Source: a virus (Duplodnaviria; Heunggongvirae; Uroviricota; Caudoviricetes). Taken from it: DNA of 64,000 bases. The stretch lies in the IMG/VR virus record IMGVR_UViG_3300039208_000529, positions 112,443 through 176,442 of that record. One strand, 5' to 3'. Of the stretch, positions 1-64,000 are shown piece after piece (the first letter of the stretch is position 1; every line of letters starts with the position of its first letter). The notes under the pieces were generated by a model. That model was not told the origin of the DNA. It did not search any database and worked only from the letters and a program-made list of their open reading frames with translations. The position numbers were made by a program, and so were the translations under genes.

Positions 1-8
1 TTAATGGC

Positions 9-677
9 GTGAAGTGGACGCTAGATTCAAAAGGATCTAGAATTTTAACGAACGCTTCGGTGGAAAGTGTTGCCAGGAATAGTGATGGAACATTGGTTGC
101 AAGTATTCGGAATAGAGGAACAATTCGAGCAAAGAAAATAGTGTATTGTACTAATGCCTACGTGAATACGTTGGTGCCAGAGCTGGCAAATTATATGGGT
201 AGTTTTAGGGGGCAAATGATTGCGACCGATGTGCTACCCGATAATCTTATTGAGATGTTACCTACAACAAGCTTGTCTTGTAATTACGGTTCCGAATATT
301 TTAGATTGCACGGTGGAAGATTGTTAGTTGGTGGTATGAGACATGCTATTAGGGGAAAACAAGAAGGAATTCTTGCAGATGGTGAGATAAGCAAAACCGT
401 CTACAACAGATTACGAGATTTTCTTAGTGATATTTTTCCAGCTTTGAGCAACAGCATCGAGTATACTTGGTCCGGTGTTATGTGTTCTACAAAAGATTCA
501 TTGCCCTTTGTAGGAAAATTACATAATAGACCAAATGAATACGTTATGGCCGGATTTAATGGTTATGGTTTTTCTCATGCTTTTAATGCCTCCTTGATTG
601 TAAAAGATTTGATTGTCAAAGGAAGTTCTGATTTACCTGGGACGAAGCTGTTTGACCCGGCTCGTTATTTATATTGA
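9..677 (+). CDS. FAD-dependent oxidoreductase (DAO family), C-terminal part; 5' end lies outside the window
   Basis: ORF open to the window start. C-terminal DAO-family motifs (GFNGYGFSHAF...). TGA stop at 675-677. Confidence 0.6.
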   Translation: MKWTLDSKGSRILTNASVESVARNSDGTLVASIRNRGTIRAKKIVYCTNAYVNTLVPELANYMGSFRGQMIATDVLPDNLIEMLPTTSLSCNYGSEYFRLHGGRLLVGGMRHAIRGKQEGILADGEISKTVYNRLRDFLSDIFPALSNSIEYTWSGVMCSTKDSLPFVGKLHNRPNEYVMAGFNGYGFSHAFNASLIVKDLIVKGSSDLPGTKLFDPARYLY

Positions 678-688
678 GGAGAAGTGAT

Positions 689-2572
689 ATGTTGATTTTA
701 GATGGACTACAAAAGGAGATTTTTTCTAAGCGTTATGCAATGCCAAACGAAGATGCTTGGGAACAATGTGCCAAAAGAGTCTCTCAACATGTTGCCGCCG
801 TAGAGATAAATGGTTTAGCAGAACAATGGAGTGAAAAATATTACACCAGCATTAGTGCTGGTGATTTTATGCCTGGTGGACGCATTTTATTTGGAGCTGG
901 CCGTCGTCAGTTTAATATGCTAAATTGTTATAGACTTCATCCTGATGACACCGTTGAATCTATTGGTAAAACAATTCGTGACACATATCTTGTGTCTTGT
1001 GGTGGAGGGGGTATTGGATATAATTTTTCCGACATTCGGCCTAAAGGGGATGATATTCAGAACATTCGTTGGTCAGCTCCTGGTGCAGTATCTGTTATGA
1101 AAATGATCAATGAGATTGGAGAGCACGTCAGAAGTGGAAAAAATAGAAGAACTGCGTTGATAGCTATATTAAATGTTACTCATCCAGACTTGATGGAGTT
1201 TCTTCATGTGAAACTTGACTTAGCGGAGCTTAATAACTTTAATATTTCCATTGGTATTACCAGTGAATTTATTAATGCAGTAAAAAAGAACAAGCCATGG
1301 ACGTTCCATTTTAATGGCAGAGAGTACAAAATGTATGAGATGGAACGAAACTCTGACGGACGTTCTGATAAGGTTAGAATTCCAGCTCTGAACGCCGATG
1401 ATGCAATTGGTCGAGCAATGCAACATAACCGCTTGACGCAGAATGATAAATTTGAAAACGTTCGCGAATATAATTTAATGGCCCGTGATATTTGGGACCT
1501 TCTTATTATAAATAGCTGGAAGAGTGGTGATCCCGGCATCTATAATCTAGACTTGGCAAATGAATATACTAACGTTTCCTATTTCGAGGATCTAGACTCT
1601 CCAAACCCATGTGGTGAAATTCCACTTCCAGCATATGGAAACTGTTGCTTAGGACACGTTAATTTGTCTAATATGTATAATGAGAAAACCAACGATGTCA
1701 ATTGGAAAAAGCTGGCTCGTACCATTCGTGTTGGTATTCGATTTTTAGATGATGTTCTTACGTGCAACCACTATCCCATTCCAGAATGCAAAACTATTGG
1801 TGAAAAAAGTAGACGAATAGGTTTGGGAGTAACCGGCTTACACTATCTTCTCTTAAAGATGGGCTACGTTTATGGTGATGAAAGCTGTTTAGAGTTTCTT
1901 GATCGTTTGTTTGCGACATTCCGCAACGAGGCATACAAAGCGTCGGTTGAAATTGCTAAAGAAAAAGGTGCTTTCCCTGCTTTTGATGCTGAGAAGTATT
2001 CCCAAGAAGGATTTTTTGCACAACTGCCTCCACGTCTTCAAAACTCTATTAAAAAACATGGAATTCGCAATGCTGTCATGTTAACTATTGCTCCATGTGG
2101 TACTAATAGCATGGTTTTAGGAGTATCTTCTGGAGTAGAGCCGATTTTTTCTCCAGTATATAAGAGAAGATTCCGTGACGGAAACATTTGGCGTGAAGAA
2201 TTTGTTGCTGACGCTTTGTTTACAGAGTTTTATAAGAGCGACAAGGATTTGTCACATTTCCGTGGTGCCTATGATATTCCCGTCAAGGATCATCTTGCTG
2301 TTCAAGCAACTATTCAAAAATATATTGACTCTGCAATTTCTAAAACAACAAACCTCCCCGAAAACTACAAGGTAGAAGAACTGGGGGAAGTTATTCTGGA
2401 ATATGCATCTTATGTTAAAGGCTTCACCATTTACAGAGAGGGCAGCAAAGGAAAAGAGCCATTGCAGCCAGTTATTATTGATAGTGACGGTCAGCTAAAA
2501 GACGCGATGAGTAAGGCTGGAGTTAGCACGGATGCAATTGAAGCTTGTCGCGGCGGAACTTGTGAATTGTAG
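689..2572 (+). CDS. nrdJ: ribonucleotide reductase, class II (adenosylcobalamin-dependent)
   Basis: NPCGEI active-site motif, SCGGGGIGYNFS motif, C-terminal CRGGTCEL redox tail. ATG 689 with GAGGAG RBS 7 nt upstream; the track start at 674 is an in-frame TTG. Confidence 0.9.
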   Translation: MLILDGLQKEIFSKRYAMPNEDAWEQCAKRVSQHVAAVEINGLAEQWSEKYYTSISAGDFMPGGRILFGAGRRQFNMLNCYRLHPDDTVESIGKTIRDTYLVSCGGGGIGYNFSDIRPKGDDIQNIRWSAPGAVSVMKMINEIGEHVRSGKNRRTALIAILNVTHPDLMEFLHVKLDLAELNNFNISIGITSEFINAVKKNKPWTFHFNGREYKMYEMERNSDGRSDKVRIPALNADDAIGRAMQHNRLTQNDKFENVREYNLMARDIWDLLIINSWKSGDPGIYNLDLANEYTNVSYFEDLDSPNPCGEIPLPAYGNCCLGHVNLSNMYNEKTNDVNWKKLARTIRVGIRFLDDVLTCNHYPIPECKTIGEKSRRIGLGVTGLHYLLLKMGYVYGDESCLEFLDRLFATFRNEAYKASVEIAKEKGAFPAFDAEKYSQEGFFAQLPPRLQNSIKKHGIRNAVMLTIAPCGTNSMVLGVSSGVEPIFSPVYKRRFRDGNIWREEFVADALFTEFYKSDKDLSHFRGAYDIPVKDHLAVQATIQKYIDSAISKTTNLPENYKVEELGEVILEYASYVKGFTIYREGSKGKEPLQPVIIDSDGQLKDAMSKAGVSTDAIEACRGGTCEL

Positions 2573-2613
2573 TTGACGGACAGAGCTACGCTGTCATTAT
2601 GTTATAAAAGCGT

Positions 2614-2660
2614 GGCCACAGATTAGTGGAACACCCACGATAAACTAGTTATCTGTGGTC
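2614..2660 (+). other. stem-loop of about 10 bp (GGCCACAGAT/ATCTGTGGTC) with a 27-nt loop, downstream of nrdJ
   Basis: Inverted repeat read directly. No T-run follows, so it is not a classical terminator. Confidence 0.35.
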
Positions 2661-2773
2661 TGAGCGGGGGAATCAGTATACATGCGTGACCCGTCAATAG
2701 GATATAAGACCCTTGTGGTACCTAGTGAGGTAATACTGAACGCTTTCTCTTTCCTATTTAAAGGAGCATTTAA

Positions 2774-3076
2774 ATGACTGTTGAACCAATACACGATTAC
2801 AACTTCGAGTTTGCTAAAGATGAAAACGGAAACGATATCAAGTACCGTTTTATGTTGACGACCAAAAAACCTCTTAATGAGATCAAAGACGGAATAGAGA
2901 TGAATCTTGTGCAGGTTGGAGGAATTGATTTTATCCAACCTGGTGGGCGTTATACGCTTGAAATAGTTGTGGCTCGCACGTTCGATCCTGAGCAAGTAAT
3001 TGATGCTATCAAAAAAGTTTTGGACGAAATTCAGAGCGATATTATTACTCCCAACAAAACAATTATAACTGCTTAA
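2774..3076 (+). CDS. hypothetical protein
   Basis: ATG with AAGGAG RBS at 2761-2766. 100 aa. Confidence 0.6.
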   Translation: MTVEPIHDYNFEFAKDENGNDIKYRFMLTTKKPLNEIKDGIEMNLVQVGGIDFIQPGGRYTLEIVVARTFDPEQVIDAIKKVLDEIQSDIITPNKTIITA

Positions 3077-3091
3077 TTGAGGATTGCACTA

Positions 3092-3901
3092 ATGAGCAGA
3101 GTCCAGAAGAGCGACGTTCTACCTCCCAACGCGATCCAGCTTTTTAACAACCAAGGTTTTGTTGCCCTTATTGACCATATGGGTGACGATAGAACAGTGG
3201 TTAATGCAGCAAGAGTTTCTTTTGGTAAGCGTATTGAAACCTTTGATCCAGAAAAAGACAGCAAACTGCTAGATTATCTGGCAGAACATAAACATATGTC
3301 GCCATTTAGGCATCCTCAGATATCTTTTCATTTAAAGGCACCCGAAGCTGTTATGAGACAGGCTTATAAACATGTTGTAGGTATTGGATGGACGCCAAAT
3401 GAATGTCCAATAAAAGATCATGCTTGGAATGAAATTAGTGGGCGATATGTCATGTACGAAGATGTATACGAGCCCGCAATGTTTCGTCCCCAAAGCGAGG
3501 ATAATAAGCAAGCCAGCGAAGATGGTGACTTGAGTCAGGTTGAAGCTCCTGCAATTATCGGCGACAGTGAGTTTGTTGAAAAATACGGCAAACTTTTAAT
3601 GTATAATGTTGACGGCCTTAATGTAAGAACTTTATATCAGTTAAGTGTTGATTTTTCCAAGAAGGCTTATCAAGCTCTTGTTGATGCTGGTGTAGCCAAA
3701 GAACAAGCCCGCCTCGTTATGCCCTTTTCCACATTTACAGAAGTTATTTGGACGTGTAGCTTAGAAGCCGTAGTCCATTTTGTTAAACTTAGAACACATG
3801 CTGGAGCCCAGTGGGAGACTAGAGAATTTGCTGAAGCTATACAAAAACTAACTGAGCAGCATTATCCTTATTCTCTAGAGGCTTTGCTGAAGCACTTATA
3901 A
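3092..3901 (+). CDS. thyX: flavin-dependent thymidylate synthase
   Basis: N-terminal LIDHMGDDRTVVNAARVSFGK and RHPQIS motifs typical of ThyX. GAGGA RBS 8 nt upstream of ATG 3092. Confidence 0.85.
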   Translation: MSRVQKSDVLPPNAIQLFNNQGFVALIDHMGDDRTVVNAARVSFGKRIETFDPEKDSKLLDYLAEHKHMSPFRHPQISFHLKAPEAVMRQAYKHVVGIGWTPNECPIKDHAWNEISGRYVMYEDVYEPAMFRPQSEDNKQASEDGDLSQVEAPAIIGDSEFVEKYGKLLMYNVDGLNVRTLYQLSVDFSKKAYQALVDAGVAKEQARLVMPFSTFTEVIWTCSLEAVVHFVKLRTHAGAQWETREFAEAIQKLTEQHYPYSLEALLKHL

Positions 3902-3927
3902 AAATAATTAAACTCTTTATTGATATA

Positions 3928-3960
3928 GCGGGTAGCTAGTTAGCTACCCGCTTTAGTGTA
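3928..3960 (+). terminator. rho-independent terminator after thyX
   Basis: 10-bp GC-rich stem GCGGGTAGCT/AGCTACCCGC followed by TTTAGTGTATT. Confidence 0.6.
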
Positions 3961-4014
3961 TTCATAAGATGCCTTTGTTTTCGTTTGGTGCTTATAAGAT
4001 AAGGAGTTAAGTAA

Positions 4015-4461
4015 ATGGCACGAGAAGTTTTTGCGACTATTGGTTCTGGCACGTTACCTTTTACAAGAGGTATTTTACCTGCTGCTCAGCGAGGAGCTGA
4101 GCCCACTGGAGAAGGGGCTCGCGGCGGAACACAGGTAATGATTGGAAACCCTGAAGATCTTAATTCTGTTGATGTATGGGCTGTTTCTGGTGTTGCTGTT
4201 CCTGACAGCGAAGCTGTGCAGATTATGGGCCCAACATTAAATCCATTGCCAAGAATGAGAACAATTATTCTTCAAAATGTTGGAGCAAATGATGTTGCGA
4301 TTGCTCCAGATAATAACGCTAATCCAGCTGCTACAAATGGCGGGTTTATTCTTGAAACTGGTGCCGCTGCACAAACAATTACGCTTCCATTTTTGCATAA
4401 TGTAGAAATATGGGCCAGAGCCGATTCTGGTGGAGGCACCATTAATATGATCATGTACTAA
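4015..4461 (+). CDS. hypothetical structural protein, paralogue of 4492..4926
   Basis: AAGGAG RBS. Shares the motif GSGxxP...EGA...NPEDL with the next gene. Confidence 0.6.
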   Translation: MAREVFATIGSGTLPFTRGILPAAQRGAEPTGEGARGGTQVMIGNPEDLNSVDVWAVSGVAVPDSEAVQIMGPTLNPLPRMRTIILQNVGANDVAIAPDNNANPAATNGGFILETGAAAQTITLPFLHNVEIWARADSGGGTINMIMY

Positions 4462-4491
4462 GGGATTCCCCTTTGATAAAGGAGGGCCTTA

Positions 4492-4926
4492 GTGTCTAGA
4501 GAATATACAACTGTAGTAGGAAGCGGTCAGATACCGCATTTACAAGGATATCCTACACATCAATTTACTCCAGGAACCTTTCCTGTTCCATGTAAGTCTG
4601 ATCCAAGGACTCGAACTGGAGAAGGTGCTGTTGTATTAAATCCTGAAGATTTTTCTATTAATATTAGTTTAAGATCTCAGGCAATTACGGTAACTACATC
4701 AGCAACACCGTTACCAGCTAATCCGCTGGAAAATAGACGTGCTCTTGTTGTTCACAACAACAGTAATAGTACGGTTTATCTTGGACAGGCTGGAGTTACC
4801 ATTTCGAATGGACTTCCATTACTAGCAAGTGAAAAGATTGCATTTGATATCCAAGGAAATCCAAACGTTGTGGTTTATGCCGTAGGTTCGTCTTCTGTTG
4901 AAGTTAGAATAATGGAGCTTGCATAG
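4492..4926 (+). CDS. hypothetical structural protein, paralogue of 4015..4461
   Basis: GTG start with AAAGGAGGG RBS. Paralogous to the upstream gene. Confidence 0.6.
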   Translation: MSREYTTVVGSGQIPHLQGYPTHQFTPGTFPVPCKSDPRTRTGEGAVVLNPEDFSINISLRSQAITVTTSATPLPANPLENRRALVVHNNSNSTVYLGQAGVTISNGLPLLASEKIAFDIQGNPNVVVYAVGSSSVEVRIMELA

Positions 4927-5468
4927 TGGGTCTTGGTGCTGGAAATATAGTCTCTATTGGCGGAGGAACTGGTGGTACTGGTGGAAGCACAAGCGGTATT
5001 CTTGTTATTGATCCGGGTGGAAACACTGGTACGACCGTAGTTTTTGATGGGGTAAATGGGATCTCTGTAACTTCCCCTTCAACTAATTTGATATTAATTG
5101 ACGGAGCAGGAGCGTCAGGAGTTGGCGGATCTGATGGATCTGGAATCAATGATATCAATGGAGCTTTGGGTCCAAGTATAACTCTTGATGGAGCAAATGG
5201 TGCCAATGTTTTAACTAATGGCAATACCCTTACTGTTGACGTAAGTGCTTTGAGTGGACTAGTACCTACAAAATTTGCCGCATCTTTCGTTGATATTTCT
5301 AGCGGATTGTTTACTCATAACTTGGGAACAGAAGATGTAATTGTTCAAGTTAGGGACGATAGAGTTCCGCCTAGAGTTATTCAACCTGATGATATTATTA
5401 TTGAAAACACTAATCAAGTTAGTATTTTATTTAACCGTTCTCAAACTGGTAGAGCTGTAATTATTTAG
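4926..5468 (+). CDS. Gly-rich tail-fibre-like protein
   Basis: GTG start overlapping the upstream stop. GGxGG repeats. C-terminal 50-aa module shared with 5501..6163. Shares a DGVNGIxVTxPSxNxILIDG repeat with 6351..8762. Confidence 0.6.
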   Translation: MGLGAGNIVSIGGGTGGTGGSTSGILVIDPGGNTGTTVVFDGVNGISVTSPSTNLILIDGAGASGVGGSDGSGINDINGALGPSITLDGANGANVLTNGNTLTVDVSALSGLVPTKFAASFVDISSGLFTHNLGTEDVIVQVRDDRVPPRVIQPDDIIIENTNQVSILFNRSQTGRAVII

Positions 5469-5500
5469 TGTAATTTTATTATGATAAGGGGGTATCAATA

Positions 5501-6163
5501 ATGGTTAGGATCAATGGTGATTTAATCCCGACAAGTAGTGGATTGTCGCATTTAGGTGTCGATGGTGGGGCTGTAGCTAATGCCTTTGATATTGATAGCA
5601 TCTCGCCGTTTGGTCATGTGCATCTAAATAGTGGTGTATTTCATCATGCTCTTGGCCATCAATCTGGTATTATAAGATATAATGAGCCATTAGCATGTTT
5701 TGAAGTTTCAGTTGACGGCGGAGCTTCGTTTGATTGTGTCACTACTACTGCTACAGCTGGAGGAGTGACTTCGGTTGGAGTTATCGGTGGGGCTAATTTA
5801 ACTGGTGCTGTTGATTTTACTAGCACTAGTGGTTTTGTTGTAATTGGAGACACGGCAGGTGCTTCTCCAGTTACTTGGGATGTTGATGTTGCTGCTCTTT
5901 CTGGTTTATGGAATTTTCCGACTGGTGGGTTCGATAGAATTCCAACATGTTTTAACCAGTCCTTTAGTAATTCAACTTCAGTGACTGTTACTCATAATTT
6001 AAATACTTTAAATGTTATAGTTCAGGTTTATGACAACAGTAGCGATCCAGCGATTCAAATTACACCAGACAAGGTTGTAGCAACAGATGTTAACACAACA
6101 ACGATTAGTTTCAATGTATCTCAAACGGGATATGTAGTTGTTATGGCATGTGAGGACAGCTAA
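5501..6163 (+). CDS. tail-fibre-like protein
   Basis: AAGGGGG RBS. N-terminal domain paralogous to the N-terminus of 6351..8762. Confidence 0.65.
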   Translation: MVRINGDLIPTSSGLSHLGVDGGAVANAFDIDSISPFGHVHLNSGVFHHALGHQSGIIRYNEPLACFEVSVDGGASFDCVTTTATAGGVTSVGVIGGANLTGAVDFTSTSGFVVIGDTAGASPVTWDVDVAALSGLWNFPTGGFDRIPTCFNQSFSNSTSVTVTHNLNTLNVIVQVYDNSSDPAIQITPDKVVATDVNTTTISFNVSQTGYVVVMACEDS

Positions 6164-6182
6164 ATTGAGAAATATATATATA

Positions 6183-6347
6183 GTGCTAGCAGATGGCAAT
6201 ATTCGCAATGTATTCTTATCAAGAACATCTGCTGTTGAGTTTATTGGAAATGAGTGGCCCACAGCCGAACAATTGGATGATAATACATGGCATGATAATG
6301 CAACTGGTGTAATCATCGTTATAGAAGAATGGGAATTACTTAGATAA
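6183..6347 (+). CDS. small hypothetical protein between the fibre genes (possible chaperone)
   Basis: In-frame GTG or TTG start after the stop of the upstream gene. No clear RBS. Confidence 0.3.
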   Translation: MLADGNIRNVFLSRTSAVEFIGNEWPTAEQLDDNTWHDNATGVIIVIEEWELLR

Positions 6348-6350
6348 ATT

Positions 6351-8762
6351 ATGGCTAGACGAGTCGGAGATTTATGGCCGTTTGCTAGCGGCACATCGAG
6401 CTTAGGTGTGGACCAACTAGATGGTCCACAGGCGGGATTTACAAATGAAATTCGGCCGTTTAACCATGCTCACATGAATAGTGGCGTATGGCACGATCCT
6501 CAAAGCGGTATTTCTGGAGTCTTTAGATTTAGACAAGCAGAAATTGCTGACGCTGGATTTCAATTGCCACGAGGAAGATATCCTGCTTTTGAAATTTCAT
6601 TCGATGGAGGAAAAACGTTTCCTCTTGAATTTGCTGGCACAATGGAAAACTCTGATCCTGGGTCTCTTTATCCAAATGGTGTGGCATTTATTCAGTCTGG
6701 AAATGATTCTACTCTTGGAGTAAGAGGCAGCGGTCTTATATTCATTTCCGAAGGATCTACGAGATATTTTGCACTCAATGCAGAAACCGGTGGTGTTGGG
6801 TCTATTCAATACTTTGCTGATTCAACCATTACATTTTCTGCTGGTGCCGCAATGCAATTCACTGGTGCAGATGATATCACTATACAAACCAATGGTGTAG
6901 ATGGTGATATTACATTGCTTTCGTCTCCTGGTACTCCAGGTCAAGAGCTTGGTGGACAAATTGCTTTACAGGCATTTGCTGGCAGTGGACAGCTAGAATA
7001 CCGACTTGGTGGTATAGGTGGTCATGAAGCCTGGCATTGGAAGCCAAGTTATGAAAGTGGCGGCGGACCCAACGCGGATGGATTCCATCCTATTCCTAGC
7101 TCTGGTCAGATTTTACGAATGATCAATGATGAAATTGCATCAATTGATGTCGGCATCACAGAATTAACAGATATTAATGCATCTATAGCAGACGATTCCA
7201 GCATTGAATTACAAGGAAATGGTACCGTTGAAGTAGTTGTACAAGATGCAGCAACAGTTAGTTTTGATGCATCTTTTGCTGGAGTTAATGGAATTGAAAT
7301 TACTAATCCCGCTGTTGGATTTTCAGTTTTTAATGGCATTGCATTATCTGGTCTTTTCAGCATAAATAACGAAACGGGCCCCGATATTACAATCGCTGGC
7401 GTCAACGGTATTGATGTTACTGTACCAAGCTCAAATACGATCCTTATCGATGGTATCGCTGCATCAGGTAAGACCGATGCTATCCAAGTAACCTATGACT
7501 CTGGAACTCCTCAAGATATTAATGCTGCGGCAACCGATAATCTAGTTCTATGGAATGTTAATGATTTAATTGAAGGCGACGGTTTAAGTCATTCTACTTC
7601 TACTAATACATCAAGAATTACAGCTAATACTAGTGGAGTATTTGTTGCACATGCTACGCTTGCGTGGAACACGGCAGGTGTTCGTTATAATGGTATAGCT
7701 AGATTTAGGCTTAACGGAACTACAAACATCAATGGAAGAAGTAAATGTGGTTATACTAGAAATACTGGTGGACACAATGAAGCTTCGTTACACTTAGAAG
7801 CACTTGTTCGTATGGTTTCTGGAGATTATCTTGAAGTTCTTGTTGATAGAGAGTCTCTTACCTCAAGTGCCGTAAATTTAAGTAATAATCAATCGTTATT
7901 TGCAGTATACAGACTTGAGGGTGTTGGTGGAGGAGCCAATGATACCCTGCAAAGTGCATATGAAAATGGTACTGATATTTACCTGACTAGAGCTGCCGGT
8001 AGAGACGATTTAGATATTATTTCGGTTGATGGTGCTACAAGATTTTCCACAAATGGTACGCACTCTGAAGTAGGATTATCCGGACTACTTAGTGCTCCCG
8101 GTCTTGCTAATTCTGAAGTTGGAGATATGAATTTCTTTGTTCATAGTCTTGAGCCTAGATCTGGAGGATCTTTCCCTGGAACTTTAGCAGAATCTCAAGC
8201 TAGAGCTTTAGGACCGGGATCTCTTGCCTTTGACACCGGTTCCGGTGTTGCGAACGTAAGAATCGGCTCAGGTATTAGTCAGTTCTTTAATACTAGCAAC
8301 CAGACACTATCAACAAGTCCAACAGCAATTACGTTTACAAATGCCGGAAATACTGTTCCAGACACTCATTTTGTTAGAGCTGCTGGTAACAGCGGAGTAA
8401 AGGTCATGCTTCCTGGAACGTACAGAGTACAATACACTGCAAGCTTTCAAAAGACAGCAGGTAGCACGCCCCAAACTGTTGGGTGCGAATTAACTTTAGC
8501 AAGAGATGATGGTCCAGGACCGCTCGGCCTTATTCCTGGCGGAGTGTCATCTGCCTTTTTGTTTGATTCGTCTGATAATGACACAAATACTGCAAACGGT
8601 TTGGCTATGGTTGATTTGTATCCGGGAGATTGTGTTGTACTAGAAGCAACTCTTACTGCATCTCCGGGAGGAAACACTGTAAGAGCACAAAACCGCGAAG
8701 CTAACTTAATTATTGAATACATTGGCCCAAGAAGAATGAAGCAAACACTATTACCGACATGA
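6351..8762 (+). CDS. large tail-fibre or tail-spike protein (803 aa)
   Basis: Mosaic: N-terminal domain shared with 5501..6163, internal repeat shared with 4926..5468. Gly, Ser and Thr rich. Confidence 0.75.
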   Translation: MARRVGDLWPFASGTSSLGVDQLDGPQAGFTNEIRPFNHAHMNSGVWHDPQSGISGVFRFRQAEIADAGFQLPRGRYPAFEISFDGGKTFPLEFAGTMENSDPGSLYPNGVAFIQSGNDSTLGVRGSGLIFISEGSTRYFALNAETGGVGSIQYFADSTITFSAGAAMQFTGADDITIQTNGVDGDITLLSSPGTPGQELGGQIALQAFAGSGQLEYRLGGIGGHEAWHWKPSYESGGGPNADGFHPIPSSGQILRMINDEIASIDVGITELTDINASIADDSSIELQGNGTVEVVVQDAATVSFDASFAGVNGIEITNPAVGFSVFNGIALSGLFSINNETGPDITIAGVNGIDVTVPSSNTILIDGIAASGKTDAIQVTYDSGTPQDINAAATDNLVLWNVNDLIEGDGLSHSTSTNTSRITANTSGVFVAHATLAWNTAGVRYNGIARFRLNGTTNINGRSKCGYTRNTGGHNEASLHLEALVRMVSGDYLEVLVDRESLTSSAVNLSNNQSLFAVYRLEGVGGGANDTLQSAYENGTDIYLTRAAGRDDLDIISVDGATRFSTNGTHSEVGLSGLLSAPGLANSEVGDMNFFVHSLEPRSGGSFPGTLAESQARALGPGSLAFDTGSGVANVRIGSGISQFFNTSNQTLSTSPTAITFTNAGNTVPDTHFVRAAGNSGVKVMLPGTYRVQYTASFQKTAGSTPQTVGCELTLARDDGPGPLGLIPGGVSSAFLFDSSDNDTNTANGLAMVDLYPGDCVVLEATLTASPGGNTVRAQNREANLIIEYIGPRRMKQTLLPT

Positions 8763-9112
8763 TAACTCAGGATCAATCAGATGTCGTTTCTCAGTCTGTA
8801 CCAACAGATATTGTATCTTACTTACTTCAAGAATATGGTCTTATAGGTGCAGTAGCAGGTATCTTTATAACCTTATATTTGAAGCAAGGAAAACGATTAG
8901 CTCAGCTTGAAAAGAAAAATATAGAGGACGCTGATAAGCATTCGAATAAATATGCAAAAGTTGTTGAACAAAATACTTTACAGCATAAAGAAATGATATC
9001 AGAATATGTAGAGCTGGTGCAAAGTAACATTCAGGTTATAAATAAACTGTCGAACTGTATTGACAGTTTGAAGGGTGCCATTGAGCGTATTGAGCGAAAA
9101 CAGGACAATTAA
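8759..9112 (+). CDS. membrane-anchored coiled-coil protein (one TM segment; holin-like or fibre-associated)
   Basis: ATGA overlap with the upstream gene. TM segment GLIGAVAGIFITLYL followed by a coiled coil. Confidence 0.5.
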   Translation: MITQDQSDVVSQSVPTDIVSYLLQEYGLIGAVAGIFITLYLKQGKRLAQLEKKNIEDADKHSNKYAKVVEQNTLQHKEMISEYVELVQSNIQVINKLSNCIDSLKGAIERIERKQDN

Positions 9113-9116
9113 AAAT

Positions 9117-11453
9117 ATGCAAACAGTAAGTAAAATTAGGCACACAATTGGTACAAAGTCAGAATATGTTTTAAAGGCAACATTGCCGGTTCCAAAAGGA
9201 ACATATCCAAGAACCGATGGTAAGGAGCCACTATCTGTTTTAGATCCATTTGGTAATCCATTTCCTACATCTGTGCACGCAGTATCTTGGTATCCAAACA
9301 AGGCAGCTGATGGAGCAGACGTAGTAGAACTTCAAATTCAGTTTAAGGTTGCCGGCAATCAGACTTCTGGACAAGAAGTTATTCTTGATGTTGTAGAAGA
9401 TCCGCATCCCTTTAAAAGATTAAAGATTGATAGAATTGCACGCCAAGCCATTGCTAGTCCGATGAAAGTTGTGGCTCATGATGTTCACGGAAATAGATAT
9501 CATGCACGAATTTCTTTGCGGCATCGTAAGAAAAACAAAGCAAGATATACTAAAATTGGCCGAGGATCATTACAGATTGAGACATACATAGATATGACTC
9601 CAGTTGATCCGACCGCAAGCAACGTCCTTGAGAAGCTTTTGGGAGTGAAAGCTATCTTTACTTTATGGCATAATGAGAAAGCAATTTCGCTAGATCTATA
9701 TCTACACAATGGTCATAGTGGCTTAAATGGAAACAAAAGACCGAACCACAATGTATATTTTGATTCATTAGAACTATGGGTTCCTACTGGTTGGAATGTT
9801 GTGCACAAGTACAATGAAACTAGTCATGGTGGATATAGAACTGAAAAGAAGTATGAAAAACATACTTTAGTTAAACCACTCTCTGGCGGCAAAATGCATG
9901 TCGTTCGCCAACAGGCACATATAGTGAGAAGAATGGTGCTTGCTCCTTTTGGCGAGGAGCAGGATGGTCAGTTTTATGCTGAAGACAACACGCTAGGTTT
10001 CTGTACTCATTCTCAGGGGCTATGGTCTTGGTGGACATTAGGGGGTTTTCAAAGTCAAGCGACTCATTTGCCATGGGCACCGCACATCGAGCCACTTGTA
10101 AAGAGTAAAAATTCTTTTTGGTTTAACGACATGAAGGATGCTCTTGCTAATGGTACACCAATTAATGGAAGTCCAAACGGAGTTCTCGGTTGGGCCCATC
10201 CTTATGGACCTAATTATGGGGGAGTAACCGGAGGAACCGAAATTGACATGTATCCAGGTTGGTTAGTAACGCAGGCAGCGAGCTTGGCTGGATATAGAAA
10301 ACATGATGTTTATATGCGTGCCAACACGGACAGACAACATCAAGTTATTATTAATGAGAATGGTGAGCATACCAAGCTGTCTGACTGGGTTATCGATGGT
10401 CCAACAGGACGATATTTCCCCGGACACTTTTATCAAACGCCATTTAACACAAATGGAAATGACATCTTTGGTTTTAAAACAGCGAATGCATCACACGATA
10501 CATTTGTTAAGAATAACAATCTATTGCCTCCATACAACAACGCACTGCTCGCTTATAAGCCATATGATTTACAGCACTATATTAGATATACTCGTAGCTT
10601 AAAGTTCTTGGTGTGGATGGGTAACGACCCAATTGCCAAGCATCTCTTGAAGGGAGCTGCCGAGATTGCACGTTTATCACTTAAAGATGTACCGAATGAT
10701 GAAAACGGCAACGCACAAGGGTTCAGTCTGTATTCTCTAAGAAGAAGTGCAACATTCAACCCCAACAAGGCAAATGTTTTTGGTAGAGATCACGGTTGGT
10801 GTGTCGATACTATGGCTGCTGCATATTCTATCAGCGGTAATGTCTGGAGAAACGAGGCATTGCCTTGGTTCCAAGAGGTATCAGACGTAATCAAAATGAT
10901 CCAAGGCGGCTGCAACGGAATGCTTAAAAGTCACTTCGGGTCAAAGATTTTGAACGGCCGATATAGAGGACAACAAATTTTCGAATTAGTTATTGCTACA
11001 AATGCTTTACTGAGCGTAGGAAATCAGGTGCTCGATAGCGTAGATGACAATAGAAAGATGGATGTTGACAACGCTATTGTTGCTGCAACCGATGGCATGA
11101 TGTCTTTGGCGTGTCCTAATTTTCAGCAAGCCCCAAAGCATATCGTTGCTACAGCACCATTAGGTGATTTTAGTCAACCAATGTATTGTACATGGAATGA
11201 CCTACCGCCAAATGGATGGTCTGGAAAAGAAGCAACATATTGTTTCCAGCTATTGGCCATGGCTGCCGGCTTAACTGGCAACCAAGTCTACATGGACAAA
11301 GCATTAAACATTGCCGAAGGTGTCAATACATGGAAGCCTCAGCACCAGACATTGCTTGATTGGCTAGATAGCCTATGGGTCAACAAAGCGAGTGGTCAGA
11401 ATCTTGAGAATCTGGCTTACTTGTACGCCATTGCTCAAGCCGTCCAAACCTAA
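9117..11453 (+). CDS. large hypothetical protein (778 aa), possibly a tail-associated enzyme or depolymerase
   Basis: ATG 5 nt after the upstream stop. No motif I can name with confidence. Confidence 0.6.
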   Translation: MQTVSKIRHTIGTKSEYVLKATLPVPKGTYPRTDGKEPLSVLDPFGNPFPTSVHAVSWYPNKAADGADVVELQIQFKVAGNQTSGQEVILDVVEDPHPFKRLKIDRIARQAIASPMKVVAHDVHGNRYHARISLRHRKKNKARYTKIGRGSLQIETYIDMTPVDPTASNVLEKLLGVKAIFTLWHNEKAISLDLYLHNGHSGLNGNKRPNHNVYFDSLELWVPTGWNVVHKYNETSHGGYRTEKKYEKHTLVKPLSGGKMHVVRQQAHIVRRMVLAPFGEEQDGQFYAEDNTLGFCTHSQGLWSWWTLGGFQSQATHLPWAPHIEPLVKSKNSFWFNDMKDALANGTPINGSPNGVLGWAHPYGPNYGGVTGGTEIDMYPGWLVTQAASLAGYRKHDVYMRANTDRQHQVIINENGEHTKLSDWVIDGPTGRYFPGHFYQTPFNTNGNDIFGFKTANASHDTFVKNNNLLPPYNNALLAYKPYDLQHYIRYTRSLKFLVWMGNDPIAKHLLKGAAEIARLSLKDVPNDENGNAQGFSLYSLRRSATFNPNKANVFGRDHGWCVDTMAAAYSISGNVWRNEALPWFQEVSDVIKMIQGGCNGMLKSHFGSKILNGRYRGQQIFELVIATNALLSVGNQVLDSVDDNRKMDVDNAIVAATDGMMSLACPNFQQAPKHIVATAPLGDFSQPMYCTWNDLPPNGWSGKEATYCFQLLAMAAGLTGNQVYMDKALNIAEGVNTWKPQHQTLLDWLDSLWVNKASGQNLENLAYLYAIAQAVQT

Positions 11454-11698
11454 ACTATTCTAGGTTTTTCATCGTCGGGACTAGCCGTTCCACGTTGCTT
11501 AGCTTTATCAGCAGCTAAGCTAGCTTCTGGAGTCATGACACAAGCTCCGTATGGAGTTCTTTCCGGTCGTGCCAAGACCTGTATAAATTCGTCACGAATA
11601 TTATGCTGAATTTCTCTTGGCACGTTAAAGTCATTTAAGCGTTCCCGCAAGATTCTATCAATAACTGCTTCAATATTATTCTTTGGGTCTGTTGACAT
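11450..11698 (-). CDS. hypothetical protein
   Basis: GGAGGA RBS 5 nt upstream of the internal ATG (MSTDPKNN...). Convergent with the + block. Confidence 0.55.
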   Translation of the reverse strand: MSTDPKNNIEAVIDRILRERLNDFNVPREIQHNIRDEFIQVLARPERTPYGACVMTPEASLAADKAKQRGTASPDDEKPRIV

Positions 11699-12203
11699 CG
11701 TTTCCTCCAAACCAACTATCTTTAAATTTTCTTACCTGTTTTTTCTTAATCTCTTCTTTTTCAGCCTCTATTTTATTAAATAGTTCTGTAAACTTTTCGC
11801 GTTTGAGAGATTGATCTACTGATCCTATAAGAGTATTATGTCCCTGTCGGACATTTTTGTTTATAAACGACGGATCTTTTTTTCTAAAGAGCACTATTCC
11901 CTTAATTAGTGGCAACAGCTGTCTTTTGACATATAGTGCCAACTCTTCAGAATATTCGTTTAAGGCTGAAGCCATACCGTTCAGCTCTTCAATGATTCTT
12001 GTATCATTATATACAAGTATATCTTCTTTTACTTCTCTGTCTTTTAATTCTGCTAAAGCAAAAATAGCTACATAGTATAAGTGGTGTTCTATATCGAACA
12101 GAGGATTTCCACTATCATCTAGAGCCGGAGAGCAGGACCGAGCAATGTCAATCCCCTCTCCGGTTATATAGTAGCCTTTATGATTGAAGTATACTGTTAT
12201 CAC
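11676..12203 (-). CDS. hypothetical protein
   Basis: 175-aa ORF in the operon. Confidence 0.5.
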   Translation of the reverse strand: MITVYFNHKGYYITGEGIDIARSCSPALDDSGNPLFDIEHHLYYVAIFALAELKDREVKEDILVYNDTRIIEELNGMASALNEYSEELALYVKRQLLPLIKGIVLFRKKDPSFINKNVRQGHNTLIGSVDQSLKREKFTELFNKIEAEKEEIKKKQVRKFKDSWFGGNDVNRPKE

Positions 12204-12718
12204 TTACTGGTGAAATGGATTGCTCCATTTACTTCTGCCATTCTTAGCTCTTCGTCGGTGACGATAGTAGCGTCTCGAACAGCATTTGAAATAGTAAGTA
12301 GTAGATCTTGTGTGCGAGGAGACAGTGTGCCTCCAATACCTAGATCGAAACCATTTCTAGCCAAGATCTCTTGCTCAACAATTAGAATGACTAGAAGAGC
12401 TTCATCATTAGTAAAACCATTGTTTTTCAGTGCTTCAGTTAGCAGATTTTCTACTCCACCAATAACTGGATTGGTTGCAACATCTTTAAGAGTTTCTGCT
12501 ACGAGTTCTGCGTCTTCTACACTGATAGTTTCATTAACGATCAATCTATTCATACCAATCTTAACGCCGAGCTGAAGATACAATTTCCATTTGTTGAAAT
12601 CTTGGTCAGACATCTCTTCGATGACAACAACACCGTGCTCGTTCTCTCCAGTGGACACACAGCTAACGCCGCCGAATGCCACTAGACTTAAAAGTAATCC
12701 TATTGCAATATTTTTCAT
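12200..12718 (-). CDS. secreted protein with a signal peptide
   Basis: N-terminal hydrophobic signal MKNIAIGLLLSLVAFGGVSC. Confidence 0.55.
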   Translation of the reverse strand: MKNIAIGLLLSLVAFGGVSCVSTGENEHGVVVIEEMSDQDFNKWKLYLQLGVKIGMNRLIVNETISVEDAELVAETLKDVATNPVIGGVENLLTEALKNNGFTNDEALLVILIVEQEILARNGFDLGIGGTLSPRTQDLLLTISNAVRDATIVTDEELRMAEVNGAIHFTSK

Positions 12719-13225
12719 TTAACGATATCCTTCTCTGGTTCCAGCGGGAGCTTTAGCGTTCATGTAGGCAGCCTTTTCTTCCGCAGAGTGTACAGGCAAT
12801 TTAGTGCCACAATCTTTACATCGATGAAACCAACCCTTTTGTCCGTTGCCAATTTCACCCATAGTTACACGACCTTTGTTTCTGTGAATACATTTACCAT
12901 CATCTTCATGAGATACAGTTGTTTCAACAACGTGATCGTCTCCGTTTCTATCTTTTAGCTCTTGTTTTTTTTGTCTGACAAAAACATCGTCGTCATGATC
13001 TTCTGCGACTTCATTAAGTTCTTGTCTTCTGGAAGACACATCTTTTTCTTTGGGAAGTGGTTTGTCTGAAACTAATTGTTGTTGAATTTTTGAAGCACAT
13101 GCTCCACATAGTTCAAATTTATTCCCCACCCTTTTTCCAGGCTTTTTAAAAGTTAACTGATGTGTGTTGTCAGGATCATATTCTTCTTTACAGAAGTCAC
13201 ATTCCTGTATAGTTCGTTTACCCAT
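12719..13225 (-). CDS. zinc-ribbon protein
   Basis: Two CxxC pairs at the N-terminus (CDFC...CGAC) and two near the C-terminus. Confidence 0.5.
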   Translation of the reverse strand: MGKRTIQECDFCKEEYDPDNTHQLTFKKPGKRVGNKFELCGACASKIQQQLVSDKPLPKEKDVSSRRQELNEVAEDHDDDVFVRQKKQELKDRNGDDHVVETTVSHEDDGKCIHRNKGRVTMGEIGNGQKGWFHRCKDCGTKLPVHSAEEKAAYMNAKAPAGTREGYR

Positions 13226-13226
13226 A

Positions 13227-13895
13227 TTAATACTCTATATTGTGTTCTGAATAGCGTTGTAATATTTTTTTAACAAGCGGATTTCTATGAACAATTTCGT
13301 AGTCTTCCATCGAGACAATTCCAACGCCATCAAGCCCTTCGATTAAATTTATTGCGTTTACTAAGGCACTATTTTTTAATGGAATGTCGCATTGATCAAG
13401 ATCTCCCGCTATAACCATTCTGGTATTTTTGCCGATTCTTGTCAAAATCATTTTCATAGCCCCTCCATCTAGAGGTACGTTTTGTGCCTCTTCTACGATA
13501 ACGAAACAGTTGTTGAAAGATCTGCCTCGGCACATGCTTAGAATAGTAAACTCAATCTGCTCTTTTATTAATCTATTGATCTCCCCTTCGTTATGTATAA
13601 GTTCTCTCATATTATCTTTAATGCCTTCAACGTAAGGTAACACCTTTTCTCGAAGGTCACCGGGCAAAGCTCCTAGATCTTCACCAATATTCGAGTGCAT
13701 GTATGGTCTAATAATAACGATTCTTTTTATCAAGCTCCTGTTGTCATATAATTCTCTTAATCCAGCACTAAGTGCTAAGAATGTTTTTCCCGTGCCTGCA
13801 TAACCGGTGCAAATCGTGATTTCGTTTTCTTGTATAGATTTATAATATTCTTTTTGTCCGTGATGAGGTTTTGCTGGTACGAAGATATTTTTCAT
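13227..13895 (-). CDS. phoH: PhoH-like ATPase
   Basis: Walker A GYAGTGKT and PhoH-family layout. Confidence 0.85.
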   Translation of the reverse strand: MKNIFVPAKPHHGQKEYYKSIQENEITICTGYAGTGKTFLALSAGLRELYDNRSLIKRIVIIRPYMHSNIGEDLGALPGDLREKVLPYVEGIKDNMRELIHNEGEINRLIKEQIEFTILSMCRGRSFNNCFVIVEEAQNVPLDGGAMKMILTRIGKNTRMVIAGDLDQCDIPLKNSALVNAINLIEGLDGVGIVSMEDYEIVHRNPLVKKILQRYSEHNIEY

Positions 13896-14452
13896 TTCTT
13901 CCTCTTCTTTTTTGCCCTCCGCTTCTTAATTACCTTAAGTCTGTGCGGAGTAAGTTTCATTCCAAACTTAGTTCTGCGGACCGTATTACTATATACCTCC
14001 TGTAGATGATGACTTACAAGCGTGCCGTTTAAGTGGTCCATTTCATGCGATACGGCTTGTGCTTGAAACCCAGTAAATGTTCTCTCCTGAATATTTCCAT
14101 CAATATCGAAATATTTTAGAGTAACTCTCTTAGGTCTTCGTGTTGTCACAGCCATACCCGGCAAGGACAGACACGCCTCCTGTCGCTTTCTTATTCCTGT
14201 TTTGTTCACAACAATAGGATTAATGAAAGCTTCATTTTCTCCATTAATTCTAAGCAGAAAAATTCTTTTTGGATATCCAACTTGTACAGCCGCTAAGCCA
14301 GCCGCGTTGTCACCCAATTCATTAAGGAGGTCGTTCATCTGTTCGATAACCATTGCGTCTGCATCACTAATTGGAATGCTACACGATTGAGATTCCATTT
14401 CTAGAAGAGGAAACTTCTCGGAAATAGGAGTTATAATGGGATGCTCATTCAT
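13892..14452 (-). CDS. def: peptide deformylase with a Lys/Arg-rich C-terminal tail
   Basis: GLAAVQVG, EACLSLPG and HEMDHLNG motifs. Confidence 0.85.
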   Translation of the reverse strand: MNEHPIITPISEKFPLLEMESQSCSIPISDADAMVIEQMNDLLNELGDNAAGLAAVQVGYPKRIFLLRINGENEAFINPIVVNKTGIRKRQEACLSLPGMAVTTRRPKRVTLKYFDIDGNIQERTFTGFQAQAVSHEMDHLNGTLVSHHLQEVYSNTVRRTKFGMKLTPHRLKVIKKRRAKKKRKK

Positions 14453-15213
14453 GATAATAAAGTATATCCTTCTTGTTCAACTAAAATACAATGCTCAAAA
14501 TGGGCACAACGAGAACCATCTCTGGTTCGAATTGTCCACCCATCAGAATCAACACTAGTCAGTGTTCCGCCAAACGTAGCGACGGGCTCAAGACAAAGAG
14601 TGTCACCGGTTCTAAAAGTAATTCCACTATACTTTCTTATTAAAAGCTTTTGTCCAAGACTGTTTTTGCTACTGTCAATACTGTTCGGAATAACTGGTTC
14701 TTCGTGAACAGATCTACCTATCTTGTGTCCACAGAAGTCAGCGAAAACATTTACACGATGTTTTGCGGCCCTCTTTTCTGCCGCTACAATAATATCATAT
14801 ATACTAACGCCATCTTTAATAACCTCTAGTTCTGCCAGCAATATATCTAAAGTAGATTCTAATAGCAGACTGTCGCCATCTCCAATTATATCGGTTGACG
14901 CTGCGTCTACATTCCAACCGCCATATTTTGTGCCAATGTCAATGGTTAGATAGTCGCCATCTTGAATTTTATATTCGTTTGGCAATCCATGAATGACGAC
15001 ATCGTTTACTGATAGACATGCAGTGTTCGGATAGTTTAAATAGCCTTTAAAAGCAGGTTCTGCTCCAGCGTTAAGAATAAATTTTTCTAGTTCACTATCC
15101 AATTCGAGCAAGGTCATTCCGGGTTCAACTATCTTAAATCCATACTCAATGGCCTGTCTATTAATGCGGCCAGCATGTTTCATACATTCAATTTTTTCTG
15201 ATTCGTTACCCAT
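14449..15213 (-). CDS. map: methionine aminopeptidase, type I
   Basis: VIHGLP, DIG..GGWNVD, GHKIGRSVHEEP and HFEHCILV motifs. Confidence 0.85.
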   Translation of the reverse strand: MGNESEKIECMKHAGRINRQAIEYGFKIVEPGMTLLELDSELEKFILNAGAEPAFKGYLNYPNTACLSVNDVVIHGLPNEYKIQDGDYLTIDIGTKYGGWNVDAASTDIIGDGDSLLLESTLDILLAELEVIKDGVSIYDIIVAAEKRAAKHRVNVFADFCGHKIGRSVHEEPVIPNSIDSSKNSLGQKLLIRKYSGITFRTGDTLCLEPVATFGGTLTSVDSDGWTIRTRDGSRCAHFEHCILVEQEGYTLLS

Positions 15214-15773
15214 TCCTTAATCATTGTCCAGTGAGGTAAAGTAGTTTTGTAAGCACGATCAGGACTTCGAAGATGGTATGCTGGATGATACGACACCATA
15301 ACTTTTGCAGTATGATCTTTAATTTGATATTCAAGCCATTCTTCTTTTATGTTTTCAGGAAAGAATTGACTTAGAGCACCTTTAAATGTAGAACCTTGTA
15401 GCTGTTGCATAGCAATTCTACCTAGTGCTATAATGAGAGGCGGCCTGAGTATTTGAATTTGTTTATCTAATCGAGCTTTACAGGCGTCAAGCTCGACTTG
15501 ATTTGGATTGCGGTTGTTGGGTGGACGGCACAAGACAGCATTTGTAATATATATTTCGTTTCTATCTACTCCAACGTATGATAATATATTGTCTAGTTTT
15601 TTGCCAGCCTTGCCAACAAAAGGCACGCCTATGTTATCCTCCTCTTCGCCAGGAGCTTCACCTACAATCATAAATAAAGGATTAGAGCTGCCTTCACCAA
15701 ATACTACGCTGTTTCTTGTGTTACATAAATTGCAGTCTGTGCAATCTAGCATTTTATTCTTTAGATCTTGCAT
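15180..15773 (-). CDS. uracil-DNA glycosylase, family 4
   Basis: GEGxx...MIVGEAPGEEEDxxGVPFVGKAG signature. Confidence 0.8.
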   Translation of the reverse strand: MQDLKNKMLDCTDCNLCNTRNSVVFGEGSSNPLFMIVGEAPGEEEDNIGVPFVGKAGKKLDNILSYVGVDRNEIYITNAVLCRPPNNRNPNQVELDACKARLDKQIQILRPPLIIALGRIAMQQLQGSTFKGALSQFFPENIKEEWLEYQIKDHTAKVMVSYHPAYHLRSPDRAYKTTLPHWTMIKEWVTNQKKLNV

Positions 15774-15942
15774 CGTATTTTTCTATTACTTCTTTAGCTG
15801 ATAAATGACCTTCTACGAAGCTTGCATATTCTTCTCTTGTTAATTTAAGAAATGTGTGTAGTGATTCTGGACTATCTCCAGCGTGCCACTCTTCTTCAAG
15901 ATCTAGAAGTCTAATTTCGTGTATGTCCGGTGAAGAATCCAT
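15754..15942 (-). CDS. hypothetical protein
   Basis: Start taken at the internal Met (MDSSPD...). Confidence 0.4.
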   Translation of the reverse strand: MDSSPDIHEIRLLDLEEEWHAGDSPESLHTFLKLTREEYASFVEGHLSAKEVIEKYDARSKE

Positions 15943-16924
15943 TGTGATCGGGATGCCAATTGAATTGATTAGATTTACGTTGCAAACAGAAGCTACCAAA
16001 ATGTAATAGATCTGCCATATGATCTGCGTAAGCCACTATCTTACCTTCAAAGGTTTTAATGTTTGATTCTGGGTTACACATATTTTCAAGTGCTTGTTTA
16101 GACTCTTCTGGAATACTGACTTGCATTGCACTTTCTGTATTCAAGAAAAGATGATCTATGAATCTGCTACTTGCACGATATATACCTGTCATGTAGTAGG
16201 CATCGCGAGGCTGTAAGTAGTCACCTTTAAATATAGTAGTTGTGGACCATCCGATGTTTCTGAGTATACAACCAACTATAATTAAAGATTTATTAACTGG
16301 TGCCTCAATTAGTTTGCATTGTTCTGCGGCAGATAGAGCAATTTTTAAGGAGTGTGTAACATGCATCAATAACCCGCCTCTATATGCTAGCGGGCCTTCG
16401 ATGCCGTATGGACTTGTCTTGAGCATAGATATCAACTCTAAACTATTCATAGCATTACCAATGATATCTCGATAGTGGCTATCGTCGATTTCGTCAACTA
16501 TGCCTTGCAGATCTTCACCAAAAACAGTTAGGACGTTTTCATTTGGTCCTTGTATGTAGTCAGTAATATTGTCTGGGGCGTTACCGAAGGGTTGTATCTT
16601 ATCTTTATTAGAATTAAACTGAAGGTTTCCACGGAAGTTCTTTATTGTTACTTCCATTTTGATGAACTCACCAGGCTCGACTAATCCAGGATTTTGCGTA
16701 ACATCAAAATCCCAGATCGCTCCCTCCATTTTGCCAGTAACATCTTGTACCACAACTTTGGTAAACGACTTGTTTCTTTTTACAGCATATGCTTCAACGA
16801 CCATAAAGACCTGTTCGTAGGTATGACCGTCTTGTAAATGAGCTATAGGGATATATTGATTAACGTTCATGTTTCTTGTTGCGTCCACCGGGCGATCTAT
16901 CTGAACCAAGTTTACATTCGGCAC
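15911..16924 (-). CDS. OB-fold plus HD-domain nuclease (YhaM-like 3'-5' exonuclease)
   Basis: N-terminal OB-like segment, HD motifs (LMHVTHSL..., AYADHMAD). Start may instead be ATG 16870. Confidence 0.5.
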   Translation of the reverse strand: MPNVNLVQIDRPVDATRNMNVNQYIPIAHLQDGHTYEQVFMVVEAYAVKRNKSFTKVVVQDVTGKMEGAIWDFDVTQNPGLVEPGEFIKMEVTIKNFRGNLQFNSNKDKIQPFGNAPDNITDYIQGPNENVLTVFGEDLQGIVDEIDDSHYRDIIGNAMNSLELISMLKTSPYGIEGPLAYRGGLLMHVTHSLKIALSAAEQCKLIEAPVNKSLIIVGCILRNIGWSTTTIFKGDYLQPRDAYYMTGIYRASSRFIDHLFLNTESAMQVSIPEESKQALENMCNPESNIKTFEGKIVAYADHMADLLHFGSFCLQRKSNQFNWHPDHNGFFTGHTRN

Positions 16925-17045
16925 AGCGTGCTACTCTGCGTATTAACTCATAAACTTCGTCGCCATATGCAAACGATACTCGTTTCTCTCCGGCAAAATA
17001 CATTTTTCCGCACTTGCGGCAATTAATAAGTTGGAGCGTTTTCAT
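16860..17045 (-). CDS. small zinc-ribbon protein
   Basis: CRKCG...CAEC pairs. Confidence 0.45.
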   Translation of the reverse strand: MKTLQLINCRKCGKMYFAGEKRVSFAYGDEVYELIRRVARCAECKLGSDRSPGGRNKKHER

Positions 17046-17559
17046 TTTTTAACCTAATACCGAGAATTTCTACCATCTTTTTTATTCTAAGGTGAATCAA
17101 ATTATGTGATACGTTCTGTTCTTCAGCAATTTCTCTGAACGACTTCTTAAGTATAAAATGGTCGTACAGATGCGAGACATGTTCTTGATCGCTTAAAACA
17201 TCAAAAATGGTTTGAATAAGATCATCACTAATTATCTCTTGTTCTATTTTCCCGTTGTCACTAACGGGTACTAATTCAACGTCTTCTATTCCTGGTTTAT
17301 TATTTAATCTATTTGTGACAAAACGACATAAGTGTCCGTTGATATATATCCAAGCAAAGCTACTAAACTTAATGTTCTTAGCTTTGTTAGGATCATAATT
17401 TTCGCATGCTTTTAACAGGGCAATCCATGCTTCTTGTTTAAGGTCTTCAACATCAATAAGCACATCTCTTTTACACAAAGGAATAAACTTTTTGACAATA
17501 CTGAAGATTAAAGCATTCCACTCTTCTTCTGGAAGCTTCTCTAGTAATTCATCATTCAT
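17023..17559 (-). CDS. RNA polymerase sigma factor (sigma-70 family, regions 2 and 4)
   Basis: Region 2 DLKQEAWIALLKACENYDP...FSSFAWIYI. Region 4 HTH SFREIAEEQNVSHNLIHLRIKK. Confidence 0.7.
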   Translation of the reverse strand: MNDELLEKLPEEEWNALIFSIVKKFIPLCKRDVLIDVEDLKQEAWIALLKACENYDPNKAKNIKFSSFAWIYINGHLCRFVTNRLNNKPGIEDVELVPVSDNGKIEQEIISDDLIQTIFDVLSDQEHVSHLYDHFILKKSFREIAEEQNVSHNLIHLRIKKMVEILGIRLKNENAPTY

Positions 17560-17929
17560 ATGATTGTAGTTGGGAGATAAGAATTGTTAGGTAGGTGTTT
17601 TTTTGTTCTTTACTAAATTTGTTCCAATTTTTAACTACATAAGGATTTCCAGTGTTTGGCACTTCTTCTTGGCATTCTGTAATTCTTTTATGTCTGTACA
17701 AGATGGAGCCTTCTTCATCTGTAATAACTAGTCCAGCGATATCTAGTTCTTTAGAATCTGACAGGCTCCACATAAACTGGAGAAAATCTTTAAATTGAAT
17801 GTTGGTTTTCTTATAGTCACCATCATAGTGAAGAATCATAACTCTAAGTTTGGTGTCATCTAAGAAACCTTTGTTGACCAGATCTTCTTTAATCTCATTA
17901 ATTTTCTTCCAATTAACTTTAAGGCCCAT
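17552..17929 (-). CDS. hypothetical protein
   Basis: 125-aa ORF. Confidence 0.5.
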   Translation of the reverse strand: MGLKVNWKKINEIKEDLVNKGFLDDTKLRVMILHYDGDYKKTNIQFKDFLQFMWSLSDSKELDIAGLVITDEEGSILYRHKRITECQEEVPNTGNPYVVKNWNKFSKEQKNTYLTILISQLQSYE

Positions 17930-17958
17930 AATGTAGTTCCTCCCTGTTAGGAATTACA

Positions 17959-19200
17959 CTAATTAGCAACTTTGCCGTCTTCTATATAAACCCCAACTTT
18001 ATCCTTGCTATTTCTTGAGGCATATTCAACCCATATCTGAAAGTCTTTATCTCGTGCCATTTCATCGATGATTTCTATACTTTTATCATCTAAAACGGAC
18101 CCATCTGTGATTCTTATTACCCTCAATTCTGGGTTGGATGCCATCGCAATCGCTAAGGATATTCTAAGTTTTCTTGCAGCTGAAGCTTGAGTGAAAGGAA
18201 CCCACTTTCCCTCTTCGTTCATTACCATGATGCCGTTCTCAGTAATCGTAAATCCTTTGACTGGTAGTGGACAATTTTCTAAAGCCTCAGCTTTATTAAT
18301 ATCCAACAGCTCCATTTCATCGTTAAGGTCTTCAATTTCTTGATTAACATCTTTCAATTGCTTTTGCAGCTTTTTATACTCTTGGACTTCTCTAGCTCTT
18401 TTGTTTGCTTTTTCTAAACCTGCAAGCTGTGTCTTTAGTGGTTCTGGATCAATTTGGCGAAGCTTTGATAACGCTATTCTTTCTCGTTGAGCAGCGTTTC
18501 TAGCTTCTTCAAGCTCTCTTTGTAGTCGATCAATTGTTTCTTGCAATAGCTTCAAGTTTTCAGTACGACGGTCAAATTCTGTATTCTCACTTAGAGTTGT
18601 TCTCAACTTCTCTGCTACATATACCGCAGATAGCTCTTCTTGTGGATCTTGTTGTGTTGGAGGAGCAATGTTGCGTAAACTGTTTTCTATTCTTATTTTA
18701 TCTTTTTTAATTTGAGTACGTTTATCATACGCAACTTTTCTCTTACGATCATATTCCGCTAGATCTGTCTGCCCATTGCTTATATTAAAAACAACATCGG
18801 CTAAAGTGTCACGTTGATCTTGCTCTTTCATATTCGCAAATTCCCAAGGATCAAATGACAAATCTCCAATCAGTCCATCTAATAGCTTTTGTGGAGATGG
18901 GACGATGTTTCCATCTGGAGTAGTAATTTTTAACGTAGTAGAGCCATTAGCTTTAATACATCTAGTTACGATATAATCTCCTAGATCTAGAATCGTAACT
19001 GCCTCAGCTTCTCCAGCTCGAACAGGCTCTGGATTACTTTTCTTTCCAGCCTTATATTGTAACGTTGTCCAAATGGCATCTAAGATAGATGACTTACCGT
19101 TCTCATTTAATCCAGAAATAATCTGAACGTATCCATCTGGCGTGATGTCTACTACCTTAATTCTTTTAAAGTTCTCTGAATGAAATTGTATTATTTTCAT
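17959..19200 (-). CDS. SMC/Rad50-like ABC ATPase with a central coiled coil
   Basis: N-terminal Walker A GLNENGKSS, long coiled coil, C-terminal Walker B/D-loop-like RVIRITDGSVLDD. Confidence 0.6.
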   Translation of the reverse strand: MKIIQFHSENFKRIKVVDITPDGYVQIISGLNENGKSSILDAIWTTLQYKAGKKSNPEPVRAGEAEAVTILDLGDYIVTRCIKANGSTTLKITTPDGNIVPSPQKLLDGLIGDLSFDPWEFANMKEQDQRDTLADVVFNISNGQTDLAEYDRKRKVAYDKRTQIKKDKIRIENSLRNIAPPTQQDPQEELSAVYVAEKLRTTLSENTEFDRRTENLKLLQETIDRLQRELEEARNAAQRERIALSKLRQIDPEPLKTQLAGLEKANKRAREVQEYKKLQKQLKDVNQEIEDLNDEMELLDINKAEALENCPLPVKGFTITENGIMVMNEEGKWVPFTQASAARKLRISLAIAMASNPELRVIRITDGSVLDDKSIEIIDEMARDKDFQIWVEYASRNSKDKVGVYIEDGKVAN

Positions 19201-19827
19201 TTATCTGTTAAATCGATATGTTATGTCTTCTCCAATTTCGGGGACGCCTCCAGACTCCAACATTTCCTGCCATAAGACGTGATCGTGGTTATCACATTCC
19301 TGCCAATAATTTGTTAGCTCAAATATTTCACGGGTATGTGCCATCCCGACGGTTAGTGGATCAGTATAATTTACTTGACCGAGCTTGATTCTTTTTTCTT
19401 TTGATCTGGGGCTCTTACGTTTTAATCTCATCTCCTGGCCGGCGGATCTAAACATATTCGCCTTGTCGTTTAGTCTGCCATATCTCTCGATGGTAGTCAA
19501 GTGGTTTGGCAACCATATGTCATCATCGTCAATGTAAGCAATGACTGGATTGGCAGTTTCTTGTCCACTTTTCAGTATCATAAGGTTTCTAGCCATTGCC
19601 CCTTTAAATCCGAATGACTTTTTATCTTTCTTCTTTTGAACTCCAATAAAAGTAATTCGCCTGTCTTTATAAACATCGATTATATCTGGGACCTCTTCGG
19701 GTTTGAACATGAACCCATCCATACCAATCCACAAATGCCATTCAGTATGTGTTTGTGCTATGACAGATTCTATTGCTGCCCCTAGCGATGGTCTCAAGAC
19801 TGTTGGAAGAATAATATCAAAACGCAT
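19201..19827 (-). CDS. glycosyltransferase family 2-like
   Basis: IILPT N-terminus and IAYIDDDDIWLPNHL DxD motif. Confidence 0.55.
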   Translation of the reverse strand: MRFDIILPTVLRPSLGAAIESVIAQTHTEWHLWIGMDGFMFKPEEVPDIIDVYKDRRITFIGVQKKKDKKSFGFKGAMARNLMILKSGQETANPVIAYIDDDDIWLPNHLTTIERYGRLNDKANMFRSAGQEMRLKRKSPRSKEKRIKLGQVNYTDPLTVGMAHTREIFELTNYWQECDNHDHVLWQEMLESGGVPEIGEDITYRFNR

Positions 19828-20324
19828 TATTTCAAAGATCTCCAGATAAATCTATCAACAGAAATTCGGTATGCAGGCTTCCAGCCAAACCCTGGCCACT
19901 TAACAACCTTGCAATCACCAATAATTTCTTTTAACGTATCGGCAGTCAAGATAGTAAATTGAGGAACGTCTTCATCTGCTCCATTAACCATTAGGATGCT
20001 AGCACCTTGTTCCGCATACGATTTAACTTGTCTAACCTTTAAATGGAATTGTTTTGTTAGCAGAGGTTTGGAGAATTTGACTTCAAGCTTGCCAAACCCC
20101 TCAACATCAAAGTCAGCTTCAGTTGATACCTCATTGTCTTTAAGATAATCACCGTTCTTTCCACAGCCAGTATCTTTATAAGACAATTTGTTGCCAGTTT
20201 CTTGTTCCACACAGTCAAGCCATCGCAAAAACAAAGACCTTTCTATTTCAGTTCTTTCTTTTATATCTTTCTTAAACTCTTCTTCTGATCGCTGATCGAA
20301 CCTATAGCTCTTCTTCTTCGTCAT
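19827..20324 (-). CDS. hypothetical protein
   Basis: 165-aa ORF. Confidence 0.5.
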   Translation of the reverse strand: MTKKKSYRFDQRSEEEFKKDIKERTEIERSLFLRWLDCVEQETGNKLSYKDTGCGKNGDYLKDNEVSTEADFDVEGFGKLEVKFSKPLLTKQFHLKVRQVKSYAEQGASILMVNGADEDVPQFTILTADTLKEIIGDCKVVKWPGFGWKPAYRISVDRFIWRSLK

Positions 20325-20559
20325 AATTAAACATTGCTTTCAAAAGATCGTGGTTATTTTTATACCAATCTTGAGCGGCTTCATCTCCATTGGAATGATA
20401 TGCAGCTATTACGTTGGCATCAGTCGGTGGAACGTCAGACATGATAGTAAAGCTGTCTATGATTTTATAGTCTCCATCCCATAAATTTCCTTCAATGGGA
20501 CAAAAGCAGAATATATTTCCTTGCGATTTCTCTGCAAGGATAATCCAGTTGTTCCACAT
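20302..20559 (-). CDS. hypothetical protein
   Basis: TAATG overlap with the upstream gene. Confidence 0.45.
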   Translation of the reverse strand: MWNNWIILAEKSQGNIFCFCPIEGNLWDGDYKIIDSFTIMSDVPPTDANVIAAYHSNGDEAAQDWYKNNHDLLKAMFNYDEEEEL

Positions 20560-20762
20560 TACAGTCTAACGTGTCGTTTTTGACGACGTTCTTCATATTG
20601 CATTGCTTCTTGTCGCGAGAATGCTCCATTAAATCTTGGATTAATCCATTTCCAGCGGCTCTTAGAACGAACTTGTTTATTAACAAAGCGGTAAATAACG
20701 TCGTAAACCGCGATCCATCCATTCTGTTGAAGATATCTTCTCTCTCTGTCTCTTTTTCTCAT
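20559..20762 (-). CDS. small basic protein
   Basis: 67 aa, Arg and Lys rich. Confidence 0.4.
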   Translation of the reverse strand: MRKRDRERRYLQQNGWIAVYDVIYRFVNKQVRSKSRWKWINPRFNGAFSRQEAMQYEERRQKRHVRL

Positions 20763-21358
20763 TTCTTAATTCTCTCGACAAATTCTGGTAGTGTTAATAC
20801 TTTTCTAAATTTGTGTAAAATTCTAAAAGTAGCGATAGAATCGAACAATGCGGCATGGTATCCACCACTAACATCTTTCATGTCAATTCCTATCGTTTTT
20901 ATAGTTTGACTAAGTGACGCACCCTGTTTCATGCCTTCTACTCCAGAAAACAGACGGATAATAGGCATGCTATCTAGGATTCTATATGTTAGGTTATCTG
21001 TTAACTGTCTGGGAGTTATTTTAAACAGCTGATGTGCAATAAATGGAACATCAAACAGAGGAGCATTGTGTCCAGCTAGCAACGAACAACCGTGTTCGTG
21101 ATACATATCCATGAATTTGTTTTGCATTTCTTCTCTGGAAATACCTTTAGACATACAATCTTCTGCTGTTATTCCATGTACCTCGAACGAACTTGGCGTA
21201 ATATTGTAGTCTTCTATTTTATCAAGTTTTAAGTATCCCTCAAATTGTTCTATAACTTGTCCGGTATCTAAGTCTCCTACAACGATACCAACAGATAATA
21301 ACGAGTTAACTTCTGGATCGAAACCCCCGGTTTCGGTATCAAATACCATTACCCTCAT
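20759..21358 (-). CDS. DEDD 3'-5' exonuclease (DnaQ/epsilon-like)
   Basis: Exo I FDTETGG, Exo II GHNAPLFD, Exo III YHAALFD. Confidence 0.85.
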   Translation of the reverse strand: MRVMVFDTETGGFDPEVNSLLSVGIVVGDLDTGQVIEQFEGYLKLDKIEDYNITPSSFEVHGITAEDCMSKGISREEMQNKFMDMYHEHGCSLLAGHNAPLFDVPFIAHQLFKITPRQLTDNLTYRILDSMPIIRLFSGVEGMKQGASLSQTIKTIGIDMKDVSGGYHAALFDSIATFRILHKFRKVLTLPEFVERIKK

Positions 21359-21789
21359 GTGTTTACTAACTCCCCAAGTTTAATCTTTGAGACAAATGCT
21401 TCGATCTTTGTCCAAGCATCATCAGCGGTTAAAATTGATCTCACTTCAATACCACCATACTCACTAACAACAGAGAATGTCTCATCTTGTTCGTAAGGAT
21501 CTGGCTTGAACATTTGCCGAAGACGATACATAAGCCGTCTGGAACCTACTCCCGGAGGAATATCATCTATTGTCGTGACATAACGAACTCTGTTGTTACC
21601 CTGAATGGCACTGACAATACGTTGACAAATAATTCTTCTTGCCAATCTTACATTAAACATGTCCATTGGATTTCGGAAACACGCAGCAACGAAAGCCCTT
21701 CTTTCATGAATATAAATTCCCACAGAAATTCCGGTCTCTTTCCTATGGGAGAAAGTAGTCCCTTTAATTACGCTGTCCAGTAGAGTCAT
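21355..21789 (-). CDS. hypothetical protein
   Basis: Start taken at the internal Met (MTLLDS...). Confidence 0.45.
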   Translation of the reverse strand: MTLLDSVIKGTTFSHRKETGISVGIYIHERRAFVAACFRNPMDMFNVRLARRIICQRIVSAIQGNNRVRYVTTIDDIPPGVGSRRLMYRLRQMFKPDPYEQDETFSVVSEYGGIEVRSILTADDAWTKIEAFVSKIKLGELVNT

Positions 21790-21947
21790 TGTTATTTTCC
21801 TTTGGTGGTTGCACAAGATTAATTTGATTTAGTTTAAAATACATTTCTATAACTTTGTGCGATGGAAGAGATGCGGTTGATGTAGCCAATGCTGACATCA
21901 GCAATCTTGCTTCATCGCCACTGAGCGACACATTGTTTTCTGACATT

Positions 21948-22679
21948 CTATATTCCTTCGTAATTTATAACCGCCCTTAGGAAGATTTCCAAATCATCTA
22001 AAGAACCATTATTTATATAACTATGTTTGAAGCTAAAGCCATCTAATGCTGTTTCGCTTTCATGAGAGTCATCTAATCTGGTGTCTCGTTCCAGTCTGAT
22101 TATGACGCCTCCCCGTGACTCTGTAACGTCTTTTTCGTTTGGAAACCTACAGTCTGTGATAATCACTACGTCTGCATCCCATTTTTTGTTAAATGGAGAT
22201 TTTGCCCAAATATCCCAGTCAATCATTTGGCGGAAAATATCTGTTCCAATTACTTGTAATACCTCTCTGATGGTCATTGGACCAGAACGCATCTTAGGAA
22301 GCTCATTGTTACAAATCGAATCCATATAGGTTGAGTTACTATATTTCAGCCTGATTTCCTCGGGAAAGTTGTCCCAAATAACATGCGTTAGAGTTTCTTT
22401 ATCTTCGTTGTTGCCATAAATGAGATTCTCATCTAAGCCGATGATATCAATGCACATTCTCTTTAGAGGTTCTGCAAAAGCAGTTAATTCAGCTACAAGC
22501 CCACGTTCCAGCAAGATATTCTTTATCATATTTCCAGACGTATCTTTACCTGTCTGCTTCTTGCCAGAAAGCACTATAAAAACAGTACCGGGGGGTGTTA
22601 TACCTTGGCTTTTTCTAATATGTATTTCGTCGATAGTATTCATATCGTCGTTGATATTCTTTTGTACTTCTTTCACCAT
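21948..22679 (-). CDS. deoxynucleoside monophosphate kinase (T4 gp1-like)
   Basis: P-loop VFIVLSGKKQTGKDT resembling T4 dNMP kinase. Confidence 0.6.
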   Translation of the reverse strand: MVKEVQKNINDDMNTIDEIHIRKSQGITPPGTVFIVLSGKKQTGKDTSGNMIKNILLERGLVAELTAFAEPLKRMCIDIIGLDENLIYGNNEDKETLTHVIWDNFPEEIRLKYSNSTYMDSICNNELPKMRSGPMTIREVLQVIGTDIFRQMIDWDIWAKSPFNKKWDADVVIITDCRFPNEKDVTESRGGVIIRLERDTRLDDSHESETALDGFSFKHSYINNGSLDDLEIFLRAVINYEGI

Positions 22680-22724
22680 TGTAATTCCTAAAAAATTCTG
22701 GAAGTGTCCAAATATTACTTATAG

Positions 22725-23336
22725 TTATCTAGTCCCTCCACCCAGCTGAAAAAACTTGTCTAAAAAAGCCTTCATAATTTTGTCATTATCAATTTTCTCA
22801 ACAGAAAATGGGCTGCTGTAAGAATACATAGCATGATTTGCATTACTTAATTTAAGAATTCCATCTCTGAAATCCATTGAGTATTCAGTAACCCAGTCTG
22901 GAATACGATGAAGTAATGTTTTAGCTTCAAAGATTAGGCAAGCCTTATCAGCTTCTTTCACAATATCGCTGTTAAATATGCCAAACGGCAACTTATATCT
23001 TGCCTCAATTGCTCCCTGAATCCCATCTTCGAGAACAGATATTTCTTTAAGGAATCTTTTGATAGGAGTAGGCACGTCGGCGAAATACGCTTCGCTGGCA
23101 TCATGAAGTAGCCCCGCCAATTGTTCCTCTTCCGTTCCCCCGGCATCCCTGATACGTTGAGCTACCTGTAATGAATGAGCCCCTACAGAATAAGAGAATT
23201 TGCAATGATCGTTCCATCTGCCCTTACGAGACAAAGGCACTACAATATCTAAAATATCCACATGCTCCGCACGCGGAGCAAATGGATAAAATTTCTTACC
23301 TGTATAAGTTGTAATATAAGTTTCTTCTTTTTTCAT
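22725..23336 (-). CDS. HD-domain phosphohydrolase (YfbR-like 5'-deoxynucleotidase family)
   Basis: H...HD motifs (GAHSLQVAQRI, LLHDASEAY). Confidence 0.6.
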   Translation of the reverse strand: MKKEETYITTYTGKKFYPFAPRAEHVDILDIVVPLSRKGRWNDHCKFSYSVGAHSLQVAQRIRDAGGTEEEQLAGLLHDASEAYFADVPTPIKRFLKEISVLEDGIQGAIEARYKLPFGIFNSDIVKEADKACLIFEAKTLLHRIPDWVTEYSMDFRDGILKLSNANHAMYSYSSPFSVEKIDNDKIMKAFLDKFFQLGGGTR

Positions 23337-24397
23337 TTCAACTTTCTTGCTACAAGTTTCCAAACATTGTCTTCAATATCTTTGTTGTCTAAAAGGCTAT
23401 ACAACAATCCTGTTTGTTCTGGATCTGAATTGGCCTGAATCCATAATGCCTGGTCTTTGCGAGTCACGTTGGGTCCTCGCGGAATTTTCTTTGACAGGTC
23501 TTCTGCGTCATATTTTATCTCATAATAAATTTTCTGTACTTGAGCCCTAACATCATCGAAATTAGCTTGAAGGTCTTTAGGAAGCTCAGCTAATAGTCCA
23601 CGATACTCTTTGCCGCGAATTAGATCGATAACTCCCTTAGGAGACAGATGTCCTAAGAGTTTATGAATTCTAAGATACCTAGGATCCTTAATCTTGACTC
23701 TTTGATTGTCCTCATCGAAGTGAACGACAAAACCTTCAAGCAAATCACTTTCAAATGGAGGCTCGCCCGAACAAAGCTCTTCGAATGAAAAAGAATATCT
23801 CTTTGGGCGTTTGAATCCTGCCGCCTCAGCAATCTTAGTAACTCTGTTTGCGTGCCACTCTTTGCCGCCTAGTTCGCGGATAGCGAGCAACGAGAGAAAT
23901 TCCTCACCCTCATAATCGACCACTACCCTGTTTTCAGGATAAACGATCTCAAAGATGGGAGTAACGTCTGTGGGAAGAGCGGCCAAAGCACTTCCATACA
24001 AGCGATACAGCATTTCAGATCCATACTGTGCTTGCTCGGACGCTAGGCTGCCTGGAGTAGCTAATCGCCAACGTCCGTTATAGTGATATCCAATGCCGCA
24101 TGACCCATCTACTTTTTCATAGATGTGAAAACTGCTACTCCAGGGCAAGTTTTCTGGTTGCGTTTTGCTTGTTTCGTAGAGATTGAAGAATTTACTGAAA
24201 GGTCGAGCCATAATGTTTGCGTTCTTATCGAAGATAATTCCCCGACATTCGATATTAACATCGTTCCACTCTGTCTTATTTTCAGCCATCATGGTTGGAT
24301 GATATTTGAAAAGAGTAAGATCACCTTCCGAGCTAGGCATAACCCGACCGGCCTCAACCTCTTTCCAGATCTTATTTAGTAGAATGGGATCATTCAT
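23333..24397 (-). CDS. ATP-dependent RNA ligase (Rnl1-like nucleotidyltransferase)
   Basis: Motif I FHIYEKVDGSCG (KxDG). Size and layout resemble T4 RnlA. Confidence 0.6.
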   Translation of the reverse strand: MNDPILLNKIWKEVEAGRVMPSSEGDLTLFKYHPTMMAENKTEWNDVNIECRGIIFDKNANIMARPFSKFFNLYETSKTQPENLPWSSSFHIYEKVDGSCGIGYHYNGRWRLATPGSLASEQAQYGSEMLYRLYGSALAALPTDVTPIFEIVYPENRVVVDYEGEEFLSLLAIRELGGKEWHANRVTKIAEAAGFKRPKRYSFSFEELCSGEPPFESDLLEGFVVHFDEDNQRVKIKDPRYLRIHKLLGHLSPKGVIDLIRGKEYRGLLAELPKDLQANFDDVRAQVQKIYYEIKYDAEDLSKKIPRGPNVTRKDQALWIQANSDPEQTGLLYSLLDNKDIEDNVWKLVARKLK

Positions 24398-24635
24398 TGT
24401 TAGAGCCAGATCTATATCCTGTAAATGATTGTCCGTTATGACAAAGTTCGTCAGTATTGCCCAACGTGTCTACATAGAAAACACGAACATCTTTGTTTAT
24501 TAATTGTTTAGTTACCAAATCTTTGATAACATCTTCGGCGGCATTCGTAACTGAAGAACACATCTTATTTTCTGATGTATCTTGAATTAGAATTCTGTTT
24601 TCGTCTCTACTAAGAACTCTATATGAAAACTTCAT
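24390..24635 (-). CDS. hypothetical protein
   Basis: 81-aa ORF. Confidence 0.45.
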   Translation of the reverse strand: MKFSYRVLSRDENRILIQDTSENKMCSSVTNAAEDVIKDLVTKQLINKDVRVFYVDTLGNTDELCHNGQSFTGYRSGSNNE

Positions 24636-24859
24636 AGCCGTAACATCTTTTTAACATCTTCGATTCTACGAAAGACATCCTGTGTTTGTTGAGTTTTTTC
24701 CAGGGTGTAAATCATATTACCGATGTATTTACGAATAACATCAGGACCATGTTCGTCAATGATTTCCCAAGACTCCTCTTTATAGCGAGCCTCTTTTTTT
24801 TCTTCAAGGTCGTCAGCCCAAGCCTTTTTACCGTCGCCCATTATTACTACGCTCTTCAA
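24632..24859 (-). CDS. hypothetical protein
   Basis: 75-aa ORF. Confidence 0.45.
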   Translation of the reverse strand: MKSVVIMGDGKKAWADDLEEKKEARYKEESWEIIDEHGPDVIRKYIGNMIYTLEKTQQTQDVFRRIEDVKKMLRL

Positions 24860-25151
24860 CTAAATTGTTTAAGATTGTTCGAAGTCGTTTATTTTTCTTT
24901 CTAAGGTCATTGATGGTCTTGTTGTCACGACGGACTATAACTATCTTTTCGTGTCCTCTGTCGTCAAGAATAGCAACCAATTGATTGACCACTCGTTTTG
25001 CAGCACTACCCGTCCATTGTTTTGTGATCGGGCCATGGTCGTTAATACAACACTTTAAAGCACCACTTACAATTTTTAGTAACTGATCGTTAGTAATCAT
25101 TTTGGGAGCATAAGCATAGTTAGCAGCATTAAAATTGTGGTAACTGGCCAA
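24828..25151 (-). CDS. hypothetical protein
   Basis: 107-aa ORF. Start uncertain. Confidence 0.45.
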   Translation of the reverse strand: MASYHNFNAANYAYAPKMITNDQLLKIVSGALKCCINDHGPITKQWTGSAAKRVVNQLVAILDDRGHEKIVIVRRDNKTINDLRKKNKRLRTILNNLVEERSNNGRR

Positions 25152-25245
25152 ATTAAAAATAATACAATAGATTTTTTACGGTTGTTGTGAAATTCTTCGA
25201 TGGCAAAAATATTACCAAATCCACCAAGAATGTATAATAAGATCA

Positions 25246-25815
25246 CTAACCATAACATGTCATTTCCTCAATATCTTCTATGGAAAGTAGTTTTTTGTTA
25301 GCGTCATATCCTACATCAATACGAAATGCATGATGATTCTTTGAGTATCTACTGTCTTCTATAGGAACTTTTGTCACTGAATACTTCGTATGAAGGTGTC
25401 CATGGAGATGAACTGAAGGTCGCTTGTGGTGCATTCTATTCCAAGAAAACAGAGGATAGTGACACATGACATACCTTTGATGATTATGCTTTAGCTCACA
25501 TAGTGGAGGTAGTACATCTTTAACAACGCCAGGTCCATATTGCTCAATGGCTTGAAGGAATTCTTTGTCGTGATTTCCAGGGACCACATACATACGTCCA
25601 TTCAGCCGTTGTAGAATCTCGTTTACTTCTTCTGGGCGTATTTTCATAGAGAAATCTCCCAGAAAGTATACTTCATCTCTTGGTCTCACTTGATCATTCC
25701 ACATCTTAATCAACCCTTCATTCATTTCCTCTACAGAAGAAAATGGACGATTGGAAAAGTCAATAATGTTCCCATGACCGAAGTGTAGATCTGAAGTAAA
25801 GAAGATGTTATTCAT
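25246..25815 (-). CDS. metallophosphoesterase (YfcE/MJ0936-like)
   Basis: SDLHFGH, GDF and GNHD motifs. Confidence 0.8.
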   Translation of the reverse strand: MNNIFFTSDLHFGHGNIIDFSNRPFSSVEEMNEGLIKMWNDQVRPRDEVYFLGDFSMKIRPEEVNEILQRLNGRMYVVPGNHDKEFLQAIEQYGPGVVKDVLPPLCELKHNHQRYVMCHYPLFSWNRMHHKRPSVHLHGHLHTKYSVTKVPIEDSRYSKNHHAFRIDVGYDANKKLLSIEDIEEMTCYG

Positions 25816-26167
25816 ATTTACGCTTTAATTCTTCTAATTGTTTAAGCTCTTTTTCTTTTTTCTTTTTAGTCAGCGTTGCTCGTCTCTTAGCAGCAGCTTT
25901 CTTTTTTTTGTCTTCTTGCTGTTTGCGTTTGGCAGCACGTTCTCTAGCAAATTTACGAGCTTCTTTTATCATATCAGAGACTTCATCTTTATCTAAGATT
26001 GGAATAAATCTTAGTTCTCCGTATTCATATTTTAGTTCTTCGATTTCGTCGTCGGTTAAATCGATAACATGCTCTGTTGGTACCCCGACACCCGAAATAT
26101 TATGATAGTAATCGTAACTATCATACTCAGTTTCAAAACCAACCGTTCTTAATACTAGATATTTCAT
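25808..26167 (-). CDS. hypothetical protein with a Lys-rich C-terminal tail
   Basis: 119-aa ORF with a poly-K/R tail. Confidence 0.5.
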   Translation of the reverse strand: MKYLVLRTVGFETEYDSYDYYHNISGVGVPTEHVIDLTDDEIEELKYEYGELRFIPILDKDEVSDMIKEARKFARERAAKRKQQEDKKKKAAAKRRATLTKKKKEKELKQLEELKRKYE

Positions 26168-26237
26168 TGGCCTCTAATCCTTACCGAACATAAAAAGAAA
26201 TTACTAAGAAAGAAGTTCTTTTCTGTAAAGCTATCAA

Positions 26238-26708
26238 TCATAGGAAACGAAAATAATGTATTTCAAGTAGTGTATCTAAGTCGTTGTAAAGAGGCAAGCC
26301 ATAGTGGTCGCACACTATTTCGACGTTACCTTTTCTCCAGTATCCATCAGGACATGAGACAACCAGGTCCCTATCTGCAAAAAGACCAAGCTCTAGTAAC
26401 GTAATTGGTGCTTTGGTTGATGGATCAAAATGCATGATGATAGAATCAGCCTTCGCTAAACCTTCAAGTTCCCATTCAACTTGCTGTTTAAACGGAGCAC
26501 AAGTGATTGATTGTTCCCAGTCTGGGTTCCATTCCTTCCGTCGGGGATTAAATATTGTTATATCGTCTCGACGCTGCTGCATTTTTGATATAACGTCTTG
26601 CTGCCATTGTGTTGCGGCTCCCATTTCAATAGATCCTGCCAAGAAGACCCATTCGTTATTTGAGTTATCCACTAACGGTTCAGGAGCAGTAATTACTTTA
26701 AACGTCAT
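26238..26708 (-). CDS. nucleoside 2-deoxyribosyltransferase/DNPH1-like protein
   Basis: VFLAGSI start and a Glu in the ELGLFA motif. Weak family resemblance only. Confidence 0.4.
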   Translation of the reverse strand: MTFKVITAPEPLVDNSNNEWVFLAGSIEMGAATQWQQDVISKMQQRRDDITIFNPRRKEWNPDWEQSITCAPFKQQVEWELEGLAKADSIIMHFDPSTKAPITLLELGLFADRDLVVSCPDGYWRKGNVEIVCDHYGLPLYNDLDTLLEIHYFRFL

Positions 26709-26710
26709 AC

Positions 26711-27985
26711 TTAAAATCCAGCCTGTTTTAGAACTTTAGCTCTTTCTTGTTCAATTTTCTGAGCGATAACCTTGCCATCTTTGAGATGTGCAAACTTGTA
26801 TCCCCTAACTCCTCGGATAATTTGAGCAGCTTTAATTACATTGTCTCGCGAAGGATAGGGCTTATCGATTAAATTTGGTCCACGTCCTTGAGCATCAGCC
26901 TGAGAAGCCAGAGCAATACGACGTAGTAACGTATCGTCTTGAATTGCGTTCAATCTCGTAAGAAGTCTTACTTTTTTAGTGGGCTTCAGGCCACTAAATC
27001 TGTGAATATTCAAGTGTTCTTTTGCGGTCATTGCTGCGGCCACCCGAAAACTATTCGGTGCTTTCAATCTATCACAAACTTTGTGCACCAGAGGAACCCC
27101 CAATGCTTCGTGATTATAGTGGTGTGGTAAATTGTAATCGTCTGTTACTGCCTTTCCAAGATCATGACACATTGCAGCAAACATAGTTTCAGGATCGCCA
27201 CCCAATTCTCTTGCTCTATCAATAACAAGCAGTGTGTGAACGTAGGCATCTCCCTCAGGATGATATTGCGGTGGCTGCACACGACCCTTCAGATTATCAA
27301 TTTCTGGAAATAGAATTGATAGGGCTTGTAGTTTATCTAAGGCTCGAAAGAATCGTGACGGCTTATTTGATGCGAGAGCCTTTGTTAGTTCCATCCATAC
27401 ACGTTCGCCAGACAAAGATTGAAGCTCGTTTAGAACCTTACTTGATTCGTGCACAAGGTTTTCGCCAATTGTCATTTCAAGTTGTGCGGCGAATCTAGCG
27501 GCTCTCATAACTCGCAAAGGGTCTTCGCCAAAGTGAGGTCCGACAGCAGTTAAAACACCATCCTCGATATCTTCTTTTCCATTAAAAGGATCGATAATTT
27601 CGTTGGTAAAGGGGTCCATTGCCATTGCGTTAACTGTTAGGTCGCGTCGGCCTAGATCATCCTTAAGAGTTACGTTATCGGCGGTCCACACGAAGCCTTT
27701 GTGCCCGGGACCGGCTTTCTTTTCTGTGCGTGCTAAAGCTATTTCTGTTTCATTGATAATAAAAACTGGGAACTTGTTTCCTACAACGCTGACTCCTGAT
27801 CCGGGGAATGCGTCAATGAGCTTTCGCCATGCGGACCTAAAATCTTCCGCCAATCCAACAACCACAATATCTACGTCGCTTGATTGTCTTCCCATTAGTA
27901 AATCCCGGACATATCCTCCAACCACATATGGTTGGCCACCAATATCCTTGATTTTGCGACAAAGCTCTAAGTGTTTTTCTAGCAT
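26711..27985 (-). CDS. cca: tRNA nucleotidyltransferase (CCA-adding enzyme) with an HD domain
   Basis: GGYVRDLLMG head motif, RRDLTVNAMA, C-terminal HD (HDLGK). Confidence 0.85.
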   Translation of the reverse strand: MLEKHLELCRKIKDIGGQPYVVGGYVRDLLMGRQSSDVDIVVVGLAEDFRSAWRKLIDAFPGSGVSVVGNKFPVFIINETEIALARTEKKAGPGHKGFVWTADNVTLKDDLGRRDLTVNAMAMDPFTNEIIDPFNGKEDIEDGVLTAVGPHFGEDPLRVMRAARFAAQLEMTIGENLVHESSKVLNELQSLSGERVWMELTKALASNKPSRFFRALDKLQALSILFPEIDNLKGRVQPPQYHPEGDAYVHTLLVIDRARELGGDPETMFAAMCHDLGKAVTDDYNLPHHYNHEALGVPLVHKVCDRLKAPNSFRVAAAMTAKEHLNIHRFSGLKPTKKVRLLTRLNAIQDDTLLRRIALASQADAQGRGPNLIDKPYPSRDNVIKAAQIIRGVRGYKFAHLKDGKVIAQKIEQERAKVLKQAGF

Positions 27986-28085
27986 ACCAGAGTATACTAC
28001 GTTACGCTATGCAGTCAAAACAATAATTAAGAATGTGGCACAGGCTACAAAAATTAGGGTACTGATGGTTCCGACAACCCAAACC

Positions 28086-28406
28086 CTAATTGATTTCTTC
28101 TTCATAGCGATTGCACTGTGTTATTACTGCAATATTTATCGTTGGAGGAATATCTGCTCTGCCAGGAGGAATGTAATGACAAATAGAACATACCTTAGTT
28201 GACCTAATCTCGTGTCGTTCTAGTTCTTCTCCACCACCTTGGGCTTCATCGAATACGTTTGATGGCAGATAATCAGGAGTATTGTTACCGCTGTTTCCAG
28301 GAAACCCTGTGTGTGAAAGATTTGCATGCTCTTCTTGTTTTAGACAAAGGCCATGCTTGCACGTCCAACAGAGACTTTTTTCGGGATCTAAATTGTCTTT
28401 ATTCAT
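28086..28406 (-). CDS. hypothetical Cys-containing protein
   Basis: 106-aa ORF. Confidence 0.45.
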   Translation of the reverse strand: MNKDNLDPEKSLCWTCKHGLCLKQEEHANLSHTGFPGNSGNNTPDYLPSNVFDEAQGGGEELERHEIRSTKVCSICHYIPPGRADIPPTINIAVITQCNRYEEEIN

Positions 28407-28849
28407 ATAGGTTTCTCTAATGGATGTGGTTGATATTTCGCAATCTGTTTTTTCAAGACTTCCATAGGTACATTATGGACATTTCTCTCAAAAAGGATGT
28501 CCGCATCCCAAGGCATTGGAGTGTGCACAATCTCTTTTCTGTAATTGTACATTTCTGCCATTTCTAGATATGGGTTAAGCTCTTTAAGTGTCATTGACGT
28601 ATTCGATACCACAATTGTTTCGTAACCAGCAATCATGGCTTGTTCGACATTAAGTTGACACCATTTATGAGCTTTACCAAGCAAAGCCGGATCAAATTTA
28701 TAGCTTCCGTCAAGACATGTATAAAACATATCTGCTTCAAGATGGACGAAATGTCTACGGATAGTCTTTTGCTGCCCGGCGATAGACCGGGCAGCAGTAG
28801 TCTTACCAGAGCCGCTAGGACCCCTGATAATCACGAGCTTTTTGTTCAA
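28403..28849 (-). CDS. P-loop polynucleotide-kinase-like protein (T4 Pnk kinase-domain-like)
   Basis: GPSGSGKTT Walker A; layout parallels the T4 Pnk kinase domain. Confidence 0.55.
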   Translation of the reverse strand: MNKKLVIIRGPSGSGKTTAARSIAGQQKTIRRHFVHLEADMFYTCLDGSYKFDPALLGKAHKWCQLNVEQAMIAGYETIVVSNTSMTLKELNPYLEMAEMYNYRKEIVHTPMPWDADILFERNVHNVPMEVLKKQIAKYQPHPLEKPI

Positions 28850-29224
28850 TTAAAAAACTTTTTCTTCTTGAGGAGAGTCTTGGTCTTCGCGAGTCGCGTT
28901 ACCAACAAACTCCCAATTATCAGCGACAACATATAGTTTGCTTCGTTTGTTTCCTTGATCGTCTTCCCAGGTATCTAGACGTAGACTGCCCTCGATGAAA
29001 GCTGACTTGCCTTTACTGTGATATTGTGCGAAGGTTTCTGCTCGCTTACCAAACATGGTAACGTCAACAAAAGTGGCTTCGTCTTGCCAATCACCATTGG
29101 CATCTTTGTAGCGGCGATTTGTAGCGATAGCAAAATTAGCCACCGAGGTTCCGCTTCCAGTTTGACGTAGTTCGGGATCTCGGGTAAGATTTCCCATTAA
29201 AATTGTTTTGTTATAACTAGACAT
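28850..29224 (-). CDS. ssb: single-stranded DNA-binding protein
   Basis: Bacterial-type OB fold: ILMGNLTRDPELRQT...FVDVTMFGKRAE...LYVVAD. Confidence 0.85.
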   Translation of the reverse strand: MSSYNKTILMGNLTRDPELRQTGSGTSVANFAIATNRRYKDANGDWQDEATFVDVTMFGKRAETFAQYHSKGKSAFIEGSLRLDTWEDDQGNKRSKLYVVADNWEFVGNATREDQDSPQEEKVF

Positions 29225-29573
29225 TTTCTACTTGCTCCGTTTGATTTGCGGCTACCGCTGAGGCAACCATTTCTGCTAATGCTTCTTGAGGACTGATGCC
29301 TCGCGAAACTTGTTCCTTAGTTCTACGAAAACGACGACCGGTTCTTTCTCTAAAGTTTTCTACGGTGAGACTTGGGTCAAGCAAAACGCTTGATGGAATA
29401 GTTTCACGTTGTTCCGTCATTCTTTTCAAGCCACCACCATCAATAAACTCTTGGAGGGCTTGTTCGCGAGTAATTTCTCCTGCTAAAATTCGGGCATGCT
29501 GTTCTTTTGTTACACGAAATCTGTGCCCAGTTGCTTCGTGAAAGTTATTTAGAGTCAACTTCTCTTCACTCAT
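29217..29573 (-). CDS. hypothetical protein with a tandem duplicated LTxxNFxExTGxRFRxTKEQ motif
   Basis: Two internal repeats. The same motif recurs at the N-terminus of 37750..38211. Confidence 0.5.
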   Translation of the reverse strand: MSEEKLTLNNFHEATGHRFRVTKEQHARILAGEITREQALQEFIDGGGLKRMTEQRETIPSSVLLDPSLTVENFRERTGRRFRRTKEQVSRGISPQEALAEMVASAVAANQTEQVENV

Positions 29574-29640
29574 TTTTTCTCCTTGTCAAACTATAAAACT
29601 AACAGATGTTAGAGTTATAATGACTGTTAGAAGATAACTG

Positions 29641-29874
29641 TCAAGGCCAAAAGACAATAACAGGGATCATTTTGTCCCATTCCGAAGGATCAACTTCGTC
29701 CTCTTCACCATAGATAGAATCGATAAAATAGCGATCGAGATCTTGCTGATAAACCCGAGCCTCACCGAATCCTTCTAGTTTTCCATAACTATTACCTTCG
29801 GGATCACTTGAAATTATTACGGGAGTTTCGTCTGGAATTTTTTCCAGCATTTCTTTCAATTCTTTGACATTCAT
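29641..29874 (-). CDS. hypothetical protein
   Basis: 77-aa ORF. Confidence 0.45.
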   Translation of the reverse strand: MNVKELKEMLEKIPDETPVIISSDPEGNSYGKLEGFGEARVYQQDLDRYFIDSIYGEEDEVDPSEWDKMIPVIVFWP

Positions 29875-30227
29875 TCTAATAGTCCGTATTTTCTTAAGCC
29901 TTCTGAGTATTCCCTAGAGTTTAATGTTTCATTAAGTGTCCGTTCTGGAAAAAAGTGCCTACATTCAGAGAAAACCTTGCACACTAATATTAGACGTTTC
30001 ATTCGTTCTAATGCCTCCTCTAATGTTGCTGCAAAACCATGCATCTTTCGTGGTTCTACTTCGTGGATTAACCATACACAGCTTTCAACTAAGAAATAGT
30101 GTTTGTGCCCCTTCCATTTTTGGTCCGGGTCAATGTAACAATCTCTTTCATATCCAGTGTAGGATACTTTTCCTACATCTTCAATATTAATTGAGCCGGC
30201 AAAATGGTTATAGCCTTCTTCGTTCAT
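29871..30227 (-). CDS. hypothetical protein
   Basis: 118-aa ORF. Confidence 0.5.
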   Translation of the reverse strand: MNEEGYNHFAGSINIEDVGKVSYTGYERDCYIDPDQKWKGHKHYFLVESCVWLIHEVEPRKMHGFAATLEEALERMKRLILVCKVFSECRHFFPERTLNETLNSREYSEGLRKYGLLE

Positions 30228-30231
30228 ATGT

Positions 30232-30307
<76 letters not shown>

Positions 30308-30523
30308 TTATTCCTTAGTTACCATCATAGCGATGCCGCCAATGGTCAAAGCCACTAGCATGACAGAAATTACTAATCCGATTGGAATCCATAGTGGAGA
30401 TAGAACCCACCACCAAGACCAAGTAATATTTCCAGTTAGCTTGAGTCCGATGAAAAGGATCGTCAGCAACCCACAGAAGCCAATACCTCCTCCGCGAACC
30501 TCAGTTTTGTTATTGTTAGACAT
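30308..30523 (-). CDS. small membrane protein (2-3 TM segments)
   Basis: Hydrophobic helices. Start taken at MSNNNK... Confidence 0.45.
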   Translation of the reverse strand: MSNNNKTEVRGGGIGFCGLLTILFIGLKLTGNITWSWWWVLSPLWIPIGLVISVMLVALTIGGIAMMVTKE

Positions 30524-30956
30524 TTTGTTTCTCTTTAATTTGTTTGAATACATTTTCAGCCTTACCGTGGTACAGGGTTTTTAGTCTACGTCTTTTGTAT
30601 CCAGTGACTTCCTGGACCTTTAACATGATTTCTCCACACATATTCATATCGTCTCCACCGACGGTATATACAGTATAAATATACTCTTCCCAAGCATTTC
30701 TGGCCGCCGGAGGATAAAGGTAAATTCCTCCTGGCTCATCTTTAAAGTGAGCAATTATAGAAGCGGCCAAGCAGCCCATGCCATTAGCAACAGATCTATC
30801 ATCGTCTATTCTCAATCCGTTTACAAGCATCCTGTCCTTTAAATAGGAAGACAGATCGATGCCATGGCCACTGGGATAACCATCAAACTGACGGTACATG
30901 TTACAAAGAGTTTTGCCGTGCTCGTCCTTAACGATCGTTAGACTTCTTGTTCCCAT
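30516..30956 (-). CDS. hypothetical protein
   Basis: 146-aa ORF. Confidence 0.5.
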   Translation of the reverse strand: MGTRSLTIVKDEHGKTLCNMYRQFDGYPSGHGIDLSSYLKDRMLVNGLRIDDDRSVANGMGCLAASIIAHFKDEPGGIYLYPPAARNAWEEYIYTVYTVGGDDMNMCGEIMLKVQEVTGYKRRRLKTLYHGKAENVFKQIKEKQNV

Positions 30957-31110
30957 TGAATAAATTAATTAGTGTTAGGGCAGTAAATAGAATAAGTTCT
31001 AGTGCGTAGATCCCGGTATGAAAAAGCCCGATGAAGAAAATTATAATAATAAGGGCTTCAATCATAAAATCGGAGGATAGTAAAATTGGAAAAAATAGCT
31101 ACTCAGGAGA

Positions 31111-31287
31111 TTAGATGTCCACGTTTTCTGCAACGCTTCTAACCAGCGATAAGACAAACAGTGCAATAGCTGTCGCAAAAAACGAAACACCAAGTCCAGC
31201 AAAAACCCAGGTGCCGAAGAATACTGGCACCAAACTGAAGTAGAGCATTTTCGTGCTCGGACTCATATCGTCGAATAGATCTCTCAT
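31111..31287 (-). CDS. small membrane protein (58 aa, below the ORF-track cutoff)
   Basis: ATG..TAA ORF MRDLFDDMSPSTKMLYFSLVPVFFGTWVFAGLGVSFF... with two TM helices. Confidence 0.3.
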   Translation of the reverse strand: MRDLFDDMSPSTKMLYFSLVPVFFGTWVFAGLGVSFFATAIALFVLSLVRSVAENVDI

Positions 31288-31364
31288 GATTCTACTTTAT
31301 CACAGCTTAGACGGATGTCAAGGCGTCTAGGAGATAAATCCCCTAGACGCCGTTTATAGGAAAA

Positions 31365-32630
31365 CTACTGTTGATCAGGAGAAACTTGACGCTTACCTTG
31401 ATCCATAATGCCTGTGGCTTGTAGGAGTAACAGATTCATCATGCTATCCTGAAGACCCGCACCATTGCCGTTAGCGTTTTCGCCTCCGATAAACATTACA
31501 CTTGGAACCTTCACGTTGGCAAGAGCCGTGCCAATCTTGACACGAGCGTTAGCTTCGATCTCGGCTAATACACGATCACGCTCCGTAATAGCACCAGCTT
31601 TGAGAATTCGTTCTTCCTCAGCTGCTGCGGCTACGCGAACCGCTTCAGCGTTTAGACGTTCTGCCGCGAGATCAAGCTCGGCAACAACACGACGAGCGTC
31701 GGCTTCAGTCGTTTGACGGCGTTTGATCTCTTCGGCTTGTAGAGCTTGTTGAGCCGCAACGGCTACTTCCATTTCAGCTTCAATCGTACGACGAGCTTTC
31801 TCTTTGTTGGCTTCGCCTTCTACTTCTGCTTTTTCACGCTCGAATTGTTCCACAACCATGAGACGTTGTTGAACTTGTTCTTCACGCTTAGCTTTAAACT
31901 CTTCTGCCCGTAGGAATGCTTCCTTTTTAGTGTTGAAAAGTTCACGAGTTTTAGGATCGTAAGTTGTGTTCTCAATAGAGAATTGAACAACCTGAATTCC
32001 GTATTGGTTTAGAGGAGATTGTTGAGCCACTTCATACTGGCCGCTTTCGTTAGTTACAATTTCTGTAGCGAAAACTGTAATAGGGTTACCAGATTCATCA
32101 AACTGGTCGTGAAGCTCTCGTTCTACTTTTACTGTACGATAAAGTCCGTTTTCAAGCTGACCGCGTACCAAATTAGTAAAGTCTGATTTGCGAGCCGACT
32201 GGTTTTCGGATGCACTCATAACCGGACCCGTAACTTTGATTGCGTTTACGAGATGCGACATGATTGCTGCATCAACGTTATCAATATTTCCGCTGAATTC
32301 ACGATGTAAAACGCGACGGCTTTCTTCGTCAACCGGAAGTCGATAACGCAGAGTACCATTTAGGTTAGCTGTGCCACCATCGTTAAAGGTGACACTAATT
32401 TCGCCTTCGTCACCGAAACGAGTTTGGTGAGCACGAGGCCAGGTCCAGACGGTAGCAAACCACTTCGGGTACCAACCTGGAATATCACGGACTTCGATGT
32501 TACCGCGAACAGACTGAATCACTTGCCAGTTTTGGTCTTCGTTGTATCCAATGCCTCCGGCGAACAGGCCGATGGCACCGAGAAGAACCATAACTCCTGC
32601 GATAATACTAAATCGTGCTTTATTAGTCAT
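31365..32630 (-). CDS. SPFH/band-7 domain protein (HflK/C or flotillin-like) with a C-terminal Ala/Glu coiled coil
   Basis: N-terminal TM segment, SPFH core, long AE-rich coiled coil. Confidence 0.65.
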   Translation of the reverse strand: MTNKARFSIIAGVMVLLGAIGLFAGGIGYNEDQNWQVIQSVRGNIEVRDIPGWYPKWFATVWTWPRAHQTRFGDEGEISVTFNDGGTANLNGTLRYRLPVDEESRRVLHREFSGNIDNVDAAIMSHLVNAIKVTGPVMSASENQSARKSDFTNLVRGQLENGLYRTVKVERELHDQFDESGNPITVFATEIVTNESGQYEVAQQSPLNQYGIQVVQFSIENTTYDPKTRELFNTKKEAFLRAEEFKAKREEQVQQRLMVVEQFEREKAEVEGEANKEKARRTIEAEMEVAVAAQQALQAEEIKRRQTTEADARRVVAELDLAAERLNAEAVRVAAAAEEERILKAGAITERDRVLAEIEANARVKIGTALANVKVPSVMFIGGENANGNGAGLQDSMMNLLLLQATGIMDQGKRQVSPDQQ

Positions 32631-32886
32631 TTTCTAGAAAATCCTTTGTCGTCTTCAATTCGTTGTCAAGGGCTTTACGGGCCCGCCTTAATTCATTTTG
32701 TTTAGTCTTAACAGAACGCTTGATTTGATCGCTTTCATTAATCAAATCTTTTACGGAATCCTCGTAAGACTCTTCGAGATCCATAAGCGTGTTCGTTTTG
32801 TCGCTTCGCATGAAGCCTCTGATAATAAAGTACCCTCCAACAAGGACGGACACCACAATCAGCAATAGTGAAAAGAGAGGTATCAT
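32623..32886 (-). CDS. small TM protein with a coiled coil, cotranscribed upstream of the SPFH gene
   Basis: N-terminal TM helix and overlapping stop/start. Confidence 0.5.
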   Translation of the reverse strand: MIPLFSLLLIVVSVLVGGYFIIRGFMRSDKTNTLMDLEESYEDSVKDLINESDQIKRSVKTKQNELRRARKALDNELKTTKDFLEND

Positions 32887-32887
32887 A

Positions 32888-33889
32888 TTATTCTCCGTAT
32901 TTCAATAAGAAATCATTGTTAATTACTTTGAAAGATAGTCGGCCTTCGAGAGCTTTAGAATATTGTTCAACCATTGGACGAATTACAATTCCTTCACGAG
33001 GCTGTCCGTTTGGATAAGTACCGCGAGCCATTTCCAGAAACGTTTTCACGTCATGCGACTTCTCATGAATGTAACCGTATTCAATGATGCTAACTGGATC
33101 TAGACGTAACTTAAGCAACACAGTTTCTATAAAGGGCTCAAAGTCGAGAAATTTTTGCTCATCAATATTCCATACGTTGAAAATGCGTAGCTCGTGCTCT
33201 TTTAATCCTAAGCGGTTTCCTTGAATTTGAGGGCCAACAAGCTCTCCCTGGATTGCTGCATTAAATGGCAAGCTAGACAATTTTTCCTCTAGATTTAGTT
33301 TACGAGCCATTTTCCAATACGTGTTGTCGTCGTTCTCTTTCAAGTCTACTTTGCGAGAACATACTCCAAACTCTCCATCTTTGAGATAAGCTGTGAAACT
33401 AGTGCCATCGTCTTTCCGGGTAATGTATAGAGACAGACCTCGAATCTCTTCTAGTACCTCAGGGAAACTTTGTAGGCGAGGCTCGTCCGTTTTGCGAATC
33501 CAGTGTGGGCGAAAACGTTTCATAATTCCACGAAGCTGGATAGGAACGCTTGGTTCCCACTTTTCCACACCAATAATGTCGGTGACATCATCTCCAACAC
33601 TATATTCACCATTTGGTAAGATGCTTAGTGGAAAACAAATACCTTGCGAGATTTGTCCACGAAGACGGATAGTCTTTACGCGAAACTTTGCTTTACGTAG
33701 AAAATCAAATTCTGGACGATCTGGCAACACCGAATCAATTTCAACATAGACACAAAGATCGTCTGGTTTAAAATCGTCCTTGCGAGCAACTACTTGCCAA
33801 CCTAAAACTTGTACTGTCTCGATAGTGTCAGCCTCTTCAATCGGAGACACGTCGAGAATTCGTTGAATAGATGCTAATTTACGTTTCAT
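32888..33889 (-). CDS. RNA ligase (DraRnl/Rnl5-like, PF09414 type)
   Basis: N-terminal MKRKLASIQRIL...GWQVVARKD module. Motif I YITRKDDGTSF (KxDG). Confidence 0.7.
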   Translation of the reverse strand: MKRKLASIQRILDVSPIEEADTIETVQVLGWQVVARKDDFKPDDLCVYVEIDSVLPDRPEFDFLRKAKFRVKTIRLRGQISQGICFPLSILPNGEYSVGDDVTDIIGVEKWEPSVPIQLRGIMKRFRPHWIRKTDEPRLQSFPEVLEEIRGLSLYITRKDDGTSFTAYLKDGEFGVCSRKVDLKENDDNTYWKMARKLNLEEKLSSLPFNAAIQGELVGPQIQGNRLGLKEHELRIFNVWNIDEQKFLDFEPFIETVLLKLRLDPVSIIEYGYIHEKSHDVKTFLEMARGTYPNGQPREGIVIRPMVEQYSKALEGRLSFKVINNDFLLKYGE

Positions 33890-34316
33890 ATTCGATTTCA
33901 GATAGAGAAAAAGCTTCCTCGCAATGTGGACAAGTAATCATATCATCCGGTGTTGGAATATCAACCTTGTGTGCAAAACCATCCTTGCCAATTGCCAAGA
34001 TCCATCGATCAGAAAACCTTTCGCCTTGAGCATGCATTGTGCCTGTCAATCCAAAGTCAGGAATTTCTTTTCTAACATTGGTAATGACTAAATTTACTTT
34101 ATCTACAAGGTCATAAGTTTTTTCCATCCCATTCCACTTGAGCCCATCAAAATCACCCGAGAATTCAAGATCAATCTGTGTTAATCCTGCCGAATCTTCC
34201 CATTCGGGATGGTCTCTACAATCTTCATCGAGGAACTTAGATACAGTAGCAATTTCGCTACCAGTAAGTTCTCGCGTAAATTTTAGCGTACCATTAAAAT
34301 TAGTTGTATATCCCAT
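33879..34316 (-). CDS. hypothetical protein
   Basis: 145-aa ORF. Confidence 0.5.
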   Translation of the reverse strand: MGYTTNFNGTLKFTRELTGSEIATVSKFLDEDCRDHPEWEDSAGLTQIDLEFSGDFDGLKWNGMEKTYDLVDKVNLVITNVRKEIPDFGLTGTMHAQGERFSDRWILAIGKDGFAHKVDIPTPDDMITCPHCEEAFSLSEIEYET

Positions 34317-34981
34317 TACCTTGTTACTTTCTCGTAATAGTGATTCCTGCTTACATATTCCAGCATGCTTCGTAGATTAGTAAATCTTTTTAGTTCTTCT
34401 TCGTGACTGTATGTACATTTCATTAAGCGGAATGTCTTTCTTCTATTCCAGTACAAAAAGTAAATACCGCGTTCCGAAAGAGTGTGCTCAAAGATGTCGA
34501 TATAGATTGGCTTCCATTTCGGAAATTGTTTAGCAATACGAGGAAGTGCCCAGCTAATTTCTTCCTCAGCAGCGTCTAGATCGCTGTCGCAGTTGAGACT
34601 AATCCTAAAAATATTGCGTTGTTCGTTAGATTCTTCGTCATATTGATATGTGCCCGCATGGCTAACAAAGTTGAAAAGCTTACGTTCTACCGCAGACATT
34701 GTGGAGTATTCACGTTGCGGAGTATCATCCCATTCATTTCCTTTTAGGAAAAAATCAAATACTCGCTCACGAGTCATATCTTTCAGGAATCGTTTTTCTT
34801 CTCCTCTTTTCCAGGGACGCTTTTGTTCAACAAAATCTACTAACATCTTGAATTGTCCGTCTTCAATAATAAAACGCTTGAGAGGATCACCGTCAATATT
34901 TTGTTCTACTAACGTTGTTCCTTCAGGAAAAGAGACCTTTTGAAGGAACTCTTTTTCTTTTGTTTCGAATAGAATATGCAT
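34316..34981 (-). CDS. hypothetical protein
   Basis: 221-aa ORF. Confidence 0.5.
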   Translation of the reverse strand: MHILFETKEKEFLQKVSFPEGTTLVEQNIDGDPLKRFIIEDGQFKMLVDFVEQKRPWKRGEEKRFLKDMTRERVFDFFLKGNEWDDTPQREYSTMSAVERKLFNFVSHAGTYQYDEESNEQRNIFRISLNCDSDLDAAEEEISWALPRIAKQFPKWKPIYIDIFEHTLSERGIYFLYWNRRKTFRLMKCTYSHEEELKRFTNLRSMLEYVSRNHYYEKVTR

Positions 34982-35235
34982 TAACTTCTATATTCTCCAT
35001 GATCAAGCCTGTTCGCATATGATTCCATTTGAGACGAATCAAAATCTAGGAATTCTTCGATTATTTTATTAAAGCGAACATCCGGATCCGTAGAGTGATG
35101 ATCTCCGCCCTCGCTTCTATAAGATAAAAGCCAAAGTCGCAGAAGCTCCTCACCCGACATTGTAATAGAAAAATCTTCGTCTAGAAATGCGGGCCGAGTT
35201 GATCCTTTTTTATTAAGTTTTCTTTCAATTTCCAT
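34981..35235 (-). CDS. hypothetical protein
   Basis: 84-aa ORF. Confidence 0.45.
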   Translation of the reverse strand: MEIERKLNKKGSTRPAFLDEDFSITMSGEELLRLWLLSYRSEGGDHHSTDPDVRFNKIIEEFLDFDSSQMESYANRLDHGEYRS

Positions 35236-35251
35236 GTTTAAATTCCTTTTA

Positions 35252-35336
35252 TGGTACCTGGGGCGGGACTCGAACCCGCACGCCTTGCGGCATCAGATTT
35301 TGAGTCTGACGTGTCTGCCGATTTCACCACCCAGGC
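35252..35336 (-). tRNA. tRNA-Leu (anticodon CAA), type II
   Basis: 85 nt, 3-bp D stem, loop CUCAAAA, 13-nt variable arm, T-loop TTCGAGT, CCA encoded. Confidence 0.8.
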
Positions 35337-35684
35337 TCATAATGGCCATTCCGTTACCACGTTGCCCTCTCTATCGGTGTAGACAACTTTGCGAATTCCG
35401 TGTTCTTCGATAATTGCTTGACAACTAGGGCATGGCTTGCTCATTTGTGCATTTTTGCGTGCAACATAAATAACTGACCCCTTGGGGTCAATACCTCTAG
35501 AAATGGCTTTACGGATCACCGCTGCTTCGGCGTGCAATGTTCTCAATGGGCCACCACCCCATTTCGGATGGGTTCTATACGAATTACATGCCTTAGCTAG
35601 TACGCTTCCGCCACGCACAAGAACCGCACCATGTTTAACTCGTGCCGTTGATTTTTTGGATTCTTTCAGTGCCAAATTAATCAT
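35337..35684 (-). CDS. CMP/dCMP-type zinc deaminase
   Basis: HAEAAVI (H-A-E) and PCPSC zinc-ligand motifs. Confidence 0.75.
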   Translation of the reverse strand: MINLALKESKKSTARVKHGAVLVRGGSVLAKACNSYRTHPKWGGGPLRTLHAEAAVIRKAISRGIDPKGSVIYVARKNAQMSKPCPSCQAIIEEHGIRKVVYTDREGNVVTEWPL

Positions 35685-35934
35685 CTATCCAGTCTTCTCC
35701 GTCTGGGTAATCGAGTACATCCATAAGATGCTCTATATCACGAGCTTTGTCAAGTATCTTCTCAAGAACCTTTTTGTTCTTAGCTACAAATACAGACTTC
35801 TCAAGTTCAACGAGATATTCTATGCGGTCCATTATTTCTTCTTCGCGTGCTTCGCGACAACCGCAAACACGCTCAGAAATTCTATTCACGAATTCCGAGA
35901 TGTTCATCATAAAATCTTTCGTAATTATGTGCAA
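35677..35934 (-). CDS. hypothetical protein
   Basis: 85-aa ORF. Confidence 0.45.
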   Translation of the reverse strand: MHIITKDFMMNISEFVNRISERVCGCREAREEEIMDRIEYLVELEKSVFVAKNKKVLEKILDKARDIEHLMDVLDYPDGEDWIDD

Positions 35935-36235
35935 TGTGACCTAAAAGACGATATCCATGGTCTAAGAGATATTTCAGCATTTCTTCTTGATTAATTGGTT
36001 CTTCAAAACTCGCAAAGGTATAAAACGGATTTCGATTTACTCCACCGACCATAAACAATGCATCATTAAACACATCTCTTAGTCTAGATACTTGAATCAA
36101 AACGACAGGCACCGATGTTTCTGATGCGAAAACATTTCCAGCTCTTATATTTTCTAAAGATGGAACAGACTTAGGTTTTGACTTAACGTCTCCCCGCAAG
36201 ACACCTTTAGCCCATGATTTCAGGTTACTATCCAT
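35882..36235 (-). CDS. hypothetical protein, paralogue family member A
   Basis: KxWAKxVL...VPVV...GGxxxNPF...GY..LG signature shared with 36228..36566 and 50650..50973. Confidence 0.55.
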   Translation of the reverse strand: MDSNLKSWAKGVLRGDVKSKPKSVPSLENIRAGNVFASETSVPVVLIQVSRLRDVFNDALFMVGGVNRNPFYTFASFEEPINQEEMLKYLLDHGYRLLGHIAHNYERFYDEHLGIRE

Positions 36236-36566
36236 TTTGAAGCGAATTTAGATCAAATACCAGTTTACCCACACATCGTGCACCAATGGTTTTTAGCCAC
36301 CTATGCATTTCATTTATGGATACTCCGTTAGCAAATGTTCCGTAATCTATGAACGGATTACCGTTAAGCCCAGCAAGAAAATACTTATCTTCGATAGCAT
36401 GATGATGTATTCCAAGAACCATAGGGACGTGACTTTTTTCAAGAAAAACCATGCCCGCTTCCATATCATCTGCGTGTGGCATATTTATTTCTCCCGTTTG
36501 TATCAATTCAAGCTGATACTTTGCCCATTTTTCTAAGTTCACTGTACATCCACCCATTTCATGCAT
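36228..36566 (-). CDS. hypothetical protein, paralogue family member B
   Basis: Same signature (LEKWAKYQL...VPMV...GLNGNPF). Confidence 0.55.
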   Translation of the reverse strand: MHEMGGCTVNLEKWAKYQLELIQTGEINMPHADDMEAGMVFLEKSHVPMVLGIHHHAIEDKYFLAGLNGNPFIDYGTFANGVSINEMHRWLKTIGARCVGKLVFDLNSLQNG

Positions 36567-36778
36567 ACCCTAAGCATGTTATCATAATCACTAGACATAG
36601 CCTCTTTCAAAAAGGCATCAGTTTTGTCTCGCGAAATTCCAGCTCTCTTCATAGCTTTATAAACACGAGATAGAATAGCAATAGCGTTACCATCTTCACC
36701 GGCTAACTTGACGCTAACGTGAGGATACTTGCATGGATTATCCAGCAGCTTCTGAGCCCATTTTTGTATATCATTCAT
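36539..36778 (-). CDS. hypothetical protein; N-terminus MNDIQKWAQKLL resembles the paralogue family
   Basis: 79-aa ORF. Confidence 0.45.
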   Translation of the reverse strand: MNDIQKWAQKLLDNPCKYPHVSVKLAGEDGNAIAILSRVYKAMKRAGISRDKTDAFLKEAMSSDYDNMLRVCMKWVDVQ

Positions 36779-37302
36779 CTTCTAAACCCAGCTTTAATCA
36801 ATTTTTCGAGGTTTTCGTTCTCGTACCATTCACCTGTTAACAAATAATGTCTGCCGCGAGCATATTTCGCTGCAAGTCTTAGCTGTTTTTCTATCGATAA
36901 ATAAGATAATCTTTCTGGTCGAGAGTTATCTTCCATGTCTGCAAGCTTTACCGCCATAGCTGGTCCGCCACATTCATACCGATCTCGAATACGATCTAGA
37001 TATTTTCGATATGGTTCATTCTTACGTTTTGTAACCGCATCTACTTCACAAGAAATATAAGAACCAAACTCTCTTTCGATATCTTCTAAGGTGATCGATG
37101 TGTCTTCGACAACATCGTGTAATACTGCAACAATTTTTGTTGCTTTTATATCGAAAGCACGCGAACCTGGCAGTTCTGTTACCGGTTCTACTGTTTCTAA
37201 TACACGAATAGGATGAAGAATGTATGGAAATCCAGCCTTATCATATTGACCGCTATGAGCATTTACAGCAAACTCCAACGCTTTGTTTAATATTTTATAC
37301 AT
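36775..37302 (-). CDS. HD-domain (p)ppGpp hydrolase (small alarmone hydrolase, SpoT/Mesh1-like)
   Basis: AHSGQYDKAGFPYILHP...VAVLHDVVEDT motif block of the RelA/SpoT HD domain. Confidence 0.8.
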   Translation of the reverse strand: MYKILNKALEFAVNAHSGQYDKAGFPYILHPIRVLETVEPVTELPGSRAFDIKATKIVAVLHDVVEDTSITLEDIEREFGSYISCEVDAVTKRKNEPYRKYLDRIRDRYECGGPAMAVKLADMEDNSRPERLSYLSIEKQLRLAAKYARGRHYLLTGEWYENENLEKLIKAGFRR

Positions 37303-37305
37303 GTA

Positions 37306-37464
37306 TTAATCACCCGATGAATATTTAGCTCTAATAAAAACTATTAATGCAGCCACTCCTGCTATAAGATAATTCCAAGGAAAAAACGGAAAGATTAGAG
37401 AGGATTGGATAGTAAGGAAAGCCAGAAAGATTACTACCGGAAATGGAAGGACTATGTTATTCAT
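37306..37464 (-). CDS. small membrane protein (52 aa, below the cutoff)
   Basis: ATG..TAA ORF MNNIVLPFPVVIFLAFLTIQ... with two hydrophobic helices, 4 nt upstream of the SAH gene. No SD. Confidence 0.25.
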   Translation of the reverse strand: MNNIVLPFPVVIFLAFLTIQSSLIFPFFPWNYLIAGVAALIVFIRAKYSSGD

Positions 37465-37478
37465 TTATTTTAATAATC

Positions 37479-37554
37479 TGGTCGGGAATGGTAGAATCGA
37501 ACTACGTCTTGGGGCTCCCAAGGCCCCCGTGCAAACCATTACACTTCATTCCCG
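37479..37554 (-). tRNA. tRNA-Pro (anticodon UGG)
   Basis: 7-bp acceptor CGGGAAT/ATTCCCG, anticodon arm GGGGC-CUUGGGA-GCCCC, T-loop TTCGATT, CCA encoded. D arm irregular. Confidence 0.6.
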
Positions 37555-37778
37555 TTCTTAAATTTTTCTGCCGTAAACGTACCAGTTTGGACTGTCTCAT
37601 ATTCTACAACAATAATCTCGTCGTCCGGACAATCCTTAAGTGCATAGTTTAACGCCCCCACTGCGTTACACCGACGGCCGTAAGATTTGCCAATTTTACC
37701 CCACGAGGATCGACGCAACGTGTATGCACGATAGAACAAACCAGTAGACTTATTCTTGATTTTCCAAAACTTCTTCAT
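37539..37778 (-). CDS. hypothetical protein; 3' end overlaps tRNA-Pro by 16 nt
   Basis: 79-aa ORF. The overlap with the tRNA lowers confidence. Confidence 0.3.
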   Translation of the reverse strand: MKKFWKIKNKSTGLFYRAYTLRRSSWGKIGKSYGRRCNAVGALNYALKDCPDDEIIVVEYETVQTGTFTAEKFKNGNEV

Positions 37779-45671: not shown

Positions 45672-47134
45672 GATACTGAAACACGCTCACGAATTTCGGC
45701 CAACGTCCAGTCTCGAATTATTTCGCCATTGCGGAACACCGTTTGAAGCATGTTGCCGTTGGCATTATCTTGACCTTGGACAGTGAGGACTTGCCCCTCA
45801 CGTCTTACCAAAGACAGTCTACCACGCTTAGAATTCTTTGTCGAATCCGTTGCCGGTTTCTTGAAAATTTCTCGCCCCTCTTTATTTACTTGCATCCAAG
45901 AACACTTGATGGCGAATCTTTGCGTGTCGCGGTCAAAATCCTGCAATAAGCCTCCACCGCTCCCAAAAGCGATATTATCCGCCGAAATAGTATTTCGGCG
46001 AAATGATTCCAAGATTTGTTCAACGGTATGGCGTGGTTTTCTCTCCGCAAGCATATCAGAAAGTTTTTCAGTTAAGTCAGATGTGTTCCAAGAATTACGT
46101 GTCCACTTAATACCATCGCCCTGAATCATACGAACATATGGAGGCAACACATGATATCCTTTACTATTTACTTCTGTGCCAAATTCCTCGGCTAATGCTT
46201 GGAATACCTGAATATCAATATCGGGAAGCGTTCCGGAATCTGGACGGAATACTACTGTGCCGTTCCGACTGCGGATCATGTCATAAATATCTCTGTTTTT
46301 AGCAATCACTTGATCGATAAAACCAATCGTATCAAACGAGTCGATCACCATGGCCACAAGACCCTCGGGATGCGTAGTCAGAATCTGACGAACAATGTCG
46401 GCTTCGCCTTCTGGACCCCGAGCAGTCATAATAGAGTGCTCCGTAGCAGGGATGGAAAATCCCGCCATAGGCTCATGATAGTAGTTCTTCAAAAGAGAGA
46501 GAGCAGCCATTGTATCTGTGCCCATAGCTCCGGTAGCTAGATGGGCGGCTCCCGCTAGTGCCGCAGTCTCCACAGAGGAAACTCCTCTATAACCAAAATC
46601 ATGAAGCTTGAAATCAAGCCCTGCTGGATCTCCAGTAAGGTCTAAGTATTTCTTAATGATTTTCCTAACTTCGTGACTGCCCGTAGCCACGGTGATAGGA
46701 GACCAAACTTGCATGAGAACTGTTTCAAGGAAGTTGGTAAGCCACGGAACTTGCCAGTCGGTGTTTTCGATAGTGAAAAGCACATTCCCGGTAGGAATAA
46801 TCTCTCCCTCGGGCACTGCTTTAATTACAACAGGAAGATATCCTTTGTGCTTTTTGAGAATGTATTCCCAGCCCTCACGATTGAACACATCTTCTCGCCC
46901 AAAGTGAGCAGCACACAGTTCGGCTGCTTCATCAATTTTAGCTTGAGTTACAACTTGTCCAACTAAATACTTTTTCAGAATATATTGTAACCCAAAAAAT
47001 AGACTTGCGGGGAAGCGAGCACCAACCCTTGATTCACAGTATGAATACACCTTCTCTGTACCAGGAGGATACAGAGAATGATGAGATTGCTTATAACTGT
47101 CAGTGCCAACAGCCAATAAATTGAAATTGTTCAT
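45668..47134 (-). CDS. nadV: nicotinamide phosphoribosyltransferase (NAMPT/NadV)
   Basis: GTDSYK, GFSIPATEHS and FGSGGGLLQ motifs. Confidence 0.9.
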   Translation of the reverse strand: MNNFNLLAVGTDSYKQSHHSLYPPGTEKVYSYCESRVGARFPASLFFGLQYILKKYLVGQVVTQAKIDEAAELCAAHFGREDVFNREGWEYILKKHKGYLPVVIKAVPEGEIIPTGNVLFTIENTDWQVPWLTNFLETVLMQVWSPITVATGSHEVRKIIKKYLDLTGDPAGLDFKLHDFGYRGVSSVETAALAGAAHLATGAMGTDTMAALSLLKNYYHEPMAGFSIPATEHSIMTARGPEGEADIVRQILTTHPEGLVAMVIDSFDTIGFIDQVIAKNRDIYDMIRSRNGTVVFRPDSGTLPDIDIQVFQALAEEFGTEVNSKGYHVLPPYVRMIQGDGIKWTRNSWNTSDLTEKLSDMLAERKPRHTVEQILESFRRNTISADNIAFGSGGGLLQDFDRDTQRFAIKCSWMQVNKEGREIFKKPATDSTKNSKRGRLSLVRREGQVLTVQGQDNANGNMLQTVFRNGEIIRDWTLAEIRERVSVS

Positions 47135-47409
47135 TATCCAAGTCCTTTCATAAATCCAAAAAGAATACGACTTTTCTCGTTATCCTCTCTATTATGAAAA
47201 ATCAAGTAGTTTTTGTACCGACGTTGCTCGCTAACTCTTGATGCCACAAGTAACGCAATAGGCCAATACAATGTATGTAGCATCAGTTTGTTTTGCAATC
47301 TGTATTGCAAAATTCGAGTTGAGATAGATGGCAGTCCAATATTGATGTATGTCAAAAAAACAAGCATACCAAGCAAAACAATAACTAAGGTACTCATAAT
47401 TATCTCCAT
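47134..47409 (-). CDS. small membrane protein (2 TM segments)
   Basis: Hydrophobic helices. Stop/start overlap with nadV. Confidence 0.5.
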   Translation of the reverse strand: MEIIMSTLVIVLLGMLVFLTYINIGLPSISTRILQYRLQNKLMLHTLYWPIALLVASRVSEQRRYKNYLIFHNREDNEKSRILFGFMKGLG

Positions 47410-47870
47410 GCAGGCGGCCTAATCATATATGGCATCAATTCTGCTATTAGACCGGTCTCAAGCGGAATCCCACTTTTGCTCAAAATAAGTCTATTCCAAA
47501 CTTGGTATCTATGATCCCAGTCCTTTTCAGAGATATCATCCGGTCTGTCTGTTGAATTCTGATAGTGAAAGTCTTCAATTTCCCCTACTTTTTCAAGCAA
47601 GGATTCTTCCAACTTATTTAAAGAGCAATGGATTATACCATACCAAGCGTTTGTTACATCGTCCCAATAGACAGAAATAGAAGCGTCATATTCTTCCTTT
47701 AATGCTCTATATACATTAAAGTAGTCCTCTGATTTAGCACTGCATCCATCCAAGAGATCTTCAAAAAACTGTCGTGTGATATCTCTACACTCATCTATAA
47801 CTCTAAAAAGAGCCGGTGTATCAAATGAATCAATATTAAACTTGATCCCACCCCAAATTTTTGTACTCAT
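47400..47870 (-). CDS. hypothetical protein
   Basis: Start taken at the internal Met (MSTKIWGG...), 2 nt after the upstream small ORF stop. Confidence 0.5.
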   Translation of the reverse strand: MSTKIWGGIKFNIDSFDTPALFRVIDECRDITRQFFEDLLDGCSAKSEDYFNVYRALKEEYDASISVYWDDVTNAWYGIIHCSLNKLEESLLEKVGEIEDFHYQNSTDRPDDISEKDWDHRYQVWNRLILSKSGIPLETGLIAELMPYMIRPPAWR

Positions 47871-47872
47871 AG

Positions 47873-48001
47873 TTAATCGCAGAAGCAAATTAGGGCCGCT
47901 AACCCGGCGAGGAACGCACCAAAAACAAACCCTTTGACGATGCACAACACGCAAACACCAATCATTGCGATGCCACCAATTGTGCGTCGTACGTCAATCA
48001 T
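47873..48001 (-). CDS. small membrane protein (42 aa, below the cutoff)
   Basis: ATGA overlap with the Nudix gene stop. MIDVRRTIGGIAMIGVCVLCIVKGFVFGAFLAGLAALICFCD. Confidence 0.4.
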   Translation of the reverse strand: MIDVRRTIGGIAMIGVCVLCIVKGFVFGAFLAGLAALICFCD

Positions 48002-48489
48002 TCTCTTGTTGGCCAATTTTTATACTCACTCTTTTTCCAGGTCATATAGTCTACAATCATCTGACCGTGATCAAAACAAATGTTATTAATTGCTGGACCC
48101 TCAAGGCTTGCAACGAATCCACCACCATTCATATTGCCGTCGAAACAGAAATCTTTAGTATTAAACAGCACAATATTTTTAGCATCATCTGCTGCTTTAG
48201 GTTCACCAAGAGCTTGTGCCACATAACAGACTGTTACACAATGTTCTCGGGGATCCCTGTTTGGATTAGAATACGTATGAAATTGCACAATATCCGTAAT
48301 CAAAAGACCAGTTTCCTCCTCCGCCTCACGGATAGCCGCTTGCATTGTAGTTTCTCCGATATCCACAAACCCGCCAGGCAAAGCATATCCGTGAGGCGGA
48401 TTCTTCCGTTCAATCATTACAATATGATCTTCTTTGTGAGCCAATTCAATAATGATATCGACGGTTAGCTTAGGAGTTTTGTGAGACAT
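47998..48489 (-). CDS. Nudix hydrolase
   Basis: Nudix box GGFVDIGETTMQAAIREAEEETGL. Start taken at the internal Met. Confidence 0.8.
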   Translation of the reverse strand: MSHKTPKLTVDIIIELAHKEDHIVMIERKNPPHGYALPGGFVDIGETTMQAAIREAEEETGLLITDIVQFHTYSNPNRDPREHCVTVCYVAQALGEPKAADDAKNIVLFNTKDFCFDGNMNGGGFVASLEGPAINNICFDHGQMIVDYMTWKKSEYKNWPTRE

Positions 48490-48838
48490 CAGGACGTTTC
48501 TCCGTTTTGCTTCTCGACAAAATTTTCCACCTGTCAACCGGATCTGTACCGATCAGATCTCTTACCGTAGGTTTTATATCGCCCTTATATGCTTTTGGTT
48601 TAGTCCACCTATTACCACTTTTCATACCAACCAAGCCCATGATCCTAAAAGGACAATCTTCTTTAATGTCAAAAAATCTATCCATAAATACTACAATATA
48701 TTTGTCGCCATCTGTCCTTTGGAGAATTGCCCCCTCCGACAAACCCTCGGTGTGATCGAGCGGCTCTAATTGCTTTAACAAGTCTTCTGCCCAAACATGT
48801 AACTTGTCATTCCCAGCTGCATTCAATTGATTTTCCAT
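48470..48838 (-). CDS. hypothetical protein
   Basis: 122-aa ORF. Confidence 0.45.
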   Translation of the reverse strand: MENQLNAAGNDKLHVWAEDLLKQLEPLDHTEGLSEGAILQRTDGDKYIVVFMDRFFDIKEDCPFRIMGLVGMKSGNRWTKPKAYKGDIKPTVRDLIGTDPVDRWKILSRSKTEKRPDVSQNS

Positions 48839-49520
48839 TCCAAATTACGTAGTGAAACAATTCAATGATTGGGCAACAGACCCACTCTGTTTGTCCTACT
48901 ATACCACGGTCAGGCTCATGATGATGTCCGAAAAACCAGAATTTCGGCTGAAATTGGTCCATGACAGCCTGAAGGCACTGACGATCACCCTTACTACTTA
49001 TGTCTGGACTACTATATCGCGTGTCCGAGTAAGGAATCGAAAGAGGATGGTCGTGACTGAAAATGGCATCAATTGGTCCATCTTGAGACAACGCTTTCTT
49101 GGTTTCTTCGTATGTGATACTTTCTTCTGGCCACCAGTTTAATCCTTCGGTACGATATTCTTTATCATATGAAGTAGCACCACCAAAGAACATAGCTCGC
49201 GTTGCTTCGCCAAATTCCATTACGTCACCACGAGGATGATATCTAGTCCACTTATTTCCAGATCCGCCTTTTGCTCGCAAAAGCGGATGGTTGTCGTGAT
49301 TTCCGTCGCACCAATCAATCACAATGTTAGGAGGACCATCATGTTTATAAAAGCTTTTCTTGTACTTGAAAAATTTATTATAAAGATTTGGCCAACCGTC
49401 AGCAAAATCTCCCACTTGAACAATGTGCGTAATATCGGAATGCTGCTTCATTGCTTTAGCAATAGTAATATTCATAGCGGTCCAATCACCATGAACGTCT
49501 CCTAGAACTAAAGCTTTCAT
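48807..49520 (-). CDS. Ser/Thr protein phosphatase (lambda-PPase/ApaH-like metallophosphoesterase)
   Basis: VLGDVHGD, GDFADG, DGNHD and GHHHE motifs. Confidence 0.8.
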   Translation of the reverse strand: MKALVLGDVHGDWTAMNITIAKAMKQHSDITHIVQVGDFADGWPNLYNKFFKYKKSFYKHDGPPNIVIDWCDGNHDNHPLLRAKGGSGNKWTRYHPRGDVMEFGEATRAMFFGGATSYDKEYRTEGLNWWPEESITYEETKKALSQDGPIDAIFSHDHPLSIPYSDTRYSSPDISSKGDRQCLQAVMDQFQPKFWFFGHHHEPDRGIVGQTEWVCCPIIELFHYVIWNGKSIECSWE

Positions 49521-49897
49521 CCTAAGATCCCAGGTAAATCATTTACCAAAATCGTGTATGGAACATATCTAACGGACCAAAATCCGGCATGATCTAGGTG
49601 ATCTACCATACCTAAAGCTGCTGGTTGGTTAACTGAGTGAATTACGATTGTAGTTTCTCTATGTTTTTCTTGCTCAGCAAGCCAGAAAGCAACTTTGCTA
49701 CCGGAGTTTTTATCACCGCAGTCAACATGTTCCTGACCCAGATCATGGTCCAAAAACATCATATCATACTTTCCTTTAGAAAGAAAGCGGATAGCGTCAT
49801 TTGCTGTGGTGGCATGATCAATTGAATGACCTCTTAGAGCATCGCGAAACACTTCCATACGATACTCGCTGTCCTCAAGAATAAGAATATTCATCAC
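49517..49897 (-). CDS. CheY-like receiver-domain protein (stand-alone)
   Basis: ILILEDSE...YDMMFLDHDLG pattern with conserved acidic residues. 126 aa. Confidence 0.5.
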   Translation of the reverse strand: MMNILILEDSEYRMEVFRDALRGHSIDHATTANDAIRFLSKGKYDMMFLDHDLGQEHVDCGDKNSGSKVAFWLAEQEKHRETTIVIHSVNQPAALGMVDHLDHAGFWSVRYVPYTILVNDLPGILG

Positions 49898-50085
49898 ATT
49901 TTCCAGAGTGTAGCTAGACCAGACTTCACACCTTTAGCAAGCAAGATCACAAGAGCAATGGGCCAAATTACAGCGAGACCAGCCCATTCCCAAAAGCTAT
50001 AATCCATTTTATCAAGCCATAAGATCATGTTCGTAATGTTCAATACAGCTACTCCCACCAAATAGATCTCAACTATCATTTGCAT
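49894..50085 (-). CDS. small membrane protein (2 TM segments)
   Basis: Hydrophobic 63-aa ORF. Confidence 0.45.
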   Translation of the reverse strand: MQMIVEIYLVGVAVLNITNMILWLDKMDYSFWEWAGLAVIWPIALVILLAKGVKSGLATLWKM

Positions 50086-50269
50086 CTAGCTCCATTTTGA
50101 TATTCTCGATCATATGTACTATTCGTCTGTAAGCTAAAAGTTGCCCGCGATAAATATCGAGAGTTTCTTGATGAGGCTTAGTATTTCCCTCTTGCATTTT
50201 ATTCACAAGAGATTCCGCCAGCAACATTCCTTCAATACAGGTTTTTCTTATTTCTGAGAACGATGCCAT
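50069..50269 (-). CDS. hypothetical protein
   Basis: 66-aa ORF. Confidence 0.4.
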   Translation of the reverse strand: MASFSEIRKTCIEGMLLAESLVNKMQEGNTKPHQETLDIYRGQLLAYRRIVHMIENIKMELDANDS

Positions 50270-50574
50270 GCTTCAGCCTGCTCTTCTGTCATGAAATAAC
50301 ATTCTTCCTCTGATTCAGTATCCCACGTAGAAGAAATATACCCAGCTTCTACAAGGTCGTCAAGAGTCTGTTTCATTTTGGCATCCATCAGAGCCTCTTG
50401 AAGCTCTTTAGCAGAAATCTTGTCGCCAATGTTCCATCGTGCAATCGCAAAAGCAAAAGCCCATTCAGAAAACCCACTGGGATTATCGGGATCATACTCT
50501 TCGCCAGTGCTCCAGTCGACATCCTTGCGTGCTTTTTCCAGAGGAATTTTTCTTGAAATAACGAAGTGTTCCAT
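50248..50574 (-). CDS. hypothetical acidic protein
   Basis: 108-aa ORF. Confidence 0.45.
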   Translation of the reverse strand: MEHFVISRKIPLEKARKDVDWSTGEEYDPDNPSGFSEWAFAFAIARWNIGDKISAKELQEALMDAKMKQTLDDLVEAGYISSTWDTESEEECYFMTEEQAEAWHRSQK

Positions 50575-50649
50575 TAGTTTTTCACATCAATCCAGGGTCG
50601 CGGCGGTTCGGGCTCGATACAAATCCAGCCCTCGTCTTGAATGAAATCG

Positions 50650-50973
50650 TTAGCTGCTGAAGGAATCATAATTAGTAGTTATTTGTCCTAAGTAGGCGTA
50701 TCCACCCTTTTTAAACTTTTCAAAGAGTTCTTTTTGAGTTTTTGGTCTCCGATAATTGGAAAACGCGAGAAACGGATTTGCTCCAAGCCCGCCAGCAACA
50801 AAAAGATCTGGCATACTGCTGTCTGACCAAAGTCTAAATATGACTACAGGAACACTTCTCTTAGCTTTAAATACAGCACCAGGAGTGATCAGGTCAATAC
50901 TTAGCGGTTCAGTCTTTGGCTTGAGTTTTCCATCCAGGACATTCTTCGCCCATTTTTTTATATCATCGTTCAT
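50650..50973 (-). CDS. hypothetical protein, paralogue family member C
   Basis: MNDDIKKWAKNVL...VPVV...GGLGANPF...GYAYLG signature. Confidence 0.55.
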   Translation of the reverse strand: MNDDIKKWAKNVLDGKLKPKTEPLSIDLITPGAVFKAKRSVPVVIFRLWSDSSMPDLFVAGGLGANPFLAFSNYRRPKTQKELFEKFKKGGYAYLGQITTNYDSFSS

Positions 50974-51136
50974 CGGGCCACAGATCCTCCGCCATCAGCA
51001 TCGCTCTTAAAATCTTAACTTCCAACTTCCACACTGGAATCGGAGTATTCAGAGTATACCCTTCTCGAAGGACTTCGGCAAGAATTTTCATCTCTGCCTC
51101 AGTCAAATCCAGAGTTACTCGTTTTTTCTTCGTCAC
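50963..51136 (-). CDS. small RHH-like protein (57 aa, GTG start, below the cutoff)
   Basis: GTG..TGA ORF MTKKKRVTLDLTEAEMKILAEVL... overlapping the start of 50650..50973. Confidence 0.25.
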   Translation of the reverse strand: MTKKKRVTLDLTEAEMKILAEVLREGYTLNTPIPVWKLEVKILRAMLMAEDLWPDER

Positions 51137-51249
51137 GTATATTACCTACATAAACCCATTTTTCAGCCAAACCACTCCAAAGCTCAATAATCCCACAAAC
51201 AATACACATTCTGCGGGAAATATCGTCATTGGTAAATATATGATTACAG

Positions 51250-51462
51250 CTAGGCATTTTGTTGTGGAAAAACGATAGATATTTCTACTTTAACTGGCTT
51301 AAAATGGGAAAGGCTGTAGATGTTGCTGAATTTCTGGGCGTCTTCCTGCGACACAAATAGTCTGGCCGCCTGCGGATTTCCAGTTTCGACGAATCGGCCT
51401 CGCGATCCTTCTGAAACGTACTTTCCAAGCTCACGAGTGCTCTGTAACAAATATCGTATCAT
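51250..51462 (-). CDS. hypothetical protein, first gene of the minus-strand block
   Basis: 70-aa ORF bordering the divergent intergenic region. Confidence 0.45.
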   Translation of the reverse strand: MIRYLLQSTRELGKYVSEGSRGRFVETGNPQAARLFVSQEDAQKFSNIYSLSHFKPVKVEISIVFPQQNA

Positions 51463-51683
51463 TCAAAGTTTTCCTCGACTACCTGTTTTTTAAAAAAAGC
51501 TTTCAGCTTACTAGGATGTCTGGAAATGGGCCTTCTGTCAACTGCCAATGTGGCAGCCAACGATAAGCTTGGCGTTCACAGCTGTTTACAGCTGGCTGGA
51601 AATCGAAAGATAAATTTTAGTTTCACTACCAAACGTACCTTATATATCTAACGAGTCAACCAAGAAATTCCAAAAATTTCTGT

Positions 51684-51711
51684 TTGACGATCAGAGGATT
51701 AGGTGTAGTAT
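51684..51711 (+). promoter_or_regulatory. sigma70-like promoter (TTGACG-16-TAGTAT)
   Basis: Hexamers read directly; located in the ORF-free divergent region. Confidence 0.45.
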
Positions 51712-51719
51712 AGAGGCAC

Positions 51720-51911
51720 ACGAACGAAAGAACGTGGGTTTGAAAAGTAGGAAGATGGAGTGCGGGACTAGCATCTCGCTGCAAAAAGATTGCCCCAACC
51801 GGATTGCTACTCCGGACCAAAGAGTACCAGCGGGCCAGAGCTGAGGAAAATGGTGAGTAAAGAGATCACCGCCGACCTTCGGAACTCTTGGGGCAATCAC
51901 TCGTTTTTTTT
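51720..51911 (+). ncRNA. candidate structured sRNA of about 190 nt
   Basis: Downstream of the 51684 promoter. 9-bp long-range stem GATTGCCCC (51788-96)/GGGGCAATC (51890-98) enclosing local hairpins, followed by T8 at 51904-51911. Confidence 0.35.
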
Positions 51912-51912
51912 C

Positions 51913-51940
51913 TTGACATCTTGGAACAACGTGCTATTAT
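51913..51940 (+). promoter_or_regulatory. near-consensus sigma70 promoter (TTGACA-16-TATTAT) preceded by a T-tract
   Basis: -35 at 51913-51918, -10 at 51935-51940. Drives the tRNA-like gene and the downstream structured RNA. Confidence 0.6.
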
Positions 51941-51991
51941 AGCATTACCTTCGGCGGGTCCGAGGGCATCTTTGACAATAAGGGAACACAT

Positions 51992-52065
51992 GACCCTGTA
52001 GTTTAATGGAGAACATCGGCGTTAATCTGCCGACGGCATAGGTTTGAATCCTGTCGGGGTCGCCA
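51992..52065 (+). ncRNA. atypical tRNA-like gene with an 8-nt anticodon loop (GUUAAUCU), 3-bp D stem and short variable loop
   Basis: 7-bp acceptor GACCCTG/CGGGGTC, anticodon stem TCGGC/GCCGA, T arm ATAGG-TTTGAAT-CCTGT, CCA encoded. 71 nt plus CCA. Confidence 0.45.
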
Positions 52066-53030
52066 TGACTCGATCGTCTAACTTAATAGGACACTTCCCA
52101 GCACGGGAAGAAATAGTGGAGAATGACCATTTCGAGTCACCAGAATACGTCCCTGTCACTGGGACGTTAAACCTTGTGCTTTTTTCTAGCCGGGCCGGGC
52201 ACTCTTCGGAGTGATAGGTGGAAGCTGGCTGATTGTTGGACGGTACCTACTGGAGGGCAATCACTAGGTCAGTGAGATGATGGACGGGTGGTGACACACT
52301 CTAAGTTATCGAGTAACTGGAGGTAAGAGCTTGTATGTCGCTACAAGAATACTGCCAAAGGAAGAGTGGATTTCTTCATTTATCAGAACAACGGTTGGGA
52401 AAGAACTTTATTGTAAAAAGTATCTTGGGAAAATGGCTGAAAAGCCATAAAATGGAACTATGTGAAGCAGAAGCGTCTAATCTTGTTTCCGAAAGGAAAT
52501 GAGGGTCCCGCGAGGGGTATTGCGGAGATTATCCCAAGTAATCAAAGTGATACGTGCTATTGAGAAGAGGTTGATCGCCTTGTTCAAGAAAACACAGAAT
52601 GTTTTGCATATTACTGGCCTGCTGTTGGGTGCCGCGAGGTAACGACAGGGATGAAGCTAGTGAAGGGATTAATACCCCCGTTCACAGACACCTAACCATG
52701 TATAACGTCACGTACTTATCGGTGGTCACTAGCAAAAAGGGTTAGATCTTGTGATAGCCTGAATCAAGCACTCACCGGAAAACCGAGTGAGAGGCTGTTT
52801 TAGCATCGGCACGAATGGCGGACAGCAGGTAATCATGGTGCAAAGAGATTACCATTTATGCGTCGGACGTATCCTGATCGATCTATTAGGATAGGAGTAA
52901 GTGGAAACCTTACCTGACGCACCATACAAAACGGGGGCTGCGGCCCGCGTGGATAGCCCGGCAAAGGGTGGTCCACGAAGGCGTGAAATCCTTAGAAATT
53001 AAAACGCAGATGATTAACAAAGGAATAAAA
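52066..53030 (+). ncRNA. large non-coding structured RNA candidate of about 950 nt (GOLLD/ROOL-like or degenerate group I intron-like). No ORF of 60 aa or more on either strand.
   Basis: Many short GC stems capped by tetraloops: UUCG at 52200-52213, GAAA at 52486-52499, GCGA at 52507-52516 and 52632-52639. Perfect hairpins at 52147-52167 and 52828-52853. Confidence 0.45.
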
Positions 53031-53480
53031 ATGAATCTTCTTACAACTTTACTTTTTTGCCTTGTTTGTCAAGGCAATCCATATGAACCAGCTGACTGTA
53101 GTCTTCTAGCTTTTTCATGCCCTCCGGAAAAACCACATATGAGTATTCCATGTATTATGGCGTGCGATGCTGCATATCTAGAAACATGCGAAGCGATCTT
53201 TGCAGCTTCGAGTGAAGCATGGGGAGATGTTCTTGATTTTTTGATGGAATCTGACGCAGCTTGTAGGCTGCTTCCGGTTGGTGAACAAGCCGAGTGTTTT
53301 GCTAGTAATCTAAGAATTGCTCAAGATAGCTGGTATAATATTGCAATTGCTCATAGCAATGAAATGGTACAAGCAATTGTTGATTTTCAGGAATGTGCTG
53401 AAAAATGTTGCTTTCCTGACTTGACGTTCAATCCTAAAGTTCTATTTAAAGGAACCACGCTTACCGTTCGTTCACAATGA
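53031..53480 (+). CDS. secreted Cys-rich protein, paralogue of 59351..59836
   Basis: AAGGA RBS before the internal ATG (MNLLTTLLFCLVCQG...), signal peptide. NPYEPADC...CPPEKP motif shared with the paralogue. Confidence 0.6.
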   Translation: MNLLTTLLFCLVCQGNPYEPADCSLLAFSCPPEKPHMSIPCIMACDAAYLETCEAIFAASSEAWGDVLDFLMESDAACRLLPVGEQAECFASNLRIAQDSWYNIAIAHSNEMVQAIVDFQECAEKCCFPDLTFNPKVLFKGTTLTVRSQ

Positions 53481-53671
53481 CCAATTTAATACAGTGGGCT
53501 AAAGAACAATTGTATAGGCCACGCTGTGAAAATTGCGATAGTTATGAAATGATTTGGTGGGGTGGAATAAAACACAAAGAAGAATGGTGGTGCTGTCTTG
53601 AGTGCAACGATCTTCTTTTTAGAGAATTCGATTGCGGGGTGGAGCAGTCTGGTAGCTCGTCAGTCTCATAA
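53477..53671 (+). CDS. small zinc-ribbon-like protein; 3' end overlaps tRNA-Met by about 39 nt
   Basis: ATGA coupling with the upstream gene. CENC...CCLEC pairs. Confidence 0.4.
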   Translation: MTNLIQWAKEQLYRPRCENCDSYEMIWWGGIKHKEEWWCCLECNDLLFREFDCGVEQSGSSSVS

Positions 53672-53710
53672 ACTGAAGGTTCACGGGTTCAAATCCCGTC
53701 CCCGTTACCA
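53633..53710 (+). tRNA. tRNA-Met (anticodon CAU) with an unpaired 1-72, initiator-like
   Basis: Close to E. coli tRNA-fMet (TGCGGGGTGGAGCAG...CTCATAA...GGTTCAAATCC), but the anticodon stem lacks the three consecutive G-C pairs. Confidence 0.7.
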
Positions 53711-53711
53711 T

Positions 53712-54182
53712 TTAAGATTTCACTAGATGTTCAATTGCATGACAGTTTGGACATAGTATTTCTAAATTTGACAACTTGTTATTTTTGTGGTTATGATCTA
53801 TATGATGCACCTGTAGTATTTTTTTATATTTATTGTAGTTACATCTATTACATTTATTTGGAAGCTTACTCCACGCTAAAGCACGATATCCTGTACCATA
53901 GTGATTAGGTTGAATGGCTTTTATTCCACCGATGCGTTGAGCCTGATCTTTATGTTGTCGGCAACAAAAGAATAAACCGCTTTTTGAATTACGCTGTTTG
54001 CTGCGGTTAAGATAAAACGGTTTCTTACACTGAGCACATTTAACATTGGGTACAGGATCTCGTTTACGGAATCTATTTGAACAAGAAATGGAACAAAACC
54101 GACCGTTGCCTCGATTGACTTCTTTCAACGATGCTTTAAATAGTTGGTGACAATACTCACATAAGCGATTTGTCGTTTTCAT
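53712..54182 (-). CDS. HNH homing endonuclease
   Basis: HHIDHNHKNN...LEILCPNCH motif. Lone minus-strand gene between tRNAs. Confidence 0.8.
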   Translation of the reverse strand: MKTTNRLCEYCHQLFKASLKEVNRGNGRFCSISCSNRFRKRDPVPNVKCAQCKKPFYLNRSKQRNSKSGLFFCCRQHKDQAQRIGGIKAIQPNHYGTGYRALAWSKLPNKCNRCNYNKYKKILQVHHIDHNHKNNKLSNLEILCPNCHAIEHLVKS

Positions 54183-54197
54183 TATATAAATATCTCC

Positions 54198-54273
54198 GGG
54201 GGTATAGTGCTAATTGGTAACACACGGCCCTTGCAAGGCCGAATACGGGGATCATAACCCCGTGCCTCCACCA
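54198..54273 (+). tRNA. tRNA-Ala (anticodon UGC) with a non-canonical T-loop (ATCATAA)
   Basis: Acceptor GGGGGTA/TGCCTCC, anticodon arm CGGCC-CUUGCAA-GGCCG, CCA encoded. Confidence 0.6.
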
Positions 54274-54318
54274 GTATATTACACTAATGCAGACTGAACT
54301 CGCTCCACCATAAAACAA

Positions 54319-54403
54319 GTGCAATGCCCAGGGCGGATCTTCGACGGAAGATGCCGGTTCGACTCCGGAGGGACTGTAGAGGTTCGAATCCTTAATTGCA
54401 CTT
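54319..54403 (+). ncRNA. tRNA-like element: perfect 7-bp acceptor GTGCAAT/ATTGCAC, no CCA, two T-arm-like hairpins; it does not fold as a canonical cloverleaf
   Basis: Hairpins CCGG-TTCGACT-CCGG, GAGG-TTCGAAT-CCTT and ATCTTC-GACG-GAAGAT read directly. Confidence 0.35.
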
Positions 54404-54438
54404 TTAGAACGCATCCGATCCCGGGGTAGCAGCTAGCA

Positions 54439-54675
54439 ATGTCATTGGACAAAAAGATCAGGGACGAGCAAGTGGAAGGCTTGTATTACAAGTATTTTAC
54501 GGAAGATGGCGGACAATATATCACCATACCTACAAAATTTGAAGATGAGTGGTATGTTGGTGTTTATGATGCTTTTACGGGAATGGAACTAAAAGACCCA
54601 AAAGCAAGATTGCTTAGGTTCTATAACGTTACTGCTTCTGAAGCTTCAGACGAAGCCGTTAAACTAGTCACATGA
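54439..54675 (+). CDS. hypothetical protein
   Basis: 78-aa ORF. Confidence 0.5.
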   Translation: MSLDKKIRDEQVEGLYYKYFTEDGGQYITIPTKFEDEWYVGVYDAFTGMELKDPKARLLRFYNVTASEASDEAVKLVT

Positions 54676-54983
54676 AAACCAAAATCTATTACAGTGTACA
54701 AAATTATGGCGATGGCACTGCTCATCCTGTGTTTTTTAGTTCACAAGAATTAGCTGATCTGCATCAAAAACATCAATGTGAAGGTTGGGCTGAAGATTGT
54801 GTTGGTTTTATCGAAATTGAATCCGATAATCCTATTCAATGCGTTCAGGTGCAAACTCGCAAAGATATGCTCAAAGAGCTTCACGAAGATTTGTTTGATG
54901 AAAACGGTGAATTAGAGTCCTGGGTTGACGACGACGACGAGTCGTGGAAATTCTATCAAGACATTCTAATGTTGGATCAATAA
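54672..54983 (+). CDS. hypothetical acidic protein
   Basis: ATGA overlap with the upstream gene. Confidence 0.5.
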   Translation: MKTKIYYSVQNYGDGTAHPVFFSSQELADLHQKHQCEGWAEDCVGFIEIESDNPIQCVQVQTRKDMLKELHEDLFDENGELESWVDDDDESWKFYQDILMLDQ

Positions 54984-55576
54984 TATTGAAGCAGTATCCC
55001 TCAATCCCATCGAAGATCATTTACAGCACTCCTATTTATGCTTTCGATAAACTGGACGGCTCGAATATTCGCGTCGAATGGACGAGAAAACGCGGGTTTC
55101 ACAAATTTGGCCGCAGAAACGGATTGTTGGACGACTCAAATCCAATCCTAAAAAAATCGATCCCCATATTTGAAGATAAATATTCTGATGATCTGGAAAA
55201 GATATTCTGCAAGCAAGGCTGGGACAAGACAATTGCTTACGTAGAATTTTATGGATCCAATTCCTTTGCCGGATTTCACGATGAATCCGACGACCACACG
55301 GTAACACTCTTTGATGTGTGGGTCCATAAGAAAGGCTTCGTACTTCCAAACCACTTTCTTTCTCTATTTAAAGATGTTGATATTCCTAATGTTGTGCATC
55401 GTGGTAAGGTCAATAAAGAAGTAGAAGGAAACATTCGTCAATCCACACTTGACGGAGTTACCTTTGAAGGTGTAGTGTGTAAGGGGCCGGGCATCTCTTT
55501 CAAGATTAAGACTAGAGCCTGGCTTGAAAAATTGAAGGCCGTGTATAGTGATCAGGAGTTTGAGCGTCTCAAATGA
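54944..55576 (+). CDS. minimal ATP-dependent RNA ligase-like nucleotidyltransferase (Rnl2-type NTase core)
   Basis: Motif I AFDKLDGSN; motif IV DGVTFEGVVCK; motif V SFKIKTRAW. Start position uncertain. Confidence 0.6.
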   Translation: MEILSRHSNVGSIILKQYPSIPSKIIYSTPIYAFDKLDGSNIRVEWTRKRGFHKFGRRNGLLDDSNPILKKSIPIFEDKYSDDLEKIFCKQGWDKTIAYVEFYGSNSFAGFHDESDDHTVTLFDVWVHKKGFVLPNHFLSLFKDVDIPNVVHRGKVNKEVEGNIRQSTLDGVTFEGVVCKGPGISFKIKTRAWLEKLKAVYSDQEFERLK

Positions 55577-55718
55577 GACAGTACGGGAAAACTAAGATTA
55601 AGTGTAAGGTGCCTGGTCACGGACACGGTTGCAGTATTTGTGTTCCAGATACCGATAAAAAAATAGGGCGGGCCCGTGCTCGTCGCAAAGGAAAAAAAGA
55701 ATGTCTCGGTGGTGTTTA
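55573..55718 (+). CDS. small Cys/His-rich basic protein (48 aa, below the cutoff); 3' end overlaps tRNA-Gly
   Basis: ATGA coupling to the ligase stop. MRQYGKTKIKCKVPGHGHGCSICVPD...RARARRKGKK. Confidence 0.3.
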
Positions 55719-55778
55719 ATGGTAGCACAAGGGATTTCCAATCCTTTAGTCTGAGTTCAAATCTCAGTCGGGACTCCA
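55703..55778 (+). tRNA. tRNA-Gly (anticodon UCC)
   Basis: Acceptor GTCTCGG/TCGGGAC, anticodon arm AGGGA-UUUCCAA-TCCTT, T-loop TTCAAAT, CCA encoded. Confidence 0.8.
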
Positions 55779-55788
55779 AATTTTTATT

Positions 55789-56238
55789 ATGAAAGAAAAA
55801 ATCGACGGCCTGAGGGAGCAAGCGAAAGACTTGGAAGAGAGAGCGTCGCTGCTCGAAGCATACAGCGTCTTGCGGGAAGCAAGTCATCTAGAATGGCGAG
55901 CAAGAGAAATGCTTGGTTTTCCAAACGACATGCTTCATGTGTGTCGTGCTCTTGATAAAGCTAAACACAACATTGCGATCAAGCTTGGTCACAGCGAGAG
56001 AGCAGAAAAACTTATTCAATGCGGTATGACTCCTGAGTTTGTTGAAGGTTGTAATTTTGTCGACGATGATACTGCTGCTGCATGTCTCGCTACGTGGCTG
56101 TTTGATCAATTTGGATTATTTGAGTACCTGTCTGATGCATCAGATTATAAACAGGACTATCAGGGAGTTTTTGATAAAGTTTCAGAGATTTTCCCGTTAG
56201 GATTAGAGTTTTATAAAACAGCTAATCACGATACCTAA
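55789..56238 (+). CDS. hypothetical protein
   Basis: 149-aa ORF starting 11 nt after the tRNA-Gly CCA. Confidence 0.55.
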   Translation: MKEKIDGLREQAKDLEERASLLEAYSVLREASHLEWRAREMLGFPNDMLHVCRALDKAKHNIAIKLGHSERAEKLIQCGMTPEFVEGCNFVDDDTAAACLATWLFDQFGLFEYLSDASDYKQDYQGVFDKVSEIFPLGLEFYKTANHDT

Positions 56239-56503
56239 GTAATGACGAAAAAATGAGTCGTTCTACGTTGTCAGTAGGATACCTTCTCGTGGGCGGAAGC
56301 CTCCCATTGGGAGAAACTTGATCCACGGTTGAAATGACAAGCTATTTAAAAAACCCACAGTATATATTTGGGTGCCTATAATCAAGTAGCTTCTACTGGA
56401 AATCGGTAGAATTGAAAATAAATACCGGTCAGTTTATAGGATAGCATTCCGGATGAGGTCGTGTAAACCGGCCAGAAAGCGGAGTATCTTACACGTCATT
56501 ACG

Positions 56504-56531
56504 CTTGACTGGCACGCAAAGTGTGCTAGAA
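56504..56531 (+). promoter_or_regulatory. sigma70-like promoter (TTGACT-16-TAGAAT) upstream of 56542..56796
   Basis: Hexamers read directly, in a 300-nt intergenic region. Confidence 0.5.
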
Positions 56532-56541
56532 TGTACTTACT

Positions 56542-56796
56542 ATGAGTGATCTAGACAAATGGATCGAGGGCCATATCGCAGGATGGCAAAGAGTGCTGCC
56601 ATCCATTTTCAGCGATCTTGTTTCTGACGATCAGCTTGTTTATGAAGATGGCAAGCAACAAATTCTCGGCATGGTTCAATGTCTTGAGGTTCTTAGGAGG
56701 CTGAAGCTTCGCGAGACAACCCTTGAGGATGAATGGGAAAAACCGATGCCTGGACCTCACGTAGAAGCTATGTTGGAGGAAGTATGCAGTCCGTAG
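56542..56796 (+). CDS. hypothetical protein
   Basis: 84-aa ORF. Confidence 0.5.
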   Translation: MSDLDKWIEGHIAGWQRVLPSIFSDLVSDDQLVYEDGKQQILGMVQCLEVLRRLKLRETTLEDEWEKPMPGPHVEAMLEEVCSP

Positions 56797-57014
56797 ATTG
56801 GATTTACGATTGGGTGGATCTTAAATTTCGCAGCAGCGAGTTTGCTGATGTTGATAAAAGATTGGCGTCTATTGATTTGCAGAAAACTAATATGACAATC
56901 TTATTGACTTGGCTCACGGCAACATTTTCAGCTAGGTCTAAATTGCCATCGCGTGAAGCTATTTTTAATTATGTGGATGAAAATTCTCACGATGCAGCAA
57001 GGGGCCTGAAATGA
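56733..57014 (+). CDS. hypothetical protein
   Basis: 93-aa ORF. Confidence 0.4.
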   Translation: MGKTDAWTSRRSYVGGSMQSVDWIYDWVDLKFRSSEFADVDKRLASIDLQKTNMTILLTWLTATFSARSKLPSREAIFNYVDENSHDAARGLK

Positions 57015-57202
57015 CCAAAGAGGAATTTATTCAACAATATATTGTCCAGTTTATGGCATCGTATGCGGCTGTAAATTATGCAGATGCGTGTTGTATGGGA
57101 GCGTTTGGACATTTACATAGATCGGAAGATGCTGAACGTCTAGCTGAAAAAGCTTGGGATGATTATGTTTTGTACACTACTCGTGGAAGAAAAACAAAAT
57201 GA
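57011..57202 (+). CDS. hypothetical protein
   Basis: ATGA overlap with the upstream gene. Confidence 0.45.
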   Translation: MTKEEFIQQYIVQFMASYAAVNYADACCMGAFGHLHRSEDAERLAEKAWDDYVLYTTRGRKTK

Positions 57203-57603
57203 ATAAGCAGTACGTTTGTAGAATTCACACCAACAGATATTCTGGCACTTTCGTTAGAGAGATTGGTGCATACATTACTGGCCAGTCTGGTGAGTTAGGC
57301 TCACATGAAAACGCAGAAATCGCTGAAGCAGAGTTAAGCGAATTTGTTTTTGACTGGTTTGACGAAAATATGCTTTTTGTTGGTCCAGAAGGTGAAACAG
57401 AGGTCGCAATTATTGCTCCTACTGATCAGTGCGTACAGATTGAGTTTTATGAGCCCGTGCCCGACGATATCCGTGAGGTTATTAAAGAACGTGCTAGATC
57501 ATTCACTCAAATTGATGATGTTTTTGGAATCCGGAAGGATCTGGAGATTACCGACATTGAATTCTTGACTCTTGAAACGCAAGTGACAGAAAAACCGCAA
57601 TGA
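57199..57603 (+). CDS. hypothetical protein
   Basis: ATGA overlap with the upstream gene. Confidence 0.5.
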   Translation: MNKQYVCRIHTNRYSGTFVREIGAYITGQSGELGSHENAEIAEAELSEFVFDWFDENMLFVGPEGETEVAIIAPTDQCVQIEFYEPVPDDIREVIKERARSFTQIDDVFGIRKDLEITDIEFLTLETQVTEKPQ

Positions 57604-57995
57604 AAAAAGTGACGATTAAACGCTCTCAGTGGCAACGTGGAGGCAGCGACAATACTTATGAACTCTTTGAAGAGAAGGACACCAATCTATGGGGAGCAAA
57701 GACTAGCTCTGGTTGCTGTCTCGGTCATGTTTTGCATCAAGCACACGGTAAATCATATAAGTCTATGCGTGGAGTTTATGCTCCGGATTCACTTGCTGAA
57801 AAAGAGGACAAAAATAATCCTCTAACACATAAAACCAAAAGTCTTGTTTTTGATAGATGCGACTATAACTGTACTGATTTTGCAGAAGAAGCTATCCGAA
57901 TCAATGATGATAATATGATCTCGGATAAGATGCGTGAATACAGACTGAAGCTTCTTTTCAAGCGAAATGGTTATGAACTAGAGTTTGTAGACTGA
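57600..57995 (+). CDS. hypothetical protein
   Basis: ATGA overlap with the upstream gene. Confidence 0.5.
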   Translation: MKKVTIKRSQWQRGGSDNTYELFEEKDTNLWGAKTSSGCCLGHVLHQAHGKSYKSMRGVYAPDSLAEKEDKNNPLTHKTKSLVFDRCDYNCTDFAEEAIRINDDNMISDKMREYRLKLLFKRNGYELEFVD

Positions 57996-58852
57996 TGATG
58001 GTTTTAATTGGTTCCAGAGCTTTGTCTCATTGGAAGCCTGAGCACAATTCTAAAGGCAAAGATTGGGATATCATTGCTTCTCCCGAGGAAGTTGAAGAGT
58101 ATATTGGTAAGTCGATTAATCGTTTTGCCTATTCGTGGAAGCATGGAGACATTGAGTTCCATAATGAAAATTACTTTGACAACTGGTTTGTTAAAAAGCA
58201 CTATAATAGTAATAGTGTGCTTGATGTTGGCAATGTTTCTGTGCTAGTTTGTTCACTGCGTGGCTTGGCTGCCATTAAACGTAGCCATTTGTGGCGACGC
58301 AAAGATTTTGCGAAACACATGATCCAGTATCAATTAATGGATCGCAACTTTGATGTATTTGACCTGGGATTTATCGAGGAACGTAAAAAGTTAATCGAAG
58401 AAGCTTTTCCTCAGCCTACGGCTCCACGAAACGTAAGTAACGAAGATTTTTTCAAAGACAACGTGCAACGTGTATTTGTGCACGACGACATTCATCCGAT
58501 CGTATCATACTACGGTGTTCCTCTTTATGAGGCTCTTAAATATGACTCAAGTATGGCTGAGTGTGAGCTAAATTTGTGGAACAGTATTTCTGCTTTAGAT
58601 CGTCATAGGGCAGTTCTCGAAGAAACTTATGTGATTGCACTTGAAAGATGGATCATTCCTGCTAGAATAGAAGGAAGGAACTATCCCACCAGGATGGCTC
58701 TATTTAAAGCATTAGAAAAATGCTGTACAACGTTAGGAGAAGGATTCTTTAGAGAACACGCAATCGACCATTGGGGCGAGATTGTAAAACTGTTCGATAC
58801 AACAAAAGTAGACAAATTTTTCGAATCGCAGTTATGGAAAAATCGATCTTAA
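57995..58852 (+). CDS. putative Pol-beta-superfamily nucleotidyltransferase
   Basis: N-terminal LIGSRAL...GKDWDII, resembling the hG[GS]-x(9-13)-[DE]h[DE]h motif. The C-terminal domain is unknown. Confidence 0.35.
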   Translation: MMVLIGSRALSHWKPEHNSKGKDWDIIASPEEVEEYIGKSINRFAYSWKHGDIEFHNENYFDNWFVKKHYNSNSVLDVGNVSVLVCSLRGLAAIKRSHLWRRKDFAKHMIQYQLMDRNFDVFDLGFIEERKKLIEEAFPQPTAPRNVSNEDFFKDNVQRVFVHDDIHPIVSYYGVPLYEALKYDSSMAECELNLWNSISALDRHRAVLEETYVIALERWIIPARIEGRNYPTRMALFKALEKCCTTLGEGFFREHAIDHWGEIVKLFDTTKVDKFFESQLWKNRS

Positions 58853-59178
58853 ACACTATTCCTGACGAAGTTGAAGACTTCCTTGGCGAAGGAGATATTG
58901 CTACAGAATTTTTTCATGAAGCAGAGTGGTCATTAGGCAAGCATGCAACCGAAGAGAATATTCAAAAGTTTAGTCCTGATGGTTGGTTGGTTAGGCTTGT
59001 AGCTCATCATGGGGGAGAAGGTCAAGGTGACGATTATTGGACCGTCGTATCATTTGAAAATGATATAGAGATTGTGTACGTAAAATTCCACGGATGGTAT
59101 GCATCTTATGAAGGCTCTACGTTCGAAGGCTTCAAGTGCGTCCAGCCCATAGTCCGAACAGTTACTTTTTACGAATGA
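58834..59178 (+). CDS. hypothetical protein
   Basis: Start taken at the internal Met (MEKSILNT...). Confidence 0.45.
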   Translation: MEKSILNTIPDEVEDFLGEGDIATEFFHEAEWSLGKHATEENIQKFSPDGWLVRLVAHHGGEGQGDDYWTVVSFENDIEIVYVKFHGWYASYEGSTFEGFKCVQPIVRTVTFYE

Positions 59179-59274
59179 CACGAAAAGAATTTGTACTAGT
59201 TATAGTGTTAGCTTTCATGGCATTTATTGCTATGTTGCTTTTTGGATCTTATCCTACTTCACCTTCAGAACAAA

Positions 59275-59349
59275 TCCGGCGTAGTTCAACGGTAGAACGC
59301 GAAGCTGTTAACTTCGTTGCTGGAGGTTCGATTCCTTCCGCCGGAGCCA
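59275..59349 (+). tRNA. tRNA-Asn (anticodon GUU)
   Basis: Acceptor TCCGGCG/CGCCGGA, anticodon arm CGAAG-CUGUUAA-CTTCG, T-loop TTCGATT, CCA encoded. Confidence 0.85.
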
Positions 59350-59350
59350 A

Positions 59351-59836
59351 ATGAAAACTCTTATTGCACTTTGTTTGCTTTGTCTACCTGCTTTTTCTAT
59401 CAACTCAACACCATTTGAAGGAAATGTTCTCAGGATCAAAGCAAAGTCCACCTACGTAAGTGGTAATCCTTACAGCGAACCAGACTGTACTCCTCCTGCG
59501 TGGGAAGGTTGTCCTCCTGAGAGACCTTACCTTGATTTCGTTTGTCTTTTTAAGTGTAGTCTTAAATACACTGACGCATGCGAAGATTTAAGTGCTATCT
59601 ATGAGATCATCTATGATCAGCTTACGTTGGGCTTACAGAATGACTTAAACCTTTGCGACTTAGATTATGAATTAGGAAATATTACAAACGCTGATTGGCT
59701 CCAATGTCGTCATGATGCTGGAGATGAGTTTAATAGAGAGGCTGAAAAACTCGAACAGGGATATAGACGAGAGCTTCGTTTTTTAACTGGCGACTATTTT
59801 GAATGTTGCAGCGAGTGTTGTTACGATGAACTATAA
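59351..59836 (+). CDS. secreted Cys-rich protein, paralogue of 53031..53480
   Basis: ATG 1 nt after the tRNA-Asn CCA, with the GGAG SD inside the tRNA acceptor stem. Signal peptide MKTLIALCLLCLPAFS and 14 Cys. Confidence 0.6.
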   Translation: MKTLIALCLLCLPAFSINSTPFEGNVLRIKAKSTYVSGNPYSEPDCTPPAWEGCPPERPYLDFVCLFKCSLKYTDACEDLSAIYEIIYDQLTLGLQNDLNLCDLDYELGNITNADWLQCRHDAGDEFNREAEKLEQGYRRELRFLTGDYFECCSECCYDEL

Positions 59837-60035
59837 CGGAGATAAATATCAGATCGTTCTTGGCAATCTCTTGACTACGTTGTATACTATGGCATACGAC
59901 GAGAAACCTATCTACAAGATTGAACTAGAGCAAGCCTTGTTACGGGCTAGAGAATCTTTAGGTGACAGAGATTATATCGAACTCATGAATGAGTTTGGAG
60001 TATTTATTAATGCAAACGTTCCTACCGACTCCTAG
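59826..60035 (+). CDS. hypothetical protein
   Basis: Start uncertain (59799 or 59826). Confidence 0.4.
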   Translation: MNYNGDKYQIVLGNLLTTLYTMAYDEKPIYKIELEQALLRARESLGDRDYIELMNEFGVFINANVPTDS

Positions 60036-60465
60036 TTTTCTGAAATCTGCTAGGTGTCTTGATTATCGTAGGCTTGGAAAGCAACGCACCGAAGCATTTC
60101 AACTTTTGATTGCAAATCAGGACGAGTGGGCTCTCGCTGAGCGTCAATGGCGAATTGATAGTGGCTTAATGAAGGACAAGCCACTAAAAAAAGGTTGGAA
60201 AACGCATCCTGCTGCTAAGATGTGGGCTCCGTATCCAGATGCTCTTAAGGAATATATGAATGTAACGATTGCCGAATGGGTCGGTAGAGGGTACAATAAC
60301 ACGATGCGTGTTGCTCCTCTGTCTGATACAATCGAGATGCCGCATTGGCTTGGTGATCATAGGTTCCATGCCTCTCATCGTTCTAATCTGCTCCGCAAAG
60401 ACTTTGACTACTACAGTCAGTTCGGTTGGACAGAATCACCAGATATGGAGTACGTATGGCCTTGA
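59989..60465 (+). CDS. hypothetical protein; weak resemblance to the pyrimidine-dimer glycosylase (DenV/Pyr_excise) N-terminus
   Basis: 158-aa ORF; the MQTFLPTPSFLKSARCLDYRRLGKQRTEA N-terminus resembles the h-x-P...L.D.+L..+.EA pattern of the DenV/Pyr_excise N-terminus only weakly. Confidence 0.45.
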   Translation: MSLEYLLMQTFLPTPSFLKSARCLDYRRLGKQRTEAFQLLIANQDEWALAERQWRIDSGLMKDKPLKKGWKTHPAAKMWAPYPDALKEYMNVTIAEWVGRGYNNTMRVAPLSDTIEMPHWLGDHRFHASHRSNLLRKDFDYYSQFGWTESPDMEYVWP

Positions 60466-60779
60466 TGTGGCGTTCTATCGTACATTTTGTTACCAGAATA
60501 GATGATAGATGGTACGTATCTGTTCCCGGCTGGGGTTTGCAAGCCTTGGTCGGACTTAAAATAGATGAGATACCTGAGTTTATTCTTGGTAAGGTAGAGG
60601 ATGGCTTTAGATGTTTCGCTAAAGTCAATCTTGGTGAGGAAGATCCTCTTAACCTCCGTTTCGAAGACTGGGAAACTCCAATTTTGTGTGAAATGTGTAA
60701 ACGAGGAGTATTTACAGGAGCAGGTTTCGATCTACTCACCTTGAAATGTTGTAAATGTGGCTGTTTAGTTAAGAATTAA
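60456..60779 (+). CDS. hypothetical protein with a C-terminal Cys cluster
   Basis: Start taken at the internal Met (MALMWRS...). Confidence 0.45.
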   Translation: MALMWRSIVHFVTRIDDRWYVSVPGWGLQALVGLKIDEIPEFILGKVEDGFRCFAKVNLGEEDPLNLRFEDWETPILCEMCKRGVFTGAGFDLLTLKCCKCGCLVKN

Positions 60780-60784
60780 GTATT

Positions 60785-60982
60785 ATGGGACGAAAAGAAC
60801 TTATTGAAGAGAAGGTTTCAAAATTCCTAATGGATCGCGGGTTTACTATGGCAACTTGGACCAACAAGCTTACTTGCGATGGTGAATCTGGAAATGACAA
60901 GGAATGGAAAGAGCTTGAGGCTTACTTGCTGTGCTCATGTGGTATTTTTACAGAAGATCGTCCACTTAAGATTTTAGCATAA
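60785..60982 (+). CDS. hypothetical protein
   Basis: 65-aa ORF. Confidence 0.45.
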   Translation: MGRKELIEEKVSKFLMDRGFTMATWTNKLTCDGESGNDKEWKELEAYLLCSCGIFTEDRPLKILA

Positions 60983-61281
60983 TGATAAATTCAGAAACAA
61001 AAAGATTAAAGAAAATAGAAGAGCTAGAGAAGCAAATTTCTGATCTTAAAAGAGAGCAAAAAGAATACGAATCTCTAGCTGATAATCAACGTCTAGCTGA
61101 ATTAATTCATGAAGTAACTTGTCATTATAACCATACGGATGGATGTAGCTGGTATTACGATTCATGGAAAACTCCAAATGTTCCACATAGTGATAGATTT
61201 AGGCATCTTAAAAAAGCAAATGCCGTTCTGGCACTTGTAAATTTTGAAGACGCCAAAAAAATTATTCTTTGCTTAAAATGA
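60982..61281 (+). CDS. hypothetical coiled-coil protein
   Basis: TAATG overlap with the upstream gene. Confidence 0.5.
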   Translation: MINSETKRLKKIEELEKQISDLKREQKEYESLADNQRLAELIHEVTCHYNHTDGCSWYYDSWKTPNVPHSDRFRHLKKANAVLALVNFEDAKKIILCLK

Positions 61282-61493
61282 AACAACAACTATCAATGTG
61301 GGTTGATGTCTACCGCTCTGACGACGGAGAGATGTTCGTTGGCATTGAATGCGACGACCCGGAAGTAACGTTCGATGGACACTATGTGTGTATCTTTCCA
61401 AGGCACGAGAATGAAAATGACTTAGAGGGTGCTATGGAGAGAGCTGAATTTATGTTGTCATATATGAAAGGCCAGAGGCAAATTAAAAGATGA
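61269..61493 (+). CDS. hypothetical protein
   Basis: 74-aa ORF. Confidence 0.45.
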   Translation: MLKMKQQLSMWVDVYRSDDGEMFVGIECDDPEVTFDGHYVCIFPRHENENDLEGAMERAEFMLSYMKGQRQIKR

Positions 61494-61672
61494 TCCCGGA
61501 AATTAAAGATCGTAATATTTTGGCAGAATTGTTTTGGCTCCTTGTCACTGCTGTATTTTTCAGCATCTTAATGGCTTCTTTTGGCTGGTGGAAACTACCC
61601 TTCTTTCTTGCTCTTGGTTGGTTTTGGCCTGAGATCTATTATAGAGTTAAAGACTTCTTTTCAAGAGAATAG
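61490..61672 (+). CDS. small membrane protein (2 TM segments)
   Basis: ATGA overlap with the upstream gene; hydrophobic. Confidence 0.45.
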   Translation: MIPEIKDRNILAELFWLLVTAVFFSILMASFGWWKLPFFLALGWFWPEIYYRVKDFFSRE

Positions 61673-61855
61673 ATGTACCAATACGGAGATTTTATAAAAC
61701 AAGTGCTAAGGGCCGTATTTCAACTTACTGATGCCCAGCTAAGATCACTCATCACTGCACTTGAATTAGAATTACAGGATAGAGCTAAAAATGGAAAGCA
61801 AAGCAGACAAGCTGGTGGAAGTCCTGAGGAGATTGCTGGAACCGAAGCCGAATGA
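61673..61855 (+). CDS. hypothetical protein
   Basis: 60-aa ORF. Confidence 0.4.
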   Translation: MYQYGDFIKQVLRAVFQLTDAQLRSLITALELELQDRAKNGKQSRQAGGSPEEIAGTEAE

Positions 61856-61979
61856 CGTGAGCGGAAAAGACTTTGCTGCCGTCAGTCAGTTTCGTCGCAA
61901 GATTCTACTTTCTCTATTTTCAGATATTGTTTTATCTGATAAAGACTCTAAAGAATTACTAGATCGATTGAGAGATTGA
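61791..61979 (+). CDS. hypothetical protein
   Basis: 62-aa ORF overlapping the previous gene in another frame; only one of the two is likely to be real. Confidence 0.3.
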   Translation: MESKADKLVEVLRRLLEPKPNDVSGKDFAAVSQFRRKILLSLFSDIVLSDKDSKELLDRLRD

Positions 61980-62479
61980 TGAAGCGATTCTGGGACAAGG
62001 TTTGTAAATCCTCGGATCCGAATGGTTGTTGGATTTGGACTGGTAGTAAAACGAGAGATGGTTATGGTCAGTTTAAACTTGACGGTAAGGTATTAAGAGC
62101 ACATCAAGTTAGCTGGAAACTGCATAACTTAAAATATGCTACATATTTATGTCATACATGCCATAATACTTCATGCGTGAATCCCGCACACTTATATGAA
62201 GGAAACCACGAAAGCAATATGCGAGATAAAGCTAATCGTGGTCTTAGATGGAGTAAATACGACGAACATTTAGTTAGACGTATTAGAAGAATGTATTTTG
62301 TTGGATTTTCCAGTAACGATATTTCTGAAAAGTTTCAGATAAATAAACGTACCGTATTATACATACTTAATGGAGATATGTGTAAAGACATGGGGGGGCC
62401 AATTAGGGATAAGAACTTTCGCTATTATGGCAATCGGTTTAAAAGGGGAATAAGAAAAAGTTCTAAAAGTGTGAGTTAA
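61976..62479 (+). CDS. HNH homing endonuclease (HNH_3/AP2-like)
   Basis: CWIWTGS...DGYGQF...AHQVSW...HTCHNTSCVNPAHL motif block. Confidence 0.8.
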   Translation: MMKRFWDKVCKSSDPNGCWIWTGSKTRDGYGQFKLDGKVLRAHQVSWKLHNLKYATYLCHTCHNTSCVNPAHLYEGNHESNMRDKANRGLRWSKYDEHLVRRIRRMYFVGFSSNDISEKFQINKRTVLYILNGDMCKDMGGPIRDKNFRYYGNRFKRGIRKSSKSVS

Positions 62480-63197
62480 TTCCTTACTATATGTAAAAAA
62501 CTTAGAAGTCTCTGGTTTTTCCTTACTTATAATTTGCCCCCAAAGGGGCGGGCCACGCCGCTCGCGGCGGCTACTCGAAGCCGGGCAGGCCCCCTGCCAA
62601 AATGGCAGTCCCGACTGCGGGAAAAATGTTCGCACCATTTACAGAACCCGCATGGGCGACGCCTTGATCGAACATATGTATAATACACCGTATGGCGGTG
62701 TAGTCAAGTTGTTTTCAAAGAAAATGGGCAGGGGAGTTTAGCCCTTGGGGCTTTGCCCCCCTGCCACTATGACGCAATAATTTCAAAAAATATCGCTATC
62801 GGTTAGATTCCCGGGACGGCTAGCTCCGATCACCACCTAACAAATAGCCACTATATAATAGGCACGTTCCCCCGATTCATTTCGGGGCGGGGGTTTCCGC
62901 CGACTGGCGTGTCTAAATATGAAACAGCCAGATTCTCACTTGTAAAATATCTAAAATCTGTGAAATTCGCCGGTGGACTTATGATCTACTGCCTTTCCGG
63001 CTCACATTCATAATAACCCATCCGGCAAAGTTGGCAAATGGATTTCTGGCTTTCTCTTCCCCACCTTATATACAGGGAACAGCCGAAAGGTTTTTTGGAT
63101 TTTCGTTTGCCACCTTGCGGAAAATGATTATACTGCTAGTGAACCTATTTCAAGCCCCCTTGAGGGGTAGTAACCAAAAAACAGAGGTATAAATAAA

Positions 63198-63401
63198 ATG
63201 ACTGAAAAATCTCGCGGCCGGGGTCGTCCGGCGTCTTTCCCGGGTCAGAAAACCGTCAAGCTTCTGACGAATCTTCCGGCCAGTACCCGTGAGGCTCTTT
63301 CGGCTCTCGCGGAAAAGCGGGGCCAAAACCTGAATCAGGTCCTGGATTCCGCTATTCGTCAGCTAGCGACGAAATCCAAAATTTCGGTCTCCGATAGTTG
63401 A
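63198..63401 (+). CDS. AT-hook plus ribbon-helix-helix DNA-binding protein
   Basis: RGRGRPA AT-hook, then KTVKLLTNLPASTREALSALAEKRGQNLNQVLDSAIRQ in an RHH pattern. Inside the GC-rich island. Confidence 0.5.
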   Translation: MTEKSRGRGRPASFPGQKTVKLLTNLPASTREALSALAEKRGQNLNQVLDSAIRQLATKSKISVSDS

Positions 63402-63478
63402 CAAACCCCTAGCGGGGGTTAGAATGTAGGTAATCGCGGGCGGCAATAGGGCCGCCCGCAAAACCAGACTACAAATAT

Positions 63479-64000
63479 ATGACTTCAACTATTCTTAGGC
63501 ATCGGGACAAAAAGAATTTCTTTGGGCTCGATTCGAACGAGGAAGGCATTTCGGACCTTCGGCAATTCATTGAGTCCCGAAAAATGGACTACAATGTTAT
63601 TCCCGTTGCCTCTTCCTTTTCTTGGAAGGGCGAGACGAAATCGGCGGATGGCCAATTTCATCTCGTGCGGGAATCGGACGGCGTGAATGTTGAGCCTCAC
63701 ACCGTTTCTAAGGACTACAGCGTAATCACCCCCCTTGACATGATTGAGGAATTGATTCCTTTTGTGGATCAAGGGTGGGCTATGCCGGAAGCGGCTTTCC
63801 AGCTTCGCGGGGGGCAAACCGAAATTATTTCGCTACTATTGGATCCGGGAGAACTGCCGGCGGAAATCGCCGGTAACGAGGATATCCGGTGGTACATCGT
63901 TGCAAAAAATAAGCACGGTCGCGGGGCGGCGGAATGTTCCGTTTATGGCGAGCGGATTATTTGCGGCAACGGTATGACGGCACTCGCTCGACTGTCGACT
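63479..64000 (+). CDS. hypothetical protein, partial (runs off the 3' end of the window; not in the ORF track)
   Basis: ATG at 63479 followed by 174 sense codons with no stop. The composition is more protein-like than the antisense ORF 63485..63817. Confidence 0.4.
   Translation, partial: MTSTILRHRDKKNFFGLDSNEEGISDLRQFIESRKMDYNVIPVASSFSWKGETKSADGQFHLVRESDGVNVEPHTVSKDYSVITPLDMIEELIPFVDQGWAMPEAAFQLRGGQTEIISLLLDPGELPAEIAGNEDIRWYIVAKNKHGRGAAECSVYGERIICGNGMTALARLST

What the first reader, a model, noticed from the sequence alone, without database searches (positions are those of the whole stretch)
52066..53030. Approximately 950-nt ORF-free, highly structured RNA locus under a consensus promoter
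There is no ORF of 60 aa or more on either strand across roughly 1 kb, in a genome that is otherwise packed with genes. The sequence is full of short GC stems capped by stable tetraloops. Examples are CACTC-UUCG-GAGTG at 52200-13, TTTCC-GAAA-GGAAA at 52486-99, CCC-GCGA-GGG at 52507-16 and CC-GCGA-GG at 52632-39. There are also perfect hairpins (ACGTCCC/GGGACGT at 52147-67, GGTAATC/GATTACC at 52828-53, TATCCT/AGGATA at 52872-95). The locus lies downstream of the TTGACA-16-TATTAT promoter at 51913-51940 and adjacent to tRNA-like genes. That context and density of GNRA/UUCG motifs are what one sees in large ornate phage ncRNAs (GOLLD/ROOL class) or in a self-splicing intron-like ribozyme. Short stretches loosely resemble group I P/Q/R elements (TTGCGGAG / GCCGCGAGG / GTTCACAGACAC), but I cannot confirm a P7 or G-site.
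Basis: seen in the sequence. Interest (0 to 1): 0.8.

Follow-up and report, generated by a model that had tools for sequence, protein, structure and literature searches.

The report
Phage tRNA-island non-coding RNA mosaic
The roughly 1-kb gene-free stretch is a real non-coding RNA locus in the tRNA region of an uncultured T4-like phage, but it is a patchwork of two unannotated tRNA-like genes, one small conserved RNA module and about 650 bases of orphan hairpin-rich RNA, and it does not belong to any known large RNA or intron family.

Summary
Window 51901-52967 is the longest ORF-free stretch in the window. All three stop codons occur in all six frames, and the short ORFs have non-coding codon usage. 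GNRA/UNCG-capped hairpins number 6 on the + strand and 1 on the - strand (shuffles average 1.2). A near-consensus promoter lies upstream.

No Rfam family matches, even at E<=10, so GOLLD, ROOL, group I/II introns, RNase P RNA and tmRNA all fail.

The tract resolves into parts:
- 52067-52142 is a non-canonical cloverleaf tRNA-like gene with an encoded ACCA end. It has homologues in seven related phage contigs and very strong covariation.
- 52860-52924 is a three-helix mini tRNA-like element that also ends in ACCA.
- 52794-52854 is a two-hairpin module shared at 88% identity with one distant relative, with two compensatory changes.
- 52143-52793 is an orphan hairpin-rich RNA with no homologue anywhere. 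Its folding z-score is unremarkable.

Best reading: one promoter drives a polycistronic precursor in which the tRNA-like elements act as processing punctuation. The function of the central RNA is not established. Interest is moderate. I class it as a new variant of the known phage tRNA-island non-coding RNAs.

The parts
51913..51940 (+). Sigma-70-type promoter TTGACA-16-TATTAT with a TG extended -10 element. It is the presumed start of the transcript that carries everything listed below.
   Evidence: 11 of 12 matches. Transcription itself was not tested.
51992..52065 (+). tRNA with an 8-nt anticodon loop (GUUAAUCU) and an encoded GCCA 3' end. It lies just upstream of the finding.
   Evidence: ARAGORN and the Rfam tRNA model at 52 bits. 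Relaxed ARAGORN reads a quadruplet anticodon 'taat'. Homologues with 8-nt loops occur in L030 and L032.
52067..52142 (+). Non-canonical tRNA-like gene. It has a 7-bp acceptor stem GACUCGA/UCGAGUC and a tRNA-Glu-type D arm (UCGUCUA..AGGAC). The anticodon stem CUUCC(C)/(G)GGAAG carries an aberrant loop AGCAC. The T arm is AGUGG-AGAAUGA-CCAUU, with no T-Psi-C sequence. It ends in an encoded ACCA.
   Evidence: The MFE fold is a cloverleaf, z = -3.6. An alignment of 8 sequences gives 96.4% of cells paired, 14 of 21 pairs with changes on both sides, and 0 of 500 shuffles as good. Covariance model R2 scores it 83 bits. The Rfam tRNA model does not report it even at E<=10, and ARAGORN misses it even at 75% thresholds.
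52147..52183 (+). Perfect 7-bp hairpin ACGUCCC/GGGACGU, followed 10 nt later by a U6 run. It is not a canonical terminator because of that spacing.
   Evidence: pair probability 0.74. No terminator was called here.
52184..52400 (+). Predicted multi-branch domain closed by UUCUAGCCG/CGGUUGGGA. It contains the UUCG-capped hairpin at 52200-52213 and four further hairpins.
   Evidence: (closing helix probability 0.97). Prediction only; no homologues are available.
52433..52518 (+). Three consecutive GNRA-capped hairpins: AUGGCU-GAAA-AGCCAU, CUUGUUUCC-GAAA-GGAAAUGAG and GUCCC-GCGA-GGGGU. This is the most stably folded 150-nt window of the tract.
   Evidence: The local z-score for 52400-52549 is -5.4.
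52143..52793 (+). Central orphan RNA segment. It includes the previous three parts and the GCGA hairpin at 52630-52641. No homologue was found anywhere.
   Evidence: nhmmer, blastn and covariance-model searches found nothing. No pseudogene remnants were found. Short ORFs have non-coding codon usage and match no protein family.
52794..52854 (+). Conserved two-hairpin module. Hairpin 1 is GGCUGU[..GCAUCGGCACGAAUGGCGG..]ACAGC. Hairpin 2 is GGUAAUC[AUGGUGCAAAGA]GAUUACC. Both loops contain AUGGYG.
   Evidence: 88% identical to L004 18442-18502 within otherwise unalignable sequence. Two compensatory stem changes and a 1-nt indel are present. Model R1 scores both copies 96-97 bits and nothing else above 17 bits.
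52860..52924 (+). Mini tRNA-like element. It has a 7-bp acceptor stem GCGUCGG/CUGACGC, a single 9-bp arm in place of the D and anticodon arms, a T arm GUAAG-UGGAAAC-CUUAC, and an encoded ACCA end.
   Evidence: R2 scores it 18.5 bits, E = 2.6e-4. A strict acceptor + T-arm + NCCA detector finds it, together with ten of the window's eleven called tRNAs (it misses 37483-37553) and only one other hit in 128 kb of strand. The MFE fold gives z = -4.3.
52935..52977 (+). Two G+C-rich hairpins, GGGC-UGCG-GCCC and CGUGGAU..GUCCACG, at the start of the leader of the next gene.
   Evidence: probabilities 0.82-1.0. The local z-score for 52850-52999 is -3.5.
53020..53480 (+). Ribosome-binding site AAGGAA and a 149-aa gene (ATG at 53031) of unknown function. 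It marks the downstream limit of the non-coding tract.
   Evidence: No Pfam or PHROG match. Its only database relatives are identical copies from the same phage.

Best explanation
The tract is the non-coding 5' part of a polycistronic transcript in the tRNA island of an uncultured T4-like phage. The promoter at 51913-51940 would drive, in order:
- a tRNA with an 8-nt anticodon loop (51992-52065);
- a non-canonical tRNA-Glu-type tRNA-like RNA (52067-52142);
- about 650 nt of hairpin-rich RNA (52143-52793);
- a conserved two-hairpin module (52794-52854);
- a mini tRNA-like element (52860-52924);
- a 149-aa gene and further tRNAs.

The tRNA-like elements, each with an encoded NCCA end, most likely act as processing punctuation. 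RNase P would cut at their 5' ends, and endo- and exonucleolytic trimming would finish their 3' ends. That would release stable tRNA-like RNAs and a free RNA of about 720 nt (roughly 52143-52859) that carries the conserved module at its 3' end.

Shown here: the tract is non-coding; the structure signals are strand-specific; the cloverleaf at 52067-52142 covaries; the module is conserved.

Inferred: transcription, processing, and any function of the central RNA. In kind, this is the same phenomenon as the stable RNAs of unknown role made from the phage T4 tRNA cluster, and as the tRNA-island association of GOLLD and ROOL. There is no homology to either of the latter.
For: Non-coding.

Promoter.

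Strand-specific excess of tetraloop-capped hairpins: 6 on + against 1 on -, P about 0.002, and the maximum for the whole window.

tRNA-like gene at 52067-52142: cloverleaf MFE fold; 8-sequence covariation with 14 of 21 pairs changed on both sides and 0 of 500 shuffles as good.

Mini tRNA-like element at 52860-52924.

Module at 52794-52854: conserved at about tRNA level with a phage whose NAMPT protein is only 61% identical; two compensatory changes; an indel that excludes coding.

Context: 11 tRNAs, an RNA ligase and an HNH endonuclease lie nearby. Relatives carry 0.8-1.4 kb conserved ORF-free RNA tracts with tRNA-like elements ahead of their tRNA arrays.

Precedents: T4 RNAC and RNAD are made from the tRNA region and their roles are unknown (PMC3014915, PMC9697503). 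GOLLD and ROOL are phage-encoded and often lie near tRNA islands (PMC12286853).
Against: No expression data exist. The central 650 nt has no homologue and so no covariation support. Its global folding z-score (-2.4) is within the range of coding controls.

At the syntenic position, between the divergent promoters and tRNA-Met, relatives L001 and L018 lack the tract. It is therefore lineage-specific and could be dispensable.

The module has only two known members. In L004 the corresponding RNA tract tolerates a 340-nt HNH gene insertion, which argues for independent modules rather than one large fold.

No terminator defines a 3' end.
Confidence: 0.55

Rival explanations
1. Only the small pieces are functional: the two tRNA-like genes and the 60-nt module. 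On this reading the central 650 nt is fast-evolving filler. It could be debris of rearrangements and homing-endonuclease traffic in a recombination-prone tRNA island. Its hairpins would be incidental, or would serve only as RNA stability or processing signals.
For: No homologue of 52143-52793 exists in any collection searched. The tract is absent from the syntenic site in L001 and L018. The relatives' tracts are mosaics of shuffled modules with HNH insertions. The global z-score is no better than coding controls.
Against: Five of the six GNRA/UNCG-capped hairpins lie in this segment. They are strand-specific, with P about 0.002, and the count is the highest in the window. The window 52400-52549 has z = -5.4. 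No remnants of decayed genes were found. Phage genomes rarely keep 650 nt of true junk.
Confidence: 0.25
2. The whole 52066-53030 region is one large ornate RNA of the GOLLD/ROOL type, with tRNA-like domains built into it. It would fold, and perhaps oligomerise, as a single unit.
For: Its size and its context (phage, tRNA island, tRNAs within or adjacent) match what is reported for GOLLD and ROOL (PMC12286853). It has many GNRA loops. Only its 3' part is conserved with L004, which recalls GOLLD's conserved 3' and variable 5' halves. The whole-region z-score is -4.0.
Against: The GOLLD and ROOL models do not match at E<=10. Only 60 nt are conserved, not hundreds. The tRNA-like units fold autonomously and belong to a family that occurs without this tract in relatives. 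The L004 tract is split by an HNH gene. Predicted long-range helices conflict with the covariation-supported hairpin 1, and their complementary sequence is absent from L004.
Confidence: 0.12
3. The tract is a long structured 5' untranslated leader that regulates translation or stability of the 149-aa gene at 53031.
For: No terminator separates them. G+C-rich hairpins at 52935-52977 sit just upstream of the ribosome-binding site.
Against: A 965-nt leader is far beyond known phage leaders. It contains complete tRNA-like genes with CCA ends that would be excised. No riboswitch or leader family matches. The module is conserved in L004, where it is not followed by a homologue of that gene.
Confidence: 0.06
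4. The tract is a self-splicing group I or group II intron, another known ribozyme, or a hidden protein gene read with a recoded stop codon. The phage does carry a CUA-anticodon tRNA.
For: A suppressor-type tRNA lies at 40450-40525. A 55-aa ORF at 52335 has a GGAGG sequence 11 nt upstream.
Against: No Rfam intron or ribozyme model matches at E<=10. There are no flanking exons. All three stop codons occur in all frames. Short-ORF codon scores are at most 0.078, against at least 0.118 for real genes. No protein family hits were found. The conserved block carries a frameshifting indel.
Confidence: 0.02

Closest known systems
Phage T4 tRNA-cluster stable RNAs (RNAC and RNAD, also called species 1 and 2)
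   Same: They are non-coding RNAs encoded inside the tRNA gene cluster of a T4-type phage and made together with the tRNAs. Their role is still unknown (PMC3014915, PMC9697503). From my own knowledge, untested here: they are excised from tRNA precursors and have tRNA-like 3' ends.
   Different: The T4 RNAs are about 120-140 nt, whereas this tract is about 965 nt with a central piece of about 650 nt. Sequence relatedness to RNAC and RNAD was not tested. The phage group here is known only from metagenomes.
GOLLD RNA (Rfam RF01998) and ROOL RNA (Rfam RF03087)
   Same: They are large, ornate, phage or prophage-encoded RNAs that often lie next to tRNA islands. GOLLD sometimes has tRNAs in its linker, and has a conserved 3' and a variable 5' region (PMC12286853).
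   Different: Neither covariance model matches, even at E<=10. Only 60 nt are conserved with any relative. There is no evidence for a single global fold or for oligomerisation.
Canonical tRNA (Rfam RF00005), especially bacterial tRNA-Glu
   Same: 52067-52142 has the full cloverleaf, the tRNA-Glu-type D arm UCGUCUA..AGGAC, a 4-nt variable region and an encoded CCA end. The family shows strong covariation. Some family members carry normal 7-nt anticodon loops: UUC in L032, and L001 20316-20388, which ARAGORN calls tRNA-Gln.
   Different: The T loop is AGAAUGA (UGAAAUA or UGAAACA in relatives) instead of T-Psi-C-R-A. The D loop has no GG. The window copy has a 5-nt loop, or a 7-nt loop with A at position 33. 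The Rfam tRNA model and ARAGORN do not report it.
tRNA punctuation of polycistronic transcripts (mitochondrial model) and tRNA-like 3'-end processing signals such as MALAT1 mascRNA
   Same: tRNA or tRNA-like structures flank a longer RNA, so that RNase P and 3' processing enzymes would define its ends. This is an inference from the layout.
   Different: Those systems are eukaryotic or organellar. Processing was not tested here.
T-box leader and RNase P RNA L15 loop (binding of the tRNA 3' NCCA end by a UGGN or GGU loop)
   Same: Both invariant loops of the 60-nt module contain AUGGYG. That sequence is complementary to C72-R73-CCA of the tRNA-like 3' ends in the same transcript.
   Different: No T-box or RNase P model matches. 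The complementarity was noticed after the fact and rests on two sequences only.

Membership tests
GOLLD RNA (RF01998) | Match to the family covariance model (conserved 3' domain) | tested here: not met
   No hit at the gathering score or at E<=10 in 51400-53300 or 52060-53040. None in relatives either.
GOLLD RNA (RF01998) | Phage or prophage location next to tRNA genes, length around 800 nt | tested here: met
   T4-like phage tRNA island with 11 tRNAs. The tract is 965 nt.
ROOL RNA (RF03087) | Match to the family covariance model | tested here: not met
   No hit at E<=10.
Group I intron | Conserved catalytic core (P3-P9, with P7 holding the guanosine site), detectable by the Rfam models | tested here: not met
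   No group I model hit at E<=10.
Group I intron | Insertion within a host gene, with exons on both sides | tested here: not met
   The upstream flank is a complete tRNA ending in CCA at 52065. The downstream flank is a gene with its own ribosome-binding site and ATG at 53031.
Group II intron | Domain V and the domain I-VI architecture; often an intron-encoded reverse transcriptase | tested here: not met
   No Rfam hit. No ORF of 60 aa or more.
RNase P RNA, tmRNA and other known ribozymes | Match to the Rfam models; a tmRNA call by ARAGORN | tested here: not met
Canonical tRNA (for 52067-52142) | Cloverleaf with a 7-bp acceptor stem, D, anticodon and T arms, supported by covariation | tested here: met
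   96.4% of cells paired and 14 of 21 pairs with changes on both sides. The MFE fold is a cloverleaf.
Canonical tRNA (for 52067-52142) | T-Psi-C T loop, GG in the D loop, 7-nt anticodon loop with U33; a score above the Rfam or ARAGORN thresholds | tested here: not met
   The T loop is AGAAUGA and the D loop is AACUUAAUA. The anticodon loop is AGCAC, or CAGCACG with A33. Not reported by the Rfam tRNA model at E<=10 or by ARAGORN at 75% thresholds.
Canonical tRNA (for 52067-52142) | Aminoacylation and use in decoding | not testable with these tools
   This needs charging assays or tRNA sequencing.
T4-type tRNA-cluster stable RNAs (RNAC/RNAD) | Encoded within the phage tRNA gene cluster on the tRNA strand | tested here: met
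T4-type tRNA-cluster stable RNAs (RNAC/RNAD) | Co-transcription with tRNAs, excision by RNase P, accumulation as stable RNA; sequence relatedness to T4 RNAC or RNAD | not tested
   No expression data exist. The T4 sequences were not compared. The tract has no blastn match in 50,697 GenBank phage records.

The most novel reading that the evidence does not exclude
The RNA of about 720 nt (roughly 52143-52859), released between two tRNA-like punctuation marks, is a new class of large phage RNA. Its invariant two-loop module (GAAUGGCGGA and UCAUGGUGCAA) would dock the C72-R73-CCA 3' ends of tRNAs or tRNA-like RNAs, in the way the T-box bulge or the RNase P L15 loop does. One loop would match G73 ends and the other A73 ends. 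The RNA could then tether, shield or present phage or host tRNAs. One possible setting is during attack by host anticodon or CCA-end nucleases, alongside the neighbouring RNA ligase.
Probability: 0.08. Interest if true: 0.85.

Novelty: new variant of a known kind. Interest (0 to 1): 0.45.

Why it matters
Phage tRNA islands hold RNAs whose roles have stayed open for decades. T4 RNAC and RNAD are one example, and GOLLD and ROOL are more recent ones. This locus adds three things:
- A covariation-supported family of cloverleaf RNAs with a non-T-Psi-C T loop and variable, often aberrant anticodon loops. The two detectors run here, ARAGORN and the Rfam tRNA model, missed it. tRNA counts in phage metagenomes may therefore be too low, and tRNA mimics overlooked.
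- A 60-nt module held at tRNA-level conservation between distant phages. Its loops are complementary to tRNA CCA ends, which gives a testable RNA-RNA interaction.
- A candidate long RNA bounded by tRNA-like processing signals.

If the central RNA proves stable and functional, it would be a third, unrelated type of large tRNA-island RNA. If it does not, the locus still shows how such islands accumulate and shuffle RNA modules.

Tried and rejected
1. Known RNA families. Rfam was run at gathering scores on the whole window and at E<=10 on two sub-ranges. L004 was scanned at E<=10, and seven related loci were scanned at gathering scores. Only tRNAs came up.

2. Hidden coding. I checked the stop-codon map, codon-usage scoring of every short ORF, PHROG and Pfam scans of six short ORFs, and six-frame peptides against all fetched loci for pseudogene remnants. 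All were negative.

3. Finding homologues.
- blastn against GenBank phages gave no match.
- The downstream 149-aa protein has only identical copies, from SRR4039775/6, which is the same phage.
- NAMPT, RNA-ligase, phosphoesterase and rIIB anchors fetched about 25 related loci. nhmmer and covariance-model searches of these found only the 60-nt block in L004 and the tRNA-like genes.
- Exact or gapped pattern scans for the module returned only L004 in the viral contigs. In the metagenome collection (L007) and the genome collection (L022-L028) they returned only chance hits inside G+C-rich coding DNA.

4. I tested whether the relatives' conserved 113-nt element occurs in the window. Collinear words such as GGCUGAUU and GAUGAUG had suggested it. 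Covariance model R3 found nothing.

5. A long-range helix 52603-52633 / 52808-52844 appears in the MFE fold. It competes with the covariation-supported hairpin 1, and its complementary sequence is absent from L004. I did not adopt it.

6. Duplex searches for a conserved pseudoknot partner of the module loops were uninformative beyond the complementarity to CCA ends.

7. tmRNA-like and two-piece readings of the mini tRNA-like element were rejected. It has no G3-U70 pair, and neither ARAGORN nor Rfam calls a tmRNA.
Full report
**Setting.** The window is part of an uncultured T4-like phage. Near the finding it encodes nicotinamide phosphoribosyltransferase (NAMPT, 45668-47134, - strand), an NMN-adenylyltransferase-like protein, a metallophosphoesterase, an RNA ligase (54944-55576) and an HNH endonuclease (53712-54182, - strand). 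ARAGORN and Rfam together call eleven tRNAs, including a CUA-anticodon tRNA. The identical NAMPT protein is on record on a 177,556-bp JGI contig, and 100% identical copies of parts of the window (47031-54458 and 52197-57129) occur in Logan assemblies of SRR4039775/6. The nearest relatives have NAMPT at only 55-67% identity. They carry rIIA/rIIB genes. The two non-coding stretches queried have no blastn match in GenBank phages. Genes to the left of about 51460 run on the - strand and genes to the right of 53031 run on the + strand, so the finding sits at a divergent switch point.

- 51901-52967 has no ORF of 60 aa or more on either strand and is the longest such gap in the window. With an 80-aa cut-off the gap is 51011-52967.
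- TAA, TAG and TGA are all scattered through all six frames, so the suppressor tRNA cannot rescue an ORF.
- The eleven ORFs of 35-56 aa in the tract score -0.22 to +0.08 per codon on a codon-usage log-odds trained on the phage's own long genes. Real genes score 0.12 to about 0.27, and shadow ORFs average -0.10.
- The six longest short ORFs match no PHROG or Pfam family. Six-frame peptides find no decayed gene among the relatives.
- Hairpins with stems of 4 bp or more capped by GNRA or UNCG number 6 on the + strand and 1 on the - strand. Dinucleotide shuffles give 1.18 +/- 1.10, and 0.2% reach 6. No other 965-nt window on either strand of the 64 kb reaches even 5.
- The promoter at 51913-51940 is 11 of 12 to consensus with a TG extended -10 element.
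- One qualification applies. The z-score of -4.0 for the whole 965 nt (-1.9 for the opposite strand) is driven largely by the ends. The central 717 nt has z = -2.4 on + and -0.8 on -, and eight coding controls of the same length range from +0.3 to -2.7. In a local scan, only 52400-52549 (z = -5.4) and 52850-52999 (z = -3.5) stand out.

**What it is not.** cmscan against all 4227 Rfam 15 families gives nothing in 52066-53030 at gathering thresholds, and nothing credible at E<=10 with relaxed filters. That covers GOLLD, ROOL, HEARO, OLE, group I and II introns, RNase P RNA, tmRNA, T-box and the small ribozymes. ARAGORN finds no tmRNA. The tract is not inside a host gene. A complete tRNA ending in CCA precedes it, and a gene with its own ribosome-binding site follows it.

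**What it is, piece by piece.**

(a) 52067-52142 is a tRNA-like gene. It starts one base after the CCA of the upstream tRNA. A profile of the relatives' non-coding tracts hit this spot. A motif search then recovered a family marked by the tRNA-Glu-type D arm UCGUCUA..AGGAC in seven related contigs. In an 8-sequence alignment the cloverleaf is 96.4% paired. Fourteen of 21 pairs show changes on both sides. None of 500 shuffles and none of six slid registers comes close. The window copy folds into the cloverleaf on its own, with z = -3.6, and ends in an encoded ACCA. It is not a standard tRNA:
- The T loop is AGAAUGA (UGAAAUA or UGAAACA in relatives).
- The D loop lacks GG.
- The anticodon arm has a 6-bp stem with a 5-nt loop.
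- Neither the Rfam tRNA model at E<=10 nor ARAGORN at 75% thresholds reports it.

Anticodon loops differ in length and sequence among family members. Some look usable: UUC in L032, and L001 20316-20388, which ARAGORN calls tRNA-Gln.

(b) 52860-52924 is a mini tRNA-like element. It has a 7-bp acceptor stem, one 9-bp arm, and a T arm with loop UGGAAAC, then ACCA. The family model scores it 18.5 bits, E = 2.6e-4. A strict acceptor + T-arm + NCCA detector finds it along with ten of the window's eleven called tRNAs (it misses 37483-37553) and only one other hit in 128 kb of strand. Its fold has z = -4.3.

(c) 52794-52854 is a two-hairpin module. It is the only part of the tract that aligns to any other phage, at 88% identity to L004 18442-18502 (IMG/VR contig 3300023223_000669, NAMPT 61% identical). 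Each stem carries one compensatory change (G-C to A-U, U-A to G-C). A 1-nt indel rules out coding. In L004 the module also lies in a long ORF-free tract. That tract sits under a TTGACA/TATAAT promoter and ahead of tRNA-Tyr, at a different genomic position (downstream of rIIB), and is split by an HNH gene on the opposite strand. Pattern scans of the viral, metagenome and genome collections found no third member. All extra hits lie in coding DNA and lack the stems.

(d) 52143-52793 is an orphan. It carries five of the six tetraloop-capped hairpins. It also has a confidently predicted multi-branch domain at 52184-52400 and three tandem GNRA hairpins at 52433-52518. It has no detectable relative. 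A 113-nt structured element that follows the tRNA-Glu-like gene in four relatives is absent from the window.

(e) 52935-52977 holds two G+C-rich hairpins ahead of the ribosome-binding site of the 149-aa gene.

**Comparative context.**
- Relatives L015, L018, L019, L029 and L032 share 0.8-1.4 kb of conserved ORF-poor sequence between rIIB and tRNA-Tyr. It is rich in tRNA-like units, some with 50-110-nt insertions.
- At the position syntenic with the finding, between the divergent promoters and tRNA-Met, L001 and L018 have only short promoter-driven leaders. The 965-nt tract is therefore specific to this lineage.
- These islands are mosaics in which modules move and homing endonucleases insert.

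**Mechanism proposed.** One promoter makes a polycistronic precursor. The tRNA and tRNA-like units are recognised by RNase P at their 5' ends and by the 3' trimming machinery. This releases them and frees an RNA of about 720 nt that ends with the conserved module. The remaining transcript continues into the 149-aa gene and tRNA-Met, with no terminator in between. The layout and the tRNA-likeness are shown. Transcription, cleavage and stability are inferred from established tRNA processing. The nearest precedents are the T4 tRNA-cluster RNAs RNAC and RNAD, whose roles are unknown (PMC3014915, PMC9697503), and the tRNA-island association of GOLLD and ROOL (PMC12286853). I put 0.55 on this reading. 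I put 0.25 on the variant in which the central segment is functionless filler, 0.12 on a single GOLLD/ROOL-like ornate RNA, and the remainder on a regulatory leader, an intron or hidden coding.

**An unexplained detail worth testing.** Both invariant loops of the module contain AUGGYG.
- Loop 1 (AUGGCG) is complementary to CGCCAU, the 3' end of the upstream tRNA at 52061-52066.
- Loop 2 (AUGGUGC) is complementary to GCACCAU, the 3' end of the mini tRNA-like element at 52919-52925.

Loops that stay identical between phages, while everything around them diverges, suggest a universal target. C72-R73-CCA is such a target, and the T-box bulge and RNase P L15 bind CCA ends in this way. This was seen after the fact and rests on two sequences, so I give it about 0.08.

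**Verdict.** The locus is a real non-coding RNA locus, but a composite one, and it belongs to none of the known large RNA or intron families. Its solid novelty is the unannotated non-canonical tRNA-like family and the conserved module. The large central RNA remains a candidate without comparative support. Interest is 0.45. I class it as a new variant of the known phage tRNA-island non-coding RNAs.

Noticed in passing
window 51992-52065; L030 17638-17822; L032 19929-20102: The tRNA just upstream of the finding has an 8-nt anticodon loop (GUUAAUCU). Relaxed ARAGORN reads a quadruplet anticodon 'taat'. Homologous tRNA-like genes in two relatives also have 8-nt loops (GGUGAGAU, UUUGAAAC) and in addition carry an insertion of about 100 nt in the D loop. 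They could be frameshift-type decoders, decoys or intron-bearing tRNAs.
   Followed up: partly
window 51684-51912: A second promoter (TTGACG-16-TAGTAT) resembles the corresponding promoters in L018 and L001. It drives an ORF-free RNA of about 190 nt that ends in a U8 run at 51905-51912, immediately before the main promoter. This is probably a separate small RNA.
   Followed up: partly
window 40450-40525; also L001, L005, L015, L018, L019, L029, L030, L032: A tRNA with anticodon CUA (amber-suppressor type; ARAGORN labels it 'Pyl') is conserved across this phage group. In six of the eight listed relatives it lies shortly after tRNA-Tyr; the exceptions are L005 and L030. This hints at TAG suppression or recoding.
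   Followed up: no
L029 18269-18381; L019 18321-18431; L032 17926-18039; L015 13692-13803: A structured element of about 113 nt, 92% conserved, follows the tRNA-Glu-like gene in four relatives. Several of its pairs show compensatory changes. It has no Rfam match, no GenBank phage match, and is absent from the window.
   Followed up: yes
L015, L018, L019, L029, L032 between rIIB and tRNA-Tyr (for example L029 17736-18572): These relatives share 0.8-1.4 kb of conserved ORF-poor sequence under a promoter. It contains tRNA-like units and + strand tetraloop hairpins. This may be a family of tRNA-island leader RNAs. Its overall structure was not analysed.
   Followed up: partly
L030 4147-6283: A 506-aa Ro60/TROVE-like protein (weak Pfam hits) is preceded by 616 nt without called genes. 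That would be the expected place for a Y-RNA-like partner. No homologue of this protein is in the window (tblastn).
   Followed up: partly
L004 17735-18076 (- strand); window 53712-54182 (- strand): HNH homing-endonuclease-like genes are inserted on the opposite strand. In L004 the gene sits inside the non-coding RNA tract. In the window it sits between tRNA-Met and tRNA-Ala. Both recall segB in the T4 tRNA region.
   Followed up: no
L004 18697-18797: A tRNA-like sequence (Rfam tRNA, 33 bits) has large insertions in place of the D and anticodon region. ARAGORN does not call it.
   Followed up: no
L004 18515-18657; L005 192-332: Another conserved non-coding block of about 140 nt (nhmmer E about 1e-7), containing GGUUCGGACUGGCAUACCC, lies upstream of tRNA-Tyr in two relatives. 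It is absent from the window.
   Followed up: partly
window 51966-51976; relatives' leaders (for example column 450 of alignment A5): The 11-mer AUCUUUGACAA is shared between the window's leader just before the tRNA and the conserved leader RNAs of the relatives, where it continues CUCGGAAC. Its role is unknown.
   Followed up: no
window 62639-63484 and 61494-61975: Two further stretches without an ORF of 70 aa or more (846 and 482 nt) lie near the right end of the window. They have no Rfam hits. The tRNA-top-half detector gave one weak hit at 63102-63325.
   Followed up: no

What the first reader, a model, noticed from the sequence alone, without database searches (positions are those of the whole stretch)
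54319..54403. Second non-canonical tRNA-like element, with two T-arm-like hairpins
A perfect 7-bp acceptor helix (GTGCAAT ... ATTGCAC, then T, no CCA) encloses 69 nt that contain two T-arm consensus hairpins (CCGG-TTCGACT-CCGG and GAGG-TTCGAAT-CCTT) and a 6-bp hairpin with a GACG loop. It has no recognisable anticodon arm. It sits between tRNA-Ala and the next ORF, just after an HNH endonuclease gene. It could be a tRNA remnant from endonuclease-mediated rearrangement, a tRNA-like regulatory or priming element, or a highly derived type II tRNA.
Basis: seen in the sequence. Interest (0 to 1): 0.5.

Follow-up and report, generated by a model that had tools for sequence, protein, structure and literature searches.

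The report
Anticodon-less phage tRNA mimic, two T-arms
This 84-base stretch is a tRNA-shaped RNA gene with no anticodon and a second copy of the tRNA "elbow" arm. It belongs to a recurrent family of such RNAs in phage genomes, structurally conserved but apparently unannotated, whose function is unknown.

Summary
A perfect 7-bp acceptor helix (54319-54325 / 54395-54401) encloses a 6-bp hairpin with a GACG loop and two T-arm hairpins. ARAGORN and the Rfam tRNA model do not call it.

It is not a one-off. Scanning viral contigs for two closely spaced T-arm motifs recovered dozens of elements with the same five-part layout. These include unannotated tRNA-sized slots in the tRNA arrays of cultured cyanophages (S-CREM1, B3). 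All five helices covary.

Covariance models built without the window score it full-length at 42.7 and 51.2 bits. The best ordinary tRNA scores 40.2 bits.

The first T-arm is not an anticodon arm: position 6 of its loop is a pyrimidine in 33 of 36 members.

The window copy is a weak member. Its D stem is poor, its second T stem has 4 bp, the consensus fold is 5.6 kcal/mol above the minimum free energy (MFE), and it lacks the CCA that all 11 tRNAs here encode.

Best reading: a non-decoding tRNA mimic, co-transcribed with tRNA-Ala and released by tRNA-processing enzymes. Its function is unknown; a decoy or competitor for a factor that binds the tRNA elbow is inference only. Main rival: a decaying copy.

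The parts
54319..54325 (+). Acceptor-stem 5' strand, GTGCAAT.
   Evidence: It pairs 7/7 Watson-Crick with 54395-54401. Pair probability is 0.93-0.99. It aligns to the acceptor helix of class models R1 and R2.
54326..54336 (+). D-arm-like segment GCCCAGGGCGG. It can form only a 2-3 bp stem (CC/GG) around a G-rich loop.
   Evidence: It aligns to the D arm of the class model with low posterior probability and gaps. It is nearly collinear with ACCAGTGGTGGA of class member L133. The D stem is the weakest helix class-wide, at 79.8% paired.
54337..54352 (+). Capped hairpin ATCTTC-GACG-GAAGAT (6 bp, tetraloop). It occupies the place of an anticodon arm.
   Evidence: Sequence. The same C-GACG-G capped hairpin at the same position is seen in cyanophage family A and in L030, L037, L057, L083 and L133. 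Other members carry GATA, GGCA, TTCG or TACG loops. The helix covaries.
54354..54368 (+). T-arm 1: CCGG-TTCGACT-CCGG. This is the extra arm.
   Evidence: It matches the T-loop consensus. Class-wide the helix is 97.5% paired and covaries. Loop position 6 is a pyrimidine in 33/36 members, so this is not an anticodon loop.
54369..54378 (+). Spacer AGGGACTGTA, with a GG as in a D loop.
   Evidence: The class spacers have the consensus YTGGNAA, which resembles a D loop. The window keeps the GG but not the AA.
54379..54393 (+). T-arm 2: GAGG-TTCGAAT-CCTT. It abuts the acceptor stem. A54378 and A54394 form a mismatch at the fifth position of the stem.
   Evidence: Sequence. It aligns to the T2 helix of R1 and R2. 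It is thermodynamically weak here, with pair probability 0.12.
54395..54402 (+). Acceptor-stem 3' strand ATTGCAC plus the unpaired T at the discriminator position. It is followed by TTTAG, not CCA.
   Evidence: All 11 ordinary tRNAs of the window encode CCA.
54198..54273 (+). tRNA-Ala(TGC), 45 nt upstream on the same strand. It is the probable co-transcribed neighbour.
   Evidence: ARAGORN and Rfam at 43.8 bits. No terminator-like site lies between it and the element.
53768..53797 (+). Promoter-like site TTGACA-18-TATGAT (11/12) that could drive tRNA-Ala, the element and the downstream ORFs. Tentative.
   Evidence: Consensus scan. The number of such sites in the region is no higher than in shuffles, so this is weak evidence.
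26711..27985 (-). Phage-encoded CCA-adding-enzyme-like protein. It is a candidate enzyme for adding a 3' end to the CCA-less element (inference).
   Evidence: Pfam PolyA_pol head domain 1.5e-24, PolyA_pol_RNAbd 3.3e-11 and HD 2.5e-07.

Best explanation
The element is an RNA gene for a non-decoding tRNA mimic. It is a divergent member of a recurrent phage class.

**Architecture of the class.** A 7-bp acceptor stem closes a five-way junction made of:
- a small D arm with a GG loop;
- a tetraloop-capped hairpin where the anticodon arm would be;
- an extra T-arm (T1);
- a D-loop-like GG spacer;
- the ordinary T-arm (T2), stacked on the acceptor stem.

**Shown here.** The architecture, its conservation and covariation across phage lineages, the window element's full-length fit to the class model, its position on the tRNA strand, and the absence of any anticodon loop.

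**Inferred.**
- It is transcribed with tRNA-Ala and the downstream ORFs.
- It is cut out by the enzymes that process tRNAs (RNase P at the 5' end, a 3' nuclease). In cyanophage arrays the flanking tRNAs lie only 2-5 nt away, so processing them necessarily releases it.
- It may be CCA-tailed by the phage's own CCA-adding enzyme.
- It presents two T-loop/GG 'elbows', so it acts as a competitor or decoy for a protein or RNA that recognises the tRNA elbow, T-arm or acceptor minihelix. That could be a host tRNA-targeting defence enzyme or a tRNA-processing or modification enzyme. It does not act in decoding.

The identity of the partner is unknown.
For: - **T-arm motifs are tRNA-specific in this window.** 9 found against 0.18 expected; the two non-tRNA copies are in this element.
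- **The layout recurs.** About 45 of those hits are closed by a 7-bp helix with the same layout.
- **Fit to model R1** (12 elements, window excluded): 42.7 bits, E 2.5e-9, model positions 1-90. The window's own tRNAs score <= 19.9 bits.
- **Fit to model R2** (36 elements, window excluded): 51.2 bits, against 40.2 bits for the best ordinary tRNA in 12 sources. Held-out class members score 37.5-60.4 bits.
- **Covariation in the class alignment:** 92.5% of cells paired, against 59.1% in shuffles and <= 52.5% in slid controls; 262 double-sided changes against 73.
- **Covariation in a sequence-only MAFFT alignment of 18 cyanophage members.** These were chosen by spacer plus T2 only. 99.6% paired, 9 pairs with compensatory changes, slid controls <= 55%.
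- **Folding of other members.** The consensus fold is the de novo MFE for members L045, L133 and L030.
- **Cultured cyanophages.** In S-CREM1 and B3 the element fills an unannotated tRNA-sized slot 2-5 nt from the flanking tRNAs.
- **Strand context.** 21 of 42 members have same-strand tRNAs within 1 kb; none has an opposite-strand tRNA.
- **T1 is not an anticodon loop.** Loop position 6 is T 29, C 4, G 2, A 1.
- **Relevant phage enzymes.** The window phage encodes a CCA-adding-enzyme-like protein and RNA ligases.
Against: - **The window copy is the weak end of the class.**
  - The D stem has only 2-3 bp.
  - T2 has 4 bp including a G-U, with an A-A at the fifth position.
  - The spacer lacks the AA of the consensus.
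  - The consensus fold (-23 to -24.2 kcal/mol) is 5.6 kcal/mol worse than the MFE, and T2 pair probability is 0.12.
- **No variation is available for this lineage.** No relative of the element's own lineage was found. The only other copies are 100% identical, so there is no direct evidence of selection on this copy.
- **No CCA.** It lacks the CCA that all 11 tRNAs of the same genome encode.
- **The score margin is modest.** A few ordinary tRNAs elsewhere reach about 40 bits on the class models.
- **The class was found by demanding two T-arm motifs,** so those two features are present by construction.
- **No expression data.**
- **No consistent protein neighbour** that would point to a partner.
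Confidence: 0.58

Rival explanations
1. It is a decaying, non-functional copy: a pseudogene of a class member, or of a tRNA scrambled by recombination or by homing-endonuclease activity. It keeps tRNA-like pieces but no longer does anything.
For: - Weak D and T2 stems, and a consensus fold 5.6 kcal/mol above the MFE.
- No encoded CCA, unlike every tRNA in the window.
- An HNH gene lies about 140 nt upstream.
- The nearest related contig, L127 (RNA ligase 69% identical), carries a different odd tRNA-like element plus tRNA-Glu upstream of the ligase gene, so this region turns over.
- No diverged homologue of this lineage was found on which to test constraint.
Against: - All five helices and both T-loop consensus sequences are intact, in the right order and at the right spacing.
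- The acceptor helix (7/7), the capped hairpin (6/6) and the T1 stem (4/4 G-C) are perfect.
- The full-length model fit at 51.2 bits exceeds every ordinary tRNA tested.
- Random decay or rearrangement would not be expected to reproduce a layout that other phages conserve with compensatory changes.
Confidence: 0.27
2. It is a real decoding tRNA, tRNA-Ser(CGA). T-arm 1 would be the anticodon arm (loop TTCGACT, anticodon CGA) and the capped hairpin would be an extra arm.
For: - ARAGORN calls several class members tRNA-Ser(cga) in exactly this way: L030, L084, L092, L051 and L133.
- The one T1 loop variant seen in cyanophage B3, TTTGATT, would still read as a Ser anticodon (TGA).
Against: - Position 37 of such a loop would be C here, and a pyrimidine in 33/36 members. 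Established tRNA knowledge requires a purine there.
- ARAGORN's calls for other members are inconsistent: Leu-cag, Thr-agt, or none.
- The loop matches the T-loop consensus as well as T2 does.
- The Rfam tRNA model gives no hit at E <= 10, even on 121 nt.
- There is no long variable arm.
- There is no CCA, unlike all tRNAs of this genome.
Confidence: 0.03
3. It is mainly a cis-acting processing or punctuation signal. The tRNA-like fold would recruit RNase P or a 3' nuclease to cut the polycistronic early transcript and define the 5' end of the downstream mRNA (the 78-aa and 103-aa ORFs and the RNA-ligase-like gene). The released RNA would have no role of its own.
For: - It lies 36 nt upstream of the ORF at 54439, on the same strand, with no terminator between.
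- tRNA-like processing signals are an established mechanism elsewhere, for example mascRNA/MALAT1 and mitochondrial tRNA punctuation (my own knowledge; also noted in PMC4810234).
Against: - In cyanophage arrays the element sits between tRNAs that already supply processing sites.
- A processing signal would not need a second T-arm or a conserved capped hairpin.
- L133 is a stand-alone unit flanked by terminator-like T runs.
Confidence: 0.1

Closest known systems
Canonical tRNA (Rfam RF00005), especially type II tRNAs with a long variable arm (Ser/Leu/Tyr)
   Same: - 7-bp acceptor stem with one unpaired base after it.
- A T-arm with the GGTTCGAATCC-type loop next to the acceptor stem.
- A G-rich D-like segment.
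- A length of 84 nt, typical of type II tRNAs.
- Location among tRNA genes on their strand.
- An extra hairpin between the central arm and the T-arm, as in type II tRNAs.
- Among the window's own tRNAs, tRNA-Leu (type II) scores highest on both class models. A type II tRNA-Ser (L024 7240-7330) is one of the two best-scoring ordinary tRNAs overall.
   Different: - No 7-nt anticodon loop; there is a tetraloop-capped hairpin instead.
- The extra arm is itself a T-arm, and a 10-nt GG spacer follows it.
- Not detected by ARAGORN or by the tRNA covariance model.
- No encoded CCA, although all tRNAs of this genome have one.
Phage T4 stable RNAs species 1 and 2 (rnaC, rnaD) in the T4 tRNA cluster
   Same: - Small RNAs encoded inside a phage tRNA cluster, on the tRNA strand, next to a homing endonuclease gene (segB).
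- rnaC ends in a T-arm (CCGGGTTCGAATCCCGG).
- Their function is still unknown (my own knowledge).
   Different: - They are 119 and 139 nt long and have a single T-arm.
- No sequence similarity to the element.
- rnaC scores only 21.3 bits on the class model.
YrlA / bacterial Y-RNA-like tRNA mimics (PMC4201824)
   Same: Non-decoding RNAs whose module mimics the tRNA acceptor, T-arm and D-arm. They also occur in phages (title and abstract listed).
   Different: - YrlA has one T-arm and a long Ro-binding helix in place of the anticodon arm.
- No Rfam Y-RNA-like hit here.
- I did not look for a Ro/TROVE gene.
tmRNA tRNA-like domain
   Same: An anticodon-less tRNA-like fold with an acceptor stem and a T-arm.
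   Different: - tmRNA has G3:U70, a coding tag and pseudoknots.
- ARAGORN finds no tmRNA in the window.
- Pair 3:70 here is G-C.
Interdigitated double T-loop motif of RNase P, T-box Stem I and the L1 stalk (PMC3664808)
   Same: One RNA carries two T-loops, a module associated with the tRNA elbow.
   Different: - Those are 5-nt T-loop motifs in internal or terminal loops that dock onto a tRNA elbow.
- Here there are two complete tRNA-type T-arms, each with a possible GG partner, so the element more likely mimics elbows than binds them (inference).
Allo-tRNAs and irregular tRNAs with five-stem junctions (Mukai et al. 2017, PMC5389517; reviewed in PMC7609411)
   Same: Non-canonical tRNA-like genes with extra stems, some not usable in translation.
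   Different: Allo-tRNAs have 8/4 or 9/3 acceptor/T geometry and a real anticodon loop. This element has 7/5 geometry, no anticodon loop and a second T-arm.

Membership tests
Canonical tRNA (RF00005 / ARAGORN) | 7-bp acceptor stem closed by the 5' and 3' ends, with a single discriminator base. | tested here: met
   GTGCAAT/ATTGCAC pairs 7/7, then T.
Canonical tRNA (RF00005 / ARAGORN) | Anticodon arm: 5-bp stem and 7-nt loop with U33 and a purine at position 37. | tested here: not met
   The central hairpin has a 4-nt GACG loop. The only 7-nt loops are T-loop-like, with C at the position that would be 37. Class-wide that position is a pyrimidine in 33/36 members.
Canonical tRNA (RF00005 / ARAGORN) | Detected by the tRNA covariance model at the gathering score, or by ARAGORN. 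| tested here: not met
   No ARAGORN call. No RF00005 hit at E <= 10 in 5 kb or in 121 nt.
Canonical tRNA (RF00005 / ARAGORN) | 3' CCA, which every tRNA gene of this genome encodes. | tested here: not met
   All 11 tRNAs end in NCCA. The element is followed by TTTTAG.
Double-T-arm, anticodon-less tRNA-like RNAs of phages (class defined here) | Order and spacing of the parts: acceptor, D arm, capped hairpin, T1, GG spacer, T2, acceptor; 84-100 nt in total. | tested here: met
   Full-length alignment (model positions 1-90) to R1 and R2, both built without the window.
Double-T-arm, anticodon-less tRNA-like RNAs of phages (class defined here) | A score on the class model above that of ordinary tRNAs. 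| tested here: met
   51.2 bits, against <= 24.1 bits for the window's tRNAs and 40.2 bits for the best ordinary tRNA in 12 sources. The margin is modest.
Double-T-arm, anticodon-less tRNA-like RNAs of phages (class defined here) | A 3-4 bp D stem with a YTGG loop. | tested here: inconclusive
   Only CC/GG (2-3 bp) around CAGGGC, aligned with gaps. L133 has a similar short version.
Double-T-arm, anticodon-less tRNA-like RNAs of phages (class defined here) | A tetraloop-capped hairpin between the D arm and T1. | tested here: met
   ATCTTC-GACG-GAAGAT. The same GACG loop occurs in several independent lineages.
Double-T-arm, anticodon-less tRNA-like RNAs of phages (class defined here) | The consensus fold is thermodynamically favoured. 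| tested here: not met
   It is the MFE for L045, L133 and L030. For the window copy it is -23 to -24.2 kcal/mol against an MFE of -29.8.
Double-T-arm, anticodon-less tRNA-like RNAs of phages (class defined here) | Lies on the strand of neighbouring tRNA genes. | tested here: met
   tRNA-Ala is 45 nt upstream on the + strand. The class shows 21/42 members with same-strand tRNAs nearby and 0 with opposite-strand tRNAs.
Double-T-arm, anticodon-less tRNA-like RNAs of phages (class defined here) | Expressed and processed as a discrete RNA. | not testable with these tools
   No transcript data are available.
tRNA-Sec (RF01852) | 6-bp D stem with a 4-nt loop, 8/5 or 9/4 acceptor/T geometry, UCA anticodon, and a hit to the model. 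| tested here: not met
   Only a local 12.2-bit hit (gathering score 47) that aligns the capped hairpin plus T1 to the variable arm plus T-arm. There is no UCA loop.
tmRNA | A tRNA-Ala-like domain with G3:U70, plus a tag reading frame. | tested here: not met
   ARAGORN reports no tmRNA. Pair 3:70 is G-C.
YrlA / Y-RNA-like | A Ro-binding helix next to a tRNA-like module, and a Ro/TROVE gene in the genome. | not tested
   No Rfam hit, and no long helix in the 84 nt. The window was not screened for a Ro gene.

The most novel reading that the evidence does not exclude
The element is a working member of a previously undescribed, phage-wide class of non-decoding 'two-elbow' tRNA mimics. The second T-arm/GG module would let the RNA act in one of two ways:
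- as a decoy or inhibitor for a host factor that recognises the tRNA elbow, T-arm or type II shape, for example a tRNA-cleaving or tRNA-tagging anti-phage effector;
- as a non-ribosomal acceptor for a phage enzyme.
Probability: 0.35. Interest if true: 0.75.

Novelty: new variant of a known kind. Interest (0 to 1): 0.62.

Why it matters
Phage tRNA arrays are usually read as codon-usage or anti-defence supplies of decoding tRNAs. This work shows that they also carry a recurrent, structurally conserved RNA that cannot decode. It duplicates the part of tRNA (T-arm and elbow) that RNase P, CCA-adding enzyme, modification enzymes and the ribosome recognise.

The RNA is absent from Rfam 15. It is unannotated in the GenBank records of cultured cyanophages. 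ARAGORN either misses it or miscalls it as tRNA-Ser(cga), tRNA-Leu(cag) or tRNA-Thr(agt).

If it is functional, it gives a tractable system for asking what a tRNA mimic without an anticodon does during infection, because S-CREM1 can be grown on Synechococcus CB0101. It would also correct tRNA counts in phage annotation.

Tried and rejected
**Searches for relatives of this copy**
- Near and distant BLAST of the element and its flanks against 50,697 phage records found only short T-arm or tRNA-Met matches.
- An exact 39-mer search in IMG/VR found nothing.
- Neighbour-protein searches gave distant or uninformative loci. The RNA-ligase-like gene gave three IMG/VR loci at 35-41% identity without the element. 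The 78-aa ORF gave none.
- The large protein database gave about 2,000 ligase homologues. The closest lie on contigs too short or too distant to carry the element.
- The exact-protein look-up found only the source contig and an identical Logan contig.
- A metagenome scan with this copy's T1 sequence gave three loci. One is a class member (L133), and none is a close relative.

**Searches for a partner or a prior description**
- Gene-neighbourhood analysis of stand-alone members showed no consistent partner protein. HNH endonucleases appear next to 2 of the 8 stand-alone members whose flanking ORFs were scanned, and next to the window copy. I treat this as background.
- The minus-strand ORFs that overlap the element (85 and 57 aa) have no family match, and one runs through tRNA-Ala. 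I rejected them as genes.
- T4 rnaC/rnaD was examined as a possible homologue and rejected.
- Six literature searches found no description of a double-T-arm phage RNA. The library is incomplete, so prior description cannot be excluded.

**Other points**
- Folding the whole intergenic region adds nothing.
- The cellular-genome scan shows that two adjacent T-arm motifs are common there too, but only about 5 of 80 such loci fit the class model.
- Other kinds of double-T hits were seen and set aside as different things. One is a tRNA followed by an extra T-arm hairpin; another is a 'GTGCA...GGTGCAAAAC' family.

Full report
**1. The observation**

A perfect 7-bp helix, GTGCAAT (54319-54325) with ATTGCAC (54395-54401), is followed by T and no CCA. 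It encloses 69 nt, which read in order:
- GCCCAGGGCGG;
- a 6-bp hairpin, ATCTTC-GACG-GAAGAT (54337-54352);
- G;
- CCGG-TTCGACT-CCGG (54354-54368);
- AGGGACTGTA;
- GAGG-TTCGAAT-CCTT (54379-54393);
- A.

ARAGORN finds 10 tRNAs in the window but not this element. Rfam gives no tRNA match at E <= 10, whether 5 kb or only 121 nt is searched. The sole tRNA-clan hit is a 12.2-bit local match to the variable-arm and T-arm part of tRNA-Sec, whose gathering score is 47.

A 7-bp inverted repeat at this distance is not unusual in 64 kb. The T-arm content is. GGTTCRANTCC occurs nine times against 0.18 expected. Seven copies are in called tRNAs and two are here, 25 nt apart, on the strand of the flanking tRNAs.

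Single-sequence folding is unremarkable (z = -1.41).

**2. It is not unique**

No close relative of this phage is in the cultured-phage collection or in IMG/VR. The source contig is a 110-kb JGI contig, and a Logan contig carries an identical copy.

I therefore asked whether two closely spaced T-arm motifs recur anywhere. Two ordinary adjacent tRNAs cannot produce that spacing.

The hits fall into several kinds. About 45 of them are closed by a 7-bp helix and share the window element's layout:
- acceptor stem;
- a short D arm with a YTGG loop;
- a hairpin capped by a tetraloop (GACG in several independent lineages, otherwise GATA, GGCA, TTCG, TACG and others);
- T-arm 1;
- a 10-11-nt spacer with the D-loop-like consensus YTGGNAA;
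- T-arm 2, abutting the acceptor stem.

**3. The class is a conserved structure**

A covariance model (R1) built from 12 such elements, without the window, was used to collect and align 32 members. In that alignment 92.5% of cells form standard pairs. The shuffled control gives 59.1% and the slid-register controls give <= 52.5%. There are 262 cells with changes on both sides against 73 in shuffles, and all five helices covary.

That alignment is fitted to the model, so I repeated the test on one that is not. I selected the cyanophage subfamily by its spacer and T2 only and aligned 18 distinct sequences with MAFFT. The result is 99.6% paired, nine pairs with compensatory changes, 37 such cells against 10 in shuffles, and slid controls <= 55%.

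For members L045, L133 and L030, the five-way junction is the minimum-free-energy fold predicted from the single sequence.

**4. Where the class lives**

The cyanophage subfamily is present in cultured Kyanoviridae.
- In Synechococcus phage S-CREM1 it fills an unannotated 89-nt slot, 3 nt after tRNA-Phe and 5 nt before tRNA-Ile.
- In phage B3 it lies between tRNA-Ser(GCT) and an annotated pseudo-tRNA.

Across 42 members, 21 have same-strand tRNAs within 1 kb, often 1-15 nt away. None has an opposite-strand tRNA nearby. The remainder are stand-alone.

L133, from a metagenome, is bracketed by a terminator hairpin upstream and a T run downstream. It looks like an independent gene.

Two adjacent T-arm motifs are also common in bacterial and archaeal genomes. 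However, only about 5 of 80 such loci fit the class model, against roughly 45 of 120 in viral contigs.

Rfam 15 has no family for these elements. ARAGORN either misses them or calls them inconsistently as tRNA-Ser(cga), tRNA-Leu(cag) or tRNA-Thr(agt). Six literature searches found no description. The library is incomplete, so I cannot exclude prior work.

**5. Does the window element belong?**

On R1 it scores 42.7 bits (E 2.5e-9) over model positions 1-90, while the window's own tRNAs score <= 19.9 bits.

On a broader model, R2 (36 members, window excluded), it scores 51.2 bits. Held-out class members score 37.5-60.4 bits. The best ordinary tRNAs in 12 tRNA-rich sources score 40.2 and 39 bits.

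The capped hairpin carries the same C-GACG-G loop as several lineages. The D-like segment is nearly collinear with that of L133 (GCCCAGGGCGGA against ACCAGTGGTGGA).

So the layout test is met, with these reservations:
- the D stem is only 2-3 bp;
- T2 has 4 bp including a G-U, with an A-A at the fifth position;
- the spacer keeps GG but not AA;
- the consensus fold (-23 to -24.2 kcal/mol) is 5.6 kcal/mol above the MFE, and T2 pair probability is 0.12.

It is a divergent, thermodynamically weak member.

**6. What it cannot be**

*A decoding tRNA.* The central hairpin has a 4-nt loop. The alternative is that T-arm 1 is an anticodon arm reading CGA (Ser), which is how ARAGORN treats some members. 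That fails because the base that would be position 37 is C here. In the class it is T 29, C 4, G 2, A 1 of 36, whereas tRNAs carry a purine there (established knowledge). T1 in fact matches the T-loop consensus more strictly than T2 does.

*A likely amino-acid acceptor.* The base at the discriminator position varies among close cyanophage relatives (T, A or C). The window copy lacks the CCA that all 11 ordinary tRNAs of this genome encode. Both points argue against a conserved aminoacylation identity (inference).

*A recent duplicate.* It does not closely resemble any tRNA of the window.

*tmRNA, tRNA-Sec or T4 rnaC/rnaD.* All were tested and rejected.

**7. How it most likely works**

Shown:
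- a conserved five-way-junction RNA in tRNA-gene context;
- two tRNA-type T-arms and two GG-containing single-stranded segments;
- no anticodon loop.

Inferred:
- The element is transcribed with tRNA-Ala and the downstream ORFs. A promoter-like site lies at 53768-53797, and no terminator-like site lies between tRNA-Ala and the element.
- tRNA-processing enzymes excise it. In dense arrays, processing the flanking tRNAs must release it.
- The phage's own CCA-adding-enzyme-like protein (26711-27985) may add a 3' end.
- Each T-loop probably docks one GG segment as in the tRNA elbow, giving a molecule with two elbows and one acceptor-T minihelix. Such an RNA would be bound by factors that read the elbow, T-arm or acceptor end but could never enter decoding.

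I therefore favour a mimic that acts as a competitor or decoy. No partner is identified. Flanking genes of stand-alone members show nothing consistent.

The phage also carries an Rnl1-like ligase, a second RNA-ligase-like gene 540 nt downstream, and NAD-salvage genes. That fits a genome invested in tRNA maintenance but proves nothing about this RNA.

**8. Rivals**

- **Decaying copy (0.27).** This is the main rival. The weak stems, the missing CCA, the nearby HNH gene and the turnover of this region in the closest contig L127 all fit it. Against it, every helix and both T-loops are intact and in register.
- **Pure cis-processing signal (0.10).** This remains possible, and it overlaps with the favoured model.
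- **Decoding tRNA-Ser (0.03).** This is effectively excluded.

**9. Novelty and score**

The closest known things are type II tRNAs, T4 species 1/2 RNAs, YrlA and the tmRNA tRNA-like domain. All share tRNA mimicry without sharing this architecture.

I rate it a new variant of a known kind (tRNA-like non-coding RNA). Interest is 0.62. The class-level finding is solid and apparently unreported. The function is unknown, and the window copy is a weak example.

Noticed in passing
window 37483-37553 (-): A canonical-looking tRNA-Pro(TGG) that ARAGORN did not report. It has a C1-G72 acceptor pair, anticodon loop CTTGGGA and an ACCA end. It surfaced as a weak hit of the class model.
   Followed up: partly
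window 51992-52065 (+): ARAGORN's 'tRNA-???'. It is a good tRNA by Rfam (52.2 bits) but has a 9-nt anticodon loop, GTTAATCTG, on the stem TCGGC/GCCGA. It ends in GCCA. A strong promoter-like site (TTGACA-16-TATTAT with TG) lies at 51913-51940.
   Followed up: partly
window 40450-40525 (-): A tRNA with anticodon CTA, which ARAGORN labels 'Pyl'. It is an amber-suppressor-type tRNA encoded by the phage. I did not check whether TAG is read through in this genome.
   Followed up: no
window 26711-27985 (-), 23333-24397 (-), 54944-55576 (+), 45668-47134 (-): The phage carries a tRNA-maintenance and NAD-salvage gene set: a CCA-adding-enzyme-like protein (PolyA_pol head, RNA-binding and HD domains), a T4 Rnl1-like RNA ligase, a second RNA-ligase-like protein (PF09414/phrog_548) and a nicotinamide phosphoribosyltransferase.
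   Followed up: partly
L127 254-338: L127 is the closest related contig (RNA ligase 69% identical, same sample as L126). It carries a different odd tRNA-like element just before tRNA-Glu and the ligase gene. That element has a G3:U70 acceptor stem, an ACCA end and an aberrant interior, and ARAGORN does not call it.
   Followed up: partly
L045 382-468: In a cyanophage tRNA array, right next to the double-T-arm element, there is a tRNA-like gene with an anticodon loop of about 20 nt (ARAGORN 'tRNA-???', Rfam tRNA 49.1 bits). It shares the GGCAATGG motif before its T-arm.
   Followed up: no
L034, L035, L047, L053, L054, L058, L070, L072, L088, L108, L109 (IMG/VR loci): A different recurrent double-T-arm family with conserved flanks: ...GTGCAnnnGGTTCGAGTCC...GGTTCGACTCC...GTGCAnGGTGCAAAAC. 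No Rfam family reached its gathering score in L034 or L072, the two of these loci that were searched. Its identity is unknown.
   Followed up: no
L018, L024, L031, L032, L079, L089, L097, L103, L104, L117, L119, L122: A third recurrent pattern: an ordinary tRNA followed immediately by an extra T-arm hairpin and a conserved TCGGTnGnTGAGGnnTGGTG-like sequence. It may be the start of another conserved RNA or gene, or an attachment-site remnant.
   Followed up: no
L050 1703-1780: A Proteo-phage-1 RNA (RF03044, 69.4 bits) lies about 70 nt upstream of a stand-alone double-T-arm element (1853-1952).
   Followed up: no
L019 4468-4564: A class member that the strict motif scan could not detect, because its T2 loop is TTCGAAA. 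Its central hairpin has a 7-bp stem and a 9-nt loop instead of a tetraloop, so the central arm varies in the class.
   Followed up: partly
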